From Myxococcota bacterium (GTDB lineage: Bacteria; Myxococcota; XYA12-FULL-58-9), in contig JAKLEG010000003.1 in NCBI GenBank assembly GCA_022703175.1, forward strand, positions 1 through 42,682: a stretch of 42,682 nt of DNA, written 5' to 3'. The notes beneath the pieces were generated by a model, which saw nothing but the letters and a program-made list of their open reading frames with translations, did no database searches and was not told the DNA's origin. The position numbers and the translations under genes are program-made. This document shows positions 1-42,682 of this stretch, one piece after another (within the stretch, counting starts at the first letter, position 1; the number at the start of each line of letters is the position of its first letter).

Positions 1-518
1 CCGGCCACCGCCAACTCTCCCAAGCCCCGCAGATCGAACAGCGCGCCTGGCTTGAACACCGCCAACATCGCAATGCCACACAGGCCCACAACAAGTCCCG
101 CCACTCCCAGCGGCCCCACCCGCTCGCCCGGCAACAGCGCCCGACTGAACACGGTGGTAAGGCTCGGGTTCAACGCCACGATCACCGCGGCGACCGCCTC
201 GTAGGTGTGCTGTTGCCCCCAATACAAAAGCGCGTGGTAGCCGACGATGTTCAGCGCCGCCGTGACACTCACCGCGAGCCACTGCTTACGGCCCCGTGGC
301 AACAGTTGCGTCCGTGACACCGTATAGGCCGCCCCAAGTAACAACGGCCCGGCAATATCAAAGCGCAGTGCCGCAAAGAACACGGGGCTGAAACTAGCAA
401 GCCCCTGGTGGATAAAAACGAAGGCGGTGCCCCAGATGAGACTCAGGCCGGCCAATAGCAGCAGGTTTAGAGGCGCCACTTGCGTCGTGGCTGCTGCTGG
501 CTGGGTGATGCTCGACAT
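1..518 (-). CDS. EamA/DMT-superfamily transporter (drug/metabolite exporter family), C-terminal part lies beyond the window start
   Basis: Minus-strand frame is open from ATG at 516-518 to position 1. Translation MSSITQPAAATTQVAPLNLLLLAGLSLIWGTAFVFIHQGL...VALNPSLTTVFSRALLPGERVGPLGVAGLVVGLCGIAML is multi-TM with the WG/F and ALNP motifs typical of EamA repeats. Not in the ORF track because no stop lies inside the window. No clear SD. Confidence 0.5.
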   Translation of the reverse strand, partial: MSSITQPAAATTQVAPLNLLLLAGLSLIWGTAFVFIHQGLASFSPVFFAALRFDIAGPLLLGAAYTVSRTQLLPRGRKQWLAVSVTAALNIVGYHALLYWGQQHTYEAVAAVIVALNPSLTTVFSRALLPGERVGPLGVAGLVVGLCGIAMLAVFKPGALFDLRGLGELAVA

Positions 519-608
519 GGGCGGGTTATTAACAGAATGCCGTGAGGAAGGCAGGCCGCGACGAGGTTTTTGAGGCCACGGAAAAGCGTCGACGGCTGGT
601 GGTTCGGA

Positions 609-617
609 GGGGGGGGA
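609..617. repeat. Homopolymeric G9 (C9 on minus strand) tract in the intergenic region between the KAS III-like gene and the EamA gene
   Basis: Direct reading: ggagg followed by an uninterrupted G run of 9, about 90 nt upstream of the EamA start codon, in a region that must carry the EamA promoter. Confidence 0.6.
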
Positions 618-755
618 CTCCCAGGGTCATTGGAGCCTCGCAGCTGCGCCAACACCTGGGGATCCATTGACTCGCTGGGTTGGCGCCCGAAAGGCTCAAG
701 AAGCTGCCCGGATTCCGAGTGCCAAACAAGAGGGTTTTAGATACCGAATCGCGGG

Positions 756-1784
756 CTACGCTTTGCCCCAGCGAATCACATTGGCCGCCCAGGCGTAGCC
801 AATGCCGGCGGCGATCATGCAAACCACCGTACCCGCCTTAATACGCCCGGCTTCAAGCCCCAAGTGCAAGGACAACACTTGGTCGATTTGGCCGATGTGA
901 CCGTAGTCGCGCAGATAGGTGGTTTGGTCTTCACGCAAACCCAGCTCCTGCAAGAGGATCTTGTGCATCGACGGCTTGAAGTGCAGCACCGCCAAATAGC
1001 CAATGTCTTTGCGGGTAAGCTTGGCCTTCTCAAGCGCCCGGTCGATGCAGTGATACCAGTTGGGCATCGAGACTTCGTTCAGCCGGTTTTTCATGTGCTC
1101 GCCGTCCATCAGGTCGAGCGATTGATAGGCGCGCGCCAAGTTGTCGGCGGTGATCGGCTCGGCAGTGCCACCAATGCGACAGCCCGCATCCCGCGCCATG
1201 CTGCCATCGGTGACCAAGTGGGAACCCAACAGCAAGTTAGCTTTGGCGTTGCGCTCCAAAATCATCGCACAACCGCCGGCGCCCAAGTTGTACATCATCG
1301 ACATCGCCGGATTGGTGTAGTCCACGAAGTCGCCGTTTCTGTAACCACCCACGATCATGACCGAGTTCACCTCGGGGTCGGCAATGATCATGTCTTTGGC
1401 CATCTTCATCGCGGCCACCTGCGAACAACAGCGCTGCTGCACGTCGATAGCCCAAGCGTTTTTGGCGCCAATCTGCTCCTGGATGTAGATGCCAGAGGTG
1501 GTTAGAGGGTACTCTTTCCATTCTTCGCCTATGCACAAAATTACGTCGATTTTGGCAGGATCATAGGCGAACCGTTTGAGGCAATCGAGACCCGCTTTGA
1601 CCCCCATCTCCTGGGTGCCGTCGCCGACACCTGGAATCGGTTTCTTGTCAAAACCGAGCTTGTCTTTGATGGCCGCCTCGGTCCACTTGCCAGCCGTCGC
1701 CAACGCCACCTGGGCCGCGGTCATTTCAGTTTTCGGAAAGTACAGGCCGTAGGCCACGATGCCAATGTTCTCAACTGCGTTCAC
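756..1784 (-). CDS. KAS III-like (FabH-family, thiolase fold) condensing enzyme or acyltransferase with atypical active-site region
   Basis: ORF 756..1952 trimmed to GTG at 1782-1784, preceded by GGAG with an 8-nt spacer. Product MNAVENIGIVAYGLYFP...DVQQRCCSQVAAMKMA...GYRNGDFVDY...DYGHIGQ...GYAWAANVIRW has FabH-like length (343 aa), an N-terminal IGIxGYGxYxP motif and a C-terminal GxGxxWGAxxxRW motif. The region around the presumed catalytic Cys reads QQRCCS, not the canonical AxC(A/S)G. Confidence 0.6.
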   Translation of the reverse strand: MNAVENIGIVAYGLYFPKTEMTAAQVALATAGKWTEAAIKDKLGFDKKPIPGVGDGTQEMGVKAGLDCLKRFAYDPAKIDVILCIGEEWKEYPLTTSGIYIQEQIGAKNAWAIDVQQRCCSQVAAMKMAKDMIIADPEVNSVMIVGGYRNGDFVDYTNPAMSMMYNLGAGGCAMILERNAKANLLLGSHLVTDGSMARDAGCRIGGTAEPITADNLARAYQSLDLMDGEHMKNRLNEVSMPNWYHCIDRALEKAKLTRKDIGYLAVLHFKPSMHKILLQELGLREDQTTYLRDYGHIGQIDQVLSLHLGLEAGRIKAGTVVCMIAAGIGYAWAANVIRWGKA

Positions 1785-1969
1785 GTGGGTCACTCCTTGG
1801 GGGGCGAAAAGAAACCCCGAAAGCTCGCGTACTCTACCGCGAATTACCCGAAAATACACAACAAATAACCATTTGTGCAGATGCAAAGAAAAGCTCCCGA
1901 ACGGGCGTTTTGGGGTTGTCAGAAGGGGGGAAGCGGGAGTAGTTGGCTGCACATAAAAAGGAGTCCCCC

Positions 1970-2962
1970 ATGAGCATTCATGCCCAACTGGTCGCCACTG
2001 GCCGCTACGTGCCGACGCAACTCGTGTCCAACGACGATATGCGCAAGCGCTTCGACGCGCGGGTCCCTGAGTTCGTCAACAAGATGGAAAAGTCGAGCGG
2101 TATCATGCAGCGCTTCCATGCGCCCGCCGAATTTGCCACCTCTGATCTCGCATTGCGCGCTGCACAAAATGCCCTCGAAAAAGCGTCCATGCGCCCCGAA
2201 GATTTGGACTTGATCGTGCTGGGGACCGACTCCCCCGACTACATCACCCCGGCCACCTCGGTGGTCCTGCAGTACAAATTGGGCGCCAAGAATGCCGGCA
2301 CGTTCGACGTCGGTTGCGCCTGCGCCTCGTTCCCCACTGGCCTCGCGGCTGCCTCGGGCATCATGAGCACCAACCCCGCGATCAAAAAGGTGTTGGTGGT
2401 GGGCGTTTACATGATGCAACGCTTGGCCGACCCCAACGATCCGGCCACCTTCTTCTACGGCGATGGCGCGGGTGCGGCCATCCTGGTGGCAGGTGACAAG
2501 CCCGGCTTCGTCGGAGCCGCCATGCAAGCCGACGGCACTTACTACAAGGCCTGGGGCATCTATTCGAGCGGCACGGCCGAGCCGCCCAACGCCGACGCGC
2601 TGGCCAAAGGCCGGACCTTCGTGAAAATGGTCGACCGCTACCCGCCCGAAATCAACAACGAAGGCTGGCCGCGCGTGGTGCGCAAGCTCGCCGCTGGGCA
2701 CAACTTTGCGGTGGCCGACATCGACTTCTTGATCTTCACCCAAGTGCGCAAGCCCACCATCGAGCTCGTGATGCAAACCTTGGAGCTGCCGATGGAACGC
2801 ACCCATATGATCATGGACAAGTGGGGCTACACCGGCTCCGCTTGCATCCCGATGGCCTTGGACGACGCGTTGGAGCAAAAGCTCATCAAGCCCGGCAATC
2901 TCGTGGTGCTGGTGGGCTCCGGTGTCGGCTACAACCAGGCCGCCGCCGCCATCCGAATCTAA
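1970..2962 (+). CDS. 3-oxoacyl-ACP synthase III (FabH) family protein
   Basis: ATG at 1970 preceded by AAAAGGAG with a 6-nt spacer. Product MSIHAQLVATGRYVPTQLVSNDDM...FDVGCACASFPTGL...FFYGDGAGAAIL...WGYTGSACIPMAL...GSGVGYNQAAAAIRI. Nucleophile Cys is in the classic GCACASF context. The positions that in E. coli FabH hold HQAN and GNTSAAS read TQVR and GYTGSAC, so the His/Asn of the triad appear substituted. Confidence 0.65.
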   Translation: MSIHAQLVATGRYVPTQLVSNDDMRKRFDARVPEFVNKMEKSSGIMQRFHAPAEFATSDLALRAAQNALEKASMRPEDLDLIVLGTDSPDYITPATSVVLQYKLGAKNAGTFDVGCACASFPTGLAAASGIMSTNPAIKKVLVVGVYMMQRLADPNDPATFFYGDGAGAAILVAGDKPGFVGAAMQADGTYYKAWGIYSSGTAEPPNADALAKGRTFVKMVDRYPPEINNEGWPRVVRKLAAGHNFAVADIDFLIFTQVRKPTIELVMQTLELPMERTHMIMDKWGYTGSACIPMALDDALEQKLIKPGNLVVLVGSGVGYNQAAAAIRI

Positions 2963-2980
2963 GCCAACACCCAAACACCC

Positions 2981-3003
2981 GCGGCGCGCTCGCCGCTCTG
3001 CTT
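2981..3003 (+). terminator. Possible intrinsic terminator after the FabH-family gene
   Basis: GCGGCG-cgct-CGCCGC hairpin (6-bp GC stem) 19 nt after the stop codon, followed by tctgctt (weak U tract). Confidence 0.25.
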
Positions 3004-3057
3004 CCCCCTTGACCCACAATCCAGCCTCGCAGACTCTGCCGGCACTGAGGTGTGGGG

Positions 3058-3669
3058 ATGAACAGCTTTACAACGTTCTGGAATGCGCTGCCGCCTGTGG
3101 CCCAGGGGTTCTTCACCGGCGCAGTGTTCTTCTCCGTGCTGTTTGGCTGGCAGCTTTTAGCCTCGGTGTTGGGGTTGGGCGGCGACGAAGGCCACGGACA
3201 CGCCGACGTCGGGCATGACGCGACCTCTGGCGATGGTCACCACGGCCACGATGGCACAGCGGCCTTCAAGCTGCTGACGCTGCGCTCGATGCTGGCCTTT
3301 GCCACCCTCTTCACCTGGGCGGGCGGCCTTTATCAGAGCACCGGCACCTCCGTCGGGTTGTCGGTTTTTTATGCGAGTCTCTGGGGTTTTTTGGCGCTGA
3401 TTGTGGTGTCGATGCTTGTGCACTTGGTGCCCCGACTCACGCAAAGCAGCAACATGGACCTGCGCTCGGCGTTGGACTGCGAAGGCAACGTCTACCTGGA
3501 TATCCCGGAAAACGGCCAAGGCGAAGTGCGCGTGTTGGTGAGTGGTGCCCAGACGCACGTGAAGGCGCTCGGGCGCGATGGTGTTGCGATCAAGGCCGGC
3601 ACCCCTGTGCGGGTGCATCGCATCGTGGACGAGAACGTGATCGAAGTAGAACCGATTCATCCCGCATAA
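3058..3669 (+). CDS. NfeD-like short membrane protein (YqiJ/YuaF type; flotillin-associated, C-terminal OB-fold)
   Basis: ATG at 3058 with GAGG 7 nt upstream. The ORF-track start at 3052 is a GTG two codons earlier. Two N-terminal TM segments, a His/Gly/Asp-rich loop, a third TM segment, then a C-terminal soluble domain (GEVRVLVSGAQTHVKALGRDGVAIKAGTPVRVHRIVDENVIEVEP) typical of the NfeD OB-fold. Lies 18 nt upstream of a flotillin gene, the conserved nfeD-flotillin arrangement. Confidence 0.6.
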   Translation: MNSFTTFWNALPPVAQGFFTGAVFFSVLFGWQLLASVLGLGGDEGHGHADVGHDATSGDGHHGHDGTAAFKLLTLRSMLAFATLFTWAGGLYQSTGTSVGLSVFYASLWGFLALIVVSMLVHLVPRLTQSSNMDLRSALDCEGNVYLDIPENGQGEVRVLVSGAQTHVKALGRDGVAIKAGTPVRVHRIVDENVIEVEPIHPA

Positions 3670-3687
3670 CTTACGAAGGAGCTTGCC

Positions 3688-5262
3688 ATGTTAAATGCTG
3701 CGTCGTTCACCGCGCAACTGCTGCTTGCGCAAACGTTGGTGTTACCCGTTGGCATGCCCCCGGTGCCGCTTATCCTGAGCGGTATTGTTGGCGTCATCGG
3801 TTTCATGTTGCTCGTGTCGTTGTTGCGCCGCTATCGCCGCTGCCCGTCCAATAAGATCTTGGTCATCTACGGCAAAACCAACTCCGGCGCCTCCAAGTGC
3901 ATCCATGGCGGTGCGGCGCTCGTCTGGCCGCTCATCCAGGACTACGCCTACCTCGATTTGGAGCCGTTCGTAATTCCGATCGATCTGTCGAGCGCGCTGT
4001 CGCAAGAAAACATCCGCGTCACCGTACCCACCTCAGTGACCGCTGCGATTTCGAACAAACCCGGCATTATGCAGAACGCCGCGGTGCGCTTGCTGGGGTT
4101 GTCGTCGCAGCAGATCAAAACCCAAGCGCAGGACATCATCATCGGCCAGATGCGCGCCGTCATCGCGACGATGAAAATCGAAGACATCAACCGCGATCGC
4201 CAAAGTTTCATGGCCAAGGTAAATGAGGCCGTAGCGGTGGAGTTGGAAAAGATTGGCCTGGCCGTCATCAACGTGAACATCCGCGATATTGAAGACGAAT
4301 CTGGTTACATCAAGGCCATTGGGCGCAAGGCCGCGGCCGAGGCCATTTTCCAAGCCAACGTTGACGTGGCCGAACAAGAAAAGCGCGGACAGATGGGTGT
4401 GGCTGAGCGCCAACGCGACCAACGCATCTCGGTGGCTGCCGCCATGGCCGACGCGCAAATTGGTGAGGCCGAGGCAGAGAAAAAACGCCGCACCTCGAGG
4501 GCCGCCGCCGCCGCTGATGCCGAAATTGGCGAAGCGCTGGCCGCCAAGAGCAAGCGCCAAGAAACCGCCAAATTGGATGCCGACGCCGTCTCCACCGAGT
4601 CCAACGCCAATGCCCAAAAGGCGAGCTACTGGGCCACGCAGCGCGTCGCCGAAGAAGAAGCCCGACGCAAAGCCGAATCGGCCGCCAAAGAGGCCGACGG
4701 TAATATTCGCGCCGCCCAAGAGTTGTCACAAAAGAAGGCCGAAGAGGCCCGCGCCCAACGCGAAGGCGCCCGCCTAAACGCCGAAGTGGTCGTCCCGGCC
4801 GAGGCCGACAAGCGCCGCATGGTGATCGCGGCCGAAGCCGAGCGCGACCAGGCCATCTTGCACGCGCAAGGCCAAGCGGAGGCGACCCTGGCCAATGCCA
4901 CGGCCCAAGCCAAAGGCACGCAGGCGCTGTTGGACGGCAAGGCAGAAGGCTACCGCAACTTGGTGCAGGCGGCCGGAGACGCTAACTTGGCCACGGCCTT
5001 GCTGTTGGTCGAAAAGCTTGTGGATGTAGCCGGCATTCAAGCCAAGGCCATTGAGAACTTGCCGATCGAGAAGGTGATTGTCTGGGACGGAGGCGGCGAT
5101 CAGGGTGGGTTGAATGGCCTGGGAAAACGGCTGATGGGGACGCTGCCGCCGATGCATGATCTGGCCAAACAAGTAGGCTTGGAGCTGCCCGAGTTCCTAG
5201 GTCGCGTGAATGCACCGCTGGCAGGCGATAACGCCAAACCGAACGCAACGAAGAAAGCCTAA
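3688..5262 (+). CDS. Flotillin-family SPFH/band-7 protein (FloT/YqiK-like) with long Ala/Glu-rich coiled coil
   Basis: AAGGAG 6 nt upstream of ATG 3688. N-terminal TM hairpin, SPFH core (ILVIYGKTNSGASKCIHGGAALVWPLIQDY...IRDIEDESGYIKAIGRKAAAEA), then about 250 aa of EA/AEAE/QA heptad-like repeats, then a conserved flotillin C-terminus. Confidence 0.8.
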   Translation: MLNAASFTAQLLLAQTLVLPVGMPPVPLILSGIVGVIGFMLLVSLLRRYRRCPSNKILVIYGKTNSGASKCIHGGAALVWPLIQDYAYLDLEPFVIPIDLSSALSQENIRVTVPTSVTAAISNKPGIMQNAAVRLLGLSSQQIKTQAQDIIIGQMRAVIATMKIEDINRDRQSFMAKVNEAVAVELEKIGLAVINVNIRDIEDESGYIKAIGRKAAAEAIFQANVDVAEQEKRGQMGVAERQRDQRISVAAAMADAQIGEAEAEKKRRTSRAAAAADAEIGEALAAKSKRQETAKLDADAVSTESNANAQKASYWATQRVAEEEARRKAESAAKEADGNIRAAQELSQKKAEEARAQREGARLNAEVVVPAEADKRRMVIAAEAERDQAILHAQGQAEATLANATAQAKGTQALLDGKAEGYRNLVQAAGDANLATALLLVEKLVDVAGIQAKAIENLPIEKVIVWDGGGDQGGLNGLGKRLMGTLPPMHDLAKQVGLELPEFLGRVNAPLAGDNAKPNATKKA

Positions 5263-5301
5263 CGGATCGCTCGGAGCCATCGCCCGATCGGCAATGACGC
5301 C

Positions 5302-5526
5302 CTACTTCGCCCCACGCCGGTAATCACGCACCGCTCGCAAAACAGCCCGGGTCGCGGCTCCAGAGCCTACGACAAGCCCGAACCAAAACAGCCAGGGCGC
5401 AGTATCAAACCGAGAATCGAGATAGCGCCCCCCTAACGAGCCCATAGCCACTGCGGCAGCCATCTCGATGCCCAAGGCAGAGTAGCGTCCCGCGAGGCGC
5501 CACATACGGTCGCGATCGTCAGACAT
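5302..5526 (-). CDS. AtpZ/AtpI-like small membrane protein (putative F0F1-ATPase-associated subunit family), orphan
   Basis: 74 aa: MSDDRDRMWRLAGRYSALGIEMAAAVAMGSLGGRYLDSRFDTAPWLFWFGLVVGSGAATRAVLRAVRDY. This matches the W+y/lag...G.e.a.....G...G..LD..f.t.Pwf family signature. No SD. Not located next to an atp operon. Confidence 0.4.
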   Translation of the reverse strand: MSDDRDRMWRLAGRYSALGIEMAAAVAMGSLGGRYLDSRFDTAPWLFWFGLVVGSGAATRAVLRAVRDYRRGAK

Positions 5527-5539
5527 CGGTCAGGTCACG

Positions 5540-5558
5540 AAAAGTGCATTAAGTGCAC
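5540..5558 (-). terminator. Candidate terminator hairpin downstream of the NHL-repeat operon (minus-strand sense)
   Basis: On the minus strand: GTGCA-cttaa-TGCAC followed by TTTT. A second GC-rich hairpin (CTTCCC...GGGAAG) lies at about 5572-5598. Low confidence; the stem is short. Confidence 0.25.
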
Positions 5559-5637
5559 AGCATGCAGGGCGCTTCCCCCCAAAGGAGGGAAGCAACCCGT
5601 GCCACCGTAATATAGGAAGGAGCAACGCGCCGCGTGA

Positions 5638-8388
5638 CTAGCGCTTGCGACGCAACAACAGGCCGACGCCAACGACCAAGAGCGCACCCCACTCACCACC
5701 GTGGGTCGCCTGGCAACCATCACTGGCGGCAAGCACAGTCCGTGGCTTGCGCGGACGCCCCACCTCGGGAACCATCTCACGCCGCGTAATCACAAAGTTC
5801 ACCGTAGCGGTGGTGGTCACCGTGCGAGCCCCTGTCACCGTCGCAATCAGGTTCGCGTGCACCGTGGTCCCCACGAGCGCATCCACGGGTGCCGTGTAAG
5901 AAACACTGTCGCCAACCAGCGTCACACCATCGGGCGTGGGCACGGCCAAAGCGGCCGTACCAGTATCCACGGCAAAGCTGATGCTCGCAGTGCCGCCCGG
6001 AGCGACTTCAAGGGTGGCGCCGTCTGCGAACGTGAAGACCGGTGCCGCCGTGTCGACATAGCGCAACACACGGGTGTTCCCGGCATCTGCCACCAGCAGC
6101 GTCTGACCATTGCGAGACACACTCAATCCGCGGGGCGCAGAGACAGTACCAGCGTTGATGCCGTTCAATGAGTTGTTAGCGTCAGTGGCGTTGTAGTTGA
6201 CCTGGCCCAACACCAAGTCAGCACCCGCTAGTTGAACCGTGGGGTCCTTTTCCTTCGGGTTATGGAACACCAAAATACGGGAGTCATCGACATCGCTCAC
6301 CCACAAGGTGCCGGCGTTGTCCACCGCGATGCCACCGATGTTTGCGAAACCATACCGGGTGGCGCTCACCGCATCGGCCCACTTATCGGTGGCCGTAAAG
6401 TCGGGTTGACCCACAACACCATCGGCGGTGGTTGCCGAGATCAAATCGGAGGCTTCCGGTTGCTCGAACCACAAGACACGATTGTTGCCGGCGTCGGCGA
6501 CCCAAAGCGTGCCGTCACTGTCCAAGGCCAAACCCACGACGCGAGACAAGGTGTCGGCGCGCGCGATCCCCATGCCACGGTTGGGTGAGTTATCGATATC
6601 GTCGACCACCGGGTTGTCGGAGACCGACATCGGCTGGCCGAAGACGCGGGTTGGCTTGACGCGCGGCGTGGCCACATCCCACACCAGGATACGATTACCG
6701 GACGCCACGTAGAGCCGATTGGTGCTAACGACAATGGCATCCAAGTTGCCGTACAGGCCCGCAGAAGTACCATTGGCCAGCGCGCCGTAGATGCGCGTTG
6801 CCACCGGACGGTTGGCGGCGATCGTGCCTTCAAACGCCAGAATCCGCGTGTTGCCGTTATCTGTGACAAACAGCGCCCCGGTGGGCGAATAGGCGGCGGC
6901 GCGGGGACTGCTCAGGCTGCCCGGCCCAAGCACCGGCGGCATCACGCCCAGCTCCCAGTAATCCACAGCGCTGGACTGGCCGACGATGAAGCTCGGATCT
7001 CCGCCCGTAACAAGGGACGCCAAATTGTCGAACAGCAACACCCGATGCGCATTGCCATCCACCACCGCGCCGCGCGAGCCGTCGTCGTTCACCGCGACAC
7101 CTGTCGGAGCGGCGAAACTGCCTGGTTCGAGGCGATTGGCGTAGGCATGCATCATGTCGGGTTGACCAATGACCGTGGTGGCCAGCTTTGCCGAGCTATT
7201 GAAGCGCAGCACACGGTGATTGCCGCTGTCTACGAGCCAGAAGAACTTGTCGTCGTTGTCGAAGTCGATGTACGTCGGCGTATCCAACCCCTGTTCCGAG
7301 ACGATGCCGGGGTTGGTTGGGTGATAATTCGGAATCGGCGACGTGCTAACGGACTCTTGGCCAAAAACGTAGGGCGTAGGCGACGTTGTCGCTGGCGTCC
7401 GATTGGGCGTAGCGGCCGAATTGGCAATCGTAGCGTTGGCGTGCGCCTCGGTCCCTTCCCAACGGAACACCCGGTGGGATAAGGCGTCGACGATCAACAG
7501 CTGGCCCGCATCGTTGCCAACCATGCTGGTGATGCCCGCAAAGTCGTTGTAGGCCTTGTACGGCACTGGCGGACCATTGGCGATCGGCTCGCGGGCCGGA
7601 AGCCCCGTGTTGGCGTCCACCGAGTAGACGAACACGGCGCTGCAGCCGGTGGTGACACCGTCGTCGCAGGTCACATCGCTGCTGCCGCTGGTGCACGAGA
7701 CAAACAAAATGCTGCCGATCCGGGCGACATCGGTGATGTAGTCGCCGCAACCAGGGCTCACGGTCGATTGGGCATACGGTTCGCGCATCCCCTGATCATA
7801 AAAAACCACCGAGGACGCACCCACGACGGCGATCTTCTTGCCCGGCAGCGCACGCACCGAAACGATGTCGTCTGGCAGGCCCAAGAGATCGTAGTCAGCC
7901 GTACGGTCGTTGCTGGCCGCCGCCGGATCTTCGAACACCAACACGTGCGTGCCGTCGTGCACGTAGACCCGTTGCTCGGCATCCACCGCGACACCTACCG
8001 GCGCGATCTGCTCCCGCGTGGGGATGTTGCGATGATCGGTGGTGAACAGATCCTCTTGCAGCAACACGATATCAGCCGACGCGCCCATCGCCGAGGCCGA
8101 GATCGCCCCGGTGTCGCGCCAACCAAGCACGCGCCGATTACCGGTGTCGGCCACCCACAAAGTGGTTGCACCACTTGCGACAGCGACACTGCCGAGCGCG
8201 CCAAAACCGCCGCCATCGGTGCGCGTGGTCCCGCGACCGCGCTCACTGGCTTGGCCGATGATGGCATCGGCCGCCGCCCCATTACTAAGAGCACTTTGCT
8301 TGGCCGATTGTGGTAACAGCGCGGCGCCTTCTTGGCCGCACGCCACAAGCCACGGCAGCACAGACAATGCGAAAAGTTGGTGACGCAT
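5638..8388 (-). CDS. NHL-repeat beta-propeller lipoprotein with C-terminal MYXO-CTERM sorting signal
   Basis: Start moved to ATG 8388 (MRHQLFALSVLPWLVACGQ; lipobox LVAC) with GGAG 8 nt upstream. Repeated NHL signatures: TGNRRVLGW, SGNHRVLRF, NGNTRILAF, SGNRILVWD, AGNNRVLWF, AGNTRVLRY. C-terminus DGCQATHGGEWGALLVVGVGLLLRRKR matches MYXO-CTERM (GC motif, hydrophobic helix, RRKR). Only 5 nt downstream of the preceding gene. Confidence 0.75.
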   Translation of the reverse strand: MRHQLFALSVLPWLVACGQEGAALLPQSAKQSALSNGAAADAIIGQASERGRGTTRTDGGGFGALGSVAVASGATTLWVADTGNRRVLGWRDTGAISASAMGASADIVLLQEDLFTTDHRNIPTREQIAPVGVAVDAEQRVYVHDGTHVLVFEDPAAASNDRTADYDLLGLPDDIVSVRALPGKKIAVVGASSVVFYDQGMREPYAQSTVSPGCGDYITDVARIGSILFVSCTSGSSDVTCDDGVTTGCSAVFVYSVDANTGLPAREPIANGPPVPYKAYNDFAGITSMVGNDAGQLLIVDALSHRVFRWEGTEAHANATIANSAATPNRTPATTSPTPYVFGQESVSTSPIPNYHPTNPGIVSEQGLDTPTYIDFDNDDKFFWLVDSGNHRVLRFNSSAKLATTVIGQPDMMHAYANRLEPGSFAAPTGVAVNDDGSRGAVVDGNAHRVLLFDNLASLVTGGDPSFIVGQSSAVDYWELGVMPPVLGPGSLSSPRAAAYSPTGALFVTDNGNTRILAFEGTIAANRPVATRIYGALANGTSAGLYGNLDAIVVSTNRLYVASGNRILVWDVATPRVKPTRVFGQPMSVSDNPVVDDIDNSPNRGMGIARADTLSRVVGLALDSDGTLWVADAGNNRVLWFEQPEASDLISATTADGVVGQPDFTATDKWADAVSATRYGFANIGGIAVDNAGTLWVSDVDDSRILVFHNPKEKDPTVQLAGADLVLGQVNYNATDANNSLNGINAGTVSAPRGLSVSRNGQTLLVADAGNTRVLRYVDTAAPVFTFADGATLEVAPGGTASISFAVDTGTAALAVPTPDGVTLVGDSVSYTAPVDALVGTTVHANLIATVTGARTVTTTATVNFVITRREMVPEVGRPRKPRTVLAASDGCQATHGGEWGALLVVGVGLLLRRKR

Positions 8389-8393
8389 TGGGA

Positions 8394-10193
8394 TTACTCC
8401 TTTTCCATGTTGACGAACGGGCTTGTGCACTGCGGATCCCGCGTCGGATAGGCCGGGTTGGGAGCGCCAGTAGGCAAGAACTCGGCCTGGAAGTCGATAA
8501 AGCCATCGCCATCGTTATCCACGCCGTCATTGCACTGCGCAGGTTTACTCTCGTCGCGGCGGCGCATACCGTCAATCGCGCTGGGCTCACCCGTCGTACA
8601 GGCACGATCGGGGAGCATGTCTCCCGCATCGGTGAAGACGCCGTTCTTGTTGAGGTCGATACCGGCCCAATCGGCGGTACCATCGCCGTCGTTATCAACA
8701 CCGTCGGCGCATTGCGGCTTCACGCTTTCGTCGTAACCCGCGGCCGACAAGCAACCTGGATCTGGCGGCATTTCGCCGGGCTGGTCGAACAGGCCGTCGA
8801 AGTTCAGATCGATGCCGGCGTAGTCAGCGCGACCGTCGCCATCGTTATCGGCGCCATCGTTGCATACCGGATCCAGTCGCTCCCACACATAACCTGCGCC
8901 ACACGCGGGATCGGCGGCGGACACACCCGTCACACCACTGTCAATCTTGCCGTCGCCATCGTTATCGACACCATCAGCGCAGTCGCCAGTGCTCGTGCCC
9001 TCGCTGCCTTCGGTGTCATCGGTGTAGCTCGAACAGCCCGGATCCAACGGATAGTCGATGAAACCATCGCCGTCGTTATCGAGGTTGTCGGCACAAGCGC
9101 TGTTGCTGTTTTCGCTACCTTCGAAATAGAGGCAATCCGGATCCTCCGGGTAGTCGATCAGACCGTCATTGTCGTTGTCGAGGCCATCGGCGCAGGTGGA
9201 CGATTCGTTGCCGTCTTCGGATGAAGAGCAACCCAAGTCGCCGGGGAAGTCGACCGTGCCGTCTTGATCGTTGTCCAGGCCATCGCTGCAGGCTGGTTGC
9301 GACTCACTGCTGTCCCACACGCTGGCGCAACCGAGGTCGTCGGGATAATCAATGCGGCCATCGCCGTCGTTGTCACGCCCGTCCGAGCAGGCGGGGTTCG
9401 CTTCATCGTCGTCGAAACGGCTCACACAGCCCGGATCGGCTGGGTAGTCGGCCACGCCATCGAAGTCGTTGTCGACGCCATCATTACAGGCATAGGCCCA
9501 CTCGCGGTCTTGCAGCGCTGACGAGCAGTCGGTGTCTTCCGGGAAGTCCACTTTGCCGTCGCCATCGTTGTCGATCTTGTCCCAACATTGCGGGTTGTTC
9601 TCGGTGTTGTCGCGGCGTGAGCTGCAACCGACATCGGCTGGGTAGTCCACCGCGCCATCGCCGTCGTTGTCCCGACCATCGCTGCAGGCGGGGTCGTTGG
9701 ACTCGCTTGGGTTCGAGCGCACCCAGTTGCCAGCGTTGTCCTGACACGCCGGATCTTGGGCGTCGGCCAAGCCATCACCATCGTTGTCCTTACCATCGGA
9801 GCACTCGGGGTTGGCCTCATCGTTGTCGAGCGTGCCCGGCGAATAATTGCCGTTTTGATCTTGGCAACCCGGGTCGGCGGCATCCGTTAGGCCATCACCA
9901 TCGTTATCTTTGTGGTCAGCACACGCTGGGTCATCGCCTTCTTTGACGCCTTGGTAATTCACCTGGCAGGCAGGATTGGTGGGCGCAAGCCCCGCCGAGG
10001 CTTGGCCGCAGTTACCATACATGGCGTAGTAACGATCGTTCCACGAGGCACACGCCGGGTCGTTGGCATCCAATAAGCCATCGCCATCGTTGTCGATACC
10101 GTCTGTGCACTCGTCGCGTAAGCCGTCACAGGCTGCGAGGGCGGTGATGCCGAGAGACAAAAATCCAATAAAAATGAGCCTTTTCATCATCAT
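8394..10193 (-). CDS. Secreted lipoprotein made of 14 tandem Cys-framed DNDGDG calcium-binding repeats (thrombospondin-type-3-like / MopE-like motif)
   Basis: MMMKRLIFIGFLSLGITALAAC (lipobox LAAC), then 14 copies of C-x-DG-x-DNDGDG-x-x-D-[YF]-P-x-D-x-G-C. Examples: CSDGRDNDGDGAVDYPADVGC, CADGVDNDGDGKID, CNDGVDNDGDGFIDF. 12-nt gap to the upstream gene, 5-nt gap to the downstream gene. Confidence 0.7.
   Translation of the reverse strand: MMMKRLIFIGFLSLGITALAACDGLRDECTDGIDNDGDGLLDANDPACASWNDRYYAMYGNCGQASAGLAPTNPACQVNYQGVKEGDDPACADHKDNDGDGLTDAADPGCQDQNGNYSPGTLDNDEANPECSDGKDNDGDGLADAQDPACQDNAGNWVRSNPSESNDPACSDGRDNDGDGAVDYPADVGCSSRRDNTENNPQCWDKIDNDGDGKVDFPEDTDCSSALQDREWAYACNDGVDNDFDGVADYPADPGCVSRFDDDEANPACSDGRDNDGDGRIDYPDDLGCASVWDSSESQPACSDGLDNDQDGTVDFPGDLGCSSSEDGNESSTCADGLDNDNDGLIDYPEDPDCLYFEGSENSNSACADNLDNDGDGFIDYPLDPGCSSYTDDTEGSEGTSTGDCADGVDNDGDGKIDSGVTGVSAADPACGAGYVWERLDPVCNDGADNDGDGRADYAGIDLNFDGLFDQPGEMPPDPGCLSAAGYDESVKPQCADGVDNDGDGTADWAGIDLNKNGVFTDAGDMLPDRACTTGEPSAIDGMRRRDESKPAQCNDGVDNDGDGFIDFQAEFLPTGAPNPAYPTRDPQCTSPFVNMEKE
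8516..10106 (-). repeat. Coding tandem-repeat array: 14 copies of the DNDGDG Ca-binding module, each about 35-45 codons
   Basis: Counted DND(G/F/Q/N)DG occurrences in the 599-aa translation: 14, each flanked by Cys. Confidence 0.65.
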
Positions 10194-10205
10194 GTTGGCC
10201 CTCGA

Positions 10206-10805
10206 TTAAAGGTAGATGTGGAAGCCCAACGTCCCGGTGCCGGTAACGTTGAGGCCGGCGCTGGTGGCGCCAATGACAAAGGCCGAGCCGGCGTTGTAGG
10301 TGTAGCTTGCCGTAAGGCCATAGCCTCCCATCAGGCTGATGTTCGGGAACCCGAACGCGCCCAGGAACAACTCGGCGCCCAAGAAACCGGTTCCCGACAG
10401 GTCGTGACGGGCCGGCACCGAGTCCTCACCGAAAGAATCTAAAAATCGGTAGGCCAGCCCCAAACGCGCAAACACCACCGAGTAATGGTAGTGGCCCAGC
10501 GCCATCACGTAGCCCAACTCCAGGCCGTAACGCTGCGCTTCCAGGTTGCCCGAGGACAACGCGAAATCGGCGTTAAGATCCAACGCGGTATCGCGGTCCA
10601 TCCAATAGCGGACGCCCAACGGCGCCGTATTGGTAAAATAGCCCAGGCCATAGTGCCCAACCACACCATCAATCGGGCTTAACGCCTTGGCGCCACCCTC
10701 GGCCGCCTCGCCTGCTTTGGCGGAGTCGGTCGATGATTGGGCGTACGCGGGGCTTGCGAGTGTGCTTGCCAGCACCAGGAAACACCAGGTCGCTCTTCTC
10801 AACAT
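10206..10805 (-). CDS. Small outer-membrane beta-barrel-like protein (OmpA-like / OMP_b-brl type) with signal peptide
   Basis: MLRRATWCFLVLASTLASPAYA|QSS signal peptide. The rest is rich in Gly/Tyr/aromatic residues with alternating hydrophobic dyads (LGYVMALGHYHYSVVFARLGLAYRF...GTLGFHIYL), consistent with 8-10 amphipathic beta strands. 199 aa. Confidence 0.45.
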   Translation of the reverse strand: MLRRATWCFLVLASTLASPAYAQSSTDSAKAGEAAEGGAKALSPIDGVVGHYGLGYFTNTAPLGVRYWMDRDTALDLNADFALSSGNLEAQRYGLELGYVMALGHYHYSVVFARLGLAYRFLDSFGEDSVPARHDLSGTGFLGAELFLGAFGFPNISLMGGYGLTASYTYNAGSAFVIGATSAGLNVTGTGTLGFHIYL

Positions 10806-10834
10806 GTCAATGTTGTCCTTTCAGACTGCTTACA

Positions 10835-12028
10835 TCAATCAAGTTCACCACAGTCGATGGCCGTGACCTTCTCGACTTGGCAACAACTCGGGCGGGCGGC
10901 TTTGCCGTCCTTCTTCTCTTGCTCCAGAAGAATTTCTTCCATCGCGCAGGGATACTCGGGGAAGGCTTTGGGCTTCTTCACGCCGACAATCACCTTGAGC
11001 GTACGGCCTGAGCCCGTGGGGGAGTCCTCCCAGCCGCCAGGAATCGCGATCTTGCGCACGACGTGGCCCTTGAACTCCTTGGTGTACAACTGCCGCACCA
11101 GCTTCTTGAGCGGCGCCGGCCCCGCAAGCTCCGGAAAATGCACCGCCGCCAACTCGGCGTTCTGGCTGTCGGTGCAGATCTTTTCGAAGTAGGCGAGCTT
11201 GAAGCGGCCCACCGTAGCGAGCTTGATGTTGTATTCAAGCGCATCTTCGGCCGTCTCGCGCAGACTCTGAAAGGCGGCGCGACATTGCGGCAAATCAACG
11301 TCGCTGAACACGGTGGCTTCAGCGGTGGGTGCCGCCTTGGCAAACGCCCGACGCAAAGCACGAATCGCCGCAGCCCCGCGCTGCAACGTCTCAACTCGAT
11401 CCATCGCCTGTTCCATCGGAATGCGCCACGGCTCGACGGACGCCTTCAACGCGTCGTCGGTGGTCATCTTCTCGTACAATGACATCAAGGGCGCCGAGTC
11501 ATCGAAATCATCCAAGTAGATGCGCTCGGCCGCGCGCGTCGCCTGGCCGTAGAAATCCTTCTCGGCGGTGGTGGCCTTGGCTGGCAGCGCTGGAACCTCG
11601 ATCCGCAACGACGCCAAGGTCTCTTTGGGAGGCTCCAACTTAACCGGCTCCGTCTTGGGCTTGGGCTCAGGCTCCGGTTTGGTGACCCTGGTCGGCTCCG
11701 TCTTGGGTTCGGCCACAGACTCAACCTTGGGCTCAGGTTTCGGTTCGGGCTTGGGCTCGGCCTTGACCACTGGCGCAGGCTTGGTGGAAGGCGTTCCAGC
11801 CGGACGCGACGTTGAGGTCGCGGCTTGCTTCGCGTCAGCCTGCTGCCAAACCAAGGTCACGGGCGGAAAGCCAGCGGCCTGACCGGGCGCAGGCGGCGGC
11901 GCCGGCGCGGCAACATTCGAGGGCAGTTGGATGATGGAGCGCAAGTCACCTTGTTGGGTAGCGCACGCCCAGAGTGCCCCCCCAAGACCGACGCTCAACG
12001 CAAATGTTTGGAGTCCCCGCCTAGCCAC
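10835..12028 (-). CDS. Lipoprotein with long Pro/Glu/Lys-rich (EPKPEPKPEPK) spacer and a C-terminal domain I do not recognise
   Basis: Best start is GTG at 12026-12028, giving MARRGLQTFALSVGLGGALWAC (lipobox LWAC). The ORF track extends to ATG 12082, which adds 18 non-signal-like residues. A spacer of about 55 aa of PEPK/TEP repeats is followed by a roughly 250-aa Cys-containing domain. Confidence 0.5.
   Translation of the reverse strand: MARRGLQTFALSVGLGGALWACATQQGDLRSIIQLPSNVAAPAPPPAPGQAAGFPPVTLVWQQADAKQAATSTSRPAGTPSTKPAPVVKAEPKPEPKPEPKVESVAEPKTEPTRVTKPEPEPKPKTEPVKLEPPKETLASLRIEVPALPAKATTAEKDFYGQATRAAERIYLDDFDDSAPLMSLYEKMTTDDALKASVEPWRIPMEQAMDRVETLQRGAAAIRALRRAFAKAAPTAEATVFSDVDLPQCRAAFQSLRETAEDALEYNIKLATVGRFKLAYFEKICTDSQNAELAAVHFPELAGPAPLKKLVRQLYTKEFKGHVVRKIAIPGGWEDSPTGSGRTLKVIVGVKKPKAFPEYPCAMEEILLEQEKKDGKAARPSCCQVEKVTAIDCGELD
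11578..11746 (-). repeat. Low-complexity coding repeat (EPKPEPKPEPK..., visible as short tandem nucleotide repeats)
   Basis: Read from the translation VVKAEPKPEPKPEPKVESVAEPKTEPTRVTKPEPEPKPKTEPVKLEPPKE. Confidence 0.6.
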
Positions 12029-12154
12029 GTCCGGCAATCTGCTACATCTATGGACCGCTGACAAGGCTTGCCCCCACAACAACTGCGTTACATGCCACGA
12101 CGATCATGACACCGACGGAAGGTCAGCTTGGACACTCCATGCCAAACACGATTG

Positions 12155-12382
12155 CTACTTCTCGCCCGATTTGGCCGGCAACAGGCGCATCAACACGAGC
12201 GTGCTCACCCAGAACAACGACATGAAGACGAAGATCGCGAGCATTGACCAGGCGGAGATTTCGAGCGCGCGCCGGAGCACCACCCCGGTGTCCTGGCCCG
12301 TAGGCAACGCCGACTGCGCTTGGGCCGGAACTGCTGCCAGAACCACGCCAAATGTAAGCCACAGTTTCATCAGAGTTGACAT
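12155..12382 (-). CDS. OadG-family small membrane subunit (gamma/delta-type anchor of Na+-translocating decarboxylases)
   Basis: ATG at 12380-12382 with GGAG 8 nt upstream. The track's longer 12155..12568 form would overlap the beta-subunit gene. 75 aa: signal-like N-terminus (MSTLMKLWLTFGVVLAAVPAQAQS), then a C-terminal TM helix (ISAWSMLAIFVFMSLFWVSTLVLMRLL), as in OadG-family proteins. 23 nt downstream of the beta-subunit gene. Confidence 0.45.
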   Translation of the reverse strand: MSTLMKLWLTFGVVLAAVPAQAQSALPTGQDTGVVLRRALEISAWSMLAIFVFMSLFWVSTLVLMRLLPAKSGEK

Positions 12383-12405
12383 CACGTTGACTCCCGACGT
12401 GCGCG

Positions 12406-13524
12406 CTACGACACCAAAGCCAAAATCAAGCCGCCCGCCACCACCGAGGCGATCTGCCCCCCGACGTTGGCACTCACCGCGTGCATCAGCAGGTGGTTCT
12501 GCTTGTCTTCTTCGAGCCCAAGCTTGTAAACCACCCGCGCCGCCATCGGGAACGCCGAGATGCCGCATGCCCCAATCATTGGGTTGATTTTGTGTTTTAG
12601 GAACAAATTCAGGAGCTTAGCAAACAAGACGCCGCCCACCGTATCAAAAATAAAGGCCACAAGCCCCATGCCTATAATGAGCAGGGTCGAAGACGTCAGG
12701 AAACGCTCGGCCACCATCGTCGAGCCAATGGTGATACCCAAAAGCAATGTCACGATGTTGGCCAACTCGTTTTGCGCCCCCTTGGACAAGCGCTCGACCA
12801 CGCCGGCCTCGCGCAGCAAATTGCCAAACATCAACATGCCGATGAGCGCCGCGGCCGACGGCACAAACAGGCTGGTGACGAGGGTGACCACCAACGGGAA
12901 GGCGATGCGCGTCGCCCGAGATACCGGTTGATACTTGTGGTCCATCCGAATGCGGCGTTCGTGTTTCGTGGTGAGCAACTTGATGACCGGTCGCTGAATG
13001 ATGGGCACAAGAGCCATGTACGAGTAGGCCGCAACCGAAATCGCTCCCAGCAACTCCGGAGCAAAACGTGTGGAGACTACAATGGAGGTCGGCCCGTCGG
13101 CGGCGCCGATGATGCCAATCGATGCGGCTTGTTTGAGTGAGAAACCCGCCAACGCCGCAAAGCACATCGTCGCAAAAATGCCGAACTGCGCGGCGGCCCC
13201 AAACAACAACATCTTGGGGTTTTGCAACAGCGGCGCAAAATCGATCATCGCACCGATGGCCACAAAAATGAGCAACGGAAACAGCTCGGTGATAATGCCG
13301 GCGCGGAACAGAATCGACAAAACCCCGTGCCCCGAGGCCTGATCGATCGCGGCCGAAAACGGGATGTTGACCAAAATGGCGCCAAAGCCAATCGGCAACA
13401 ACAGCGTCGGCTCATACTCCTTGGCGATCGCCAAGTAGATAAGAATGAGGCCCACAAGCACCATCACGCCGTGCTGCCAGGTGAAACCAGAGATGCCGAC
13501 AAACAGTTCGGAGAGCGAGGCCAC
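12406..13524 (-). CDS. Na+-translocating decarboxylase beta subunit (OadB/MmdB/GcdB family integral membrane Na+ pump)
   Basis: GTG start with AAGGAG 7 nt upstream. 372 aa, polytopic. N-terminus MASLSELFVGISGF...LIYLAIAKEYEPTLLLPIGFGAILVNIP carries the family-defining EP(L/T)LLLPIGFG motif. Length and hydropathy fit OadB/MmdB. Confidence 0.75.
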   Translation of the reverse strand: MASLSELFVGISGFTWQHGVMVLVGLILIYLAIAKEYEPTLLLPIGFGAILVNIPFSAAIDQASGHGVLSILFRAGIITELFPLLIFVAIGAMIDFAPLLQNPKMLLFGAAAQFGIFATMCFAALAGFSLKQAASIGIIGAADGPTSIVVSTRFAPELLGAISVAAYSYMALVPIIQRPVIKLLTTKHERRIRMDHKYQPVSRATRIAFPLVVTLVTSLFVPSAAALIGMLMFGNLLREAGVVERLSKGAQNELANIVTLLLGITIGSTMVAERFLTSSTLLIIGMGLVAFIFDTVGGVLFAKLLNLFLKHKINPMIGACGISAFPMAARVVYKLGLEEDKQNHLLMHAVSANVGGQIASVVAGGLILALVS

Positions 13525-13635
13525 GACGGGGCTCCTTGATAAAACCAGGTCGAGCCGTTAGGCTCGCGCGGACTTTACCGGCAGGCCGTGCAAGCTGCAA
13601 GCACACCCCCCAAACCTGCAGGCGTAAAGTCATAC

Positions 13636-13652
13636 CGACATCGTCGACATCG
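13636..13652. promoter_or_regulatory. Tandem direct repeat CGACATCG-T-CGACATCG (contains a SalI-like GTCGAC core) in the divergent promoter region, about 27 nt upstream of the carboxyltransferase start
   Basis: Seen directly in the 154-bp intergenic region between the beta-subunit gene (minus) and the alpha-subunit gene (plus). Candidate operator for coordinated control of both operons. Confidence 0.25.
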
Positions 13653-13678
13653 GTCGCGATGCGTGAAGGAGTTCCAGC

Positions 13679-15241
13679 ATGCCTGAGGCCAAGGCGGATG
13701 CCCCCAAAACCGCCCTCGACGAATTGCGGCGCCGCAAGAAGGCCGCTCGCTTAGGCGGTGGTGAAGCGCGACTACAAAAGCATCGCGCCCAGGGCAAGCT
13801 CACCGCGCGCGAACGGGTCGACTTGCTGCTCGACCGCGATAGCTTCCAAGAGCAACATCTGTTTGCTCGGCATCGCTGCACCTTCTTCGATATGGCCGAC
13901 AAGGAGTTGGCAGCCGACGGTGTCATCACGGGTACCGGCACCATCGATGGGCGAGTGGTCCAGGTGGCCAGCCAGGATTTCACGGTGGCGGGCGGCGCGG
14001 CGGGCGAGACCCACTGCAACAAAATCGTCGAAATGATGAAAGCCTCGATGAAGACTGGGAATCCGTTTGTCTTCATCAACGACTCAGGGGGCGCACGTGT
14101 CCAAGAGGGCGTCGATTCATTGTCGGGCTACGGTCGGGTGTTTCATGCCAACGTGATGCTGTCGGGCGTGGTGCCGCAGATCGCGGTGATTTGTGGGCCG
14201 TGCGCCGGCGGCGCCGCCTACAGTCCGGCGCTGACTGACTTCATCATTCAAACCAAACAAGCGCTGATGTTCATCACCGGGCCGCAGGTCATCAAAGAGG
14301 TCACGGGCGAAGAGATCAGCGCCGAGGCGTTGGGCGGGCCCGACGCACATATGCAAAAGAGCGGAGTCGTGCACTTTGTCGCCGACGACGACAGCGATGC
14401 GATGCGTATCTGCAAACGGCTGTTGAGCTTTTTGCCCGCCAACAACCGCGAAGATCCGCCGCACTTTCCGGCCGAGGACGCGATTGCGTACGACGACAGC
14501 CTGAATACCCTGATCCCTGACAACCCCCGCAAGCCGTACGACATGCTCACCGTGATTCACAGAGTCGTGGATCGCGGCGACTTTATGGAGGTGCAAGAGG
14601 GCTTCGCAAAGAACATCATCGTAGGCTTTGGCCGAGTGCTCGGGCGCACGGTGGGTGTGATTGCCAACCAGCCCAACGTCTCGGCGGGCGTTTTGGACAT
14701 CGACGCCTCTGACAAAGCGGCGCGCTTCATTCGCTTCTGCAACGCCTTCAACGTACCGCTGCTGAACTTTGTAGACGTGCCTGGCTTTTTGCCCGGCATC
14801 AAACAGGAATATGGCGGCATCATTCGCCACGGCGCCAAAATGCTCTTCGCCTACTCGGCCGCGACCGTGCCAAAGGTCACTGTGGTGGTACGCAAAGCCT
14901 ATGGGGGCGCCTACTTAGCGATGTGCAGCAAAGACCTAGGCGCCGATCGCGTGGTGGCCTGGCCGTCGGCGGAAATTGCGGTGATGGGAGCCGAAGGCGC
15001 GGTGAGTGTGGTGTTCCGCAAGGAAATAGAACACGCGGAAAACCGCGCGGAAAAACGTCAGGCGATGATCGACTTGTACCGGGAGACCTTCTGTTCGCCG
15101 TACGTCGCGGCCAGCCGGCTGCTCGTAGATGATGTGATTGAACCGGGAGAGACCCGCCAATACGTCGCGTTGGCTCTAGAAGCCTTGGTCACCAAGCGCG
15201 AGCTTAGGCCGCCGAAGAAACATGGCCTGATTCCACTCTAA
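13679..15241 (+). CDS. Carboxyltransferase (12S-type) alpha subunit of a biotin-dependent acyl-CoA decarboxylase. Methylmalonyl-CoA decarboxylase MmdA-like; the propionyl-CoA carboxylase beta chain family is the alternative
   Basis: AAGGAG 7 nt upstream of ATG. 520 aa with both carboxyltransferase halves: ...VVQVASQDFTVAGGAAGETHCNKI...FINDSGGARVQEG...ICGPCAGGAAYSPALTDF..., then GRTVGVIANQP...VVRKAYGGAYLAMCSK...AWPSAEIAVMGAEGAV. Placed divergently from the OadB-like pump subunit. Confidence 0.8.
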   Translation: MPEAKADAPKTALDELRRRKKAARLGGGEARLQKHRAQGKLTARERVDLLLDRDSFQEQHLFARHRCTFFDMADKELAADGVITGTGTIDGRVVQVASQDFTVAGGAAGETHCNKIVEMMKASMKTGNPFVFINDSGGARVQEGVDSLSGYGRVFHANVMLSGVVPQIAVICGPCAGGAAYSPALTDFIIQTKQALMFITGPQVIKEVTGEEISAEALGGPDAHMQKSGVVHFVADDDSDAMRICKRLLSFLPANNREDPPHFPAEDAIAYDDSLNTLIPDNPRKPYDMLTVIHRVVDRGDFMEVQEGFAKNIIVGFGRVLGRTVGVIANQPNVSAGVLDIDASDKAARFIRFCNAFNVPLLNFVDVPGFLPGIKQEYGGIIRHGAKMLFAYSAATVPKVTVVVRKAYGGAYLAMCSKDLGADRVVAWPSAEIAVMGAEGAVSVVFRKEIEHAENRAEKRQAMIDLYRETFCSPYVAASRLLVDDVIEPGETRQYVALALEALVTKRELRPPKKHGLIPL

Positions 15242-15253
15242 AGGAGGCGACCA

Positions 15254-15478
15254 ATGCTGAGCTTTTTGAAGAAACTCGTCGCCGCACCGCCTGAGGCAGC
15301 CCCGGCAGAGTCGCCTGTGGAGCCCTTTTTACTGGTGCTGTTCACCGCCGCCATAGCCGCCGCGGTGCAGCGACCGGTGCGCATCCGCCACATCACGATT
15401 CGACAAGCCTCAGTGGAACACCACCCCTGGTCCGACGGGGGTCGACAATCACTGCACCACTCGCACGGTCGCAACTAA
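15254..15478 (+). CDS. Small subunit of the (de)carboxylase complex (epsilon-like / OadG-like; one hydrophobic helix)
   Basis: Strong AGGAGG 6 nt upstream of ATG 15254, 12 nt after the alpha-subunit stop. 74 aa: MLSFLKKLVAAPPEAAPAESPVEPFLLVLFTAAIAAAVQRPVRIRHITIRQ.... Position between the alpha and biotin-carrier genes mirrors mmdA-D/E-C layouts. Confidence 0.35.
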   Translation: MLSFLKKLVAAPPEAAPAESPVEPFLLVLFTAAIAAAVQRPVRIRHITIRQASVEHHPWSDGGRQSLHHSHGRN

Positions 15479-15495
15479 CGGAGTCGAAAGAGATC

Positions 15496-15897
15496 ATGAA
15501 GGTTAGAATCACGTATCAAGGCACCGCCTACGAGCTCGATGTTGAAATCCTGGAGGCCCACGACCAGCCACATGTCCCCGTGGCCGCAGCAAATGCGCCG
15601 CCGCCCGCAGTTCCAGCCCCGCAAACTGCCGCCAGCCTTGCGCCCACGCCCAAGGTAAGCAAACCAACGACGGGTGACACTTTGGGTCGCACCGTGAATT
15701 CGCCCATGGCGGGGGTGGTGTTGGCCATCAAGGTGAAACCTGGCGACCAAGTGGCTGAAGGCCAAGATGTGGTCACGCTTGAAGCGATGAAGATGGAGAC
15801 CTCCATCGTGTCGCCCTACAGCGGCACCGTGAAGGCGATTCTGGTGGAACCACGCCAAGGCGTGGGCTCCGACGAGCCTTTGATTCAGTTCGAGTAA
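15496..15897 (+). CDS. Biotin carboxyl carrier subunit (biotinyl domain; MmdC/GcdC/OadA-C-terminus type)
   Basis: 133 aa. Ala/Pro-rich linker, then GDQVAEGQDVVTLEAMKMETSIVSPYSGTVKAI with the biotinylation motif E-A-M-K-M. Confidence 0.8.
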   Translation: MKVRITYQGTAYELDVEILEAHDQPHVPVAAANAPPPAVPAPQTAASLAPTPKVSKPTTGDTLGRTVNSPMAGVVLAIKVKPGDQVAEGQDVVTLEAMKMETSIVSPYSGTVKAILVEPRQGVGSDEPLIQFE

Positions 15898-15912
15898 CCA
15901 CATCTCCGCCGG

Positions 15913-15932
15913 CCCTGGCGCTGCCAGGGTTT
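15913..15932. terminator. Candidate bidirectional intrinsic terminator between convergent genes
   Basis: CCCTGGC-gct-GCCAGGG (7-bp stem) followed by TTTG on the plus strand. The minus-strand view places the hairpin after CAAA. Lies between the biotin carrier gene (+) and the DUF4382 lipoprotein gene (-). Confidence 0.35.
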
Positions 15933-15975
15933 GAGCCACTACCCTTTGATGACCATGAGGCTCGTGGCAGAGCAG

Positions 15976-16569
15976 CTACAAGCTCGCCTCTTTACCATCC
16001 ACCTTCACTTTATGCAGCTTGAGCACTGGGCGCAGGCGGTAGCAGTCGCCGCTGGGGATGAGGGATTCGCCCACGTCAAAGTCCATCAAGATCTCGGTCT
16101 CGGCGCCGTCCTTGGCCGCGAAGGCCTTGAATGGATGATTGATCTTGATACCGGTGGGCGGCACGTCGGCCAACTCCAACGCGCACTCTACACCGTCTTG
16201 CACCACCGTGTTGGATTGGCTCAGGTCGAGGAACAACCGCACCTGTGTGATTTTGCCCTCCGGCAACGACAACTCACCTAACAACGCTGCCGCGCCCTCG
16301 CCTTGGTGGGCCAGTAGATCGAGCGCCTTGCCATACGCGAGACTCTCCCAGTTGCGGTCTTGGTCAATCGAAGTATCGGCCGGGTCGCCATCTTTGGCCT
16401 TGTCACCCTCGGCCACGTGCACCTCAATCCGGTCAACAAACACCGTGACGGCGGTGATCCCCTCGGGGGGCGCATCCATCAGCTTGATTACAGCCGTGGC
16501 CTCACCACCGCACCCCGACACCACCAAGGCCAACCCCACCATCCACCCGTGTTGCAGCTTCATCGACAT
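15976..16569 (-). CDS. DUF4382-family lipoprotein
   Basis: MSMKLQHGWMVGLALVVSGC (lipobox VSGC). Domain pattern VTVFVDRIEVHV..W..L.....LDLL.....A.LLGELSLPEGKITQVRLFL...NTVV.DG....L..PSG..TGIKI...F......TEILMDFDVGESLIPSGDCYRLRPVLKL matches what I remember of DUF4382. Confidence 0.45.
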   Translation of the reverse strand: MSMKLQHGWMVGLALVVSGCGGEATAVIKLMDAPPEGITAVTVFVDRIEVHVAEGDKAKDGDPADTSIDQDRNWESLAYGKALDLLAHQGEGAAALLGELSLPEGKITQVRLFLDLSQSNTVVQDGVECALELADVPPTGIKINHPFKAFAAKDGAETEILMDFDVGESLIPSGDCYRLRPVLKLHKVKVDGKEASL

Positions 16570-16595
16570 GGTGTACCTCCACTACCCCACTTGTT

Positions 16596-18113
16596 GTGGC
16601 CACAATGGCCCAGGTAACCGCCTCCGAACGATCAGTAATTCACCAAGCAAAACCGCCAAGTGCATCGCAACTTCGACCATTGAATAGGCGCCAGCTCTGC
16701 GGCATCGTACGAATCTCCATGGCACCCCTCACTGCCCTTTGCCTGACGTTTTCGGGGCTCATAACGTCAGCGCCCGAGCCCCTTGAGACCTTGCAGCTCA
16801 CAGTGGAGCCGGCCGAGCTGAGCCTCGACATACACACCACGGTAACAGTACGCGTCCACGCCGTGGGCCACGACCTGACCGACCTCGAAGCGGTCGCCGA
16901 AGCCGGAACAGTCACCGATTGGCAACGCACCGCCGACGGCAGCTTCACTGCAACCTGGCAGCTCCCTTCTGACCTGACCCCGCGCCGCGTGGGGCTCGCG
17001 ATCCGCGACCGGCGCCAAAAGCTAGCGGTGTTTACCACCGTGGCGTTAGCACGACGCGCCCGCTTCGCTATCAAGACACGCCCGCGAGCGCACGTGCGAC
17101 TGCTGTTGGAGCACCAAGAAGTTGCCGCCGCAACCGCCGACGAGGATGGCCGTGCACTCGTTAATCTGCTGGTGCCTGCAGGCAAAAACGGCGCCGCGAC
17201 CGTTGAGCATTGGTTAGGCGATGCACGTTTCCAGGTCGAAACGATGCAACTTGGCACCGGTGATGCGCTGCACCTGTTTGCGGTGGCCACCTCGGCTCAT
17301 AGGCTTTACGCTTGGGGTTACCGCGATTCAGGGCGGCCGCTCCAAGCGGCCACGCTCCAGGCCTATGCCGGACACCAGGCCGCCACCGCCGAACCCCTGG
17401 GCACCGATCGTTGGCAGCTCACCCTCCCAAGCGCGGCCGGACACGAAGCGCTGACCGTGGGACTTGAGCTCAACGATGGCGCTGAAATGACGCGCTACGA
17501 GTTGGCGATGACCCCCCCGGCGAAGCCCGAGCTACCTGCCGATTCGCGCTCACAGACAACCCTGGCGACACCTCGATGGCCGTGGAACGTAAGCGCTACG
17601 GCCGGTTTGGCGGCCGATGGTGAGTTGCTCAAAACAGGCTGGTTCAGTGTCGGTGCGGAGCTGTTACCGTTCGCAAGCCTGCCGGCCTTGGGCCTCGCCG
17701 CTGACCTGGCGCTGACGTTGCCCACCGAGGGCGAAAGCCTTTCGGGTGGCAGCACGGCCAACGCGACACTGGCCACCGAGCGTTACTGGCTCGTGCCGTT
17801 TACGTTGGGGGTGCATGGGCACTGGCCACTCTACTCGGAATGGGTGCTGGGAGCGAATGCGGGCGGCGGTTTGCTGATGGCGGCGGTCGAACGTAGCCGC
17901 ACCACGCTCAAGAACAACCGCGTGCATAGCGGCAATACCGATCTGACGACCGGCGTTGAGCTTTGCGCCCGTGCAGAATTGGGCTACCACCTGGGACCAG
18001 GTTGGTTACTTGGGCAACTGGGCGGCCAATTGCTGCTCGTGACGCCCGCAAACGTCACGCTACAACGCCTCTGGGGGACGCTGGCTGTAACCTACCGACT
18101 AGAAATTATCTAA
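16596..18113 (+). CDS. Hypothetical secreted protein with C-terminal outer-membrane beta-barrel-like region
   Basis: ORF-track coordinates. A more plausible start is ATG 16719 (MAPLTALCLTFSGLITSAPEP, signal-peptide-like), but no SD is visible. The C-terminal roughly 170 aa show alternating hydrophobic beta-strand-like periodicity and end in ...TLAVTYRLEII. Confidence 0.4.
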   Translation: MATMAQVTASERSVIHQAKPPSASQLRPLNRRQLCGIVRISMAPLTALCLTFSGLITSAPEPLETLQLTVEPAELSLDIHTTVTVRVHAVGHDLTDLEAVAEAGTVTDWQRTADGSFTATWQLPSDLTPRRVGLAIRDRRQKLAVFTTVALARRARFAIKTRPRAHVRLLLEHQEVAAATADEDGRALVNLLVPAGKNGAATVEHWLGDARFQVETMQLGTGDALHLFAVATSAHRLYAWGYRDSGRPLQAATLQAYAGHQAATAEPLGTDRWQLTLPSAAGHEALTVGLELNDGAEMTRYELAMTPPAKPELPADSRSQTTLATPRWPWNVSATAGLAADGELLKTGWFSVGAELLPFASLPALGLAADLALTLPTEGESLSGGSTANATLATERYWLVPFTLGVHGHWPLYSEWVLGANAGGGLLMAAVERSRTTLKNNRVHSGNTDLTTGVELCARAELGYHLGPGWLLGQLGGQLLLVTPANVTLQRLWGTLAVTYRLEII

Positions 18114-18216
18114 TAAAAACAACACATTAACACAATCCACTTGCGTCACGTCAAACTCGGCCAGACGCCGGTTACGAGACCCACCGAAACCACAATGAAC
18201 CTACAGAGGAGCCAGC
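18114..18216 (+). promoter_or_regulatory. Promoter region of the ECF sigma operon; unusually AT-rich leader (TAATAAAAACAACACATTAACACAAT) and possible ECF-type AAC-N18-CGTC element
   Basis: AT-rich 26-mer at 18114-18140 in an otherwise ~67% GC context. ttAACacaatccacttgcgtcaCGTCaa resembles autoregulated ECF promoters (GGAAC ... CGTC). Assignment is tentative. Confidence 0.2.
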
Positions 18217-18801
18217 GTGCCCGATGAGTTACGTGAAGGTGTCCCCCAAGATGCGTGGGAGCGGGCACAGCTTGCACGCGCGCAAAAGGGAGATGCACAG
18301 GCGTTTGGCGACGTGCTCAAGCGCTACCAAACGCGAATCTACTCACTGGTACGTCGGCTGGTGGCGCGTCCTGCGGAAGCACAGGAGCTGACCCAGGAGG
18401 TCTTCTTGCAGGCGTTCAAGTCCCAGGCGCGTTTCGACCCCAACCGGCCGTTCCGCCCGTGGCTGTACCGCATCGCGGTGAACGTCTGTCAAAATCACCG
18501 TCGGCACGCGAGCCGCCGTGAGCTGGCACAACCACCGCTCGACCACCTAACGCCGCTTTGGGGGGCACTCCCAGCGACGCCCGAACAAGCCGCCGTGCAC
18601 CAAGACGATGCCCAGCGCCTGGAAACCTATCTATTGCGACTCAAACCCAGCGATCGCGAGTTGTTGCTGCTACGCTTCTGGGAGGAGCTCGACTACGCGG
18701 AGCTCGTGCGCATCTACCATCTGCCCCAGACGGTCTTAAAGATGCGCGTGCATCGTGCCCTCAACACGTTGCGCCAATGGGTGGAGGGAGGCCGCTCATG
18801 A
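18217..18801 (+). CDS. RNA polymerase ECF-type sigma-70 family factor
   Basis: GTG start with AGAGGAG 5 nt upstream. Region 2 (QTRIYSLVRRLVARPAEAQELTQEVFLQAFKSQARFDPNRPFRPWLYRIAVNVCQNHRR) and region 4 (DRELLLLRFWEELDYAELVRIYHLPQTVLKMRVHRALNTLR) are both present. 194 aa. Confidence 0.85.
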   Translation: MPDELREGVPQDAWERAQLARAQKGDAQAFGDVLKRYQTRIYSLVRRLVARPAEAQELTQEVFLQAFKSQARFDPNRPFRPWLYRIAVNVCQNHRRHASRRELAQPPLDHLTPLWGALPATPEQAAVHQDDAQRLETYLLRLKPSDRELLLLRFWEELDYAELVRIYHLPQTVLKMRVHRALNTLRQWVEGGRS

Positions 18802-19937
18802 CGCTTAGCAAACAGGACGAACGCCTCCTGTTGCGCGCCTTGGATGGCCTCGCAACTCCCGCCGAGCGCGCCATGCTTGAAGCACGCGCCAGCGACGACC
18901 CCAAGCTCGATCGAGCTTGGCAGGACGCGCAACGCCTACTGCAACATCTCAACCAGCTGCCCACCTTGGTGCCCGCCGCCGACTTGGTGGCCCAAGCATG
19001 GGTAGACTACCAAAAGCCGCGAGAGGCCCGTCGGATATGGCCTTGGCTGCTGGTCCCAGTGGCCGCGGGTTTGGCAATTTTGGGAACGTGGTTGGGTTTC
19101 GACACTGCGGAGGCGCCAGTGGTTTTGACGGTGGCGCGTCCGGCATTACCCCGCCCAGCACTGCTCACCGCTCGCGGCCCAGTATGGTTGACCACGGCCG
19201 CCGGACATCATGAAGCCATGCCAGGCGCCGCCGTGGGCAGCGGTGATATGTTGGCCACGGCCGCCGCAGCCGAAGCCACCTTGCAACTCGCGTACGCCTC
19301 GGTGACCCTCACAGAACATAGCGCGCTGCAGCTCGATGAGTTGAGTGAACGCCTGCCAAAGGTAACGCTCAACAAAGGGGTGGTGCAGATCACAGTGCAA
19401 GAGGCGCAGCCCACCCCAGTTTTGGAAGTGCACTTGAACGGCCTAAAAGAACACGTTTTCATTCAAACCGGCGCGGTCGGCATTGTGCAGCCGCAGGTAG
19501 GCGTGGCCACGGTGGCGTGCCTCACAGGCCACGTGCGCGTGGTCATTGGAACCCAGAGCTTACAGGTTGAAGCGGGCCAAGAAATCACGCTGCGCTCAGC
19601 ACAGACGCCAAAGCTTGGTCCCAGCGCGCCCAACCTAACGCTGGTGGTCGAAGCGCTTGGCAAACCAGCGCACGATGGTCGCCTGACATTGCGTGGGCAT
19701 ACTCAACCAGGGGTCGAGCTACGCGTGGGCAGCGTCCTGGTCCCTGTGGCCACCGATGGTAGCTTCGTCTATGTATGGCGACCCGAACCTACTGAACGCA
19801 CAGTGCTTCTGGCCGCGCGTGATGCGCTCAATCGCCGCCAGCAACGGCAGGCCTCGTGGCCGGCACCGAGCCGGGCCTCGCCCAAAGTTGCCCCTGGTGA
19901 AACCGAGTGGGAGTGGGCGCCAAAAGTGCCTGGCTAG
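18798..19937 (+). CDS. Anti-sigma factor, single-pass membrane, with periplasmic FecR-like domain
   Basis: ATG 18798 overlaps the sigma stop (ATGA) and has GGAGGGAGG upstream. The ORF-track 18558 start is an out-of-context N-extension. N-terminus MTLSKQDERLLLRALDGLATPAERAMLEA (anti-sigma N-domain), then TM helix IWPWLLVPVAAGLAILGTWLGF, then periplasmic region with FecR-like pattern (...VQITVQEAQPTPVLEVHLNGLKEHVFIQTGAVGIV...VVIGTQSLQVEAGQEITL). Confidence 0.75.
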   Translation: MTLSKQDERLLLRALDGLATPAERAMLEARASDDPKLDRAWQDAQRLLQHLNQLPTLVPAADLVAQAWVDYQKPREARRIWPWLLVPVAAGLAILGTWLGFDTAEAPVVLTVARPALPRPALLTARGPVWLTTAAGHHEAMPGAAVGSGDMLATAAAAEATLQLAYASVTLTEHSALQLDELSERLPKVTLNKGVVQITVQEAQPTPVLEVHLNGLKEHVFIQTGAVGIVQPQVGVATVACLTGHVRVVIGTQSLQVEAGQEITLRSAQTPKLGPSAPNLTLVVEALGKPAHDGRLTLRGHTQPGVELRVGSVLVPVATDGSFVYVWRPEPTERTVLLAARDALNRRQQRQASWPAPSRASPKVAPGETEWEWAPKVPG

Positions 19938-20101
19938 CAGCGCTACCAAGTTCCAGCCCCTACGGTCGATACACCCGTGACAGTTCCAGTGAACAATCGC
20001 GTGGAAAGATGCGTGCTGGAAGTTATCCCCCTCAACCAGTTGGTGACTAACCGAACGGGCATTAAGGCGTGGTGACTCGGCGCACCAAACGACTAAACAC
20101 G

Positions 20102-23100
20102 TCAGTCGAGCGTGCTGGCAAACGCTGGTGTCCACGCACCGCTGTCGCCCAACTGCCCATCCAGATTGTCACCCCAACAACGCACGCTACCACCGGACTT
20201 CAAGCCACAGGTGAAGTTGGCACCGGCCGCAATGCCCAACCAGTCGGTGTCAGAGCCCACTTGCATCGGCACCGTTTGCCGATAGGGTGCAAAGGGCACG
20301 CCGAGTTGGCCGTCAAACCCAGAACCCCAGCACCATAAGGTTCCGGCATTCGTGCCGTCATTGCGAATACCGCAGGTGTGCGCATCGCCAGTGGCGAGAG
20401 CCGACCAAGTAGCGTTGGCCGCCAGCACCTGGGTGATAACCACTCGGTCCGTGGTATCGCCCTCGGCCACTCCCAGTTGTCCTGAACCGTTGGCGCCCCA
20501 GCAATAGAGCGAGCCGCTGTTGGCGATACCGCACGTGTGCTGCCCGCCTGCCGACACCTGTGCAAACAAGGGGCTGTTGATGCGATAGGGAGTCGTCTGC
20601 GGTACGCCCATGTCGCCCTTGCCAATCTGACCCTTGTTGTTGTCACCCCAACAGTAGGAATACTGACCTTGCCGAGCGCAGGTGTGATTCCGGCGACTGC
20701 TAAGCCCTAGCCAACTGTAGAGCGTGCCCACGCGGGTCATGGCCGCACCGCCGCCGCCTGTCGAGTTGATTCCAAGCTGCCCAAGCTCGTTGTTGCCCCA
20801 ACAGTACAGGCTACCATCGGCCTTGATGCCACAGGTGTGGGCGTCGCCCGCGGCCACTTCGTTCCAATCATCGGTGCTGATCCACGCGGGCACCGCCCGC
20901 TGCCAATAGCCGGCTTCGGCCAACGCAAGCTGCCCCGACGCGTTGGCGCCCCAGCACCAGAGGTCGGCGTTGTCTTGAATCGCGCAGGTATGACTCGCGC
21001 CAGTCGCCAGCATTCTCCATGAGCCCGTACCATTGTAGACGTATGTAGGCGACATCAGGCTCATGTAGTAGGACCAAGGGTAGGGCTGACCTCCGTCGGG
21101 ATCGGGCCGTTCATTGCCAAGCTGCCCTTGGGCGTCACTGCCCCAACATTGCGCAAAACCCGAGGTCCCGGCGGAGGCGTCCAGGACGCAGGCGTGGTTT
21201 GCACCGGCAACGAGCTTAACGGCTGGAGCCCCGATCGAAATATCGCTTATAGGCACCACGGGGTGTCTGCCAACCCCCTCACCCAATTGGCCCAGGTCGC
21301 GGCTCCCCCAACAAAACACCTTCCCATTGGTGGACAGGCCGCAGGCGTGGTGCGCCCCAAACCCCACGGTTAACCAGCCGGCGTCCGCAGCGGGCAAGGC
21401 AACCGCGTCCATCGGATCGATGCGCGCTTTTTCGCGCATCAACTCGTAATGACTATTACGACCCCAGCACATGTAGGCGTTGTTAGTGCCACCGCACGTA
21501 TGGTAGCCGCCTGCCACGACCGTGGTGTCGCCGTTGCGGGCGAACGTTAGCGTCGGCGTACCAGCACCTGCTTCCCCGTATTTACTGCCGCCCCAACAAT
21601 ACGTGCTGTAGGTGGTGCCGTCGTAACTGATAGCGCAGGCGTGTTCCTCGCCTACCGCCACGCTCTGCCATGTGGCGCTGGCCGGCACGCGCGCCACCAC
21701 ACTCGGCGTATAGATGTTGTTACCGGCGCTGCCAGTGCCTACCTGCCCTACACCATTGGCCCCCCAACAGTACAAATCGCCGGAGTAGTTTAACGCGCAG
21801 GTGAATTGGTTCCCCAACGCTAGCTGACTCACCGGCCCCGGATCTGAAATTTGCACCGGCGGGAAAATGTTGCCGGGTGCCCCTGAACCGACGCCGACGG
21901 CCCCCATGTTGTTGTCGCCCCAACAATACAAGTTGTGATTCACGTCCACGGCGCAGGCGTGGTACTGCCCAACGGCGACCTTCGCCCACTGGGCGCTGGC
22001 GCCAATCTGCGTAGGCAGCAAATCATACGTGACGTTGTTGTAGCCCCAACACCACAGCGTGCCGTAGCTAACTCCAGGTGTCGCCTCGCGAATACCGCAG
22101 GTACGCGTCATCCCGGCACTCACGCTCGCCCAGTCATCGGCTGGCCCCACCCACAAGGGGTTGCCCAAAATGTCGGGAACCTCGTTGTAAGTGCCGCCCA
22201 AAATCTGGTCGAAATAGTTGTCGCCCCAGCACCATAGGCTCTTGTCGCCACCAATGGCGCAGCTGTGCGCAGGCCCAACCGCTAACGCCTTCCAGGTGGT
22301 CCCCGGCATGTTGAAGTTGAATTGTCTGGGTGTGGCGACGTTGCCTACAGAGTCCGTGGCCACGACGGCGAAGTAATGGAGGCCACTCTTTGGCAGATGC
22401 AATACCTGGTTGTTAGAACAGCTGGTGTAGGCCGCAGTGTCGTTGATGTTGTCAGGGTCGACCGCGCAACGGTAACTGCACGGCAACGAGTTGTCAGGGT
22501 CGGTACAGGAAAGCGTCACCGTGACCTGGGTGCCGGTCGGATAGAATGAAGCGGAGACGTTCGGCGGAGTGGTATCGCTCGGGACATAACAAACATTGGC
22601 GTTACATGTCCCGCCGATGGCCACGCACAGTTCCTCGTCGCACCCGCATGATGGAGTGTCGCCGTAGTAGCTGCCCAGATTGCACCCCTGACCACTTGCG
22701 GCGTCGCAACTACCATCGCACGTAGCCTTGCAGACGCGACGCGTCGGCGTGGTGTCAGTGGTGCCATAAACATATGCGCACGCCCCGTTAGGACAGCTGG
22801 CATCGCTACTACACGCCCCCACACAGACTCCCATCGACGCCCCAGCGTTCGGCAGCACGCACACCTTGCCACTCCCGACGCCGCACTCGTTGTCGTTGTT
22901 GCAGGTGCTTGACACGGTACAAGAACCTGATTGGCAGGTAGCTTGGTTGCCCATATCCAGCATGCACTCGTCGGCGTTGCAGTCACACGCAAGCTTGCTC
23001 GTGTCATCGCCGAACACCGGCGTGGTGCCCTGCCAGGTGCAGCGCTCACCCACCTGTGAGCCACAGTCGGCGCTACAGGTCAGGCAAGCAGTGCTGGTGC

Positions 23101-23671
23101 CGCCCGCTACCTGCACCATGGCGCAAGCGGCTTTGGTCTCACAGCCATTGCCTCCGGCCATATCGCACGCCGGGCGGCACTCACGTTTGGTGCCGTTGGC
23201 CACGAGCACACAAACGCCACCCGCGCAGTCATTGTTGCTGGTACACCCTGAGGTGGTGCCGATGCAGCTCAATCCCGTGCCGTCGTAGTAATCCACGACG
23301 CTGGCATTCGTAGCCGCGCAGCCGTTATTGCAGCCCGTACAGGGCTTGCACGCTTGCACATTCCCCTGCCGCCCTTTGACAAAAATGCAGGCGGCCTGAT
23401 TGCCACAAGTCACCCTGGCACAACCCACGTGACAAACACCCTGGTTGTTGGAGGCCACGGTGCAGACACCCAAGGGGCCGCACTCGGCATCCGAGCCGCA
23501 ATTGAGCGTCGGCACGCAAACGCCGGTGCCTTGGCCATACGCGCTGCAAACATGGTCATCGGCGCAGTCATCATCTGAATCGCAGGCGAAACTGGCGGTA
23601 TCGGGATCGGGCACATCCACAGTGCAGGCAGCGGCAAACACAACGATCAACAATGCCAGCGATACTCTCAC
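20102..23671 (-). CDS. Large RCC1-repeat (14 blades, two 7-bladed propellers) secreted lipoprotein with N-terminal Myxococcus-type Cys-rich repeats
   Basis: GTG start with GGGGG upstream. MRVSLALLIVVFAAAC (lipobox). About 400 aa of Cys-rich modules (CDSDDDCADDHVCSAYGQGTGVCVP...). An Ig/CHB_HEX_C-like segment (PPNVSASFYPTGTQVTVTLSCTDPD). Then 14 CWG-x-N-x-x-GQLG RCC1 repeats (e.g. SLYCWGNNELGQLG, TLWCWGSGFDGQLG, SVRCWGDNLDGQLG). Confidence 0.75.
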   Translation of the reverse strand: MRVSLALLIVVFAAACTVDVPDPDTASFACDSDDDCADDHVCSAYGQGTGVCVPTLNCGSDAECGPLGVCTVASNNQGVCHVGCARVTCGNQAACIFVKGRQGNVQACKPCTGCNNGCAATNASVVDYYDGTGLSCIGTTSGCTSNNDCAGGVCVLVANGTKRECRPACDMAGGNGCETKAACAMVQVAGGTSTACLTCSADCGSQVGERCTWQGTTPVFGDDTSKLACDCNADECMLDMGNQATCQSGSCTVSSTCNNDNECGVGSGKVCVLPNAGASMGVCVGACSSDASCPNGACAYVYGTTDTTPTRRVCKATCDGSCDAASGQGCNLGSYYGDTPSCGCDEELCVAIGGTCNANVCYVPSDTTPPNVSASFYPTGTQVTVTLSCTDPDNSLPCSYRCAVDPDNINDTAAYTSCSNNQVLHLPKSGLHYFAVVATDSVGNVATPRQFNFNMPGTTWKALAVGPAHSCAIGGDKSLWCWGDNYFDQILGGTYNEVPDILGNPLWVGPADDWASVSAGMTRTCGIREATPGVSYGTLWCWGYNNVTYDLLPTQIGASAQWAKVAVGQYHACAVDVNHNLYCWGDNNMGAVGVGSGAPGNIFPPVQISDPGPVSQLALGNQFTCALNYSGDLYCWGANGVGQVGTGSAGNNIYTPSVVARVPASATWQSVAVGEEHACAISYDGTTYSTYCWGGSKYGEAGAGTPTLTFARNGDTTVVAGGYHTCGGTNNAYMCWGRNSHYELMREKARIDPMDAVALPAADAGWLTVGFGAHHACGLSTNGKVFCWGSRDLGQLGEGVGRHPVVPISDISIGAPAVKLVAGANHACVLDASAGTSGFAQCWGSDAQGQLGNERPDPDGGQPYPWSYYMSLMSPTYVYNGTGSWRMLATGASHTCAIQDNADLWCWGANASGQLALAEAGYWQRAVPAWISTDDWNEVAAGDAHTCGIKADGSLYCWGNNELGQLGINSTGGGGAAMTRVGTLYSWLGLSSRRNHTCARQGQYSYCWGDNNKGQIGKGDMGVPQTTPYRINSPLFAQVSAGGQHTCGIANSGSLYCWGANGSGQLGVAEGDTTDRVVITQVLAANATWSALATGDAHTCGIRNDGTNAGTLWCWGSGFDGQLGVPFAPYRQTVPMQVGSDTDWLGIAAGANFTCGLKSGGSVRCWGDNLDGQLGDSGAWTPAFASTLD
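20105..22309 (-). repeat. Coding tandem array of 14 RCC1-type repeats (about 50 codons each)
   Basis: Counted 14 C-W-G motifs each followed by a G-Q-[LVI]-G-type motif in the translation. Confidence 0.6.
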
Positions 23672-23782
23672 GGGACCCCCTTAAGAATCTCTCGCTCCGA
23701 CAGGACTCGGACGCGAGGTAAGCGAATCCTTTAATTTTAACCACGGTTTGGTGACGCACCACAACGCCTGCGCGCAGAGCTA

Positions 23783-24817
23783 TCAGGGCAGGGGGGCCAC
23801 GTCGCGACCTTCGCCAAACCCCAACACCCAAACCTTGGGCGGGTTGGCGATCGTGGTCAGGTAGCGCTGAAGCTCGATCACAGCCTCGGTCTGACCATCA
23901 TCCCCGAGCGCGAAGGTGCCGTAGTGCATCGGCACGGTGACAGCCGCGCCCAATAACAGCGCGGCGTCTACCGCCTCACTGGGGCCGATGTGAGCGGTCG
24001 ACATGAACCAGGTTGGCTTGTAGGCCCCCACCGGCAGGAGCGCCAGGCGCATCGAGCCAAAGTGGGCCGCAATCATTTCAAAATGGCTGCCCCAGCCCGT
24101 GTCGCCCGCGAAGAACACGGGTCCGCCAGGAGCGCTCAACACAAATCCCGCCCACAGCGTCGTGCCGAAGTCGGTCGGCCCACGTCTTGACCAATGTCGC
24201 ACCGGTACCGCGGTCACCGTAAGCCCGGGCGCAAGTTCTTGCGATTGCCACCAATCTAACGCCTTGGCACCAGAGATCTCCCACCCTGCCAAGCGTATGT
24301 CATTCCCCAGCGGCACGATAAAACGTGGATGGTCCCGTTCGCACAACGCCTTCAGCGTAGGCACGTCCATGTGGTCGTAATGATCGTGGCTAATCAGAAC
24401 CACGTCGATCTTGGGTAGCTGGGCAAACGGAATCCCAGGAGGAGTAAACCGCGGGCTGCCAAGCCAAGAAAACGGTCCTACGCGCTCGGCGTACACAGGA
24501 TCGGTGAGAATGTTCACACCGTGCATTTGCAACAGCACGGTCGCATGCCCAATCAGGGTTACGCGCAGCTCGCCATCGCCCACCCGCGGCGGCGGCGGTG
24601 CGGCACGTGTCGTGGGCTCTACGAACTCCCACGGTCCCTGTTGGCGTTGCCAGGTCCACTTGAGAAGATCGAGGACGTTACGTTCGTCCAGTGAACCATC
24701 GAGGTTGCGGTAGTGGCGGCCGTCAAACGGTGCTCCGGGGAGCGGCTCCCCTTGAACGTCGACGTCGGCCATCGCTAAAGCGGTAGCAACAAGCGCGAAA
24801 ACATACCGCAGAGGCAA
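23783..24817 (-). CDS. MBL-fold metallo-hydrolase (NAPE-PLD-like / Zn-dependent hydrolase), secreted
   Basis: TTG start (the only in-frame start after the upstream stop) giving signal peptide MPLRYVFALVATALAMA|D. Metal-binding motif LISHDHYDHMD (HxHxDH), plus downstream His/Asp ligands (VPVRHW, FAGDTG, VPMHYGTF). 12 nt after the upstream membrane-protein gene. Confidence 0.7.
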   Translation of the reverse strand: MPLRYVFALVATALAMADVDVQGEPLPGAPFDGRHYRNLDGSLDERNVLDLLKWTWQRQQGPWEFVEPTTRAAPPPPRVGDGELRVTLIGHATVLLQMHGVNILTDPVYAERVGPFSWLGSPRFTPPGIPFAQLPKIDVVLISHDHYDHMDVPTLKALCERDHPRFIVPLGNDIRLAGWEISGAKALDWWQSQELAPGLTVTAVPVRHWSRRGPTDFGTTLWAGFVLSAPGGPVFFAGDTGWGSHFEMIAAHFGSMRLALLPVGAYKPTWFMSTAHIGPSEAVDAALLLGAAVTVPMHYGTFALGDDGQTEAVIELQRYLTTIANPPKVWVLGFGEGRDVAPLP

Positions 24818-24829
24818 CCCAACACCAGC

Positions 24830-25780
24830 TTACGCGTCCTGGCGCGCGACCAACTTCCGAGCCGTGGCGGCAAACACCATCCCGACCACGCTGCCGGCCA
24901 ACGCCGCAATGATGAGCGCACCAATCTGCGTGCGCACCGCCACGTTGGGGGTCACCCAAAGCTCAGACAGGACACCATAGCCCAATGCCAAGCCCGCAAT
25001 CGCGCCGGCCGAAGTTTTAACGTGCTGACGCGCAGCCAACCAAGCCACGAGCGCCAATGCGACGAGTGCCATGCCAAGATCCACCGCCAGCGGCAAATGA
25101 TCGCGGTACACCTTGAAGGTGAGCTCGCCTGCTAATGGCCCTTCCAATTTTACAATCTTCAACGCTTGGGTCCCGGCAGGCACCACCGCCGAAAGGAAAT
25201 CGGCGTCGTGATCATGGGTGCTGGTCATCGTGCCCCGACGACCCGCGCGCGAAGTGGATTGCGTACGCTCCAGTTTGCCCACCACCGGCTCTTTGGCGCC
25301 CTCAAGCTCAAACGCTAATTCGGCAGGCCCAGCGCCGCCCAACTTGCCTTGCACCAAAAGGCGCAACCGGCCGTCGACCCCTTGCGGCAAGGTCAGCGTG
25401 TCACCGACCTTGGTGATCGCTGTCTCGTAGAGGGGAACACCTGGAACGATCGACATCACCGCCGGACCCAAAGTCAGGCAGAACACCACCAACACCGCGA
25501 GGTAGGTGAGGCCACGCAGCATGCCGTTATGCGCCAACACCAAAAGCTCCTTCGCGATAAACCCGGTGGCAAACAGCGAAATGCCAATCGCCAACGCCAA
25601 CGCGGTTATACGCTCAGGCAAAAAGTCGAAAATGTAGAGGGTCGCGCCCCCCACAATGACGGCGCCGAGCGCCGCAGGCACCACCCAGCCAGGCAGCGCA
25701 TCTTCGAGCCACAACGACAAGCTCGATGGTACCGGTGCGTTAGTGGGAGCAGCTTTTTCGGTTTCTGGCTTCTTGCTCAT
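24830..25780 (-). CDS. Hypothetical polytopic membrane protein
   Basis: Strong AAGGAG upstream of ATG 25780. Multiple hydrophobic helices (VVPAALGAVIVGGATLYIF, ITALALAIGISLFATGFIA, TYLAVLVVFCLTLGPAVMSIV, ALVALALVAWLAA, IGALIIAALAGSVVGMVFAA). No motif I recognise. Confidence 0.55.
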   Translation of the reverse strand: MSKKPETEKAAPTNAPVPSSLSLWLEDALPGWVVPAALGAVIVGGATLYIFDFLPERITALALAIGISLFATGFIAKELLVLAHNGMLRGLTYLAVLVVFCLTLGPAVMSIVPGVPLYETAITKVGDTLTLPQGVDGRLRLLVQGKLGGAGPAELAFELEGAKEPVVGKLERTQSTSRAGRRGTMTSTHDHDADFLSAVVPAGTQALKIVKLEGPLAGELTFKVYRDHLPLAVDLGMALVALALVAWLAARQHVKTSAGAIAGLALGYGVLSELWVTPNVAVRTQIGALIIAALAGSVVGMVFAATARKLVARQDA

Positions 25781-25876
25781 CGCGGCTCCTTACCGCAGGA
25801 GCCCAGGAAAAGTATAGAGGTCACGAGTGCAATTCGCCGGCCCGCGCGACGTCTGAGCAACCCACGCAAGCGCTCG

Positions 25877-27268
25877 TCAGGGGGCCAACGGCGAGACCTG
25901 CAATTGCTTCTGCATGCTTAAGGCCTCTTGATGGTCGGGCGCAATGCGCAACGCGGCCCCAAGCCACTGCTGGGCCTCTTTGGATTTACCAAGCGCCAGG
26001 TAGTTCTCCGCCACCTGCACCGAGAGGTCGGCAATATAGCGGACGTAATTGCCATCGATATGCTTTGGAGTGCGCTTGATGGCCAAGCGCAGGTTCTCAA
26101 TAGCGGCGTCATAGCGTTGCTCACGACGCGCCTCCTCGGCCACGAACACCGAGCGTTTGGCTTCAATCCAGGGCTGGCACTTCGGACACGGCCCTGGATG
26201 ACTCAGCAGGTCGCGGTAGCCCGAGACATAGCCGGTTTCGAACTTGGTGGTCATGAGACATTCGGGCGGGTGGTCGTAAAAATCCGGAAGCTTGAATAAT
26301 GCGTGCCCCAACTCATGCGCCACAATGAAGGTGCCGATCACGGCCAACCGCTCGTCGGCAGACAACGCTCCCACGCCTTCTTCTTGGAAAAAGGGTAGGT
26401 CGGTGACCATCGAAAAGGTCGAGGCAAAGACGGCCCGCCGGTAAATTGCTCGGCGCTTCTGGCTTACGAGCGACGCTCCGCCCACCTTGCATTTGGCGAA
26501 GATCGAATGCGGGAAGGGCTCGGAGGCGAGGTCATACAGGATAAAGGCGTTGGTCAAGATCAGGTCAGCGTCGTCTTGGTTCCTAAGCGCGCAGATCCAA
26601 TTCACATAGGAGCGTTGGTCGAGCTTTTCGGGAGCCAAAAGTGAGGTGCCATCCTTCAATTTGAAGGCGGCGATGGCCTCGACCTTGCGATCAAACTCCT
26701 GAAGCAGTTTGTCGGCCAAGACCTCGTAACTGGTAAGCGCCTCGCGCTCGGTTTCGGGAAAGAAAGATCGCAGCGCCCCAAGCTCCCAACGTCCCAAAAA
26801 GCGCCGCACGAGCTTCGGGTCCACATTCTTGGCTTGATGCTGCCCGGGGCGCACCCGCAACGGCTCGTACTCGGCCAAGCAAGCATCCCCGGCCGGGACG
26901 TTACGGCCCAAGAAGGTGGCGGCGCTCTCACTCCCCTTTACTTTAAAAGTGATGGTTGTGAAGCTCAGCTTGTCGGCCAAGGTGGCGCGCGCCTGCGTCA
27001 GGATCGCCTCAGCGGCTTTCTGTGTGACTTCGGGGAAATCGGGATCGTTGACCAACAACACCTCTAAGGTGAGCGCGGCGGTGCTGGTGTCGGTCGTGAT
27101 GCGGCGAGATGCTAAGAGCGGTGCTTCGTCGCTGGCGGTGGGGGTGACGGCAGGTGTCTGGGCATAGGAAGAGCCCCCCACCCCAACACCCAGTGCAGCC
27201 AGGCCCGAAAAGAGCCAAGCCAAGCCACGCTCCTGCCGCAAGATCATGCCGGGATTCTGAGGGATCAC
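25877..27268 (-). CDS. Secreted HExxH zinc-metalloprotease-like protein with C-terminal TPR-like repeats
   Basis: ORF-track GTG start 27268; an alternative ATG lies 7 codons in. Signal peptide ...AWLFSGLAALGVGVGGSSYA|QT. Zincin-like VAHELGHALFKLPDFYDHPPEC. C-terminal TPR-like helices (AIENLRLAIKRTPKHIDGNYVRYIADLSVQVAENYLALGKSKEAQQWLGAALRIAPDHQEA). Starts 26 nt after the pilW stop. Confidence 0.5.
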   Translation of the reverse strand: MIPQNPGMILRQERGLAWLFSGLAALGVGVGGSSYAQTPAVTPTASDEAPLLASRRITTDTSTAALTLEVLLVNDPDFPEVTQKAAEAILTQARATLADKLSFTTITFKVKGSESAATFLGRNVPAGDACLAEYEPLRVRPGQHQAKNVDPKLVRRFLGRWELGALRSFFPETEREALTSYEVLADKLLQEFDRKVEAIAAFKLKDGTSLLAPEKLDQRSYVNWICALRNQDDADLILTNAFILYDLASEPFPHSIFAKCKVGGASLVSQKRRAIYRRAVFASTFSMVTDLPFFQEEGVGALSADERLAVIGTFIVAHELGHALFKLPDFYDHPPECLMTTKFETGYVSGYRDLLSHPGPCPKCQPWIEAKRSVFVAEEARREQRYDAAIENLRLAIKRTPKHIDGNYVRYIADLSVQVAENYLALGKSKEAQQWLGAALRIAPDHQEALSMQKQLQVSPLAP

Positions 27269-27294
27269 GGGGAGTTACGCAAGCCACCGGAGCG

Positions 27295-28374
27295 CTAGAT
27301 GCCGGAGTTATCGACGTAGATGTACATGTCGCTACGAGTATTGATGTTGGTGGTGGGTACCACGCGCAAAAAGTCGGCGAAACGATAACCCGCAAACACC
27401 GGGTCATCCTTGATCGCCTGTTCTAGTTTGTCCGACCTCAAGCGCAACTGCACTTCGATCCCCACCACGTCGTCGTTGGTAGCGATGGCCGCATCGGCGT
27501 TGAACGTGAGGGTCGACACGGTGCTATCGGCCACACCGTCGGCGTTGGTGTCCAGCAAGAAACGAAAGCGCAAGCCAATCACGTCACCTGCGGCGATGCT
27601 CAATGAAGCGTCAGCCGCCGTGGTGGCCCGCATGTCGATGTTGGAAGCCAATGGATAGCGTTTGCTGTTGTCCTCCCAGTACAAATAGGGGTGCGCGGTA
27701 TTGGTGCAGTCCACCCCAAAGCCGCTCAGTTGCGCTTTGTAAATGTTGGTCGCGCGCGCGCTCACCGTGGCCAAGGTGGACGTCGGCCCCAAATCCAACG
27801 CGGTCTGCGCCGCCGACCAGTTGGTGTCGCCTACCACAAACGACGTGGCATTCAACGCTCGGGTGGCGCTGAGCCGCCCCATGCCCAAACCACCGCTCAT
27901 GGCCGATTGATAGAAAAACATCCAGGCCCCGGCATAGATGATTTTGTCGTGACCGGCCCCGCCCGGTGACGGGTCTGCCGACGCCAGGTTCACCGTGAAC
28001 GGCGCGGTGGCCCCGGTGGTGGTGGCCAGGTTCCACTTGCGCACGAGGTCGCGACTAGCGACCTCCAACTTGGGCGTGTTCACGGTGCCACAGCTCTCGG
28101 CATTCGCCGCAAAGCTCTTGATGCCGTACATGCGCGGTAGCCCCAGGCCGGTCGCACCCAGCTTGTCTTCCAACAGGGTCATCGCGTTCCGGCCGCTGCG
28201 TTGGATATCGTTGCGGTCGAAGGCGTCGGAGTTGGTTTTGGCTTGAATGTAAAGGAACGAGAGCGCGCCACCCAAGACCTCCATCACCACCACCAGCGTG
28301 ACCATCATTTCGATAAGGGTCATGCCGCGCTCGTGGGCGCTGCTTCGCCCATCGCGTTTGGGCGCGTCGGTCAT
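27295..28374 (-). CDS. pilW: Type IV pilus minor pilin PilW-like (prepilin-type N-terminal cleavage/methylation domain)
   Basis: Leader MTDAPKRDGRSSAHERG followed by the class III signal G|MTLIEMMVTLVVVMEVLG (Glu at +5). 359 aa, the PilW size range. Start overlaps the pilV stop (ATGA). Confidence 0.65.
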   Translation of the reverse strand: MTDAPKRDGRSSAHERGMTLIEMMVTLVVVMEVLGGALSFLYIQAKTNSDAFDRNDIQRSGRNAMTLLEDKLGATGLGLPRMYGIKSFAANAESCGTVNTPKLEVASRDLVRKWNLATTTGATAPFTVNLASADPSPGGAGHDKIIYAGAWMFFYQSAMSGGLGMGRLSATRALNATSFVVGDTNWSAAQTALDLGPTSTLATVSARATNIYKAQLSGFGVDCTNTAHPYLYWEDNSKRYPLASNIDMRATTAADASLSIAAGDVIGLRFRFLLDTNADGVADSTVSTLTFNADAAIATNDDVVGIEVQLRLRSDKLEQAIKDDPVFAGYRFADFLRVVPTTNINTRSDMYIYVDNSGI

Positions 28375-28865
28375 TTGTATTTGCCTCCAAGCACCGAGAC
28401 TGCTCGCTCCATTCGACTACCGCCCGCAGCGTTGTCCATCCAGGTCACCTTGACGGTGATGGTTTTGAAGGTGTGCTCGTTATTCTCCACCACCGACCAG
28501 GTACGCCAAAAGTTACCGTCAGCATCACCCGCCGCACCCGTGGCGGTGTTGTGAGGGCCTAACAGGCCGCCGTTCGCACCCAGGTTGCGATTGCCCGGCT
28601 CCACGTGGTCGTCGGCCGGATCGGTGGCCGAATCAGGCGCCAAATCGGCATGGTCGTAGGGCAGCTGCATTAACATATCCAGGCGGTTACGTGCCAAAAG
28701 CGTTGCGGCGGTCACGTGGGTGGAGACGCCGGTGCCTTCGCTGCCGGAGATCATCAAGCGCAACAACCCCAAGGCGCCAATGGTGAACACGGCCATGGCG
28801 ATCATCGCCTCCATCAAGGTCATGCCGCGTTCGCGATATCGCAGGCTCGGTCGTGTCATCATCAT
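28371..28865 (-). CDS. pilV: Type IV pilus minor pilin PilV-like
   Basis: MMMTRPSLRYRERG|MTLMEAMIAMAVFTIGALGLLRL with the prepilin motif. 164 aa, PilV-like size. Lies between the GspH-like and PilW-like genes, as in fimU-pilV-pilW arrangements. Confidence 0.65.
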   Translation of the reverse strand: MMMTRPSLRYRERGMTLMEAMIAMAVFTIGALGLLRLMISGSEGTGVSTHVTAATLLARNRLDMLMQLPYDHADLAPDSATDPADDHVEPGNRNLGANGGLLGPHNTATGAAGDADGNFWRTWSVVENNEHTFKTITVKVTWMDNAAGGSRMERAVSVLGGKYK

Positions 28866-28866
28866 G

Positions 28867-29526
28867 TCACATCGCCCCGTCGAACATGCGCACGTTGCCG
28901 GTGGCCCCTACGTAGGCCACAATCTTCACAATCCCCTCACCGGAGGAGGTTGGGTCGTAGAGCATCACGGCGCCCCCCAGCGGCGGGTCGTTGCCATCTG
29001 AATCGAAAATGCGGCCATCCGCTTCGAACCACAACGTGCAAGTGGTGACTCCAGATGCGGGTGGCGCGCACCATCTATCGTGCTCTAGGTCGTTGTACGG
29101 TACCGGCAGCGACGCGGCGACACCGGCCGCTGGCCCGAACGCGACATAGGGCGGAATAGATTGGCCCGCGTCGTTCTCGCTCGTAGAGCTCGGATAACGT
29201 TCCACCAACTTGTCGGTGCTATCACAGGTACCGTTGCTGTCGCTGTCTTGCCGCACCACCCAGTTGCGCGCCGTGCGATCGATCACCAAGCAATGACGCG
29301 CCCCTGTGGCAGTTGCCTGCGCCTGGGCCGTCATCAAGGCGCTGAACAACTTGCGCGCCGTACCGTTCAACACGCTGCGATGATACATGCCGTTCAACTT
29401 CGGGCCGGCCAGCATCGACACAATGCCGATGAGAGCTACCACCAACATCAGCTCAATCAGCGTAAAGCCGCGCGCCCCAAGGCGCCGCCGCACGCTATTG
29501 GCAGGTATTTGCATGCAAACAGTCAT
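28867..29526 (-). CDS. GspH-domain minor pseudopilin (FimT/FimU-like)
   Basis: ATG 29526 with GAGGAG 5 nt upstream (track start 29628 is a spurious extension). MTVCMQIPANSVRRRLGARG|FTLIELMLVVALIGIVSMLAGP with the classic GFTLIE prepilin motif. 219 aa. Its 5' end overlaps the 3' end of pilY1 by about 30 nt. Confidence 0.65.
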   Translation of the reverse strand: MTVCMQIPANSVRRRLGARGFTLIELMLVVALIGIVSMLAGPKLNGMYHRSVLNGTARKLFSALMTAQAQATATGARHCLVIDRTARNWVVRQDSDSNGTCDSTDKLVERYPSSTSENDAGQSIPPYVAFGPAAGVAASLPVPYNDLEHDRWCAPPASGVTTCTLWFEADGRIFDSDGNDPPLGGAVMLYDPTSSGEGIVKIVAYVGATGNVRMFDGAM

Positions 29527-32500
29527 GGACGCTCCTCGATACTGGGAACCGCATGATCTCCTCAGCGCTGTCCAGTTGTAGGCCGCTGGCCGTGGTCGCT
29601 TGCACCCCGGAGTCGCTGCCACCCGCAAACAACGTCGGCGTCGCTACACCGTTGGCAACCCCCACCGACACCATGGGCGCGGTGGGCACACCTTCGCCTA
29701 AGTCCAGAATATCACTGGCATTTGAGACGTTATCGCCGTTCCAATCGTAAAACTTGCCGCTGATGTAGTGCCTGGCGTGCAAGCGCGCGACTCCTTTGAT
29801 CGTGGCGCTGCAAGAATCGCTGGTGCCACCACACGCCACTGTTGGCAAGAAAGTCGAGTACAACGCATAGCCTGCGAAAATATTGAACGGTGTCGCGGCT
29901 TTCTCACCTGCCGTTAGTCGAACGAACCAGCCGCGGCTTTGGTCGGTTGCCGCGTCGGGCACGTCCAAATCGGCCAGATCTGATTCTAGACATGGGCGTG
30001 AGCCGCTCATGCCTTGGCATGCGCCGACGTTCATTGCGTACAACCGCTGTTGGTCGGTGCACAGATAGCCGTTGATGGTTGCGTTGCGCGTGGAGCTCGG
30101 GATCAAGGTGTCTCGATCACCGGTGGCCAAGATGATGCGAACCTGGCCGCTCGGCAGTTGGGTGATGGTGGGGTTAAAAAAGAACGGCCGGCGCTGATAC
30201 TCGTTGGCATCCAAGACGCCATCGGCATCGCCGCCTACCGAGTCAGTCACGATCAACGTCGAGTTCGTCTTGAACATCACTTCAACGTTCATGGAATAGC
30301 GACCTGAGGTGGCCACAAGTGGCGCCGTTAAACTTGGAGAAATGAGCCAGATCTGCCCGCCATGGTCAGGTGCCACGATCTGCTGGATGTACGAATTGAC
30401 ATCGGCCGTCATGTAAAACACCGGCGTCGCCGGGAACGAGTAGTTCATCGTCGCCGTCGCCCCGGAGCCGCTCTTTTGCGCCATCCACACAATGTCACCA
30501 GTCCAGGCGTCCACCATGAACAGCGCCCGACCCTTGCTGTCGAGGTAGTCATAGCCCGCTGAAAGCATTGCAACGAAACGGTCATAACCACCGGGCGTCG
30601 CAGCATTGTTGTCGCTGTCCACCCAGAGAGGCCCGATCGACGCGGGTGCGGGCGAGACGTCCAACCAACTCTCCCCCATCAACGCGCTTACCGCATTGCC
30701 GGACAGGTCGGTTTGATTCGCCTGCGGGAACTGCCACAGCAACCTTGGTGCCGTGATGTCCGTAACATCCAATGCGACATAGGTGTGTCCGCCCTGGCGA
30801 TGCCCGTAGATCGCCACGGTCTTCCACTTGTTCTTGTTTGCGGCGACATCCATGTCGGCGGTGCCACCCATCCAGATGTCACGCACCTCCACCGAACCGT
30901 CCACCAAAAACTTATGGGTATTCAGACTACAGAGACCGCCGCCGGGATCGCATAGGGTCTTGAGCTTGGGCAACATCTCGGGGCTCACAAACGCCCAAAG
31001 CTCCTGGCCTTCGGCGCCGCCCCGCCCAGAGTCGTAGTACTCACCACGGCTGCTGTTCCAGGTCTCCAACAAGAACGCGTGCAACATGCCGTCGTTGGCG
31101 CCCACCAACATCACCTTGGGGCGGGTAGCGTTGTCGGCCATGAAGGCTTGATACGACTCGCTGTCGTAGCGAGTGCCGCCCAACAGCCCTTTGTCGTTAT
31201 TCGGGTCGGGAGCTACCACGACGTTGGGAATCGAATGGAAGATATCCCCCAGCTTCCACCAGCCATCCACCAAGTTGCCGGCGCCGTCGCGCATCGTGTT
31301 CAGGTTGCGATCCTCAGTGCTGTTGCCATCCCCATCGGCATCGCCGCTGTCGAGGCCACGGAAGAAGCTGACAATCTTGCTGGCATCGGCCACGACGCCA
31401 CCCACATCCAAGGCCGTGACAAACGCCGTGCCGTACGTGCCGTTGGTCAGGCTGGCGACAGTAAAGGGAATCACATCGTCGTTGGTAAACGTGTTCGACG
31501 CGCCACCATGCTCCACCGCGGTGTAAATGACGCGCGAAGGTGGCGTGGTAGAACCTTCGGCGCCGGTGCGATAGCACTGCGTGACGTTGGTATTGGCTTT
31601 GTCTTGGGTGATCGACCCCAGGGCATCGGCAGCGTCGCCAGCCAAGCACAGCGCCGCGTCCCACAACGGCGTGGACAATAAGTTGCCCTCATCGTCGAAC
31701 GAGATGTCATTGCCGTTGGCGTCTTGAATGCAAACCGTGGCGTCTGAATCGCTGCAGGTACAACCCGTGCCCAGGTTTTCGTCGCAGGCGATGTTGGCGA
31801 ACACATGCCCTTCCCACAGCGGGAAGTGAATCGTGGGCCTAAACATAGCGTTCTGCAGACTGGCGGCCGCCTTAAGCCTGGTCGTGGCAACCGAGGGCGA
31901 GGTAAAGCCACGCGCCCGCTTCACGATCTCGGTGACGATATTGGCCAATGCTTCACGCAGCTCATTGGAGTTCCGGGCCGGAATGCAGCGGCCACCGCCC
32001 GCGGTAGCGGTTTGCTCCAAAATGCCGGCGCACTTGCTCTGGTCGGTGCTGTCCAACAGGCCGTAGCTTACGGCGTAGGTGTTCACCAACTGGTCGTTGG
32101 CAATGTCGGTGCGGTGGTCGATGCGGGTGAGCGCTTTGGCCACGTCATCCAGCCAATAGCCGTTGTTGTTGAAGTAGCCGTCGCTGATGGTCGGGATTTT
32201 GCTCTTCACGAACGGCACCCCAGAGGCGGAGGAGGCATCGGTGTTCGGAAAGCCGTCGGTGATGATGACCACAAAGTTGTTGGCATCCCCGCAGGTGGAC
32301 ACCGTGGAGTAGTCACACATCGGCGTGTTGGCACCGGTGGATCCCGAATAGTACTTACCGACTGCGTCGAGCGCTTTGGCGAGCGGCGTGCTGTCGTTAA
32401 ACTCCAGCGTGTTTTCTAGGTAATTAATGAGCTGCGAATCGTTTTGTGGAAAGCACTCGGTAGACGGATCACCGTCAAAACAATCGGTGCCGGTGGCCTG

Positions 32501-34231
32501 CGAGCACGGGGGCTTGATAGCAAAGGCAATCGAGCTTTTGCCCACATCATCGAAGTCAGCCACGCCCACGCGGCTGTCCCCGGCCATGTTCTTGATAGTG
32601 TCTTTAAACACCTTGATGAGCGAAATCCCCTTGGGCGGATAGAAGTTCATAAAGTCGCCCAACGCCACGTAGCTGTGCGAGCTGCCAGTGGCAGACCCCA
32701 GGCCGCGGATGCAGCCCGGCCTCTCACAGTTACCGGCATTGCAAATATCGGGGGCCGTACAATCGCTGTTCACGCTGCACGATTGGCAGCTGACTGAGCC
32801 GCAACCGGTGGTGCGACACTTGCTAGAACTGCAACTGTCGGTGCCGGTGCATTGGCTGCTCGCGGTGCAACCTTGGCAGTGTTTGTCGGCGCAGCCGGCG
32901 GTGCGGCACTTGCTGGAGCTGCAGGTGTCGGTGCCCGAACACTCGCCATTTGTGGAACAGCTTTGGCAGCTCGCGGTGGTGCAGGTGCCCGAAAAACAGG
33001 CCTTGGGCGAGGTGCACTGGCCGCTGGCCCCAACGGTGCAGGCTTGGCACTTGTCGCAGCCAGGCAGACGACACAGCCCTCCGGAGCAACTCTCCCCCGA
33101 CGTGCATTGGCCGTTATTTGTGCAGTTACCGCAGGTGCCGTTGCTTCGGCACCGCCGACTGACACACTGGCTGTTGCTGCTGCATGCGCCGCCGTTGGCC
33201 ACCGCGCCAATGTTGCAAGAGGGGCAATAGCCGCTAGCGCACTGAGCGTTGCCGGTGCAAGCAGCGTTGATTGCGAACCCGGAGGTGGCGGCGGTGACGC
33301 AGTTGCGGCTGTCGCAGTCGGTGTCAGCGGCGCACGTTGCGCCCACGGCACCAGCGCCTTGCCCGCACCCGGTGGCCGGCGCGCAATAACGGCTATTGCA
33401 ATCCGTATAGGTGCTGCACACCGAGCCATTGGCATACGTGCCGGCGCCGCAGGCCGCCCCCGACACGCAACGCCGGCTCTCGCAATCGCTGTTGTCGTCG
33501 CAAAAGCTACCATTCCAGGCAGTGCCTTCGCCGCAGCCAAAGCACATCCCCATCGGGTCGCCGCTGGCGCAGCTGCTCTTTTCCCAAAAATAGCCTTGGG
33601 TACGCAGGCTGTAGATGCAGCGCGAGCGCTGATAGCAATCGGAGATGCCACTGCACTCATCTGCAATCGCATCTTCGAGCTTGGCCTGAGTGGTGCTGCC
33701 GCTGCCAGTGTTCAGCAAGTCCCAAGGGCTGTGCAGTGAGTGGTCCCAGGTGGTCCACGGCGGAAAGATGTCGTCGTTGGCGCTCGAACCCCGCTCATCA
33801 AACACTGGGTAGGGCCCAAAGCCGCGGTAACTGTTGGGGCTCGTGCGATCGAACAAGTAGCGATAGCCATCGCTCGCGCCATCCCCGGTAACATCAGGGC
33901 CCATAAGCGCCGCCAGCGCCGGGCTCTCGCACACGGTGGAGGTGTTGGGGGCGCTACGCGCCCTAAGTCCGCTTGAGCCACAATACAACGAGCCGTCTAA
34001 CTCCTCGCACGGAATGTTGTTCATGGAGCCCGAGCTATCGAACAAGAAGACGATGTTGGGAGGCGGGGTGTTGCCGCCGCTGGAACCACCCACCAGGAAC
34101 AAATCCAAATCGTCGGCCTTGGCGCCACGAAAATCGCTGAACGCCACAAACTCAAAGGTGAAAATCGTCAGGCCAGCCAAGGCAAAAAATCGCAAGTCGC
34201 GCGGCAACTTCGAGGGTCGTAGCGTACGCAT
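29495..34231 (-). CDS. pilY1: PilY1-family type IV pilus tip adhesin/priming protein (1578 aa) with N-terminal VWA domain interrupted by a large Cys-rich insertion, and C-terminal PilY1/PilC beta-propeller domain
   Basis: ATG overlaps the pilX stop (TAATG). VWA MIDAS motif IVFLFDSSGSM (aa 61-70) and the later VWA strand FVVIITDGFPNTD (aa 654-666) are about 590 aa apart. In between lies a module of about 300 aa with roughly 80 Cys (e.g. SCQSCSTNGECSGTDTCSSSKCRTAGC...CTGTDSCSSSKCRTTGC). The C-terminal region carries the PilY1/PilC hallmark MLVGANDGMLHAF and propeller-like repeats. Confidence 0.8.
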   Translation of the reverse strand: MRTLRPSKLPRDLRFFALAGLTIFTFEFVAFSDFRGAKADDLDLFLVGGSSGGNTPPPNIVFLFDSSGSMNNIPCEELDGSLYCGSSGLRARSAPNTSTVCESPALAALMGPDVTGDGASDGYRYLFDRTSPNSYRGFGPYPVFDERGSSANDDIFPPWTTWDHSLHSPWDLLNTGSGSTTQAKLEDAIADECSGISDCYQRSRCIYSLRTQGYFWEKSSCASGDPMGMCFGCGEGTAWNGSFCDDNSDCESRRCVSGAACGAGTYANGSVCSTYTDCNSRYCAPATGCGQGAGAVGATCAADTDCDSRNCVTAATSGFAINAACTGNAQCASGYCPSCNIGAVANGGACSSNSQCVSRRCRSNGTCGNCTNNGQCTSGESCSGGLCRLPGCDKCQACTVGASGQCTSPKACFSGTCTTASCQSCSTNGECSGTDTCSSSKCRTAGCADKHCQGCTASSQCTGTDSCSSSKCRTTGCGSVSCQSCSVNSDCTAPDICNAGNCERPGCIRGLGSATGSSHSYVALGDFMNFYPPKGISLIKVFKDTIKNMAGDSRVGVADFDDVGKSSIAFAIKPPCSQATGTDCFDGDPSTECFPQNDSQLINYLENTLEFNDSTPLAKALDAVGKYYSGSTGANTPMCDYSTVSTCGDANNFVVIITDGFPNTDASSASGVPFVKSKIPTISDGYFNNNGYWLDDVAKALTRIDHRTDIANDQLVNTYAVSYGLLDSTDQSKCAGILEQTATAGGGRCIPARNSNELREALANIVTEIVKRARGFTSPSVATTRLKAAASLQNAMFRPTIHFPLWEGHVFANIACDENLGTGCTCSDSDATVCIQDANGNDISFDDEGNLLSTPLWDAALCLAGDAADALGSITQDKANTNVTQCYRTGAEGSTTPPSRVIYTAVEHGGASNTFTNDDVIPFTVASLTNGTYGTAFVTALDVGGVVADASKIVSFFRGLDSGDADGDGNSTEDRNLNTMRDGAGNLVDGWWKLGDIFHSIPNVVVAPDPNNDKGLLGGTRYDSESYQAFMADNATRPKVMLVGANDGMLHAFLLETWNSSRGEYYDSGRGGAEGQELWAFVSPEMLPKLKTLCDPGGGLCSLNTHKFLVDGSVEVRDIWMGGTADMDVAANKNKWKTVAIYGHRQGGHTYVALDVTDITAPRLLWQFPQANQTDLSGNAVSALMGESWLDVSPAPASIGPLWVDSDNNAATPGGYDRFVAMLSAGYDYLDSKGRALFMVDAWTGDIVWMAQKSGSGATATMNYSFPATPVFYMTADVNSYIQQIVAPDHGGQIWLISPSLTAPLVATSGRYSMNVEVMFKTNSTLIVTDSVGGDADGVLDANEYQRRPFFFNPTITQLPSGQVRIILATGDRDTLIPSSTRNATINGYLCTDQQRLYAMNVGACQGMSGSRPCLESDLADLDVPDAATDQSRGWFVRLTAGEKAATPFNIFAGYALYSTFLPTVACGGTSDSCSATIKGVARLHARHYISGKFYDWNGDNVSNASDILDLGEGVPTAPMVSVGVANGVATPTLFAGGSDSGVQATTASGLQLDSAEEIMRFPVSRSVHDCLHANTCQ

Positions 34232-34740
34232 TAGTTCACCCCTGGGAAGCCAAAGCGAAAGATGAGCTGCATCTCGCGGGTGGGGATGTTAGGGCCGCTA
34301 CAAATCGCCGAGGCCGACACCACATGCACGCTGTTGGTGCTACCGCCAGCGCCGCGCCGTTGGTTGGTTAACGCCGTGCCTGCCAACAGCCCGCTCATAT
34401 CCACCTGGGCGCTGGTAAGCACCACCACCGGGTCAACGCCGGTGTCTGCATAGTGGCCGGCCTTCAAGGTCACCGCCGGGCCGTTACTAATCTGATATGT
34501 GGTATTCACCGCGTTGGCCGACGTAGCGTCGGGCCACTTGGCGCGGATCTGCGCCAACGCCGCCTGCGCGCAGGCATCACCCACCTCGCGGCCGCGGAAG
34601 CCCTGCGTGCTATTCAACGTGCTGTTGGTCACAGCGATGGCGGCCAAGCCACCCACCAACATCACCACCATCACCACCACCACCACGATGAGCGCAATAC
34701 CGCGTTCTCTGTTGGGAATCGGGCGCCGGGTATGTTGCAT
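34231..34740 (-). CDS. pilX: Type IV pilus minor pilin PilX-like (PilX N-terminal domain)
   Basis: ATG 34740 with GGAGG 6 nt upstream (track ORF starts further up at 34815). MQHTRRPIPNRERGIALIVVVVVMVVMLVGGLAAIAVTNSTLNSTQGFRGREVGDACAQAALAQ matches the PilX_N pattern (ERG-[IS]-AL-hydrophobic helix...). 169 aa. Its stop overlaps the pilY1 start. Confidence 0.6.
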   Translation of the reverse strand: MQHTRRPIPNRERGIALIVVVVVMVVMLVGGLAAIAVTNSTLNSTQGFRGREVGDACAQAALAQIRAKWPDATSANAVNTTYQISNGPAVTLKAGHYADTGVDPVVVLTSAQVDMSGLLAGTALTNQRRGAGGSTNSVHVVSASAICSGPNIPTREMQLIFRFGFPGVN

Positions 34741-34765
34741 CAAAAGCCTCCAACCTAGGCGTAAC

Positions 34766-34786
34766 TGATCACAAATCGTGCCACCG
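34766..34786 (-). promoter_or_regulatory. Possible sigma-54-type -24/-12 element (TGGCACG-N4-TGTGA) upstream of pilX
   Basis: Minus-strand sequence ccggTGGCACGatttGTGAtcag about 25-45 nt upstream of the pilX ATG. It matches the GG(-24) half well and the GC(-12) half poorly (TTTGT versus TTGCA). The surrounding 240-bp intergenic region is relatively AT-rich. Confidence 0.15.
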
Positions 34787-34980
34787 GAGCATCTCGTATT
34801 TGTAAGCGAAATCAACTATTTGGCGAGCGGCGCCAAACCCCACTACGCAAACATTGCGAGCTATTCGCTAGCTTTTGCTGGGTGCTAAGGTGGGCGTACG
34901 TAGGCAGAGAGAACCAAGCTGTGACGGGCTGGTTGCGGTGACACAATCGGATTTTAGTTCGGTCGATCGAGTTGTTCGTG

Positions 34981-35652
34981 TCAAAAGCGTGAGCCCGAAC
35001 GCCTACGCCGCAGCACCGCACCCAATATCATTGCATCTTGCAACAAGTTCTTATCGATCGCAAAACCGGATGCTGCCGGAGTTGAGAGGGGCACGGGAGC
35101 GAGCTTTCGTTCATGCGCCGCCGCCCGCGCTGTCCAGTAGGCCTCGGCCGAATCGGTGACCTCGGCGTCGTCGCTACTTTCGCTTTGCGGCGCCTCTGCC
35201 ACCCGTTCTTCATAGGCGAAACGTGGCTCCACGCTTGGGCGCTCGTCAACTTGCTCATCCCAGTCGGTAGCATCGTCGACGGCGACCCGCTCCGCATCCC
35301 GGGAGACAAACAACGGCGGCGGTGGCATCGGTTCCGCTTCGGGAAGTGCCACCCCAAAGATCTGCGCCAACGCTTGCCGGGTCGCGGGATCTAGGCTTGT
35401 CGCATCGCCGCGCACCTGGCGCTGTACCGCGTCGGCCGAAAACAGTTCCTCAACGCTCACCAAGTCCTGAGGAGCTGGCGGTGCCTGCACGCGCTGCTCA
35501 GCCTCAAGGGCGCGCAACTCGGCCTCAGCCGTCGCGGTTTTGGCATCCAACCCTTGGTTGACGCGTTTGAGTAGCTTTGACAACAGCGGCGCCACGACCC
35601 AAAAGACCAGCAGCCAGGGCCACAGTCCGCCAATGCCACCTTCGCAGTTCAT
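34981..35652 (-). CDS. Hypothetical membrane-anchored acidic coiled-coil protein (possible yqfB-position partner of FloA)
   Basis: 223 aa. N-terminal TM helix (GLWPWLLVFWVVAPLL), Ala/Glu-rich helix, then a very acidic C-terminal half. Third-position GC looks coding-like. No clear SD. 221 nt downstream of floA. Confidence 0.35.
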   Translation of the reverse strand: MNCEGGIGGLWPWLLVFWVVAPLLSKLLKRVNQGLDAKTATAEAELRALEAEQRVQAPPAPQDLVSVEELFSADAVQRQVRGDATSLDPATRQALAQIFGVALPEAEPMPPPPLFVSRDAERVAVDDATDWDEQVDERPSVEPRFAYEERVAEAPQSESSDDAEVTDSAEAYWTARAAAHERKLAPVPLSTPAASGFAIDKNLLQDAMILGAVLRRRRSGSRF

Positions 35653-35873
35653 CGTTAACTACGGTCCCACGGGCTTGGTACGGCGCCCACGCGCCAGGGC
35701 CCGAGGTGGCTCAAACGCCATCGCCAAGGCCACGCGACGCACAAATGCGGGTTGGTTCGCAAACAATCCGGCGACGTTGGTCGCATTGGTTGCCGGTGCC
35801 GATGGCGCCTCGGCGTTTGCGACCTGATACGCTGTCTGGCTGTCCCAAAGCTCCCGCGACGCCGCCATCGACA

Positions 35874-36866
35874 TCAGCCCTCACCCTCATGAGGTCCTTT
35901 GTCGGCAGGCGACACTGAACGCCCAATGGAGCTTCGCATATCGGTGTCGGCCATCACGTTCTTCATGTTGTAATAGTCGAGCACGCCCAGCTTGCCACTG
36001 GCCAGCGCCCCGGCAATCGCCATGGGCACTTGTGCTTCGGCTTCCACCACGCGCGCACGCATCTCGTACACGCGCGCCTTCATTTCTTGTTCCGCAGCCA
36101 CGGCCAGTGCGCGGCGTGATTCGGCGTGCGCCTGCGCGATTTGTTTGTCGGCCTCGGCTTGCTCGGTTTGCAGCTTGGCGCCGATGTTGGCACCTACGTC
36201 CACGTCGGCAATGTCGATAGACAAAATTTCAAACGCCGAGCCGGCATCCAGGCCTTTGGCAAGCACAGTCTTGGAGATGCGATCGGGATTCTCAAGCACT
36301 TCTTTGTGCGATTCGGCCGAACCGATGGTGGAAACGACGCCCTCACCAACGCGCGCAATGATGGTCTCTTCGGTCGCGCCGCCCACCAAACGCTCCAGGT
36401 TGGTGCGCACTGTGATGCGAACCAGGGCCGACAACGAAATGCCGTTCTTTGCCATGGCCGTGATTTTGGGCGTGGTGATGACCTTTGGAAGCACGCTCAT
36501 CTGCACTGCTTCGAGAACGTTGCGGCCGGCCAGGTCGATGGCCGCGGCGCGCGCAAACGGCAACGGAATGTTGGCCTTGTCAGCCGAAATCAACGCTTGC
36601 ACCACAAGCCCGACGTTGCCGCGTGCCAAGTAGTGCGCTTCCAATTGGTCGGTGGTCACCTGCAGGCCAGCCTTCAACGCCGCAATCCGCCCGCCAACAA
36701 TCACTGACGGCGGCACTTTGCGTAGCCGCATTCCCACGAGCGAAAAGATTCCGACATGCGCGCCCGAGGTCAATGCCTGTACCCACAACCCCACCGGCAC
36801 GTAGTAGAGCACCGTGAAAAACGCGACCACGCACACCAGAACGATCGCCACAACCAAGATATCCAT
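35874..36866 (-). CDS. floA: Flotillin-like protein FloA (YqfA/UPF0365 family SPFH protein)
   Basis: ATG 36866 with AGGTG 5 nt upstream (track start 36869 is GTG one codon earlier). [53 protein letters not shown]... closely follows the FloA consensus (N-terminal TM, then IGLWIsAlaaGV.vgi..LvGMRLRrV.P). About 330 aa. Confidence 0.8.
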
Positions 36867-36898
36867 CACCGCACCTCTGCGCTAAATATTGCGCGTTT

Positions 36899-38425
36899 TC
36901 AGAGTGTTACAGCTCTTACCACCACCCGATTGCCATCCACCTGAATGACTTCTACCGGGGTATCTTTTTCGATGAAATCGCCCAACGTCACCACGTCCAC
37001 ACGTTTGCCACCCAAGAGCGCAATACCTGCGGGCCGCAGCACAGATGCCGCCATGCCGCGTTCGCCCAACAGTGACTTCTCGCGCTCGTGTTGGCTGCCG
37101 TAGCCGTCCTTCACCGTCTCGGCGGCGCCCAAAATAATGCGTTGGCCGAGCTTGGTTTTGGGAAAGTATTTGCCGAACACCACCGCGACCGCGCCCAGTG
37201 CCACCATCAGAATCAGGAGGCTCCAGGCAATTTGACTGGCCGCACTCTGCAAATAGCCCAGGTCGTAGCTGACGCCCACCGGCAGAGGCACGTTGACGAG
37301 CGCCATCCCCAGTGCCACCAACATCGCCACGATGCCGGCCACGCCCACGACGCCAAATCCGGGGATCACCAAGAGCTCCACAAGCAACAACGCAAAACCC
37401 ACACCGAACAACAGCAGTTCTTCCCAACCGGCTAAGTTGGCCGTGTACTGGCCGAAAAAGAACGTGATGAGACACAACACGCCGACAATTCCGGGAACAA
37501 TGTGGCCCGGGACGAAAAACTCCATCATGAGTGCTGCGACACCAATGGTCATCAGCAATGAGCTGACCATGGGGTCAGTGAAGAATCGCGCCAGCTTCTC
37601 GCCCCAGTCGGTGTCGTTTTGCACGCATTTGGCGCGGCCCAGGTTCAGCAACCCGATCGCGGCTTCGGCGGTATCGGCACTGGCATCCGCCATCTTGAAC
37701 GCCAACGCTTGGGTGCTGGTGAGTGTCACGAGCTTGCCTTTCTCGTTCACCCCTTGCACTTCCAGGCTCGCGTCGACCATGGCTTCGGCGATATCGGCGC
37801 GACGGCCTTTGGCCTCGGCGGTGGCGCGCATTTCGGCGCGCATGTAGCTCACCACCTTCTCGCTCGTGGGTTTAGCCTCACCGTTTTCAGCGAGCTCGAT
37901 AGGTGTTGCAGCTCCAATGGAACCACCGGAGCTCATGATGATGGTGTCGCAGGCCAGCGAAATCAGTGCGCCGGCACTGATGGCGCGATGGTCAATGAAG
38001 GCCACGGTGGTGGCCTTGGAGGTGAGCAAGGCATCGCGGATGCGCACGGCGGCATCGACGCGACCGCCGAAGGTGTTGATGCGCAAGAAGATCAGGTCAC
38101 GCGGCCCGGCCTGTTTAACCACACGCTCGACAAACGGCGCGAGACCCAAATCGATGGTGCCATCAATGGGCACCTCGTACACCGTACGGCCGCTGCCCCC
38201 TTCCGGGTCATAGCCGCGAAGCGTTGTGCTGGCACCGGTGACAGGTTGGGACTCACCGGCAGCGGCCCCGAGGCCCAAGAGCAAAATGTAGGCAAGTAAT
38301 CGCGTTGACACGAAAGCGAAGCTAGCGGGTCTAGAGGGGCGGGGCAATGCGGTAGCAGCGCTGTGTTCGTACGCCGACACGGGCTTCAGTAAACTGGTGT
38401 GCTGCGTGACACATGGTACCATCAC
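36899..38425 (-). CDS. NfeD-family long form (YqeZ-like): ClpP-class serine-protease-like domain, multi-TM segment and C-terminal OB-fold
   Basis: 508 aa. N-terminal protease-like domain (VYEVPIDGTIDLGLAPFVERVVKQA...TFGGRVDAAVRIRDALL...AISAGALISLACD), 4-5 TM helices, then a C-terminal beta-rich domain (VTLGDFIEKDTPVEVIQVDGNRVVVRAV). Ends 32 nt upstream of floA. The true start is uncertain: an internal GTG near 38311 would give a cleaner signal peptide. Confidence 0.7.
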   Translation of the reverse strand: MMVPCVTQHTSLLKPVSAYEHSAATALPRPSRPASFAFVSTRLLAYILLLGLGAAAGESQPVTGASTTLRGYDPEGGSGRTVYEVPIDGTIDLGLAPFVERVVKQAGPRDLIFLRINTFGGRVDAAVRIRDALLTSKATTVAFIDHRAISAGALISLACDTIIMSSGGSIGAATPIELAENGEAKPTSEKVVSYMRAEMRATAEAKGRRADIAEAMVDASLEVQGVNEKGKLVTLTSTQALAFKMADASADTAEAAIGLLNLGRAKCVQNDTDWGEKLARFFTDPMVSSLLMTIGVAALMMEFFVPGHIVPGIVGVLCLITFFFGQYTANLAGWEELLLFGVGFALLLVELLVIPGFGVVGVAGIVAMLVALGMALVNVPLPVGVSYDLGYLQSAASQIAWSLLILMVALGAVAVVFGKYFPKTKLGQRIILGAAETVKDGYGSQHEREKSLLGERGMAASVLRPAGIALLGGKRVDVVTLGDFIEKDTPVEVIQVDGNRVVVRAVTL

Positions 38426-41400
38426 CTAGCGATGTGCCGACCTAACGTTCTGACGCTGGTTGCGGCGGGTTTCACGCTACCTGCCTTCATCAACTGTGGT
38501 CAGCCGCCACCCTACGTGGTTTTGGACGTTGTCGACCCGACACTCGCGGCACACGGCTTCGCAACCCTTACGATCGAAACCGCCAACGGCCTGCACGACG
38601 ACATCGTACCCGACCGACATGAATTCCCTTTTAGTATCACGGTCACAAGACCTACGAAGGGGGCTCTGCCCCTAACGGTGTATGCCAAAAGTCCCGACAA
38701 CGCGGTGTTGGCGCTTGGGAAAGCGACGGCTGACTTTGCTCGTTCCAAGCACCCGTCGGTGCTGGTGCAGCTCGCGCGTCCCTGCAGCGCCGCGGTCGAT
38801 TGCGACGACCATCTCTATTGCAACGGCGTGGAGCTCTGCGACAACGGCATGTGCCTCGCCGGTATCCCTCCGTGCTTGGCGAACTTCGGATGTGTGACCG
38901 CAACTTGCCTGGAAGGCAGCGAAGGCACAGGCAGTTGCAGCACGCTTGTCGACCACAGCCAATGCCCACCCGAGTACTACTGCAATGCGATGGCGGGTTG
39001 TGTGCCCGGCCGAGGTTGCGAAACTGACCTGGATTGTGACGACGGGTTGTTCTGCAACGGCAGCGAAATTTGCGACAACGGCTTGTGTGTCCCTGGCTTG
39101 GCTCTGGAGTTTGCCGACAGCGACAGCTGCACTGTGGATGGCTGCAATGAGGCCGAAGGCGTGGTGCATGTCCCAGACGTTCGGTCGGATGGAAACCTCT
39201 GTACGTTGAGCGGTAACGGTCGCGAAATCTGTGTGGCACGCTTAGGGGGCTGTGTTGAGTCACGCTGTGGTGATGGCTACCAAGATGCCGAGGCGCTGCC
39301 GGCTGAGGCCTGCGACGATGGCGTGGCCAACGTTGATAGTTGGGGACTCGAACGGCATTGCCTAGCCGATTGCAGCGGCAATGCGCCTTACTGTGGCGAT
39401 GGCACGGTCAACGGCACTGAGACCTGCGACGATGGCAACCGGGTGTGGGATGGAAACGATTGCAATGCGGCATGCAGCTGCGTCGGCATCGCTTGCGGAG
39501 TGAGCGCATGGCACGGCGTGGGGGGCTCGGACTATGGCCCCTCGACAACGCGCATCTTCGCAGCGTCGGATTCACCGTACGGCATTTGGGCACCCTATGG
39601 CGGACGCGCTGACTATGTGGCACTGGCCAGCGGTACCGACGGCTCACTTTTCGTGGCCTCGACGGCGGAGGTTGAGTGGAGCTACGCTCAAATCTTTGTC
39701 CACGAGTTCAACGGAACTCAGTGGACGCCATTGTTCACCTACCCGTCCCTTGGCATCGGCACTTACATTGAGTGGGTCGACCACGTGTCGATCGCGGTGG
39801 ACAGCGAGAATCGGCCCGTCGTTGTCTGGGACGGATACCAATCAACCTACGGCTACCAGACGTTCGCGAGCCGGTTTGACGGTATGGAATGGGTGAACAT
39901 CGGCGCCGGCTCGATGGAGGGGCAAGGGATCTCGGCATCGCCCCATGAGACTGAGGAATCAACGATTGCGGTCAATGCTGATGGCGACATTGTCGTTGCC
40001 TGGGCAGGGACCGCCAACGACAACATTGGCCTGAAGAGGTTTGACGGCTCCGCCTGGGTGGCTATGGGCGCAGGCTCCGACGGCGTCGGGGGAATCAGCA
40101 ACACAGGTGTAGGTGTCGCTCGGCCGGCATTGGCATCAGCAGCCAATGGTGCTTGGTTTGTGGCTTGGGCCGATCGGATAGGTGGTGCTCCCTCGGTGTA
40201 CCTGCGTCGCTGGAACGGCTCTGCCTGGGTGGAATTTCCCGCTGGTTCGGCCTCGGGTGATGGGTTGGGCGATGTTGTTTGGAACACACCAATTGCGCTC
40301 GTCGCCGACAGCGGCGGCGACCCCTGGGTGGGTTGGATAAGCGGCAGTAGCTACGCGTTCTATGTGAAACACTGGGATGGCGCGGCATGGGTCGAGGTTG
40401 GAGGCTCCGCAACTGGCGACGGTATCAGCGGCACCACTCCGGTCGATAGTCCACGGCTTACGATTCGGGAGGATGGTTCTCCCGCAGGATTTTGGGCGGC
40501 AAATGACGCGATTCTGGCGCGCGGATTCGATGGTTTGGCGTGGACAGCTTTCGGCACGGGGTCCGACACCGAGCCGGGGATTGTTGACACGTGCGCTTTC
40601 ATCGACTTCGACGTGCTCCCCAACATGAACCTCGGGACAGTGCTCGCCACGACCTCCAATTGCCGTTTGAACATCGAGCTACGCCTGAACAGCGGCGGCG
40701 AATGGCAACCGCTCCCGGGGAACATCGCGGGCAAAGGAATTAGCGAAACGAATTCGTACGCGTCAGACCCTTGGCTGTTCTTGGAGCCTTCCGGTACGCC
40801 CGTGGTGTTTTGGCTCGACGATCGGTCAGGGGTTTCACAGCTCTATGCAAAACGGCACGGCGCCGCCGGATGGTCGGCGTTCTCAGAAGGTTCGGCCAGC
40901 GATAACGGTATTAGTAACGCCGTTGTTGCGGCTCGCTCGCCCGTTGTGCTGACGGACCCTCTGGGGCGCTATGTGGTGGCGTGGCTCACGAACCCATCGG
41001 GAGCGCTGCATGTCTATCTAAAGCGCTTCGATGGCGTCGCCTGGCAGGAGCTTGGCGGATCGGCAAGTGGCACCGGTGTAGATGGAGAGAGCAGCTCGGT
41101 GGGCGGATATAATGTCGGAATCGGTCCCGACAACAACCCTGTTGTGACCTGGAGCCATTCGTCAGGCAATCAGGGCGACGCCCTCGCGGTCAGTTGGTTT
41201 CACGACGATACGTGGACGCGGTTGCCGACTCCTTTTGACACGGACAACCGATGGGCCATTTCACCAGCGTCGGCAAGTGCCACGGACGCGTTGGGTCGTT
41301 TGGTGGTCGTCGCGCTGCTGGAGTCACGACTGCGATTCGCCGCATGGGATGGTACTGTCTGGCAGCAGCTCCCGGATATGTGGAGCGAAAGCTCCTTTGA

Positions 41401-41878
41401 TGCGGTCAATCCCTGGGGATGGTCTCGAATTCACCTCAAGCGTTCGGAACGTTACGGGTTGATAGCTGTTTGGGAGGACGGCATCAGCGGTGTGCTCGAC
41501 CTCCACGCTCGCGCCTTTGATGGCACAGCCTGGCGTTGGTTGTCGGGCGCCAACACCTCGTTTGGCAATATCAGCAGGTCTGCTGTCGATTCCTACGGGC
41601 CATCCTTAGCCTTAGACGAACACGGACGGCCCTGGGTGGCGTGGTCAGAAGTGGTTGGCGTGGAACAATCAGAAGAAGTCTACCTGCGTCGCTTCAACGG
41701 CGATGACTGGGTTGAAGTCCTGCCCGGGTCCGCAAGCACAAGTGGAGTCTCGAATAGTCGCTGCCCCTCGTTTGCGCCAAGTCTCGCTATTCGCGACGGC
41801 CAGGCATGCGTGGCTTGGTCGGAATGCGACAATACCGGCAGCCAGATTGTCATGCGCTGCACAGAGTGGACGCCATGA
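38399..41878 (+). CDS. Giant secreted (lipo)protein: conserved N-terminal domain, Cys-rich repeats including Myxococcus-type CGDG...CDDGN modules, and about 10 copies of a ~50-aa Trp-containing repeat I do not recognise (probable beta-propeller)
   Basis: ORF-track start GTG 38399; an ATG at 38432 gives MCRPNVLTLVAAGFTLPAFINCGQ. Cys repeats DCDDHLYCNGVELCDNGMCLAG and YCGDGTVNGTETCDDGNRVWDGNDCNAACS. Repeats FASRFDGMEWVNIGAGSMEGQGIS / LKRFDGSAWVAMGAGSDGVGGIS / LRRWNGSAWVEFPAGSASGDGLG / VKHWDGAAWVEVGGSATGDGISG / ... / LRRFNGDDWVEVLPGSASTSGVSNS. Confidence 0.6.
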   Translation: MLRDTWYHHLAMCRPNVLTLVAAGFTLPAFINCGQPPPYVVLDVVDPTLAAHGFATLTIETANGLHDDIVPDRHEFPFSITVTRPTKGALPLTVYAKSPDNAVLALGKATADFARSKHPSVLVQLARPCSAAVDCDDHLYCNGVELCDNGMCLAGIPPCLANFGCVTATCLEGSEGTGSCSTLVDHSQCPPEYYCNAMAGCVPGRGCETDLDCDDGLFCNGSEICDNGLCVPGLALEFADSDSCTVDGCNEAEGVVHVPDVRSDGNLCTLSGNGREICVARLGGCVESRCGDGYQDAEALPAEACDDGVANVDSWGLERHCLADCSGNAPYCGDGTVNGTETCDDGNRVWDGNDCNAACSCVGIACGVSAWHGVGGSDYGPSTTRIFAASDSPYGIWAPYGGRADYVALASGTDGSLFVASTAEVEWSYAQIFVHEFNGTQWTPLFTYPSLGIGTYIEWVDHVSIAVDSENRPVVVWDGYQSTYGYQTFASRFDGMEWVNIGAGSMEGQGISASPHETEESTIAVNADGDIVVAWAGTANDNIGLKRFDGSAWVAMGAGSDGVGGISNTGVGVARPALASAANGAWFVAWADRIGGAPSVYLRRWNGSAWVEFPAGSASGDGLGDVVWNTPIALVADSGGDPWVGWISGSSYAFYVKHWDGAAWVEVGGSATGDGISGTTPVDSPRLTIREDGSPAGFWAANDAILARGFDGLAWTAFGTGSDTEPGIVDTCAFIDFDVLPNMNLGTVLATTSNCRLNIELRLNSGGEWQPLPGNIAGKGISETNSYASDPWLFLEPSGTPVVFWLDDRSGVSQLYAKRHGAAGWSAFSEGSASDNGISNAVVAARSPVVLTDPLGRYVVAWLTNPSGALHVYLKRFDGVAWQELGGSASGTGVDGESSSVGGYNVGIGPDNNPVVTWSHSSGNQGDALAVSWFHDDTWTRLPTPFDTDNRWAISPASASATDALGRLVVVALLESRLRFAAWDGTVWQQLPDMWSESSFDAVNPWGWSRIHLKRSERYGLIAVWEDGISGVLDLHARAFDGTAWRWLSGANTSFGNISRSAVDSYGPSLALDEHGRPWVAWSEVVGVEQSEEVYLRRFNGDDWVEVLPGSASTSGVSNSRCPSFAPSLAIRDGQACVAWSECDNTGSQIVMRCTEWTP

Positions 41879-42682
41879 AGAGGTGGTCCGCAAGAAGCTG
41901 GGCAATGGTTGTCGGTCTGGTGTTTGCGGGTTGTACCGCCGATGTGCCCTTTGTGGTGGTTACGTTGCAAGACCCAGAAAGACTCGCTGCTGGTTTTGCC
42001 TCCATTGGAGCAAAAGCCCACGACCAGTCACTGGCAACAACCATCCCAAATCACCGCAGCTTCCCCCTCGAAGTCACCGTCACGGCAAAACATGCAGAAT
42101 CTCTGACGTTTTGGATCCAAGCGAGCGCCTCTGACGGAACCCCGCTGGCGGGTGCGAATGTGTCAGCGAAGTTTGTAACCCAAGGTTATGCCTCGGTAAC
42201 CGCGCTGCTCCGTAGGCCGTGTGAAACCGCAGAGGAATGCAGCGATGGTGTGTATTGCAACGGCGATGAACGCTGTATTGCGAGGCTGTGCGAACCTGCC
42301 GAAGTCCAAGCGCGATGCAGTGCAAACGACGCCTGCGCAACCAGCACGTGCGTCGAAGTGGGTGATGGGACCGGACATTGCGACCTGGTGGTGCATCACG
42401 AGGCGTGCGCGGCCGATGAGTATTGCGACAGCACCGCCGGCTGTTTGCCTGGCCACGGCTGTTACGAAGACGCTGATTGCCAAGACGATTTGCTTTGCAA
42501 CGGCGCCGAGCGTTGCATCGGGTATTTGTGTCGCGCGGGCCAGCCGGCTGAACGCGATGACGGCGATGCTTGCACCACCGATGGTTGCAACGAAGACGAC
42601 GGTGTCTTTCATGTCGCCTTAGCTACCTTAGACGGTGTTGCGTGCAGCACGGGCAGCGTGACGGCCGGGATCTGCCTAGCTT
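41875..42682 (+). CDS. Paralog of the preceding giant lipoprotein (N-terminal domain and Cys-rich repeats), 3' end beyond the window
   Basis: ATG 41875 overlaps the upstream stop (ATGA). MKRWSARSWAMVVGLVFAGC (lipobox), then a segment collinear with the upstream paralog: VVVTLQDPERLAAGFASIGAKAHDQ...LEVTVTAK...RRPCETAEECSDGVYCNGDERCIARLC versus VVLDVVDPTLAAHGFATLTIETANG...FSITVTRP...ARPCSAAVDCDDHLYCNGVELCDNGMC. Open to the window end. Not in the ORF track because there is no stop. Confidence 0.6.
   Translation, partial: MKRWSARSWAMVVGLVFAGCTADVPFVVVTLQDPERLAAGFASIGAKAHDQSLATTIPNHRSFPLEVTVTAKHAESLTFWIQASASDGTPLAGANVSAKFVTQGYASVTALLRRPCETAEECSDGVYCNGDERCIARLCEPAEVQARCSANDACATSTCVEVGDGTGHCDLVVHHEACAADEYCDSTAGCLPGHGCYEDADCQDDLLCNGAERCIGYLCRAGQPAERDDGDACTTDGCNEDDGVFHVALATLDGVACSTGSVTAGICLA

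Follow-up and report, generated by a model that had tools for sequence, protein, structure and literature searches.

In Myxococcus xanthus, the outer-membrane-exchange receptor TraA is a MYXO-CTERM-type surface protein with a Cys-rich repeat that has been proposed to act as a rigid stalk, and its envelope partner TraB is encoded in the same operon by an overlapping gene (PMC3325183; PMC11980579). The MYXO-CTERM tail has a tripartite architecture, and proteins that carry it undergo cleavage by myxosortase and are displayed at the surface (PMC11980579). Teneurins possess a single C-rich domain with six Cys that precedes an NHL propeller, and in teneurin-4 this domain binds three Ca2+ (PMC9058538). 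TonB combines an N-terminal TM helix with a rod-like proline-rich spacer and a TonB_C domain. Lastly, the lipoprotein RcsF of Enterobacteria, in which a disordered linker accompanies a small disulfide-bonded domain, pairs with outer-membrane barrels (OmpA, OmpC and OmpF).

Here we report a cluster of four minus-strand genes, A to D, located in the window, by which we mean the whole 42.7-kb stretch of DNA that was analyzed. Searches of Pfam, NCBIfam, the PDB and the literature found no named system equivalent to the cluster, in agreement with the preliminary description, which had not recognized the combination. The cluster has no name, and all but one of its recognizable domains are familiar in kind; its novelty is a new combination of familiar kinds of parts. 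The MYXO-CTERM-type protein, the stalk-like Cys-containing repeats and the co-operonic envelope partner recall TraA/TraB. However, the cluster lacks a PA14 domain, its repeats belong to another repeat family and lie on a separate lipoprotein, the partner consists of an 8-stranded barrel alone, with no OmpA_C attached, and D carries a lipobox at its N-terminus in place of the type-I signal of TraA.

Organization of the gene cluster

The cluster and its immediate 3' surroundings contain the following features:

10835..12028, minus strand: gene A, lipoprotein, 397 aa (open reading frame, start and orthologue comparison)
11621-11839, minus strand: low-complexity PEPK linker of A, residues 64-136
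10838-11620, minus strand: conserved orphan C-domain of A with four invariant Cys, residues 137-397
10206..10805, minus strand: gene B, outer-membrane 8-stranded beta-barrel, 199 aa
8394..10193, minus strand: gene C, hyper-acidic lipoprotein, 599 aa (NF033662 match)
5638..8388, minus strand: gene D, NHL-propeller lipoprotein, 916 aa (PF01436 match)
5641-5724, minus strand: MYXO-CTERM-like tail of D (GCQATHGG, TM helix, RRKR)
5571..5593, minus strand: GC-rich hairpin, 10 bp, GCUUCCCUCC-UUU-GGGGGGAAGC, 45 nt 3' of the D stop (sequence and terminator scan)
5558-5544, minus strand: second hairpin with a U-run, downstream of the first
5302..5526, minus strand: PF09527 (ATPase_gene1/AtpZ-like) membrane protein, 74 aa (Pfam E 5.9e-15)

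The four open reading frames were confirmed at these positions, tightly packed with the previously given gaps of 29 nt (A/B), 12 nt (B/C) and 5 nt (C/D). Metagenome gene calls on the same contig give lengths of 199, 599 and 916 aa for B, C and D, and of 397 or 369 aa for A. The start of A is GTG 12028, which keeps the lipobox present in all orthologues, and that of D is ATG 8388; a longer D beginning at GTG 8430 was rejected in its favor. SD-like sites precede B (AAGGA), C (GAGGG) and D (AAGGAG), the last of which sits within the 3' end of C. At orthologous loci the genes overlap or are separated by 0-20 nt, including a 4-nt A/B overlap at locus L018 and, where D is present, a C/D junction that is either a gap of 0-5 nt or a 1-nt overlap. 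The gaps are short and on the same strand, gene order is kept, no internal terminator is found, and a terminator scan detects a strong terminator-like hairpin only 3' of D. Given the tiny gaps, the SD of D inside C, the close junctions of the orthologues and the position of this hairpin, A-D likely form one tightly coupled transcription unit, as had been proposed. The spacer at 5527-5640 folds at -47.1 kcal/mol (z -3.35), and its two hairpins together likely mark the 3' end of the A-D transcript.

Beyond the hairpins lies the PF09527 gene, which follows D by 111 nt in the window, by 20-76 nt at three other loci (L016, L017 and L018) and by ~0.8 kb at L010; no such gene is found near D at L008. 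It may be a loosely attached fifth member or a mere syntenic neighbor. Residual synteny with AtpZ and the atp operon is also seen.

Conservation across Myxococcota loci

Conservation was assessed at 24 distinct loci with unrelated flanks, drawn from Myxococcota MAGs and metagenomes. B is followed by C at every locus (24/24), A comes before B at 20 of 23 informative loci, and D comes after C at 8 of 10. One sub-clade (L011, L030 and L031) has no A upstream of B, and another (L015 and probably L013) lacks D. Therefore, the invariant core is B-C, with A and D as frequent accessories. The dedicated module of four genes suggested earlier does not hold as a fixed unit; the conservation of the neighborhood itself survives, because order is kept despite unrelated flanks, but it is complete for B-C only. 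The clade is narrow, its species representatives numbering only 9 among 185,579 genomes, all of them Myxococcota-type MAGs, and distant homologues of B (E ~1e-30) lie in contexts unrelated to the cluster. The gene cluster is genuine and is kept within a limited set of uncultured Myxococcota.

It could be argued that the cluster has no functional unity and consists of independent envelope genes that are adjacent through shared ancestry in a narrow clade. The small number of species representatives is in keeping with this, as are the loss of A and of D in some lineages and the fact that AtpZ and the atp operon likewise retain some synteny. Nevertheless, order and tight spacing persist at merely 25-60% protein identity while the flanks differ wholly, with OadB/G in the window and the ATP synthase operon, DUF2339 or 2-oxoacid dehydrogenase at other loci. 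Furthermore, the SD of D inside C and the overlapping stop and start codons indicate translational coupling. We consider such a lack of functional unity very improbable.

The barrel protein B and the repeat lipoprotein C

Consistent with the preliminary description, all four products are predicted to be extracytoplasmic. By inspection, A has a signal peptide and the lipobox LWAC (Cys22), C has LAAC and D has LVAC, with Cys at equivalent positions in the orthologues, and B has a type-I signal peptide ending in AYA, followed by Q. The barrel-like body noted for B proved to be an 8-stranded antiparallel barrel. Its N-terminal segment is variable and acidic/Ala-rich, the motif SPIDGVVGH ahead of strand 1 is invariant, and the protein ends in the C-terminal beta-signal GFHIYL. 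No Pfam family matches B at E <= 0.01, including PF13505 (OMP_b-brl), which is matched only by remote profile relatives, and no PDB sequence match was found. Based on the fold, the signal peptide and the beta-signal, B is an OmpA/OprF-like 8-stranded outer-membrane barrel. It differs from the N-domains of OmpA and OprF and from NspA, OmpW and OprH in its distinctive motifs (SPIDGVVGH before the barrel, HYHY and GFPN), and it has no periplasmic OmpA_C domain. B is the most conserved of the proteins, with 48-68% identity and more than 40 invariant columns. Small barrels are not usually conserved to this degree, which would be compatible with partner contacts.

B had been proposed as an anchor or portal, and of these the anchor stands, whereas a portal is not plausible for an 8-stranded barrel. 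The corresponding export device, in which B, together with A, would take lipoproteins C and D to the surface, draws on the cargo-like C and D being encoded downstream of the barrel gene. However, B is of the OmpA/OmpX class, and the known barrels that conduct proteins, such as Slam, TpsB and autotransporters, are far larger. Moreover, D has its own MYXO-CTERM-type signal, and in Myxococcus such proteins are sorted via myxosortase and the T2SS (PMC11980579), making export through B scarcely credible.

Protein C is hyper-acidic, with 20% Asp and a net charge of -115. It matches NF033662 at 233.3 bits, against a cut-off of 41 (E 8.6e-71), in 14 stretches, and a regular expression finds exactly 14 DND.DG repeats, the number first counted. 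The repeat unit, C-x-D-G-x-D-N-D-G-D-G-x-x-D...C, is predicted to form a disulfide-closed loop of the Ca2+-binding type, and C proteins of the module have 10-15 such predicted loops. Although C scores far over the model cut-off, the NF033662 family ('acidic double-disulfide repeat-containing protein') is a bare repeat definition with no assigned function, its available description does not include pairing with a barrel gene, and a literature search on the term found no paper. The closest PDB sequence match to C is the C-rich domain of teneurin-4 (PDB 7PLP, 7plp_A; E 1.2e-3). The repeat core CxDxxDNDGDGxxDxxDPxC is nearly identical, the Cys spacing of 19-20 residues is that of teneurin C838-C857, which form one disulfide, and the Ca2+-ligand positions are kept as D, E or N at a mean of 6.5 of 7 per repeat. 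Close motif identity to a crystallographically defined Ca2+-binding domain supports the earlier suggestion of Ca2+-loaded repeats, and we infer that the C repeats bind Ca2+. In contrast to the single six-Cys domain of teneurin, C is made of 14 tandem units with two Cys each; a six-Cys, three-disulfide pattern is not found in C, and PF11617 and TSP_3 (PF02412) give no match to it even at E 10.

Proteins of the OmpA family can have an 8-stranded barrel fused to thrombospondin-type-3 repeats, and the thrombospondin-type repeats of these bacterial proteins are periplasmic. B and C could conceivably be a split version of this fusion, with C an inner-leaflet outer-membrane lipoprotein and its Ca2+-type repeats in the periplasm. 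B, C and the tethered domain of A would then act as stabilizers or spacers of the envelope or as a buffer for divalent cations, with D an add-on that has a separate surface role. An invariant B-C pair with dispensable A and D, a T3-type Ca2+ motif in the repeats and a conserved neighbor belonging to PF09527 ('Ca2+/Mg2+ transporter-like' AtpZ protein) are all consistent with a structural module of this kind. Additionally, the C lipoproteins of L016 and L017 have Lys at +2, which in M. xanthus lipoproteins is an inner-membrane retention signal, and a periplasmic location therefore fits these two orthologues better. Pfam and NCBIfam profile searches, however, found no OmpA_C or other peptidoglycan-binding domain in A-D, and D, wherever present, is tightly coupled to C and has a surface-sorting-type tail. 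A periplasmic role is unlikely on balance, albeit with a real chance of being correct.

Lipoproteins D and A and a possible surface structure

Protein D has ~9-10 NHL-like blades, then a segment that appears beta-rich/Ig-like by eye, then the MYXO-CTERM-like tail. The NHL propeller previously described is borne out by PF01436 (92 bits, cut-off 20), and the closest PDB sequence matches are PknD-derived 'Pizza' propellers, PknD and the TRIM71 NHL (E down to 2e-18). D also matches Pfam TEN_NHL (38.8 bits, E 7e-10), extending the parallel with teneurins, but here the repeats (C) and the propeller (D) are on separate lipoproteins, and the cluster has no TTR, FN-plug, YD-shell or toxin domains. The tail in the window, GCQATHGGEWGALLVVGVGLLLRRKR, runs at the extreme C-terminus from a Cys-containing motif through a TM helix to Arg-rich residues, and all full-length D orthologues have both a lipobox and a GC.C-TM-RRRR tail, in which GCGC, GCEC, GCLC, GCQSC or GCVC is followed by a hydrophobic stretch and RRRR. 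The MYXO-CTERM assignment made at the outset thus holds for the plain and conserved tripartite tail but not for the family model, since TIGR03901 scores 18.2 bits, under its cut-off of 20. Orthologues are similarly below threshold (18.2 bits at L008, no match at E <= 0.01 in four others), which counts against a surface assembly. No CPBP protease was seen in the window.

We tentatively favor the view that the cluster is a co-transcribed cell-envelope module, specific to one lineage of uncultured Myxococcota, that would act at the surface in Ca2+-dependent adhesion or recognition. Its obligate core would be B together with C, whose translation is coupled to that of B. TraA/TraB offers a precedent, in that a MYXO-CTERM receptor with stalk-like repeats is paired there with an envelope protein of the same operon. 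The function that we infer to be most likely is that of a Ca2+-stabilized, outer-membrane-anchored surface structure with a propeller head that binds a ligand. B would provide an anchor in the membrane or a site for docking, and C, with tens of bound Ca2+ ions, could form a stalk or mat, stiff and highly charged, that is kept at the outer membrane through its own lipid and by physical association with B. D would be exported to the surface as the ligand-binding head, and on the periplasmic side A may tether or organize the assembly. Together they would mediate Ca2+-dependent adhesion or recognition. Since some lineages do without A and others without D, a stalk plus head cannot be the universal form.

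Protein A has no relatives in Pfam, NCBIfam or PDB searches, and an AF2 model of low confidence (pLDDT 72.9, pTM 0.48) gave only generic fold matches that offer no functional clue. Its layout, in which a lipobox and a short conserved N-segment (GDLRxxIxL...P-rich...FPPVTLVW, residues 23-63) are followed by a disordered linker and then by a small alpha/beta domain stapled by disulfides, resembles RcsF in architecture only. A and B might accordingly be an interlocked lipoprotein-barrel pair acting as an envelope sensor or trans-outer-membrane connector, in which the N-segment and linker of A pass through or along the barrel and A spans the outer membrane, either reporting on C and D at the surface and on the periplasm or linking the two sides. 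That gene A lies immediately 5' of the barrel gene, overlapping it at L018, and that B is unusually conserved with an invariant pre-barrel motif would both suit such a pair. However, A is similar to RcsF in neither sequence nor fold, the three loci of one sub-clade have no A upstream of B, an 8-stranded barrel has a narrow lumen, and the length of the A linker is unconstrained, so that an interlocked pair seems improbable.

The linker of A was originally compared with the proline-rich spacer of TonB, and in the window an (E/K)P-rich stretch of ~70 aa does resemble the TonB rod. Nevertheless, A matches no TonB family in Pfam or NCBIfam and has no TonB_C domain, a lipobox replaces the N-terminal TM anchor, and ExbB/ExbD genes are not adjacent to the cluster. 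The PEPK-rich linker is confined to the window and close relatives; in other orthologues unrelated low-complexity sequence of varied composition, about 22-145 aa long, takes its place, such as the acidic Ser/Gly/Leu-rich repeat at L019. What survives of the proposed rigid spacer is therefore a conserved tether, the PEPK rod being lineage-specific.

Gene layout of the cluster

Four open reading frames (ORFs) follow one another in the same direction on the minus strand within 5638-12082, and their products, named A to D, have the following layouts.

10835-12028, minus strand: A, with a lipobox, an N-terminal motif, a low-complexity linker and a C-domain, a layout that is kept in orthologues
10206-10805, minus strand: B, with a type-I signal peptide (AYA/Q), a variable acidic/Ala-rich segment, an invariant SPIDGVVGH and a barrel body
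8394-10193, minus strand: C, with the lipobox LAAC followed by 14 units of C-x-D-G-x-D-N-D-G-D-G-x-x-D...C
5638-8388, minus strand: D, with the lipobox LVAC, NHL repeats and a MYXO-CTERM-like tail

The identical contig occurs in metagenomes from anaerobic digesters and other sources, where the gene calls put B at 199 aa, C at 599 aa, D at 916 aa and A at either 397 or 369 aa. For A, we preferred the GTG at 12028 over an upstream TTG or the shorter call, because it yields a signal peptide with LWAC at its end, and because the lipobox cysteine is found at the equivalent position in all A orthologues and is directly followed by the conserved GD[LI]R motif. The start of B is preceded by AAGGA and that of C by GAGGG, and D starts at ATG 8388 with AAGGAG 8 nt upstream, within the 3' end of C. 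Re-measurement of the intergenic gaps exactly matched the 29, 12 and 5 nt given in the preliminary description, and all three are too short to leave room for a terminator-like element. Downstream of D, the 111-nt spacer folds strongly (-47.1 kcal/mol, z -3.35), and a terminator scan with folding located two elements within it.

5571-5593: 10-bp GC hairpin
5558-5544: second hairpin, with a U-run

A sigma-70 promoter scan found none, a result that is uninformative for Myxococcota, and an Rfam search returned nothing credible. A to D form a conserved cluster with translational coupling, and all four proteins are extracytoplasmic.

Conservation and neighbours

A scan of species representatives (185,579 genomes) returned nine loci, look-ups of individual homologues added four more, and a metagenome scan contributed eleven further close loci, one of which is a duplicate of locus L008. 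The metagenome sample was anchored on B because no stretch of A is conserved enough to serve as an anchor. Gene order was tallied over 24 distinct loci, with the window proteins as tblastn queries and with an HMM built on the C-domain of A. C lies directly 3' of B in all 24, A lies directly 5' of B in 20 of 23 informative loci (the exceptions are L011, L030 and L031), and D lies directly 3' of C in 8 of 10 informative loci, the exceptions being L015, where 8 kb of room after C is occupied by unrelated genes and not D, and probably L013. Identity to the window proteins is 48-68% for B, 44-61% for C, 29-43% for D and 25-44% for A. The preliminary description proposed a four-gene envelope operon and named lack of co-conservation in related genomes as evidence against it; given this tally, no such lack was observed. 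Of the proposed unit, the B-C pair stands in every locus, whereas A and D are only frequent accessories, and a B-C core to which these two are often added describes the cluster better. The conservation of the cluster is well supported.

Tight packing is also seen in two other loci, with A and B overlapping by 4 nt and C and D by 1 nt in L018, and a C/D gap of 0 nt in L016. The flanks are unrelated from one lineage to the next: OadB/OadG and flotillin genes in the window, an ATP synthase operon divergent from A in both L015 and L018, and DUF2339/DUF3999 in L016. That A to D reflect mere synteny has to be weighed against these changing surroundings, and we consider it very improbable. Two neighbouring segments of the window flank the cluster.

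within 12155-15241, strand of A, directly upstream: oxaloacetate-decarboxylase-type beta subunit (OAD_beta, by a Pfam match on the identical gene of locus L001) and a small OadG-like ORF
5302-5526, minus strand, just 3' of D: 74-aa protein matching PF09527 (ATPase_gene1/AtpZ-like, "putative Ca2+/Mg2+ transporter")

The OadG-like ORF has no Pfam match, and a 520-aa ORF in the same region, divergent from the OadB/OadG genes, is carboxyltransferase-like (propionyl-CoA carboxylase beta type) by eye. We discounted OadB/OadG as part of the A-D unit since they neighbour the cluster in the window lineage only. The AtpZ-like gene follows D by 20-76 nt in L016, L017 and L018 and by about 0.8 kb in L010, and lies about 6 kb away in L015; this may reflect residual synteny or mark a fifth gene that is loosely linked to the cluster, and the Ca2+/Mg2+ annotation beside a gene for a Ca2+-type repeat protein is suggestive. 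This neighbour, the fact that B-C is the only invariant pair, and a Lys at +2 in two C orthologues all favour a periplasmic structural or cation-buffering role, in which B and C would amount to an OmpA-family barrel-plus-T3-repeat protein split in two, an account that we consider unlikely overall.

In the sub-clade formed by L011, L030 and L031 the B-C pair occurs without A upstream; in L031 (B at 1957-2679) an opposite-strand 152-aa membrane protein is found upstream instead, preceded by a 438-aa ORF with no assigned family. Between C and the AtpZ-like gene of L015 (12178-18203) are a 333-aa ORF, a PEGA/LpoB-like protein and an opposite-strand 1235-aa RCC1-repeat propeller protein. A 1189-aa RCC1-repeat protein is also encoded in the window, 8 kb from the cluster (20102-23671, minus strand).

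The four proteins

Protein B has no match in Pfam, NCBIfam or PDB sequences. An AlphaFold2 model from a 20-sequence alignment (pLDDT 78.7, about 90 in the core) has about eight long strands, and B is an 8-stranded barrel by fold. In the orthologue alignment the body ends in GFHIY[L/W/F], a typical outer-membrane beta-signal. The preliminary description offered B as an anchor or portal; the size of an 8-stranded barrel makes a portal so improbable, with only the slightest chance left to it, that we set this role aside. A profile search with B against 1.84 billion representatives gave only 11 clusters below 1e-30, beyond which matches fade into generic small barrels, some matching PF13505. The family has 53 close members; all named ones are labelled hypothetical, and the few with an organism given are all from Myxococcota metagenome-assembled genomes. 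Distant homologues (E about 1e-30) sit in wholly different gene contexts. One such barrel, 32% identical and found at 8001-8705 in L021/L022, lies directly 3' of a BatA/BatB-like DUF58-VWA-VWA operon, and B-type barrels may therefore serve as partners in other envelope modules.

Protein C is a teneurin-C-rich/T3-type acidic repeat lipoprotein, 20% Asp in composition with a net charge of -115. It scores 233 bits over 14 stretches against NCBIfam NF033662, "acidic double-disulfide repeat" (cut-off 41), and matches no Pfam family even at E 10, including TSP_3 and MopE-motif; a literature search for "double-disulfide repeat" returned nothing. Among sequences of solved structures, the 49-residue C-rich domain of teneurin-4 ranks first (7plp_A, E 1.2e-3) and calmodulin loops come next. 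In the teneurin-4 domain, three Ca2+ are bound by E835, D840, D843, N844, D845, D847, D851, D854 and D856, two of the sites having thrombospondin type-3 geometry, and C838 and C857 are joined in a disulfide (PMC9058538). The C repeats carry D, E or N at 6.5 of the first seven teneurin ligand positions on average, in 10 of the 14 the two Cys are 19-20 residues apart, and the core motif is the one tabulated for teneurins, algal proteins and the MopE motif (PMC3278476). From this agreement we infer, on good grounds, that C binds Ca2+, at roughly two or more ions per repeat. Repeats 12 and 13 (residues 444-553) each have an extra internal DxNxDG-type loop, GIDLNFDGLFD and GIDLNKNGVFTD, that stretches Cys-Cys spacing to 37 residues and may be an additional EF-hand or dockerin-like Ca2+ site. 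TRF found no DNA-level tandem repeat, which marks the repeats as old at the DNA level.

Protein D is an NHL propeller with a Cys-TM-Arg tail. It matches PF01436 NHL (92 bits) and TEN_NHL (38.8 bits) in Pfam, its leading PDB sequence matches are PknD-derived "Pizza" propellers, PknD and TRIM71, and about 9-10 DxGNxRVLxF-like blades were counted by eye. The tail consists of GCQATHGG, a hydrophobic helix and RRKR. Its TIGR03901 score of 18.2 falls short of the cut-off of 20, and orthologues are likewise at or below threshold, yet all D orthologues examined have a GC.C/TM/RRRR tail and an N-terminal lipobox. MYXO-CTERM signals share this tripartite architecture, and myxosortase processing leads to surface display (PMC11980579). 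A literature search for MYXO-CTERM together with NHL returned nothing.

Protein A is a tethered orphan domain. Its mature N-terminus of about 40 residues reads GD[LI]RxN[IV]xL...PEPSRP...FPxVTL[LI]W, and the C-domain, itself an orphan, spans about 260 residues with four invariant Cys and a further, near-invariant Cys that usually stands in a CC doublet. Low complexity of the PEPK linker dominated a word-based search with full-length A (8000 candidates, 2 matches only), and the C-domain alone found itself and one relative only; homologues were therefore taken from syntenic loci via tblastn and hmmsearch. The linker had been likened to the TonB spacer, but A has no TonB_C domain and the spacer is not conserved, so a TonB homologue was rejected. 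To an RcsF/OMP-like interlock of A with B we assign little probability.

A possible surface structure

Cell-surface recognition, adhesion and predation are central to the biology of Myxococcota. A surface structure is, tentatively, the most likely reading of A to D. In such a structure B would serve as an anchor in the membrane or as a docking site, and both its unusual conservation and the invariant motif before the barrel fit partner binding; C would carry tens of Ca2+ ions and form a stalk or layer that is stiff and strongly charged; D would be displayed via the MYXO-CTERM route and bind a ligand; and A would organise or tether the assembly. The nearest functional precedent is TraA/TraB of M. 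xanthus, in which a MYXO-CTERM receptor carrying a Cys-rich "stalk" is paired with an envelope partner from the same operon (PMC3325183).

Searches of Pfam, NCBIfam, PDB sequences and the literature turned up no named system composed in this way. Known kinds account for three of the four proteins, namely an NHL propeller bearing a MYXO-CTERM-like tail, a protein of the NF033662 repeat and, by fold only, a small outer-membrane barrel. What is new is the conserved pairing between this barrel and an acidic repeat lipoprotein, together with A and D as optional partners. The cluster is real and unnamed, and contradicts none of our expectations; its function we infer only. If the four proteins assemble, they would make up a new surface structure, in a branch of Myxococcota that is uncultured and poorly known. 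The NF033662 family would gain its first genomic context and a testable partner in B, and the A C-domain joins the envelope proteins worth solving as an orphan lipoprotein domain. With an NHL propeller gene alongside, the near-identity between the repeat core of C and the C-rich Ca2+ domain of teneurin contributes one small but concrete observation in favour of the proposal that parts of the teneurin ectodomain have a bacterial ancestry. A far bolder version, which we hold to be a long shot, is a previously unrecognised trans-outer-membrane organelle in which A would interlock with B in RcsF/OMP-like fashion, B would nucleate a Ca2+-crystallised C stalk, and C would present the MYXO-CTERM propeller D; this Ca2+-gated adhesion or recognition device would have a stalk-and-head chemistry (C-rich Ca2+ loops and NHL propeller) that is the prokaryotic counterpart of the C-rich and NHL region of teneurin, and possibly its source.

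Elsewhere in the window, the plus-strand ORFs at 38399-41878, 16596-18113 and 18558-19937 (1159, 505 and 459 aa) have no Pfam match at E <= 0.001. Two separate flotillin/Band-7 and NfeD-type pairs occur within the one 42-kb window, at 3052-5262 (plus strand) and 35874-38425 (minus strand), one pair consisting of a 524-aa Band_7 protein and a small membrane protein encoded upstream of it, the other of FloA and NfeD1b. A type IV pilus tip/minor-pilin-like cluster at 27295-34231 (minus strand) encodes proteins with N-terminal methylation motifs, a GspH-like pseudopilin and, at 1578 aa, a protein that contains a PilY1 propeller domain.

Follow-up and report, generated by a model that had tools for sequence, protein, structure and literature searches.

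Gene content of the locus

Five open reading frames (ORFs) were identified in the part of the window (the whole 42.7-kb stretch of DNA that was analyzed) considered here, and they are arranged as two divergent units. The minus strand carries a short MmdB/GcdB-like form of the beta subunit (12406–13524, 372 aa) and, behind it, an OadG-related small membrane subunit (12155–12382, 75 aa counted from the ATG). The plus strand carries an alpha subunit of the 12S/MmdA/PccB family of methylmalonyl-CoA/propionyl-CoA carboxyltransferases (13679–15241, 520 aa), a soluble tail-only OadG/MmdD/GcdD homologue (15254–15478, 74 aa), and a biotin carboxyl carrier protein (BCCP; 15496–15897, 133 aa) with an EAMKM motif. 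Rechecking the coordinates reproduced the ORFs, lengths, motifs, and 154-bp divergent spacer as first described. A Myxococcota-like host, probably uncultured, is plausible, as the best named matches of FloA were to Myxococcota (75–77% identity).

The intergenic region between beta and alpha (13525–13678) contains a terminator-like hairpin on the minus strand (13551–13566) and two copies of the direct repeat CGACATCG (13636–13652). Searches of this spacer found no match to a sigma-70-type promoter and no Rfam element at E ≤ 1, which leaves the suggestion of coordinated bidirectional regulation unsupported.

The beta subunit, a carboxybiotin decarboxylase/Na+ pump protein that contains EPTLLLPIGFG, scored well over cut-off as an OadB/MmdB protein, as the sequence-only reading had expected (PF03977 OAD_beta, E = 1.9e-153 in a profile search; TIGR01109, 462 bits with a cut-off of 190.6). 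An alignment with Salmonella OadB (6IVA/6IWW) spans 355 residues, of which 55% are identical. The roles of the essential residues of Salmonella OadB have been described (PMC7274780), and the equivalents of Glu40, Asp203, Arg304, Asn311, Ser382, and Asn412 are all kept, as are those of Tyr229, Asn373, Gly377, and Ser419 (Salmonella numbering). The proposed check for Na+-binding residues was thus positive, with Asp203 and Ser382 equivalents present. As judged from its sequence, beta is a strong member of the OadB/MmdB family in which every residue essential in Salmonella OadB is retained.

The 75-aa ORF begins 20 nt past the beta stop codon and encodes a signal-like N-terminus (MKLWLTFGVVLAAVPAQAQS), one transmembrane helix (ISAWSMLAIFVFMSLFWVSTLVLMRLL; Kyte-Doolittle peak of 2.37 at residue 47), and a basic C-terminus. 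Its own match to OadG is weak (PRK03814, E = 0.086). Aligned with the 63–68-aa ORFs located behind the most closely related betas, it shows 11 invariant columns, and in profile-profile comparison this family matches the 37–56-aa ORFs behind short betas of anaerobes with 96.5% probability (E = 9e-10). The latter match NCBIfam NF040909, “OadG-related small transporter subunit”. The OadG-like helix of the set comes from this 75-aa ORF.

The carboxyltransferase, its tail protein, and the carrier

The alpha subunit matched PF01039 (Carboxyl_trans) with E = 3.9e-194, and its best solved relatives were the Propionibacterium shermanii 12S subunit (1on3, 681 bits) and Thermotoga maritima 1vrg. At the position of Asp422 in Streptomyces coelicolor PccB it has Leu, as does 12S. 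By these signs it is assigned to the 12S/MmdA/PccB propionyl/methylmalonyl-CoA group, and the earlier suggestion of an MmdA-type alpha holds in the form of a 12S/MmdA-like protein, with a TIGR01117 (mmdA) score of 764 bits that is below the cut-off of 998.8. Profile and solved-structure matches ruled out a GcdA, OadA, or malonate (Mad) type, and no GcdA chain was found among the solved-structure matches at E ≤ 1e-30. Homologues are named “12S subunit” by JGI, and close ones are named “acyl-CoA carboxylase subunit beta” by NCBI.

The 74-aa ORF is preceded by AGGAGG and shares the frame of alpha, starting past the TAA and four further codons. Because this in-frame TAA is only four codons ahead, an upstream helix cannot be encoded, and the protein has no N-terminal membrane helix. 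It can be aligned to 29 metagenomic ORFs of the same tail-only form and to the C-terminal half of OadG proteins that are Pfam-positive and belong to canonical operons; in the latter alignment, A32, A33, A36, W59, G63, R64, S70, and H71 are invariant. Half of the tail-only family (15 of 30) weakly matched PF04277 (OAD_gamma), and the same scan gave no ACC_epsilon match. In a library of 1.84 billion proteins, one 74-aa protein was 97% identical to it. Of the OadG/MmdD architecture, the ORF thus encodes nothing but the C-terminal tail, the part that binds alpha, a feature that the sequence-only reading missed. The small middle subunit, the OadG-like membrane protein, and the BCCP named at the outset are all present.

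The BCCP starts with an anchor-like hairpin (MKVRITYQGTAYELDVEILE), followed by an Ala/Pro-rich linker and then by the biotinyl domain that carries EAMKM (PF00364 Biotin_lipoyl, E = 1.9e-18). Full-length matches to PRK06549 and MmDecMmdC (NF047903) were both under cut-off. Its N-terminal motif is common to the BCCPs of canonical Mmd-type operons (L088–L090 and L002), and the anchor resembles that of the 1.3S subunit.

Locus layout and predicted function

In 78 of 85 related loci, a short beta and a tiny one-helix OadG-related small subunit form a stand-alone two-gene unit, with neither a BCCP nor a carboxyltransferase gene in flanks of up to 10 kb. The closest beta relatives (L001, L002/L003, L004/L005, L171, and L172) likewise keep beta and the small ORF apart from alpha and BCCP, and split genes have already been published for Gcd of Acidaminococcus fermentans (PMC3035267) and Mmd of Xylanibacter ruminicola (PMC11575231). 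The claim that a split layout is unusual therefore fails: the gene set is ordinary, and the split layout is the norm for this type of pump. Since the short beta unit usually stands alone, the adjacency of alpha and beta could be incidental. On metagenome contig L086, the same beta and small ORF lie beside a divergent partial ORF, which may be the N-terminus of an alpha subunit.

We consider the five genes to encode a Na+-translocating biotin-dependent methylmalonyl-CoA decarboxylase of the Mmd type (EC 7.2.4.3) in two modules, with a probability of roughly 0.6. The family membership of the subunits bears out the proposal of an OadB-type sodium-pump decarboxylase gene set, and the distance of just 154 bp between the two units, the grouping of alpha with beta-linked alphas, its Leu at PccB position 422, and the BCCP anchor known from canonical operons also speak for this reading. 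The cytoplasmic module, transcribed rightwards (alpha, the 74-aa tail-only OadG/MmdD-like protein, and BCCP), would transfer the carboxyl group of (S)-methylmalonyl-CoA to biotin with release of propionyl-CoA; the membrane module, transcribed leftwards (short beta and the 75-aa one-helix OadG-related subunit), would decarboxylate carboxybiotin and use the energy for Na+ export. The 74-aa protein would sit on alpha and the 75-aa helix on beta. If both bind in this way, no covalent tether holds alpha to the pump, and only the swinging BCCP connects the two. The one oddity of the set is this division of the usual membrane tether between the enzyme halves into two small proteins. The delta subunit bears its helix in all six beta-linked operons examined, and the combination of subunit forms in the window was not seen elsewhere among the loci examined.

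The helix-less tail occurs with 5S-containing operons in a ratio of 37:3, and this form is typical of soluble transcarboxylase operons (5S-12S-tail-1.3S). Because the 74-aa protein is of this form, the transcarboxylase reading stays alive, although we regard it as rather unlikely. Alpha, tail, and BCCP would then be the 12S, small-protein, and 1.3S components of a methylmalonyl-CoA:pyruvate transcarboxylase with 5S encoded elsewhere in the genome, and beta with its small subunit, units of which are normally unlinked to partners, would form an independent generic carboxybiotin-decarboxylase pump, perhaps drawing on the same BCCP. In keeping with this, 12S is the best solved match of alpha, the JGI naming agrees, and among 80 metagenomic relatives of alpha, 47 are immediately preceded by a 5S-type gene, which is OadA-like but lacks the biotin domain, and the order continues with alpha, tail, and BCCP and often by epimerase, mutase, MeaB, and CoA-transferase genes. 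However, the 42.7-kb window yielded no 5S/OadA gene, either by tblastn with a 5S representative or in Pfam scans of large ORFs, the slot upstream of alpha that holds 5S in those operons is occupied by the divergent beta, and 11 further loci show a helix-less tail without upstream 5S. In a neighbor-joining tree without support values, alpha also falls outside the main, large 5S-linked clade and clusters with beta-linked, 5S-less alphas from beta and OadG operons (L089, the nearest, L088, and L004); alphas of transcarboxylase operons are equally similar to it (63–73%).

An ATP-dependent acyl-CoA carboxylase, with an AccC/PccA-type partner elsewhere, an epsilon-like 74-aa protein, and an unrelated beta, would fit the NCBI naming and the strong PccB structure matches of alpha. 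Among actinobacterial carboxylases, small helper subunits encoded behind the carboxyltransferase gene also occur. This interpretation is highly improbable given that no biotin carboxylase match was found among window ORFs of 400 aa or longer, as first noted for the vicinity, or among the recurrent neighbors of the 80 alpha loci (5S, BCCP, mutase, epimerase, MeaB, and CoA-transferase). In addition, Leu replaces Asp at PccB position 422, the tail family has weak matches to OAD_gamma and none to ACC_epsilon, and the BCCP anchor is of the decarboxylase/transcarboxylase type.

In an aerobic or marine host that cycles Na+, the five proteins might instead work mainly in reverse, with an existing Na+ gradient driving ATP-independent carboxylation of propionyl-CoA to methylmalonyl-CoA, which would serve to assimilate propionate or to provide polyketide extender units. 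The finding that a Na+ gradient can reverse Oad and Mmd is attributed to Dimroth and Hilpert 1984, as cited in PMC7274780 and PMC3578206, and such reversal is a published proposal for Nitrospina gracilis, an aerobe. Cytochrome oxidase genes adjoin close relatives of beta (L002 and L004), and the window has no ATP-dependent carboxylase. Still, carboxylation requires a large Na+ gradient, and the window gives no sign of lifestyle, of Na+ cycling, or of a pathway. Neither a mutase nor an epimerase gene was found in its 42.7 kb, and no CoA-transferase gene that could help to define a pathway lies near the set. Related alphas do lie in operons with such genes, and these operons fit both directions. 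In the canonical relatives Poriferisphaera L088, L089, and L070, the same alpha type lies within mutase-epimerase-alpha-OadG-BCCP-beta operons, which counts in favor of the decarboxylase reading. We consider predominant reversal improbable.

Comparison with known systems

The Propionibacterium transcarboxylase (12S/5S/1.3S) has the subunit most similar to the window alpha, and a helix-less tail protein is typical of the 47 metagenomic 5S-12S-tail-1.3S operons, as in the window; the window differs in having no 5S gene and an adjoining membrane pump module instead. In the Salmonella Oad beta-gamma complex (6IVA/6IWW; PMC7274780), a one-helix gamma packs on a related beta, which is longer by a segment of about 52 residues (60–111) that is absent from the window beta. 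Its gamma carries the alpha-binding tail on the same chain, and the biotin domain is fused to OadA, a carboxyltransferase of another kind. The NF040909 proteins resemble the 75-aa protein as tiny one-helix proteins directly behind a short OadB-type beta, with similarity at the level of family profiles, whereas the window protein is longer, has an extra signal-like N-terminal segment, and is below the model threshold.

The Na+ pump Gcd of A. fermentans and Clostridium symbiosum belongs to the same family, with gcdA lying separately from gcdB, gcdC, and gcdD (a “second operon” at a distance of about 15 kb; PMC3035267, PMC7145394). GcdD has helix, Ala/Pro linker, and tail on one protein, an architecture split between two proteins in the window; GcdA is a more distant carboxyltransferase, and the substrate is glutaconyl-CoA.

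The one-operon decarboxylase described in 1997, as cited in PMC11575231, shares a 12S/PccB-like alpha, a short OadB-family beta of about 370 aa, a free BCCP, OadG-like small subunits, and a gene set without biotin carboxylase. In contrast to its single operon and its delta with helix and tail on one polypeptide, the window has two divergent units, separate 75-aa and 74-aa proteins, and an alpha under the NCBIfam mmdA cut-off. The Mmd genes of X. (Prevotella) ruminicola form two loci, oadG-mmdC-mmdB and mmdA-50-aa hypothetical-mmdC (PMC11575231). These are far apart with a BCCP at each and have oadG ahead of beta, whereas the window units are 154 bp apart with one BCCP and have the small subunit behind beta. 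With the 50-aa hypothetical protein likened to the 74-aa protein by gene position, the two loci closely parallel the beta-side unit and the alpha/74-aa/BCCP unit of the window.

Gene set and genomic surroundings

The region encodes five genes in two divergent units, and the ORFs, lengths, motifs and spacer described in the sequence-only reading are all present. On the minus strand lie the beta ORF (12406-13524, 372 aa), which contains EPTLLLPIGFG, and a small membrane-subunit ORF (12155-12382, 75 aa) starting 20 nt past beta. A 154-bp spacer (13525-13678) separates them from the plus-strand genes, namely the alpha ORF (13679-15241, 520 aa, Carboxyl_trans), a tail ORF between alpha and BCCP (15254-15478, 74 aa) and the BCCP ORF (15496-15897, 133 aa), which contains EAMKM. 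Base composition of the region is unremarkable, and on another metagenome contig this beta and small ORF recur, adjoining a divergent partial ORF. As the earlier reading held, no accC-type (ATP-grasp) biotin carboxylase gene was found within the 42.7-kb window; tRNA and Rfam matches were also absent from it. The Mmd-type sodium-pump gene set is genuine and looks intact; it comes from a poorly sampled lineage and adds a Myxococcota-like group to the organisms carrying Na+-pumping biotin decarboxylases. Our literature search returned no papers on Mmd in myxobacteria.

The divergent layout had been taken to imply coordinated bidirectional regulation. No sigma-70 consensus promoter pair was found in the 154-bp spacer, so bidirectional co-regulation is still a guess. 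With no Rfam match in the spacer, a riboswitch or another known RNA there was also rejected. The presumed 5' leader of beta contains a GC-rich hairpin and, after it, a T-rich stretch (13551-13566, minus strand), and just upstream of alpha is a tandem CGACATCG repeat that includes the palindrome GTCGAC (13636-13652, plus strand); each could be a regulatory site or due to chance.

The neighbouring genes in the window have no relation to propionate metabolism and include KAS-III-like genes, SPFH/flotillin-NfeD, NHL and RCC1 repeat proteins, an ECF sigma factor and pseudopilins with a PilY1-like protein. The two KAS III (FabH)-like genes (756-1952, minus strand; 1943-2962, plus strand) are divergent, with called 5' ends overlapping by about 10 nt, and may be linked to starter-unit or polyketide chemistry using propionyl- or methylmalonyl-CoA, although the decarboxylase genes are 10 kb away. 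At 27295-34231 (minus strand), a gene whose 1578-aa product matches a PilY1 beta-propeller is followed downstream by a run of three pseudopilin genes with N-methyl motifs, one of them GspH-like; the arrangement resembles a minor-pilin cluster of a type IV pilus or type II secretion system. A floA gene (E = 2.2e-153) immediately follows one for a full-length NfeD membrane protease (35874-38425, minus strand), forming a classic NfeD-flotillin pair. The best named homologues of FloA come from Myxococcota MAGs (75-77% identity), which is weakly consistent with the suggested "myxobacterium-like" origin.

Two further minus-strand genes encode repeat proteins. A 599-aa predicted lipoprotein (8394-10193) consists almost wholly of Cys-flanked DNDGDG repeats (C.DG.DNDGDG..D..DP.C), about 14 in number, and has no Pfam match at E<=0.001; the repeats resemble putative metal-binding ones of myxobacterial proteins. 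The other gene begins 72 nt past the small subunit (10835-12082). Its 397-415-aa product has a long repeat region rich in Pro, Lys and Glu (EPKPEPKP...) and likewise no Pfam match. It also occurs in one other locus (L086), and it is probably unrelated, since its position beside beta is not conserved in relatives.

The beta subunit and its small partner

The assignment of the 372-aa membrane protein as an OadB/MmdB-type beta subunit is borne out by PF03977 OAD_beta (E = 1.9e-153) and TIGR01109 (462 bits, above the cut-off of 190.6). It shares 55% identity over 355 positions with Salmonella OadB (PDB 6IVA/6IWW), and in this alignment OadB residues 60-111 are absent from it, which we take to fit the short MmdB/GcdB-type betas. 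At the same site after the first helix pair, the window beta has no insertion, Salmonella OadB about 52 residues, and the 544-548-aa betas of two related operons, L088 (12798-14444, Poriferisphaera sp. WC338) and L089 (12646-14280, MAG GCA_027487775.1), about 170. In StOadB, Glu40, Asp203, Arg304, Asn311, Ser382 and Asn412 are essential, with Asp203 and Ser382 forming the first Na+ site and Asn412 the second, while Tyr229, Asn373, Gly377 and Ser419 have structural importance (PMC7274780). The sequence-only reading had proposed the Na+-site residues as a check on beta, and the outcome was positive: aligned to 6IVA, the window beta has the identical residue at all ten positions. On sequence grounds, it looks functional.

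At E<=0.01, no model in Pfam or NCBIfam matched the 75-aa or the 74-aa ORF. Nearly every short beta examined has an ORF of 37-80 aa, with one hydrophobic helix, within a few nt of its 3' end. Such an ORF is kept in the closest relatives (L001-L005, L171 and L172; 73-77% identity), and at least 80 loci of Firmicutes, Bacteroidota, Cloacimonadota, Synergistota and other groups show it too. Versions from anaerobes score at or near the level required by NCBIfam NF040909, "OadG-related small transporter subunit", which the window protein searched alone does not match. An hhalign comparison of the window protein and its three nearest counterparts with 16 anaerobe versions gave a probability of 96.5% (E = 9e-10). 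The 75-aa ORF is an OadG-related small subunit, with an additional signal-like segment at its N-terminus.

The sequence-only reading considered a split, divergent layout unusual, and this did not hold. A contig scan with beta served as a baseline; the matches listed were mostly from Firmicutes and Cloacimonadota at 58-69% identity, the closest relatives not being among them. Of the 85 loci examined with a short beta and small ORF, 78 had no MmdA-type alpha, 5S/OadA-type carboxyltransferase or BCCP within up to 10 kb by tblastn, and when all neighbouring ORFs of short-beta loci were clustered, the small ORF was the sole recurrent partner. In the closest relatives, beta and the small ORF occur alone (L001, L171, L172), about 7 kb from alpha-delta-BCCP (L002), or convergent to a mutase-epimerase-alpha-delta-BCCP operon (L004). 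If anything, the window genes are more clustered than usual. Split sets have also been published: in A. fermentans some 15 kb separate gcdA from a "second operon" of gcdB, gcdC and gcdD (PMC3035267), and Xylanibacter ruminicola Mmd occupies two loci, one consisting of mmdA, a 50-aa hypothetical gene and mmdC (PMC11575231). This corrects a textbook impression, since betas of the short type come as a rule in a two-gene pump unit of their own.

Some genomes contain two beta paralogues (L001/L089, L070, L046, L079), one in a canonical alpha-OadG-BCCP-beta operon and the other short with its own mini-OadG, the two classes being about 50% identical. GCA_027487775.1 has a stand-alone short beta (L001 8001-9350) as well as a full operon with a 544-aa long beta (L089 10001-14280). 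In L070 (4899-7681), a canonical MmdA-OadG-BCCP-beta operon is followed directly downstream by a second short beta and small ORF.

The carboxyltransferase module and its tail protein

Alpha matches PF01039 Carboxyl_trans (E = 3.9e-194), and its best solved relative is the Propionibacterium transcarboxylase 12S subunit (1on3, 681 bits), followed by T. maritima 1vrg and PccB chains, all 12S/PccB-type at E<=1e-160. The PDB comparison gave no GcdA (glutaconyl-CoA decarboxylase) chain at E<=1e-30, and malonate-decarboxylase and AccA/AccD models match weakly; GcdA, OadA and malonate decarboxylase identities were ruled out by these profile and PDB scores. Of the earlier MmdA assignment, membership in the 12S/MmdA/PccB group stands by the PDB matches, while the score against TIGR01117 (mmdA) falls short of the cut-off (764.4 versus 998.8 bits). 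Alpha is of the propionyl/methylmalonyl-CoA type and by sequence cannot be distinguished from 12S. BCCP matches PF00364 Biotin_lipoyl (E = 1.9e-18) and has the EAMKM biotinylation motif; the MmDecMmdC model covers its residues 2-130 with a score under the cut-off. It is a free-standing protein with an N-terminal anchor motif.

Given the PccB relatives, alpha and BCCP might instead form an ATP-dependent propionyl- or acyl-CoA carboxylase. The biotin carboxylase subunit of such enzymes, which as a rule is fused to BCCP or has its gene beside it, is found neither in the window nor among the recurrent neighbours of 80 alpha-related loci. The Asp at PccB position 422, a feature of such carboxylases, is absent as well: in the alpha motif GGAYLAM, Leu replaces the Asp422 of S. 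coelicolor PccB, as it does in 12S (GGSYLAM). This Leu aligns with the Leu of 3ib9, presumably the PccB D422L mutant; Asp422 is reportedly a specificity residue, from work by Diacovich et al. in 2004.

The 74-aa protein aligns to the C-terminal halves of Pfam-positive OadG proteins from canonical operons in alpha-OadG-BCCP order (including L088 from Poriferisphaera, L089, L090, L002 and L004), with which it shares the motif LLxVLTAAxxAA...V.IRRIT...W..GR...SH. All of these OadG proteins have an N-terminal membrane helix, whereas the 74-aa protein has none. Its ATG follows AGGAGG and lies four codons past the alpha stop in the same frame, so no helix can be encoded upstream, and an overlooked membrane helix is excluded by the reading frame. 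By these alignments, the 74-aa ORF is an OadG/MmdD tail without its helix. As an HMMER query against the whole representative library it gave only six matches, and the family was charted through the alpha-linked loci. One library protein, P0266 (927 aa), has five separate stretches matching the OadG-tail motif (E = 1.2e-06), a tandem array of tails. Half of 30 tail-only proteins weakly match PF04277 OAD_gamma; none of the 30 matches ACC_epsilon, and no kinship with that family was seen. V. parvula MmdE presumably resembles the delta tail; our literature search on MmdD/MmdE found only unrelated uses of these acronyms.

A live alternative is that alpha, tail and BCCP represent transcarboxylase 12S, a small protein and 1.3S, with 5S encoded elsewhere. 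The required 12S-type carboxyltransferase and 1.3S-type carrier are present, given the 1on3 match and the BCCP anchor motif. A scan of metagenome contigs with alpha yielded 80 loci at 63-71% identity, almost all of which, where the contig reaches far enough, have a small tail ORF and BCCP along with alpha; 47 of them have a roughly 500-aa OadA-like carboxyltransferase without a biotin domain (5S) directly upstream of alpha, and only one (L166) has beta. Genes for epimerase, mutase, MeaB and CoA-transferase often extend the 5S-alpha-tail-BCCP operons. Tail ORFs lacking a helix span 58-120 aa, and a coiled-coil-like N-terminus is present in some. They occur with 5S in 37 loci and without 5S upstream in eleven further loci, helix-bearing ones with 5S in three, while all six beta-linked operons examined (L088, L089, L166, L070, L002, L004) have a helix-bearing delta. 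The tail form thus tracks the partner gene, and the window pairs a soluble module in the style of a transcarboxylase with a pump module, a combination seen here alone among the loci examined. Against a transcarboxylase, tblastn with a 5S representative found no 5S-like sequence anywhere in the window, and the position 5' of alpha normally occupied by 5S is held by the divergent beta. Moreover, a neighbour-joining tree without support values groups alpha with L089, L090, L004 and L088, outside the main 5S-linked clade. For alpha-tail-BCCP clusters in general, alpha alone does not allow a decarboxylase, transcarboxylase or carboxylase label; that depends on whether beta, 5S or accC is the partner gene.

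In transcarboxylase-type operons from soil and peat metagenomes, a helix-less 58-120-aa protein homologous to the OadG/MmdD tail almost always lies between 12S and 1.3S (L092 9538-9747, L093, L098, L100, L101, L120, L153-L160 and about 40 others). To our knowledge, only three types of subunit have been described for transcarboxylase, and this conserved protein may be an unrecognised fourth component.

A divided tether and comparison with known pumps

GcdD and OadG consist of a helix, an Ala/Pro linker and a C-terminal region linking to alpha (PMC7145394). No single delta/gamma chain bearing both helix and tail is found in the window, so here the halves of the tether sit on two small proteins. 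We tentatively propose, at a probability of roughly 0.3, an untethered modular sodium pump in which a soluble alpha/helix-less tail/BCCP module is coupled to a free-standing beta and mini-OadG. The beta and alpha grips of delta/gamma would lie on two unconnected polypeptides, the swinging BCCP would be the sole link, and stand-alone beta units would serve as universal carboxybiotin sinks for any carboxyltransferase/BCCP pair.

In the mechanism favoured for the locus, alpha would transfer the carboxyl group of (S)-methylmalonyl-CoA to the biotin of BCCP, which would swing on its own Ala/Pro linker. Beta would then decarboxylate carboxybiotin and export Na+ via the Asp143/Ser323 and Asn353 sites (window numbering). 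The 75-aa helix would pack on beta, as gamma does in 6IVA, and the 74-aa tail would bind alpha. The analysis establishes the family assignments and the conserved residues, and from there on the module coupling, the substrate, the reaction direction and the small-protein contacts are inferred. The curiosity of the locus would lie in its divided tether subunit and its mix of transcarboxylase-like and stand-alone pump modules, seen in one lineage.

If functional, the split tether bears on how the carboxyltransferase stays on the pump and whether a tether is needed, in an enzyme family in which attempts at a structure of the complete complex had failed (PMC7145394). Running in reverse as a Na+-driven carboxylase would be possible in principle. 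Such reversal is credited to Dimroth and Hilpert 1984 in two later papers (PMC7274780, PMC3578206), and reverse Na+-driven carboxylation has been proposed for the aerobe Nitrospina gracilis.

Follow-up and report, generated by a model that had tools for sequence, protein, structure and literature searches.

PilY1 proteins set what a type IV pilus adheres to and senses, and to our knowledge no structure of the N-terminal domain has been solved for any PilY1. MIDAS-bearing VWA domains at the pilus tip, like that described here, are also found in RrgA, GBS104, SpaC, PitA, Mfa5, and S. sanguinis PilB, which belong to other pilus systems (sortase, type V, and Gram-positive type IV pili); RrgA and GBS104 carry inserted 'arms' adjoining the MIDAS face, and we know of no PilY1 propeller or Cys-repeat array in any of these proteins. 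In A. baumannii ComC, a PilY1 orthologue, the VWA domain bears a finger-like protrusion, deletion of which impairs adhesion and twitching as well as uptake of DNA, and the tip-adhesin VWA was described as a scaffold altered by insertions of various origins from lineage to lineage (Iruegas et al., 2023; PMC10374093). The VWA of P. aeruginosa PilY1 is oversized (aa 48-368), and the Cys residues of the protein are concentrated there and functionally important (Webster et al., 2022; PMC8806160). The Myxococcota VWA-type PilY1 proteins (the M. xanthus PilY1.3 clade and clades 1.5-1.7) share with the protein analyzed below a signal peptide, an N-terminal MIDAS VWA, a C-terminal propeller, and linkage to pilX, pilW, pilV, and fimU; their raised Cys content was interpreted as disulfide stabilisation in a paper whose main text is free of the words repeat, insertion, and inserted (Mahanta et al., 2026; PMC13190605). 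Short tandem Cys repeats are also known from TraA, a secreted myxobacterial surface recognition protein, in which they were proposed to form an oxidised, rigid presentation structure (Pathak et al., 2012; PMC3325183).

The window analyzed here, a 42,682-nt stretch of DNA from a Myxococcota bacterium, encodes a 1578-aa protein identical to P0001 of a public collection, in which it was called on JGI contig Ga0116241_10007776. The gene is a member of a pilX-pilY1-fimU-pilV-pilW operon, with the following genes in order of transcription:

34231..34815, minus strand: PilX-like minor pilin gene, with weak matches to pilV/GspK-type N-terminal models
29495..34231, minus strand: pilY1 ORF from the ORF list, 1578 aa, with its stop codon at 29495-29497
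28867..29514, minus strand: FimU/GspH-like minor pilin, 215 aa according to the JGI call, matching PF12019 (GspH), PF07963 (N_methyl), and TIGR01708
28371..28865, minus strand: PilV/GspI-like minor pilin, with an N_methyl match and with TIGR01707 and TIGR02523 below their cutoffs
27295..28374, minus strand: PilW-like minor pilin, 359 aa, with the prepilin N-terminal motif TIGR02532 (20.4 bits; cutoff 16.3)

The TAA stop of the PilX-like gene and the ATG of pilY1 share one base (TAATG), as read in the sequence of the junction, and the 3' end of pilY1 overlaps the FimU/GspH-like gene by 20 nt. The ORFs flanking pilY1 contain motifs of prepilin N-methylation as well as matches of the GspH, PilV, and GspI types. 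A gene of equal size is conserved at the PilX-like position in relatives, the PilW-like gene has the size and position seen in relatives, and the complete gene order recurs in P0003 and P0005. A mis-assembly or a wrong reading frame was ruled out, since the frame and the Cys columns are kept in six independent assemblies.

The product of the ORF is a PilY1-family protein, as an earlier note on this DNA had proposed. PF05567 (T4P_PilY1) matched aa 1018-1171 (window 30719-31180) with 31.4 bits against a cutoff of 28.1, the C-terminal domain of P. aeruginosa PilY1 (PDB 3HX6) was matched with E = 5.1e-5, and the neighbouring genes encode minor pilins. The ORF and the motifs quoted in that note (DSSGS, VVIITDGFP, and GANDGMLHAF, at aa 65, 654, and 1044, respectively) are real. 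From the N-terminus to the C-terminus, the protein comprises:

34115..34231, minus strand: probable Sec signal peptide, aa 1-39, with a basic N-region, a hydrophobic helix at aa 11-31, and the putative cleavage site AKA|DD
34019..34063, minus strand: VWA strand beta1 and MIDAS loop, PNIVFLFDSSGSMNN, with D65, S67, and S69; strand at aa 59-64 in the model
33575..34018, minus strand: family-conserved insert sub-domain, aa 72-219, with the C-terminal end CxxxxxCxxxxRCIYSLRTQGYF
32669..33574, minus strand: Cys-repeat array, aa 220-521, containing 50 Cys, with ten C-x5-C-x4-C cores arranged in tandem
31907..32668, minus strand: remaining part of the VWA, aa 522-775
29498..31906, minus strand: C-terminal PilY1 region, aa 776-1578, matching PF05567 and PDB 3HX6, with the propeller signature GANDGMLHAF at aa 1044

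The signal peptide is assigned as probable from the sequence together with the helix at aa 11-31, which is present in the AF2 model. The C-terminal region has two EF-hand-like loops, at aa 964 (DADGDGNSTED) and aa 1335 (DADGVLDANE), which are motif matches only.

The N-terminal half of the protein forms one VWA domain whose MIDAS site is complete, comprising D65, S67, S69, T615, and D659. The native sequence scored 15.4 bits against Pfam VWA (PF00092), below the cutoff of 23.8 and over profile positions 49-123 only, because the insert interrupts the alignment. When the second half of the domain was scored alone, it reached 13.6 bits over positions 48-123; joining the 23-aa MIDAS strand to it gave one unbroken match over positions 1-123 with 25.1 bits, and trimming two more loops gave 34.1 bits for VWA and 31.3 bits for VWA_2 (PF13519; cutoff 27). 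In the AF2 model, beta1 occupies aa 59-64, and the canonical order of elements follows at aa 534-774 with a pLDDT of 70-89, forming a Rossmann-like alpha/beta fold whose sheet has six strands and for which Foldseek returned VWA matches with a probability of 1.0. Within aa 522-775, this order is alpha1, beta2, beta3, alpha2, alpha3 (with MIDAS T615), beta4 (with the TDG motif and D659), alpha4, beta5, alpha5, beta6, and alpha6. The splice scores, the position of beta1, and the Foldseek matches support the placement of DSSGS and ITDG in one VWA, as had been supposed. Alignments of 15 and 18 sequences show no variation at D65, S67, and M70 and almost none at S69, and D659 is nearly invariant in the 18-sequence alignment.

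Between the beta1/MIDAS loop and helix alpha1, the chain departs from the VWA core for ∼460 residues, made up of a ∼150-aa sub-domain common to the wider PilY1.3-type family and a ∼300-aa lineage-specific array. The sub-domain was modeled with a pLDDT of 73-89 (∼aa 90-230), is 59% identical to that of P0002, and was also aligned with Archangium L008, P0082, P0083, and P0032; Archangium L008 aligns with P0001 over the MIDAS strand, this sub-domain, and the remaining VWA. Typical PilY1.3-type relatives possess a shorter, divergent counterpart of the sub-domain. The earlier note took the split VWA for a peculiarity of this protein, starting from an expected 100-140 residues between DxSxS and TDG; this baseline fits a canonical VWA but not the VWA of PilY1 proteins, where the MIDAS-to-TDG distance has a median of 287 aa in 115 relatives (5-95% range 173-551, maximum 1037), and a split VWA is therefore the family norm. 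P0001 has 594 aa and 61 Cys from MIDAS to TDG, compared with ∼260-330 aa and 4-7 Cys in Pseudomonas-sized relatives; the VWA of P. aeruginosa PilY1 itself has seven Cys and, unlike P0001, no repeat array.

The array lies between the anchors GYFWEKS and LGDFMNFYPPKG, and the MAFFT alignment placed it exactly at their junction, where 6-8 aa are found in Archangium and in further typical relatives; in relation to these relatives, the insert of ∼300 aa proposed earlier holds. Across the relatives, the same point accommodates from 6 to >700 aa. Within the subfamily, the anchor-to-anchor segment is graded from 57 aa in P0022 to 308 aa in P0001, with one to ten units among relatives that are 45-60% identical. 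Other relatives carry different modules between the anchors, specifically a Hexapep beta-helix in P0024 (55 bits), Cys units together with Hexapep in P0007 (62 bits), and a weak CBM60-like match in P0017; in P0114, TSP_3 (thrombospondin) repeats occupy the MIDAS-alpha1 gap (58 bits). P0001 is thus an unusually large case of a known PilY1 habit, in which lineage-specific inserts are placed within the VWA. ComC shares with P0001 a lineage-specific insertion in the VWA of a type IVa tip adhesin; however, the ComC finger comprises ∼90 aa of antiparallel beta structure with a Tyr-rich motif, whereas the insert in P0001 is a ∼300-aa tandem array with 50 Cys and only 5 Tyr. It is conceivable, though less likely than not, that the point between the RTQGYF sub-domain and alpha1 is a general cassette for displaying modules on pilus tips, and that the Cys array is an evolvable binding scaffold in this lineage. 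If so, the site would take up a Cys array in some lineages and modules such as a hexapeptide beta-helix, CBM-like lectin modules, or thrombospondin repeats in others, and gain or loss of units with rapid surface change on a constant disulfide framework could yield new tip specificities.

The cores of the array start at aa 244, 272, 300, 325, 350, 376, 406, 431, 461, and 491, with a period of 25-30 aa, and the units are small, with three to six Cys each (tallied by regular-expression counts and inspection by eye). Cys accounts for 17.6% of aa 230-507. The segment at 32711-33646 to which the earlier note drew attention corresponds to aa 196-507 and is extremely Cys-rich; the ∼80 Cys attributed to it are those of the whole protein (78, against clade medians of 30-41; PMC13190605), and the module itself holds 53 (aa 193-507) or, from anchor to anchor (aa 216-523), 50. 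All six family members have an even number of Cys from one anchor to the other (50, 42, 22, 12, 26, and 32), fitting the disulfide pairing for which an even-or-odd count had been suggested as a check. The near-identical duplicates described earlier exist as two 15-mers at aa 433 and 463 (13/15 identical), but the description does not extend to whole units, since the best pair of 30-aa units shares 57% identity in protein, 67% in DNA, and 53% at third codon positions. In the DNA of this segment, Tandem Repeats Finder detected no array, and together with the low identity between units this indicates that the duplications are old and have diverged at the DNA level. Between P0001 and P0002, the array differs by two whole-unit indels, and identity is 41% at the non-Cys positions of the array and 59-70% in the flanking regions; such fast change at non-Cys positions is compatible with relaxed constraint as well as with adaptive tuning.

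The 302-aa array is rich in Gly, Ser, Thr, and Asn, with 2 His and 5 Tyr, and eight CxxC motifs occur at unit boundaries (aa 230, 336, 367, 392, 395, 422, 452, and 482). A haem-binding role was ruled out, as CxxCH motifs are absent. The pLDDT of the array was 23-62 in the first AF2 model, and a second model of aa 363-512 had a mean of 38; given these values, we infer its rigidity, its shape, and its position relative to the MIDAS face rather than read them from the models.

Among curated families, only TIGR04201 ('Myxo_Cys_RPT', the TraA repeat) matched the array, and it did so below its cutoff, with 14.5 bits against 25 for the Cys segment alone, in three stretches of which the best covered profile positions 1-20 of 22. 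With whole proteins of the family, TIGR04201 gave no match; P0016 scored 21 bits against it. The TraA repeat resembles the array in being short (∼22 aa, with three invariant Cys) and tandem, and the array cores likewise have three Cys in a period of 25-30 aa, a correspondence to be read as a weak HMM match only. The arrangement differs, as the TraA repeats run linearly between a PA14 head and a C-terminal anchor, whereas the array of P0001 is an excursion inside another domain. The TIGR02232-like module suggested earlier was not recovered: TIGR02232 (myxo_disulf_rpt) matched neither the PilY1 protein nor its Cys segment, leaving TIGR04201 as the nearest curated likeness. A neighbouring gene at 38399-41878 passes TIGR02232 with 23.4 bits (cutoff 20.8). 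Searches of the array sequence against PDB and Pfam returned no matches, and an HMM built from the ten units over 21 positions, which was too short and over-fitted, recovered P0001 alone among the fetched proteins and six-frame translations. A homologue search with the array by itself recovered nothing, P0001 included, in all likelihood through composition-bias filtering. The main text of a 2026 'CysRRep' preprint leaves its motif undefined. The unit type of the array is also found in an unrelated RCC1-repeat protein of the same window, where other Cys-repeat proteins are abundant. The alternative that the Cys segment is a known autonomous domain common to PilY1 proteins is thereby borne out in part only, in that the unit type is autonomous.

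On balance, we favor as probable a reading in which this PilY1 is a tip protein of a type IVa pilus and has a VWA from which a disulfide-paired Cys array protrudes beside the MIDAS, evolving by turnover of units. By analogy with characterised PilY1 proteins, it would be seated at the tip together with the co-encoded PilX, FimU, PilV, and PilW homologues. Once exported by Sec, the array may form ∼25 disulfides from its 50 Cys and thereby a rigid, protease-resistant structure, which as a protrusion or cluster by the metal site would form or extend the surface-contacting part of the tip. Both ends of the array return to one point by the MIDAS face, so a linear inter-domain spacer is impossible. 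Gain and loss of whole units, with quick change at non-Cys positions, would then tune what the tip touches. An unlikely alternative use of the same disulfides is mechanical, with a clamped VWA module that sets tip extension or force on pilus retraction, or that acts as a force sensor. For the VWA of P. aeruginosa PilY1, an analogous role of Cys147/Cys152 has been proposed; in strain PA14, 7 of the 11 Cys of PilY1 lie in the VWA, and Cys152 has an effect on the force signatures of adhesion and on c-di-GMP signalling (PMC8806160). The array does lie within the domain that would bear the load, and its Cys count is even; however, the rejoining ends of the excursion put it off the direct N-to-C force path, unless a ligand binds the array itself, a range of one to ten units in relatives 45-60% identical is hard to square with a tuned device, and unrelated beta-helix or CBM-like modules occupy the same site in relatives.

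Improbable too, in our judgment, is that the array is a common secretome repeat whose expansion in a permissive surface loop was tolerated and mostly neutral, with no particular function other than leaving the VWA undisturbed, although the site accepts 6 aa to >700 aa, the non-Cys positions change fast, and the window holds both the RCC1-repeat protein with the same unit type and abundant other Cys-repeat proteins. Against neutrality, the duplications are old (57% in protein, 53% at third positions), yet every unit has kept its Cys framework, the reading frame is unbroken, and the Cys total is even in 6/6 members, which argues that a folded structure has been under purifying selection; moreover, the function of ComC requires a comparable VWA insert. 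In a very unlikely reading, the Cys clusters would coordinate metal (Zn, Cu, or Fe-S) instead of forming disulfides and give the tip a metal-sensing or redox-active function: the eight CxxC motifs at unit boundaries speak for it, and an even number of Cys suits four-Cys metal sites as well, but the array has no CxxCH and 2 His in 302 aa, the protein carries a leader of the Sec type and is a member of an extracellular adhesin family, and the closest repeat families, TIGR04201 in TraA and TIGR02232, are considered to be disulfide repeats. Small disulfide modules also typically combine regular C-x5-C-x4-C spacing with a composition rich in Gly, Ser, Thr, and Asn, as seen here.

The disulfide-paired protrusion that we favor follows a principle that is not new, as VWA inserts in tip adhesins (PMC10374093) and Cys-rich myxobacterial PilY1 clades (PMC13190605) are already published; the lineage-specific element here is the ∼300-aa array of ten C-x5-C-x4-C units. 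This locus and its relatives define an exact, sequence-based insertion point by the MIDAS site, with which the 'N-terminal diversity of PilY1' becomes testable, and the series from one to ten Cys units offers a natural experiment relating insert size to tip function. The close relatives of P0001 are all metagenome-derived; among the matches listed, the best GTDB species-representative match was a Deltaproteobacteria MAG with just 30% identity, and a homologue search with the Cys array excised added merely three distant matches, indicating that the family is rare. Given the published VWA insertions of PilY1/ComC tip adhesins, which come with functional data, and the published Cys-rich clades, a Cys insertion is not the distinct way of diversifying the tip that the earlier note envisaged. 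Cys-repeat arrays also occur in the PilY1 VWA of other lineages, in P0013 (99 Cys), P0016, and P0015.

The gene at 29495-34231, the coordinates given in the earlier note, is an intact reading frame of 1578 aa on the minus strand, and each of the five motifs quoted there was found at the residue given, its segment 32711-33646 corresponding to aa 196-507. The encoded protein is a member of the PilY1 family within a minor-pilin operon: the PilY1 beta-propeller was recognised by Pfam at aa 1018-1171 (31.4 bits, cutoff 28.1), the sole solved relative by sequence was the P. aeruginosa PilY1 C-terminal domain (3HX6, E = 5.1e-5), and the gene order is the same at the loci of two homologues from the public collection, P0003 and P0005.

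Minor-pilin operon, in gene order
34231-34815, minus strand, PilX-like gene, upstream neighbour of pilY1
29495-34231, minus strand, pilY1
28867-29514, minus strand, GspH/FimU-like gene, third in the operon, after pilY1
28371-28865, minus strand, PilV/GspI-like gene, fourth in the operon
27295-28374, minus strand, PilW-like gene, fifth in the operon

The TAA stop of the PilX-like gene and the ATG of pilY1 overlap as TAATG (34229-34233), and the start of the fimU-like gene lies 20 nt ahead of the pilY1 stop (29495-29514); these overlaps suggest translational coupling. The N-terminus of the protein looks like a Sec signal peptide. Two EF-hand-like acidic loops are also present, specifically DADGDGNSTED at aa 964-974 (about 31310-31342) and DADGVLDANE at aa 1335-1344 (about 30200-30229), and the latter, within the propeller, may judging by its sequence be a counterpart of the P. 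aeruginosa PilY1 calcium site. Just upstream of the operon and on the same strand lies a pair of genes encoding a FloA flotillin-like protein (35874-36869) and an NfeD-family membrane protease (36899-38425), with no evident connection to the pilus genes. An identical PilY1 protein occurs on a JGI metagenome contig (sample 3300010429), and the nearest named relative is P0003, from the 'Deltaproteobacteria bacterium' MAG GCA_016218825.1; among the matches listed from GTDB species-representative genomes, the best was only 30% identical. A TIGR02232 match in a neighbouring gene and the likeness to Archangium PilY1 suggest that the lineage may be Myxococcota-like.

The native sequence scored below threshold against Pfam VWA, aligning only to profile positions 49-123 at aa 589-669. 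The piece carrying the MIDAS, the metal site of the domain, was joined in silico to the second half and rescored (cutoff 23.8 bits).

Splice test with Pfam VWA
aa 531-790 alone: 13.6 bits, profile positions 48-123
aa 50-72 joined to aa 531-790: 25.1 bits, positions 1-123 in a single continuous stretch
aa 50-72 joined to aa 531-790, two smaller loops trimmed: 34.1 bits, positions 1-122

The loop-trimmed construct also passed VWA_2 (31.3 bits, cutoff 27). The MIDAS is complete, with D65, S67, S69, T615, and D659 all in place; D65 and S67 are invariant and S69 and D659 nearly so in 18 aligned sequences. Mean pLDDT in the AF2 model of aa 1-800 was 57.9 because the Cys array was poorly predicted; values were 70-89 for beta1 (aa 59-64), a sub-domain at ∼aa 90-230, and aa 520-775, the last of which contains alpha1, beta2, beta3, alpha2, alpha3, beta4, alpha4, beta5, alpha5, beta6, and alpha6 in canonical order, and Foldseek matched VWA domains in the PDB at probability 1.0. 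Since the splice test, the MIDAS residues, the AF2 model, and Foldseek agree, the alternative that the two motifs belong to separate domains fails, and the data show a single split VWA domain with an intact MIDAS site, its fold being that of the predicted model.

The split itself had been judged against a baseline of 100-140 aa between the MIDAS and TDG motifs, which is the wrong yardstick for PilY1. A search with the non-Cys second half (aa 508-800) against 1.84 billion representative proteins (E ≤ 1e-3) returned 339 matches, mostly PilY1-sized; in the 115 with both motifs located, the distance between the MIDAS Asp and the TDG Asp had a median of 287 aa (5-95% range, 173-551; maximum, 1037), and the P. 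aeruginosa PilY1 VWA domain is annotated at aa 48-368 (PMC8806160). Extra sequence between beta1 and alpha1 is found in every PilY1 VWA domain. The distance in the window protein is 594 aa, and its 61 Cys between MIDAS and TDG rank second by number and first by density among 118 relatives, a sample with a median of 7 that is biased in that part of its members were retrieved via shared Cys-rich words.

The array consists of ten tandem C-x5-C-x4-C cores with a period of 25-30 aa, positioned at aa 244, 272, 300, 325, 350, 376, 406, 431, 461, and 491. The figure of roughly 80 Cys given earlier for the module is close to the total of the whole protein (78), the module itself holding 53 (aa 193-507), or 50 if counted between the conserved anchors that flank the array (aa 216-523); Cys makes up 17.6% of the module, and Ser, Gly, Ala, Thr, and Asn are abundant in the remainder. 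Near-identity of internal duplicates held for 15-mers (13 of 15 positions) but not for the whole 30-aa units containing them, which share 57% identity in protein, 67% in DNA, and 53% at third codon positions. Tandem Repeats Finder detected no DNA-level repeat array, which together with the low unit identity indicates that the duplications are old. The first AF2 model gave the array pLDDT values of 23-62, and a second, dedicated one gave 38.

Alignment with typical Myxococcota PilY1.3-type proteins, specifically those of Archangium violaceum (L008) and an Archangiaceae MAG (L019) together with P0082, P0083, and P0032, revealed a precise insertion point. All of these keep a sub-domain ending C-x2-C-L-x-T-K-GY[FYW], and alpha1 begins within 6-8 residues of it with G-x-F-[LF]-x-F-Y-[AS]-P-R; in the window protein and a small subfamily, the array is located exactly between GYFWEKS (aa 213-219) and LGDFMNFYPPKG (aa 524-535). 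Inter-anchor length is graded, from 57 aa in P0022 through 91-93 in P0025 and P0004, 160 in P0003, and 265 in P0002 to 308 in the window protein, and the array evolves unit by unit: the Cys of the first unit (C244, C250, and C255) and the ninth (C461-C482) are kept in all six members, units between them are gained or lost, and the comparison with P0002, the closest relative, shows exactly two whole-unit indels (aa 315-337 and 394-418). Non-Cys array positions are 41% identical to those of P0002, versus 59-70% for the flanking sub-domain, the remaining VWA sequence, and the C-terminal region. Inter-anchor Cys counts are even in every member (50, 42, 22, 12, 26, and 32) across a four-fold range of length, the outcome predicted by self-contained disulfide pairing.

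Other modules occupy the same site in further homologues. Between both kept anchors, P0024 carries a left-handed beta-helix (Pfam Hexapep, 55 bits, aa 281-411) and P0007 both Cys units and a Hexapep helix (62 bits, aa 470-578); a hexapeptide beta-helix in a pilus-tip VWA domain is itself unusual. P0017 and P0029 contain carbohydrate-binding-module-like sequences there, with a Pfam match in P0017 only (CBM60, aa 311-391, 17 bits, sub-threshold), and P0027 has about 740 aa without domain assignment. In P0020 and P0006, of the close subfamily, the site is partly filled by a different Cys unit, CGNGxC-x-GE-x4-CPxDC, and in P0114 thrombospondin type-3 repeats (58 bits) occupy the MIDAS-alpha1 gap from aa 115, directly after the MIDAS strand. 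A second large-insert site in PilY1-type VWA domains follows alpha1/beta2/beta3 and precedes the MIDAS Thr. In P0013 (aa 210-1130) it is occupied by about 900 aa of Cys repeats, and the 99 Cys of P0013 between MIDAS and TDG exceed the count in the window protein; P0016 (aa 180-820) has the same G-N-x-C-x2-N-A-D-C-x4-C unit type at this site, and the homologue from Geomonas sp. Red32 (L044, ORF aa 176-588) a large insert. P0004, with a short array at the VWA site, has a further ∼65-aa Cys-repeat block in a loop of the C-terminal propeller (alignment A1 columns 1515-1583), indicating that Cys units can colonise other surface loops.

The module had no match in Pfam, and its only NCBIfam match was sub-threshold, to TIGR04201 'Myxo_Cys_RPT' (14.5 bits, cutoff 25). 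This repeat was defined from the M. xanthus kin-recognition receptor TraA, in which units with three invariant Cys, thought to be oxidised, were proposed to form a rigid stalk presenting the PA14 head (PMC3325183). Whereas the TraA repeats are a spacer between domains, the array appears to be an excursion, and it would not act as an inter-domain spacer because both ends rejoin at one point right after the MIDAS loop. Work on M. xanthus and P. aeruginosa, summarised in PMC13190605, established that pilus assembly is primed by PilY1 together with the minor pilins and that both are retained at the tip, where the N-terminal domain is the outermost part. The VWA domain of A. baumannii ComC carries an inserted finger of 90 aa on which adhesion, twitching, and DNA uptake depend (Iruegas et al., PMC10374093). 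Most likely, the array makes up or enlarges the part of the tip surface that contacts the substrate. Its Cys would be oxidised into about 25 disulfides, giving a rigid structure, and the array would project or cluster next to the metal site, following the same logic as the ComC finger. By analogy with P. aeruginosa, where such a role has been proposed for VWA cysteines, the array might instead be a mechanical or force-sensing element, which we consider unlikely; neutral expansion at a permissive loop is about equally improbable, and metal binding by the array would be very surprising.

The proposal that such an insertion is a distinct way of diversifying the pilus tip was pre-empted in its general form: the principle of VWA inserts in tip adhesins and the enrichment in Cys are both already published, the former for ComC and the latter in a classification of myxobacterial PilY1 proteins, whose VWA-type clades have median Cys counts of 30-41, interpreted as disulfide stabilisation (Mahanta et al., 2026, PMC13190605). 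The words repeat, insertion, and inserted are absent from the main text of the latter. No description was found of a ten-unit tandem Cys array as an inserted element, its exact junction, the gradation in unit number from one to ten, or the use of one junction by beta-helix and possibly lectin-like modules. To our knowledge, no N-terminal domain of the PilY1 family has a solved structure, and the locus defines a testable cassette site in this family.

The PilY1 protein had no match to TIGR02232. The Cys-rich N-terminus of an RCC1-repeat protein unrelated to PilY1 contains units of the same type as the array (CTSNNDCAGGVC and CSSDASCPNGAC). Secreted proteins of this lineage thus use the unit as a general building block, and it is not specific to PilY1. 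Three further Cys-repeat proteins are encoded in the window.

Other Cys-repeat proteins of the window
20102-23671, minus strand, RCC1-like beta-propeller protein, 1189 aa (PF25390, 322 bits), ∼66 Cys in the first ∼400 residues
38399-41878, plus strand, gene with TIGR02232 myxo_disulf_rpt (23.4 bits, cutoff 20.8) and a weak Dicty_CTDC match, the rest of its 1159 aa without Pfam assignment
41806-42682, plus strand, adjacent gene running past the window end, N-terminus like that of 38399-41878
8394-10193, minus strand, repeat protein, 599 aa, ∼14 copies of C-x-DG-x-DNDGDG-x2-D...DP-x-C, 31 Cys

The N-termini encoded at 38399-41878 and 41806-42682 resemble each other, having a conserved lead-in and then Cys units of the CxDDxxCNGxExCxxGxC type. 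The protein encoded at 8394-10193 had no Pfam match at E ≤ 0.01, and its unit looks like a calcium-binding repeat.
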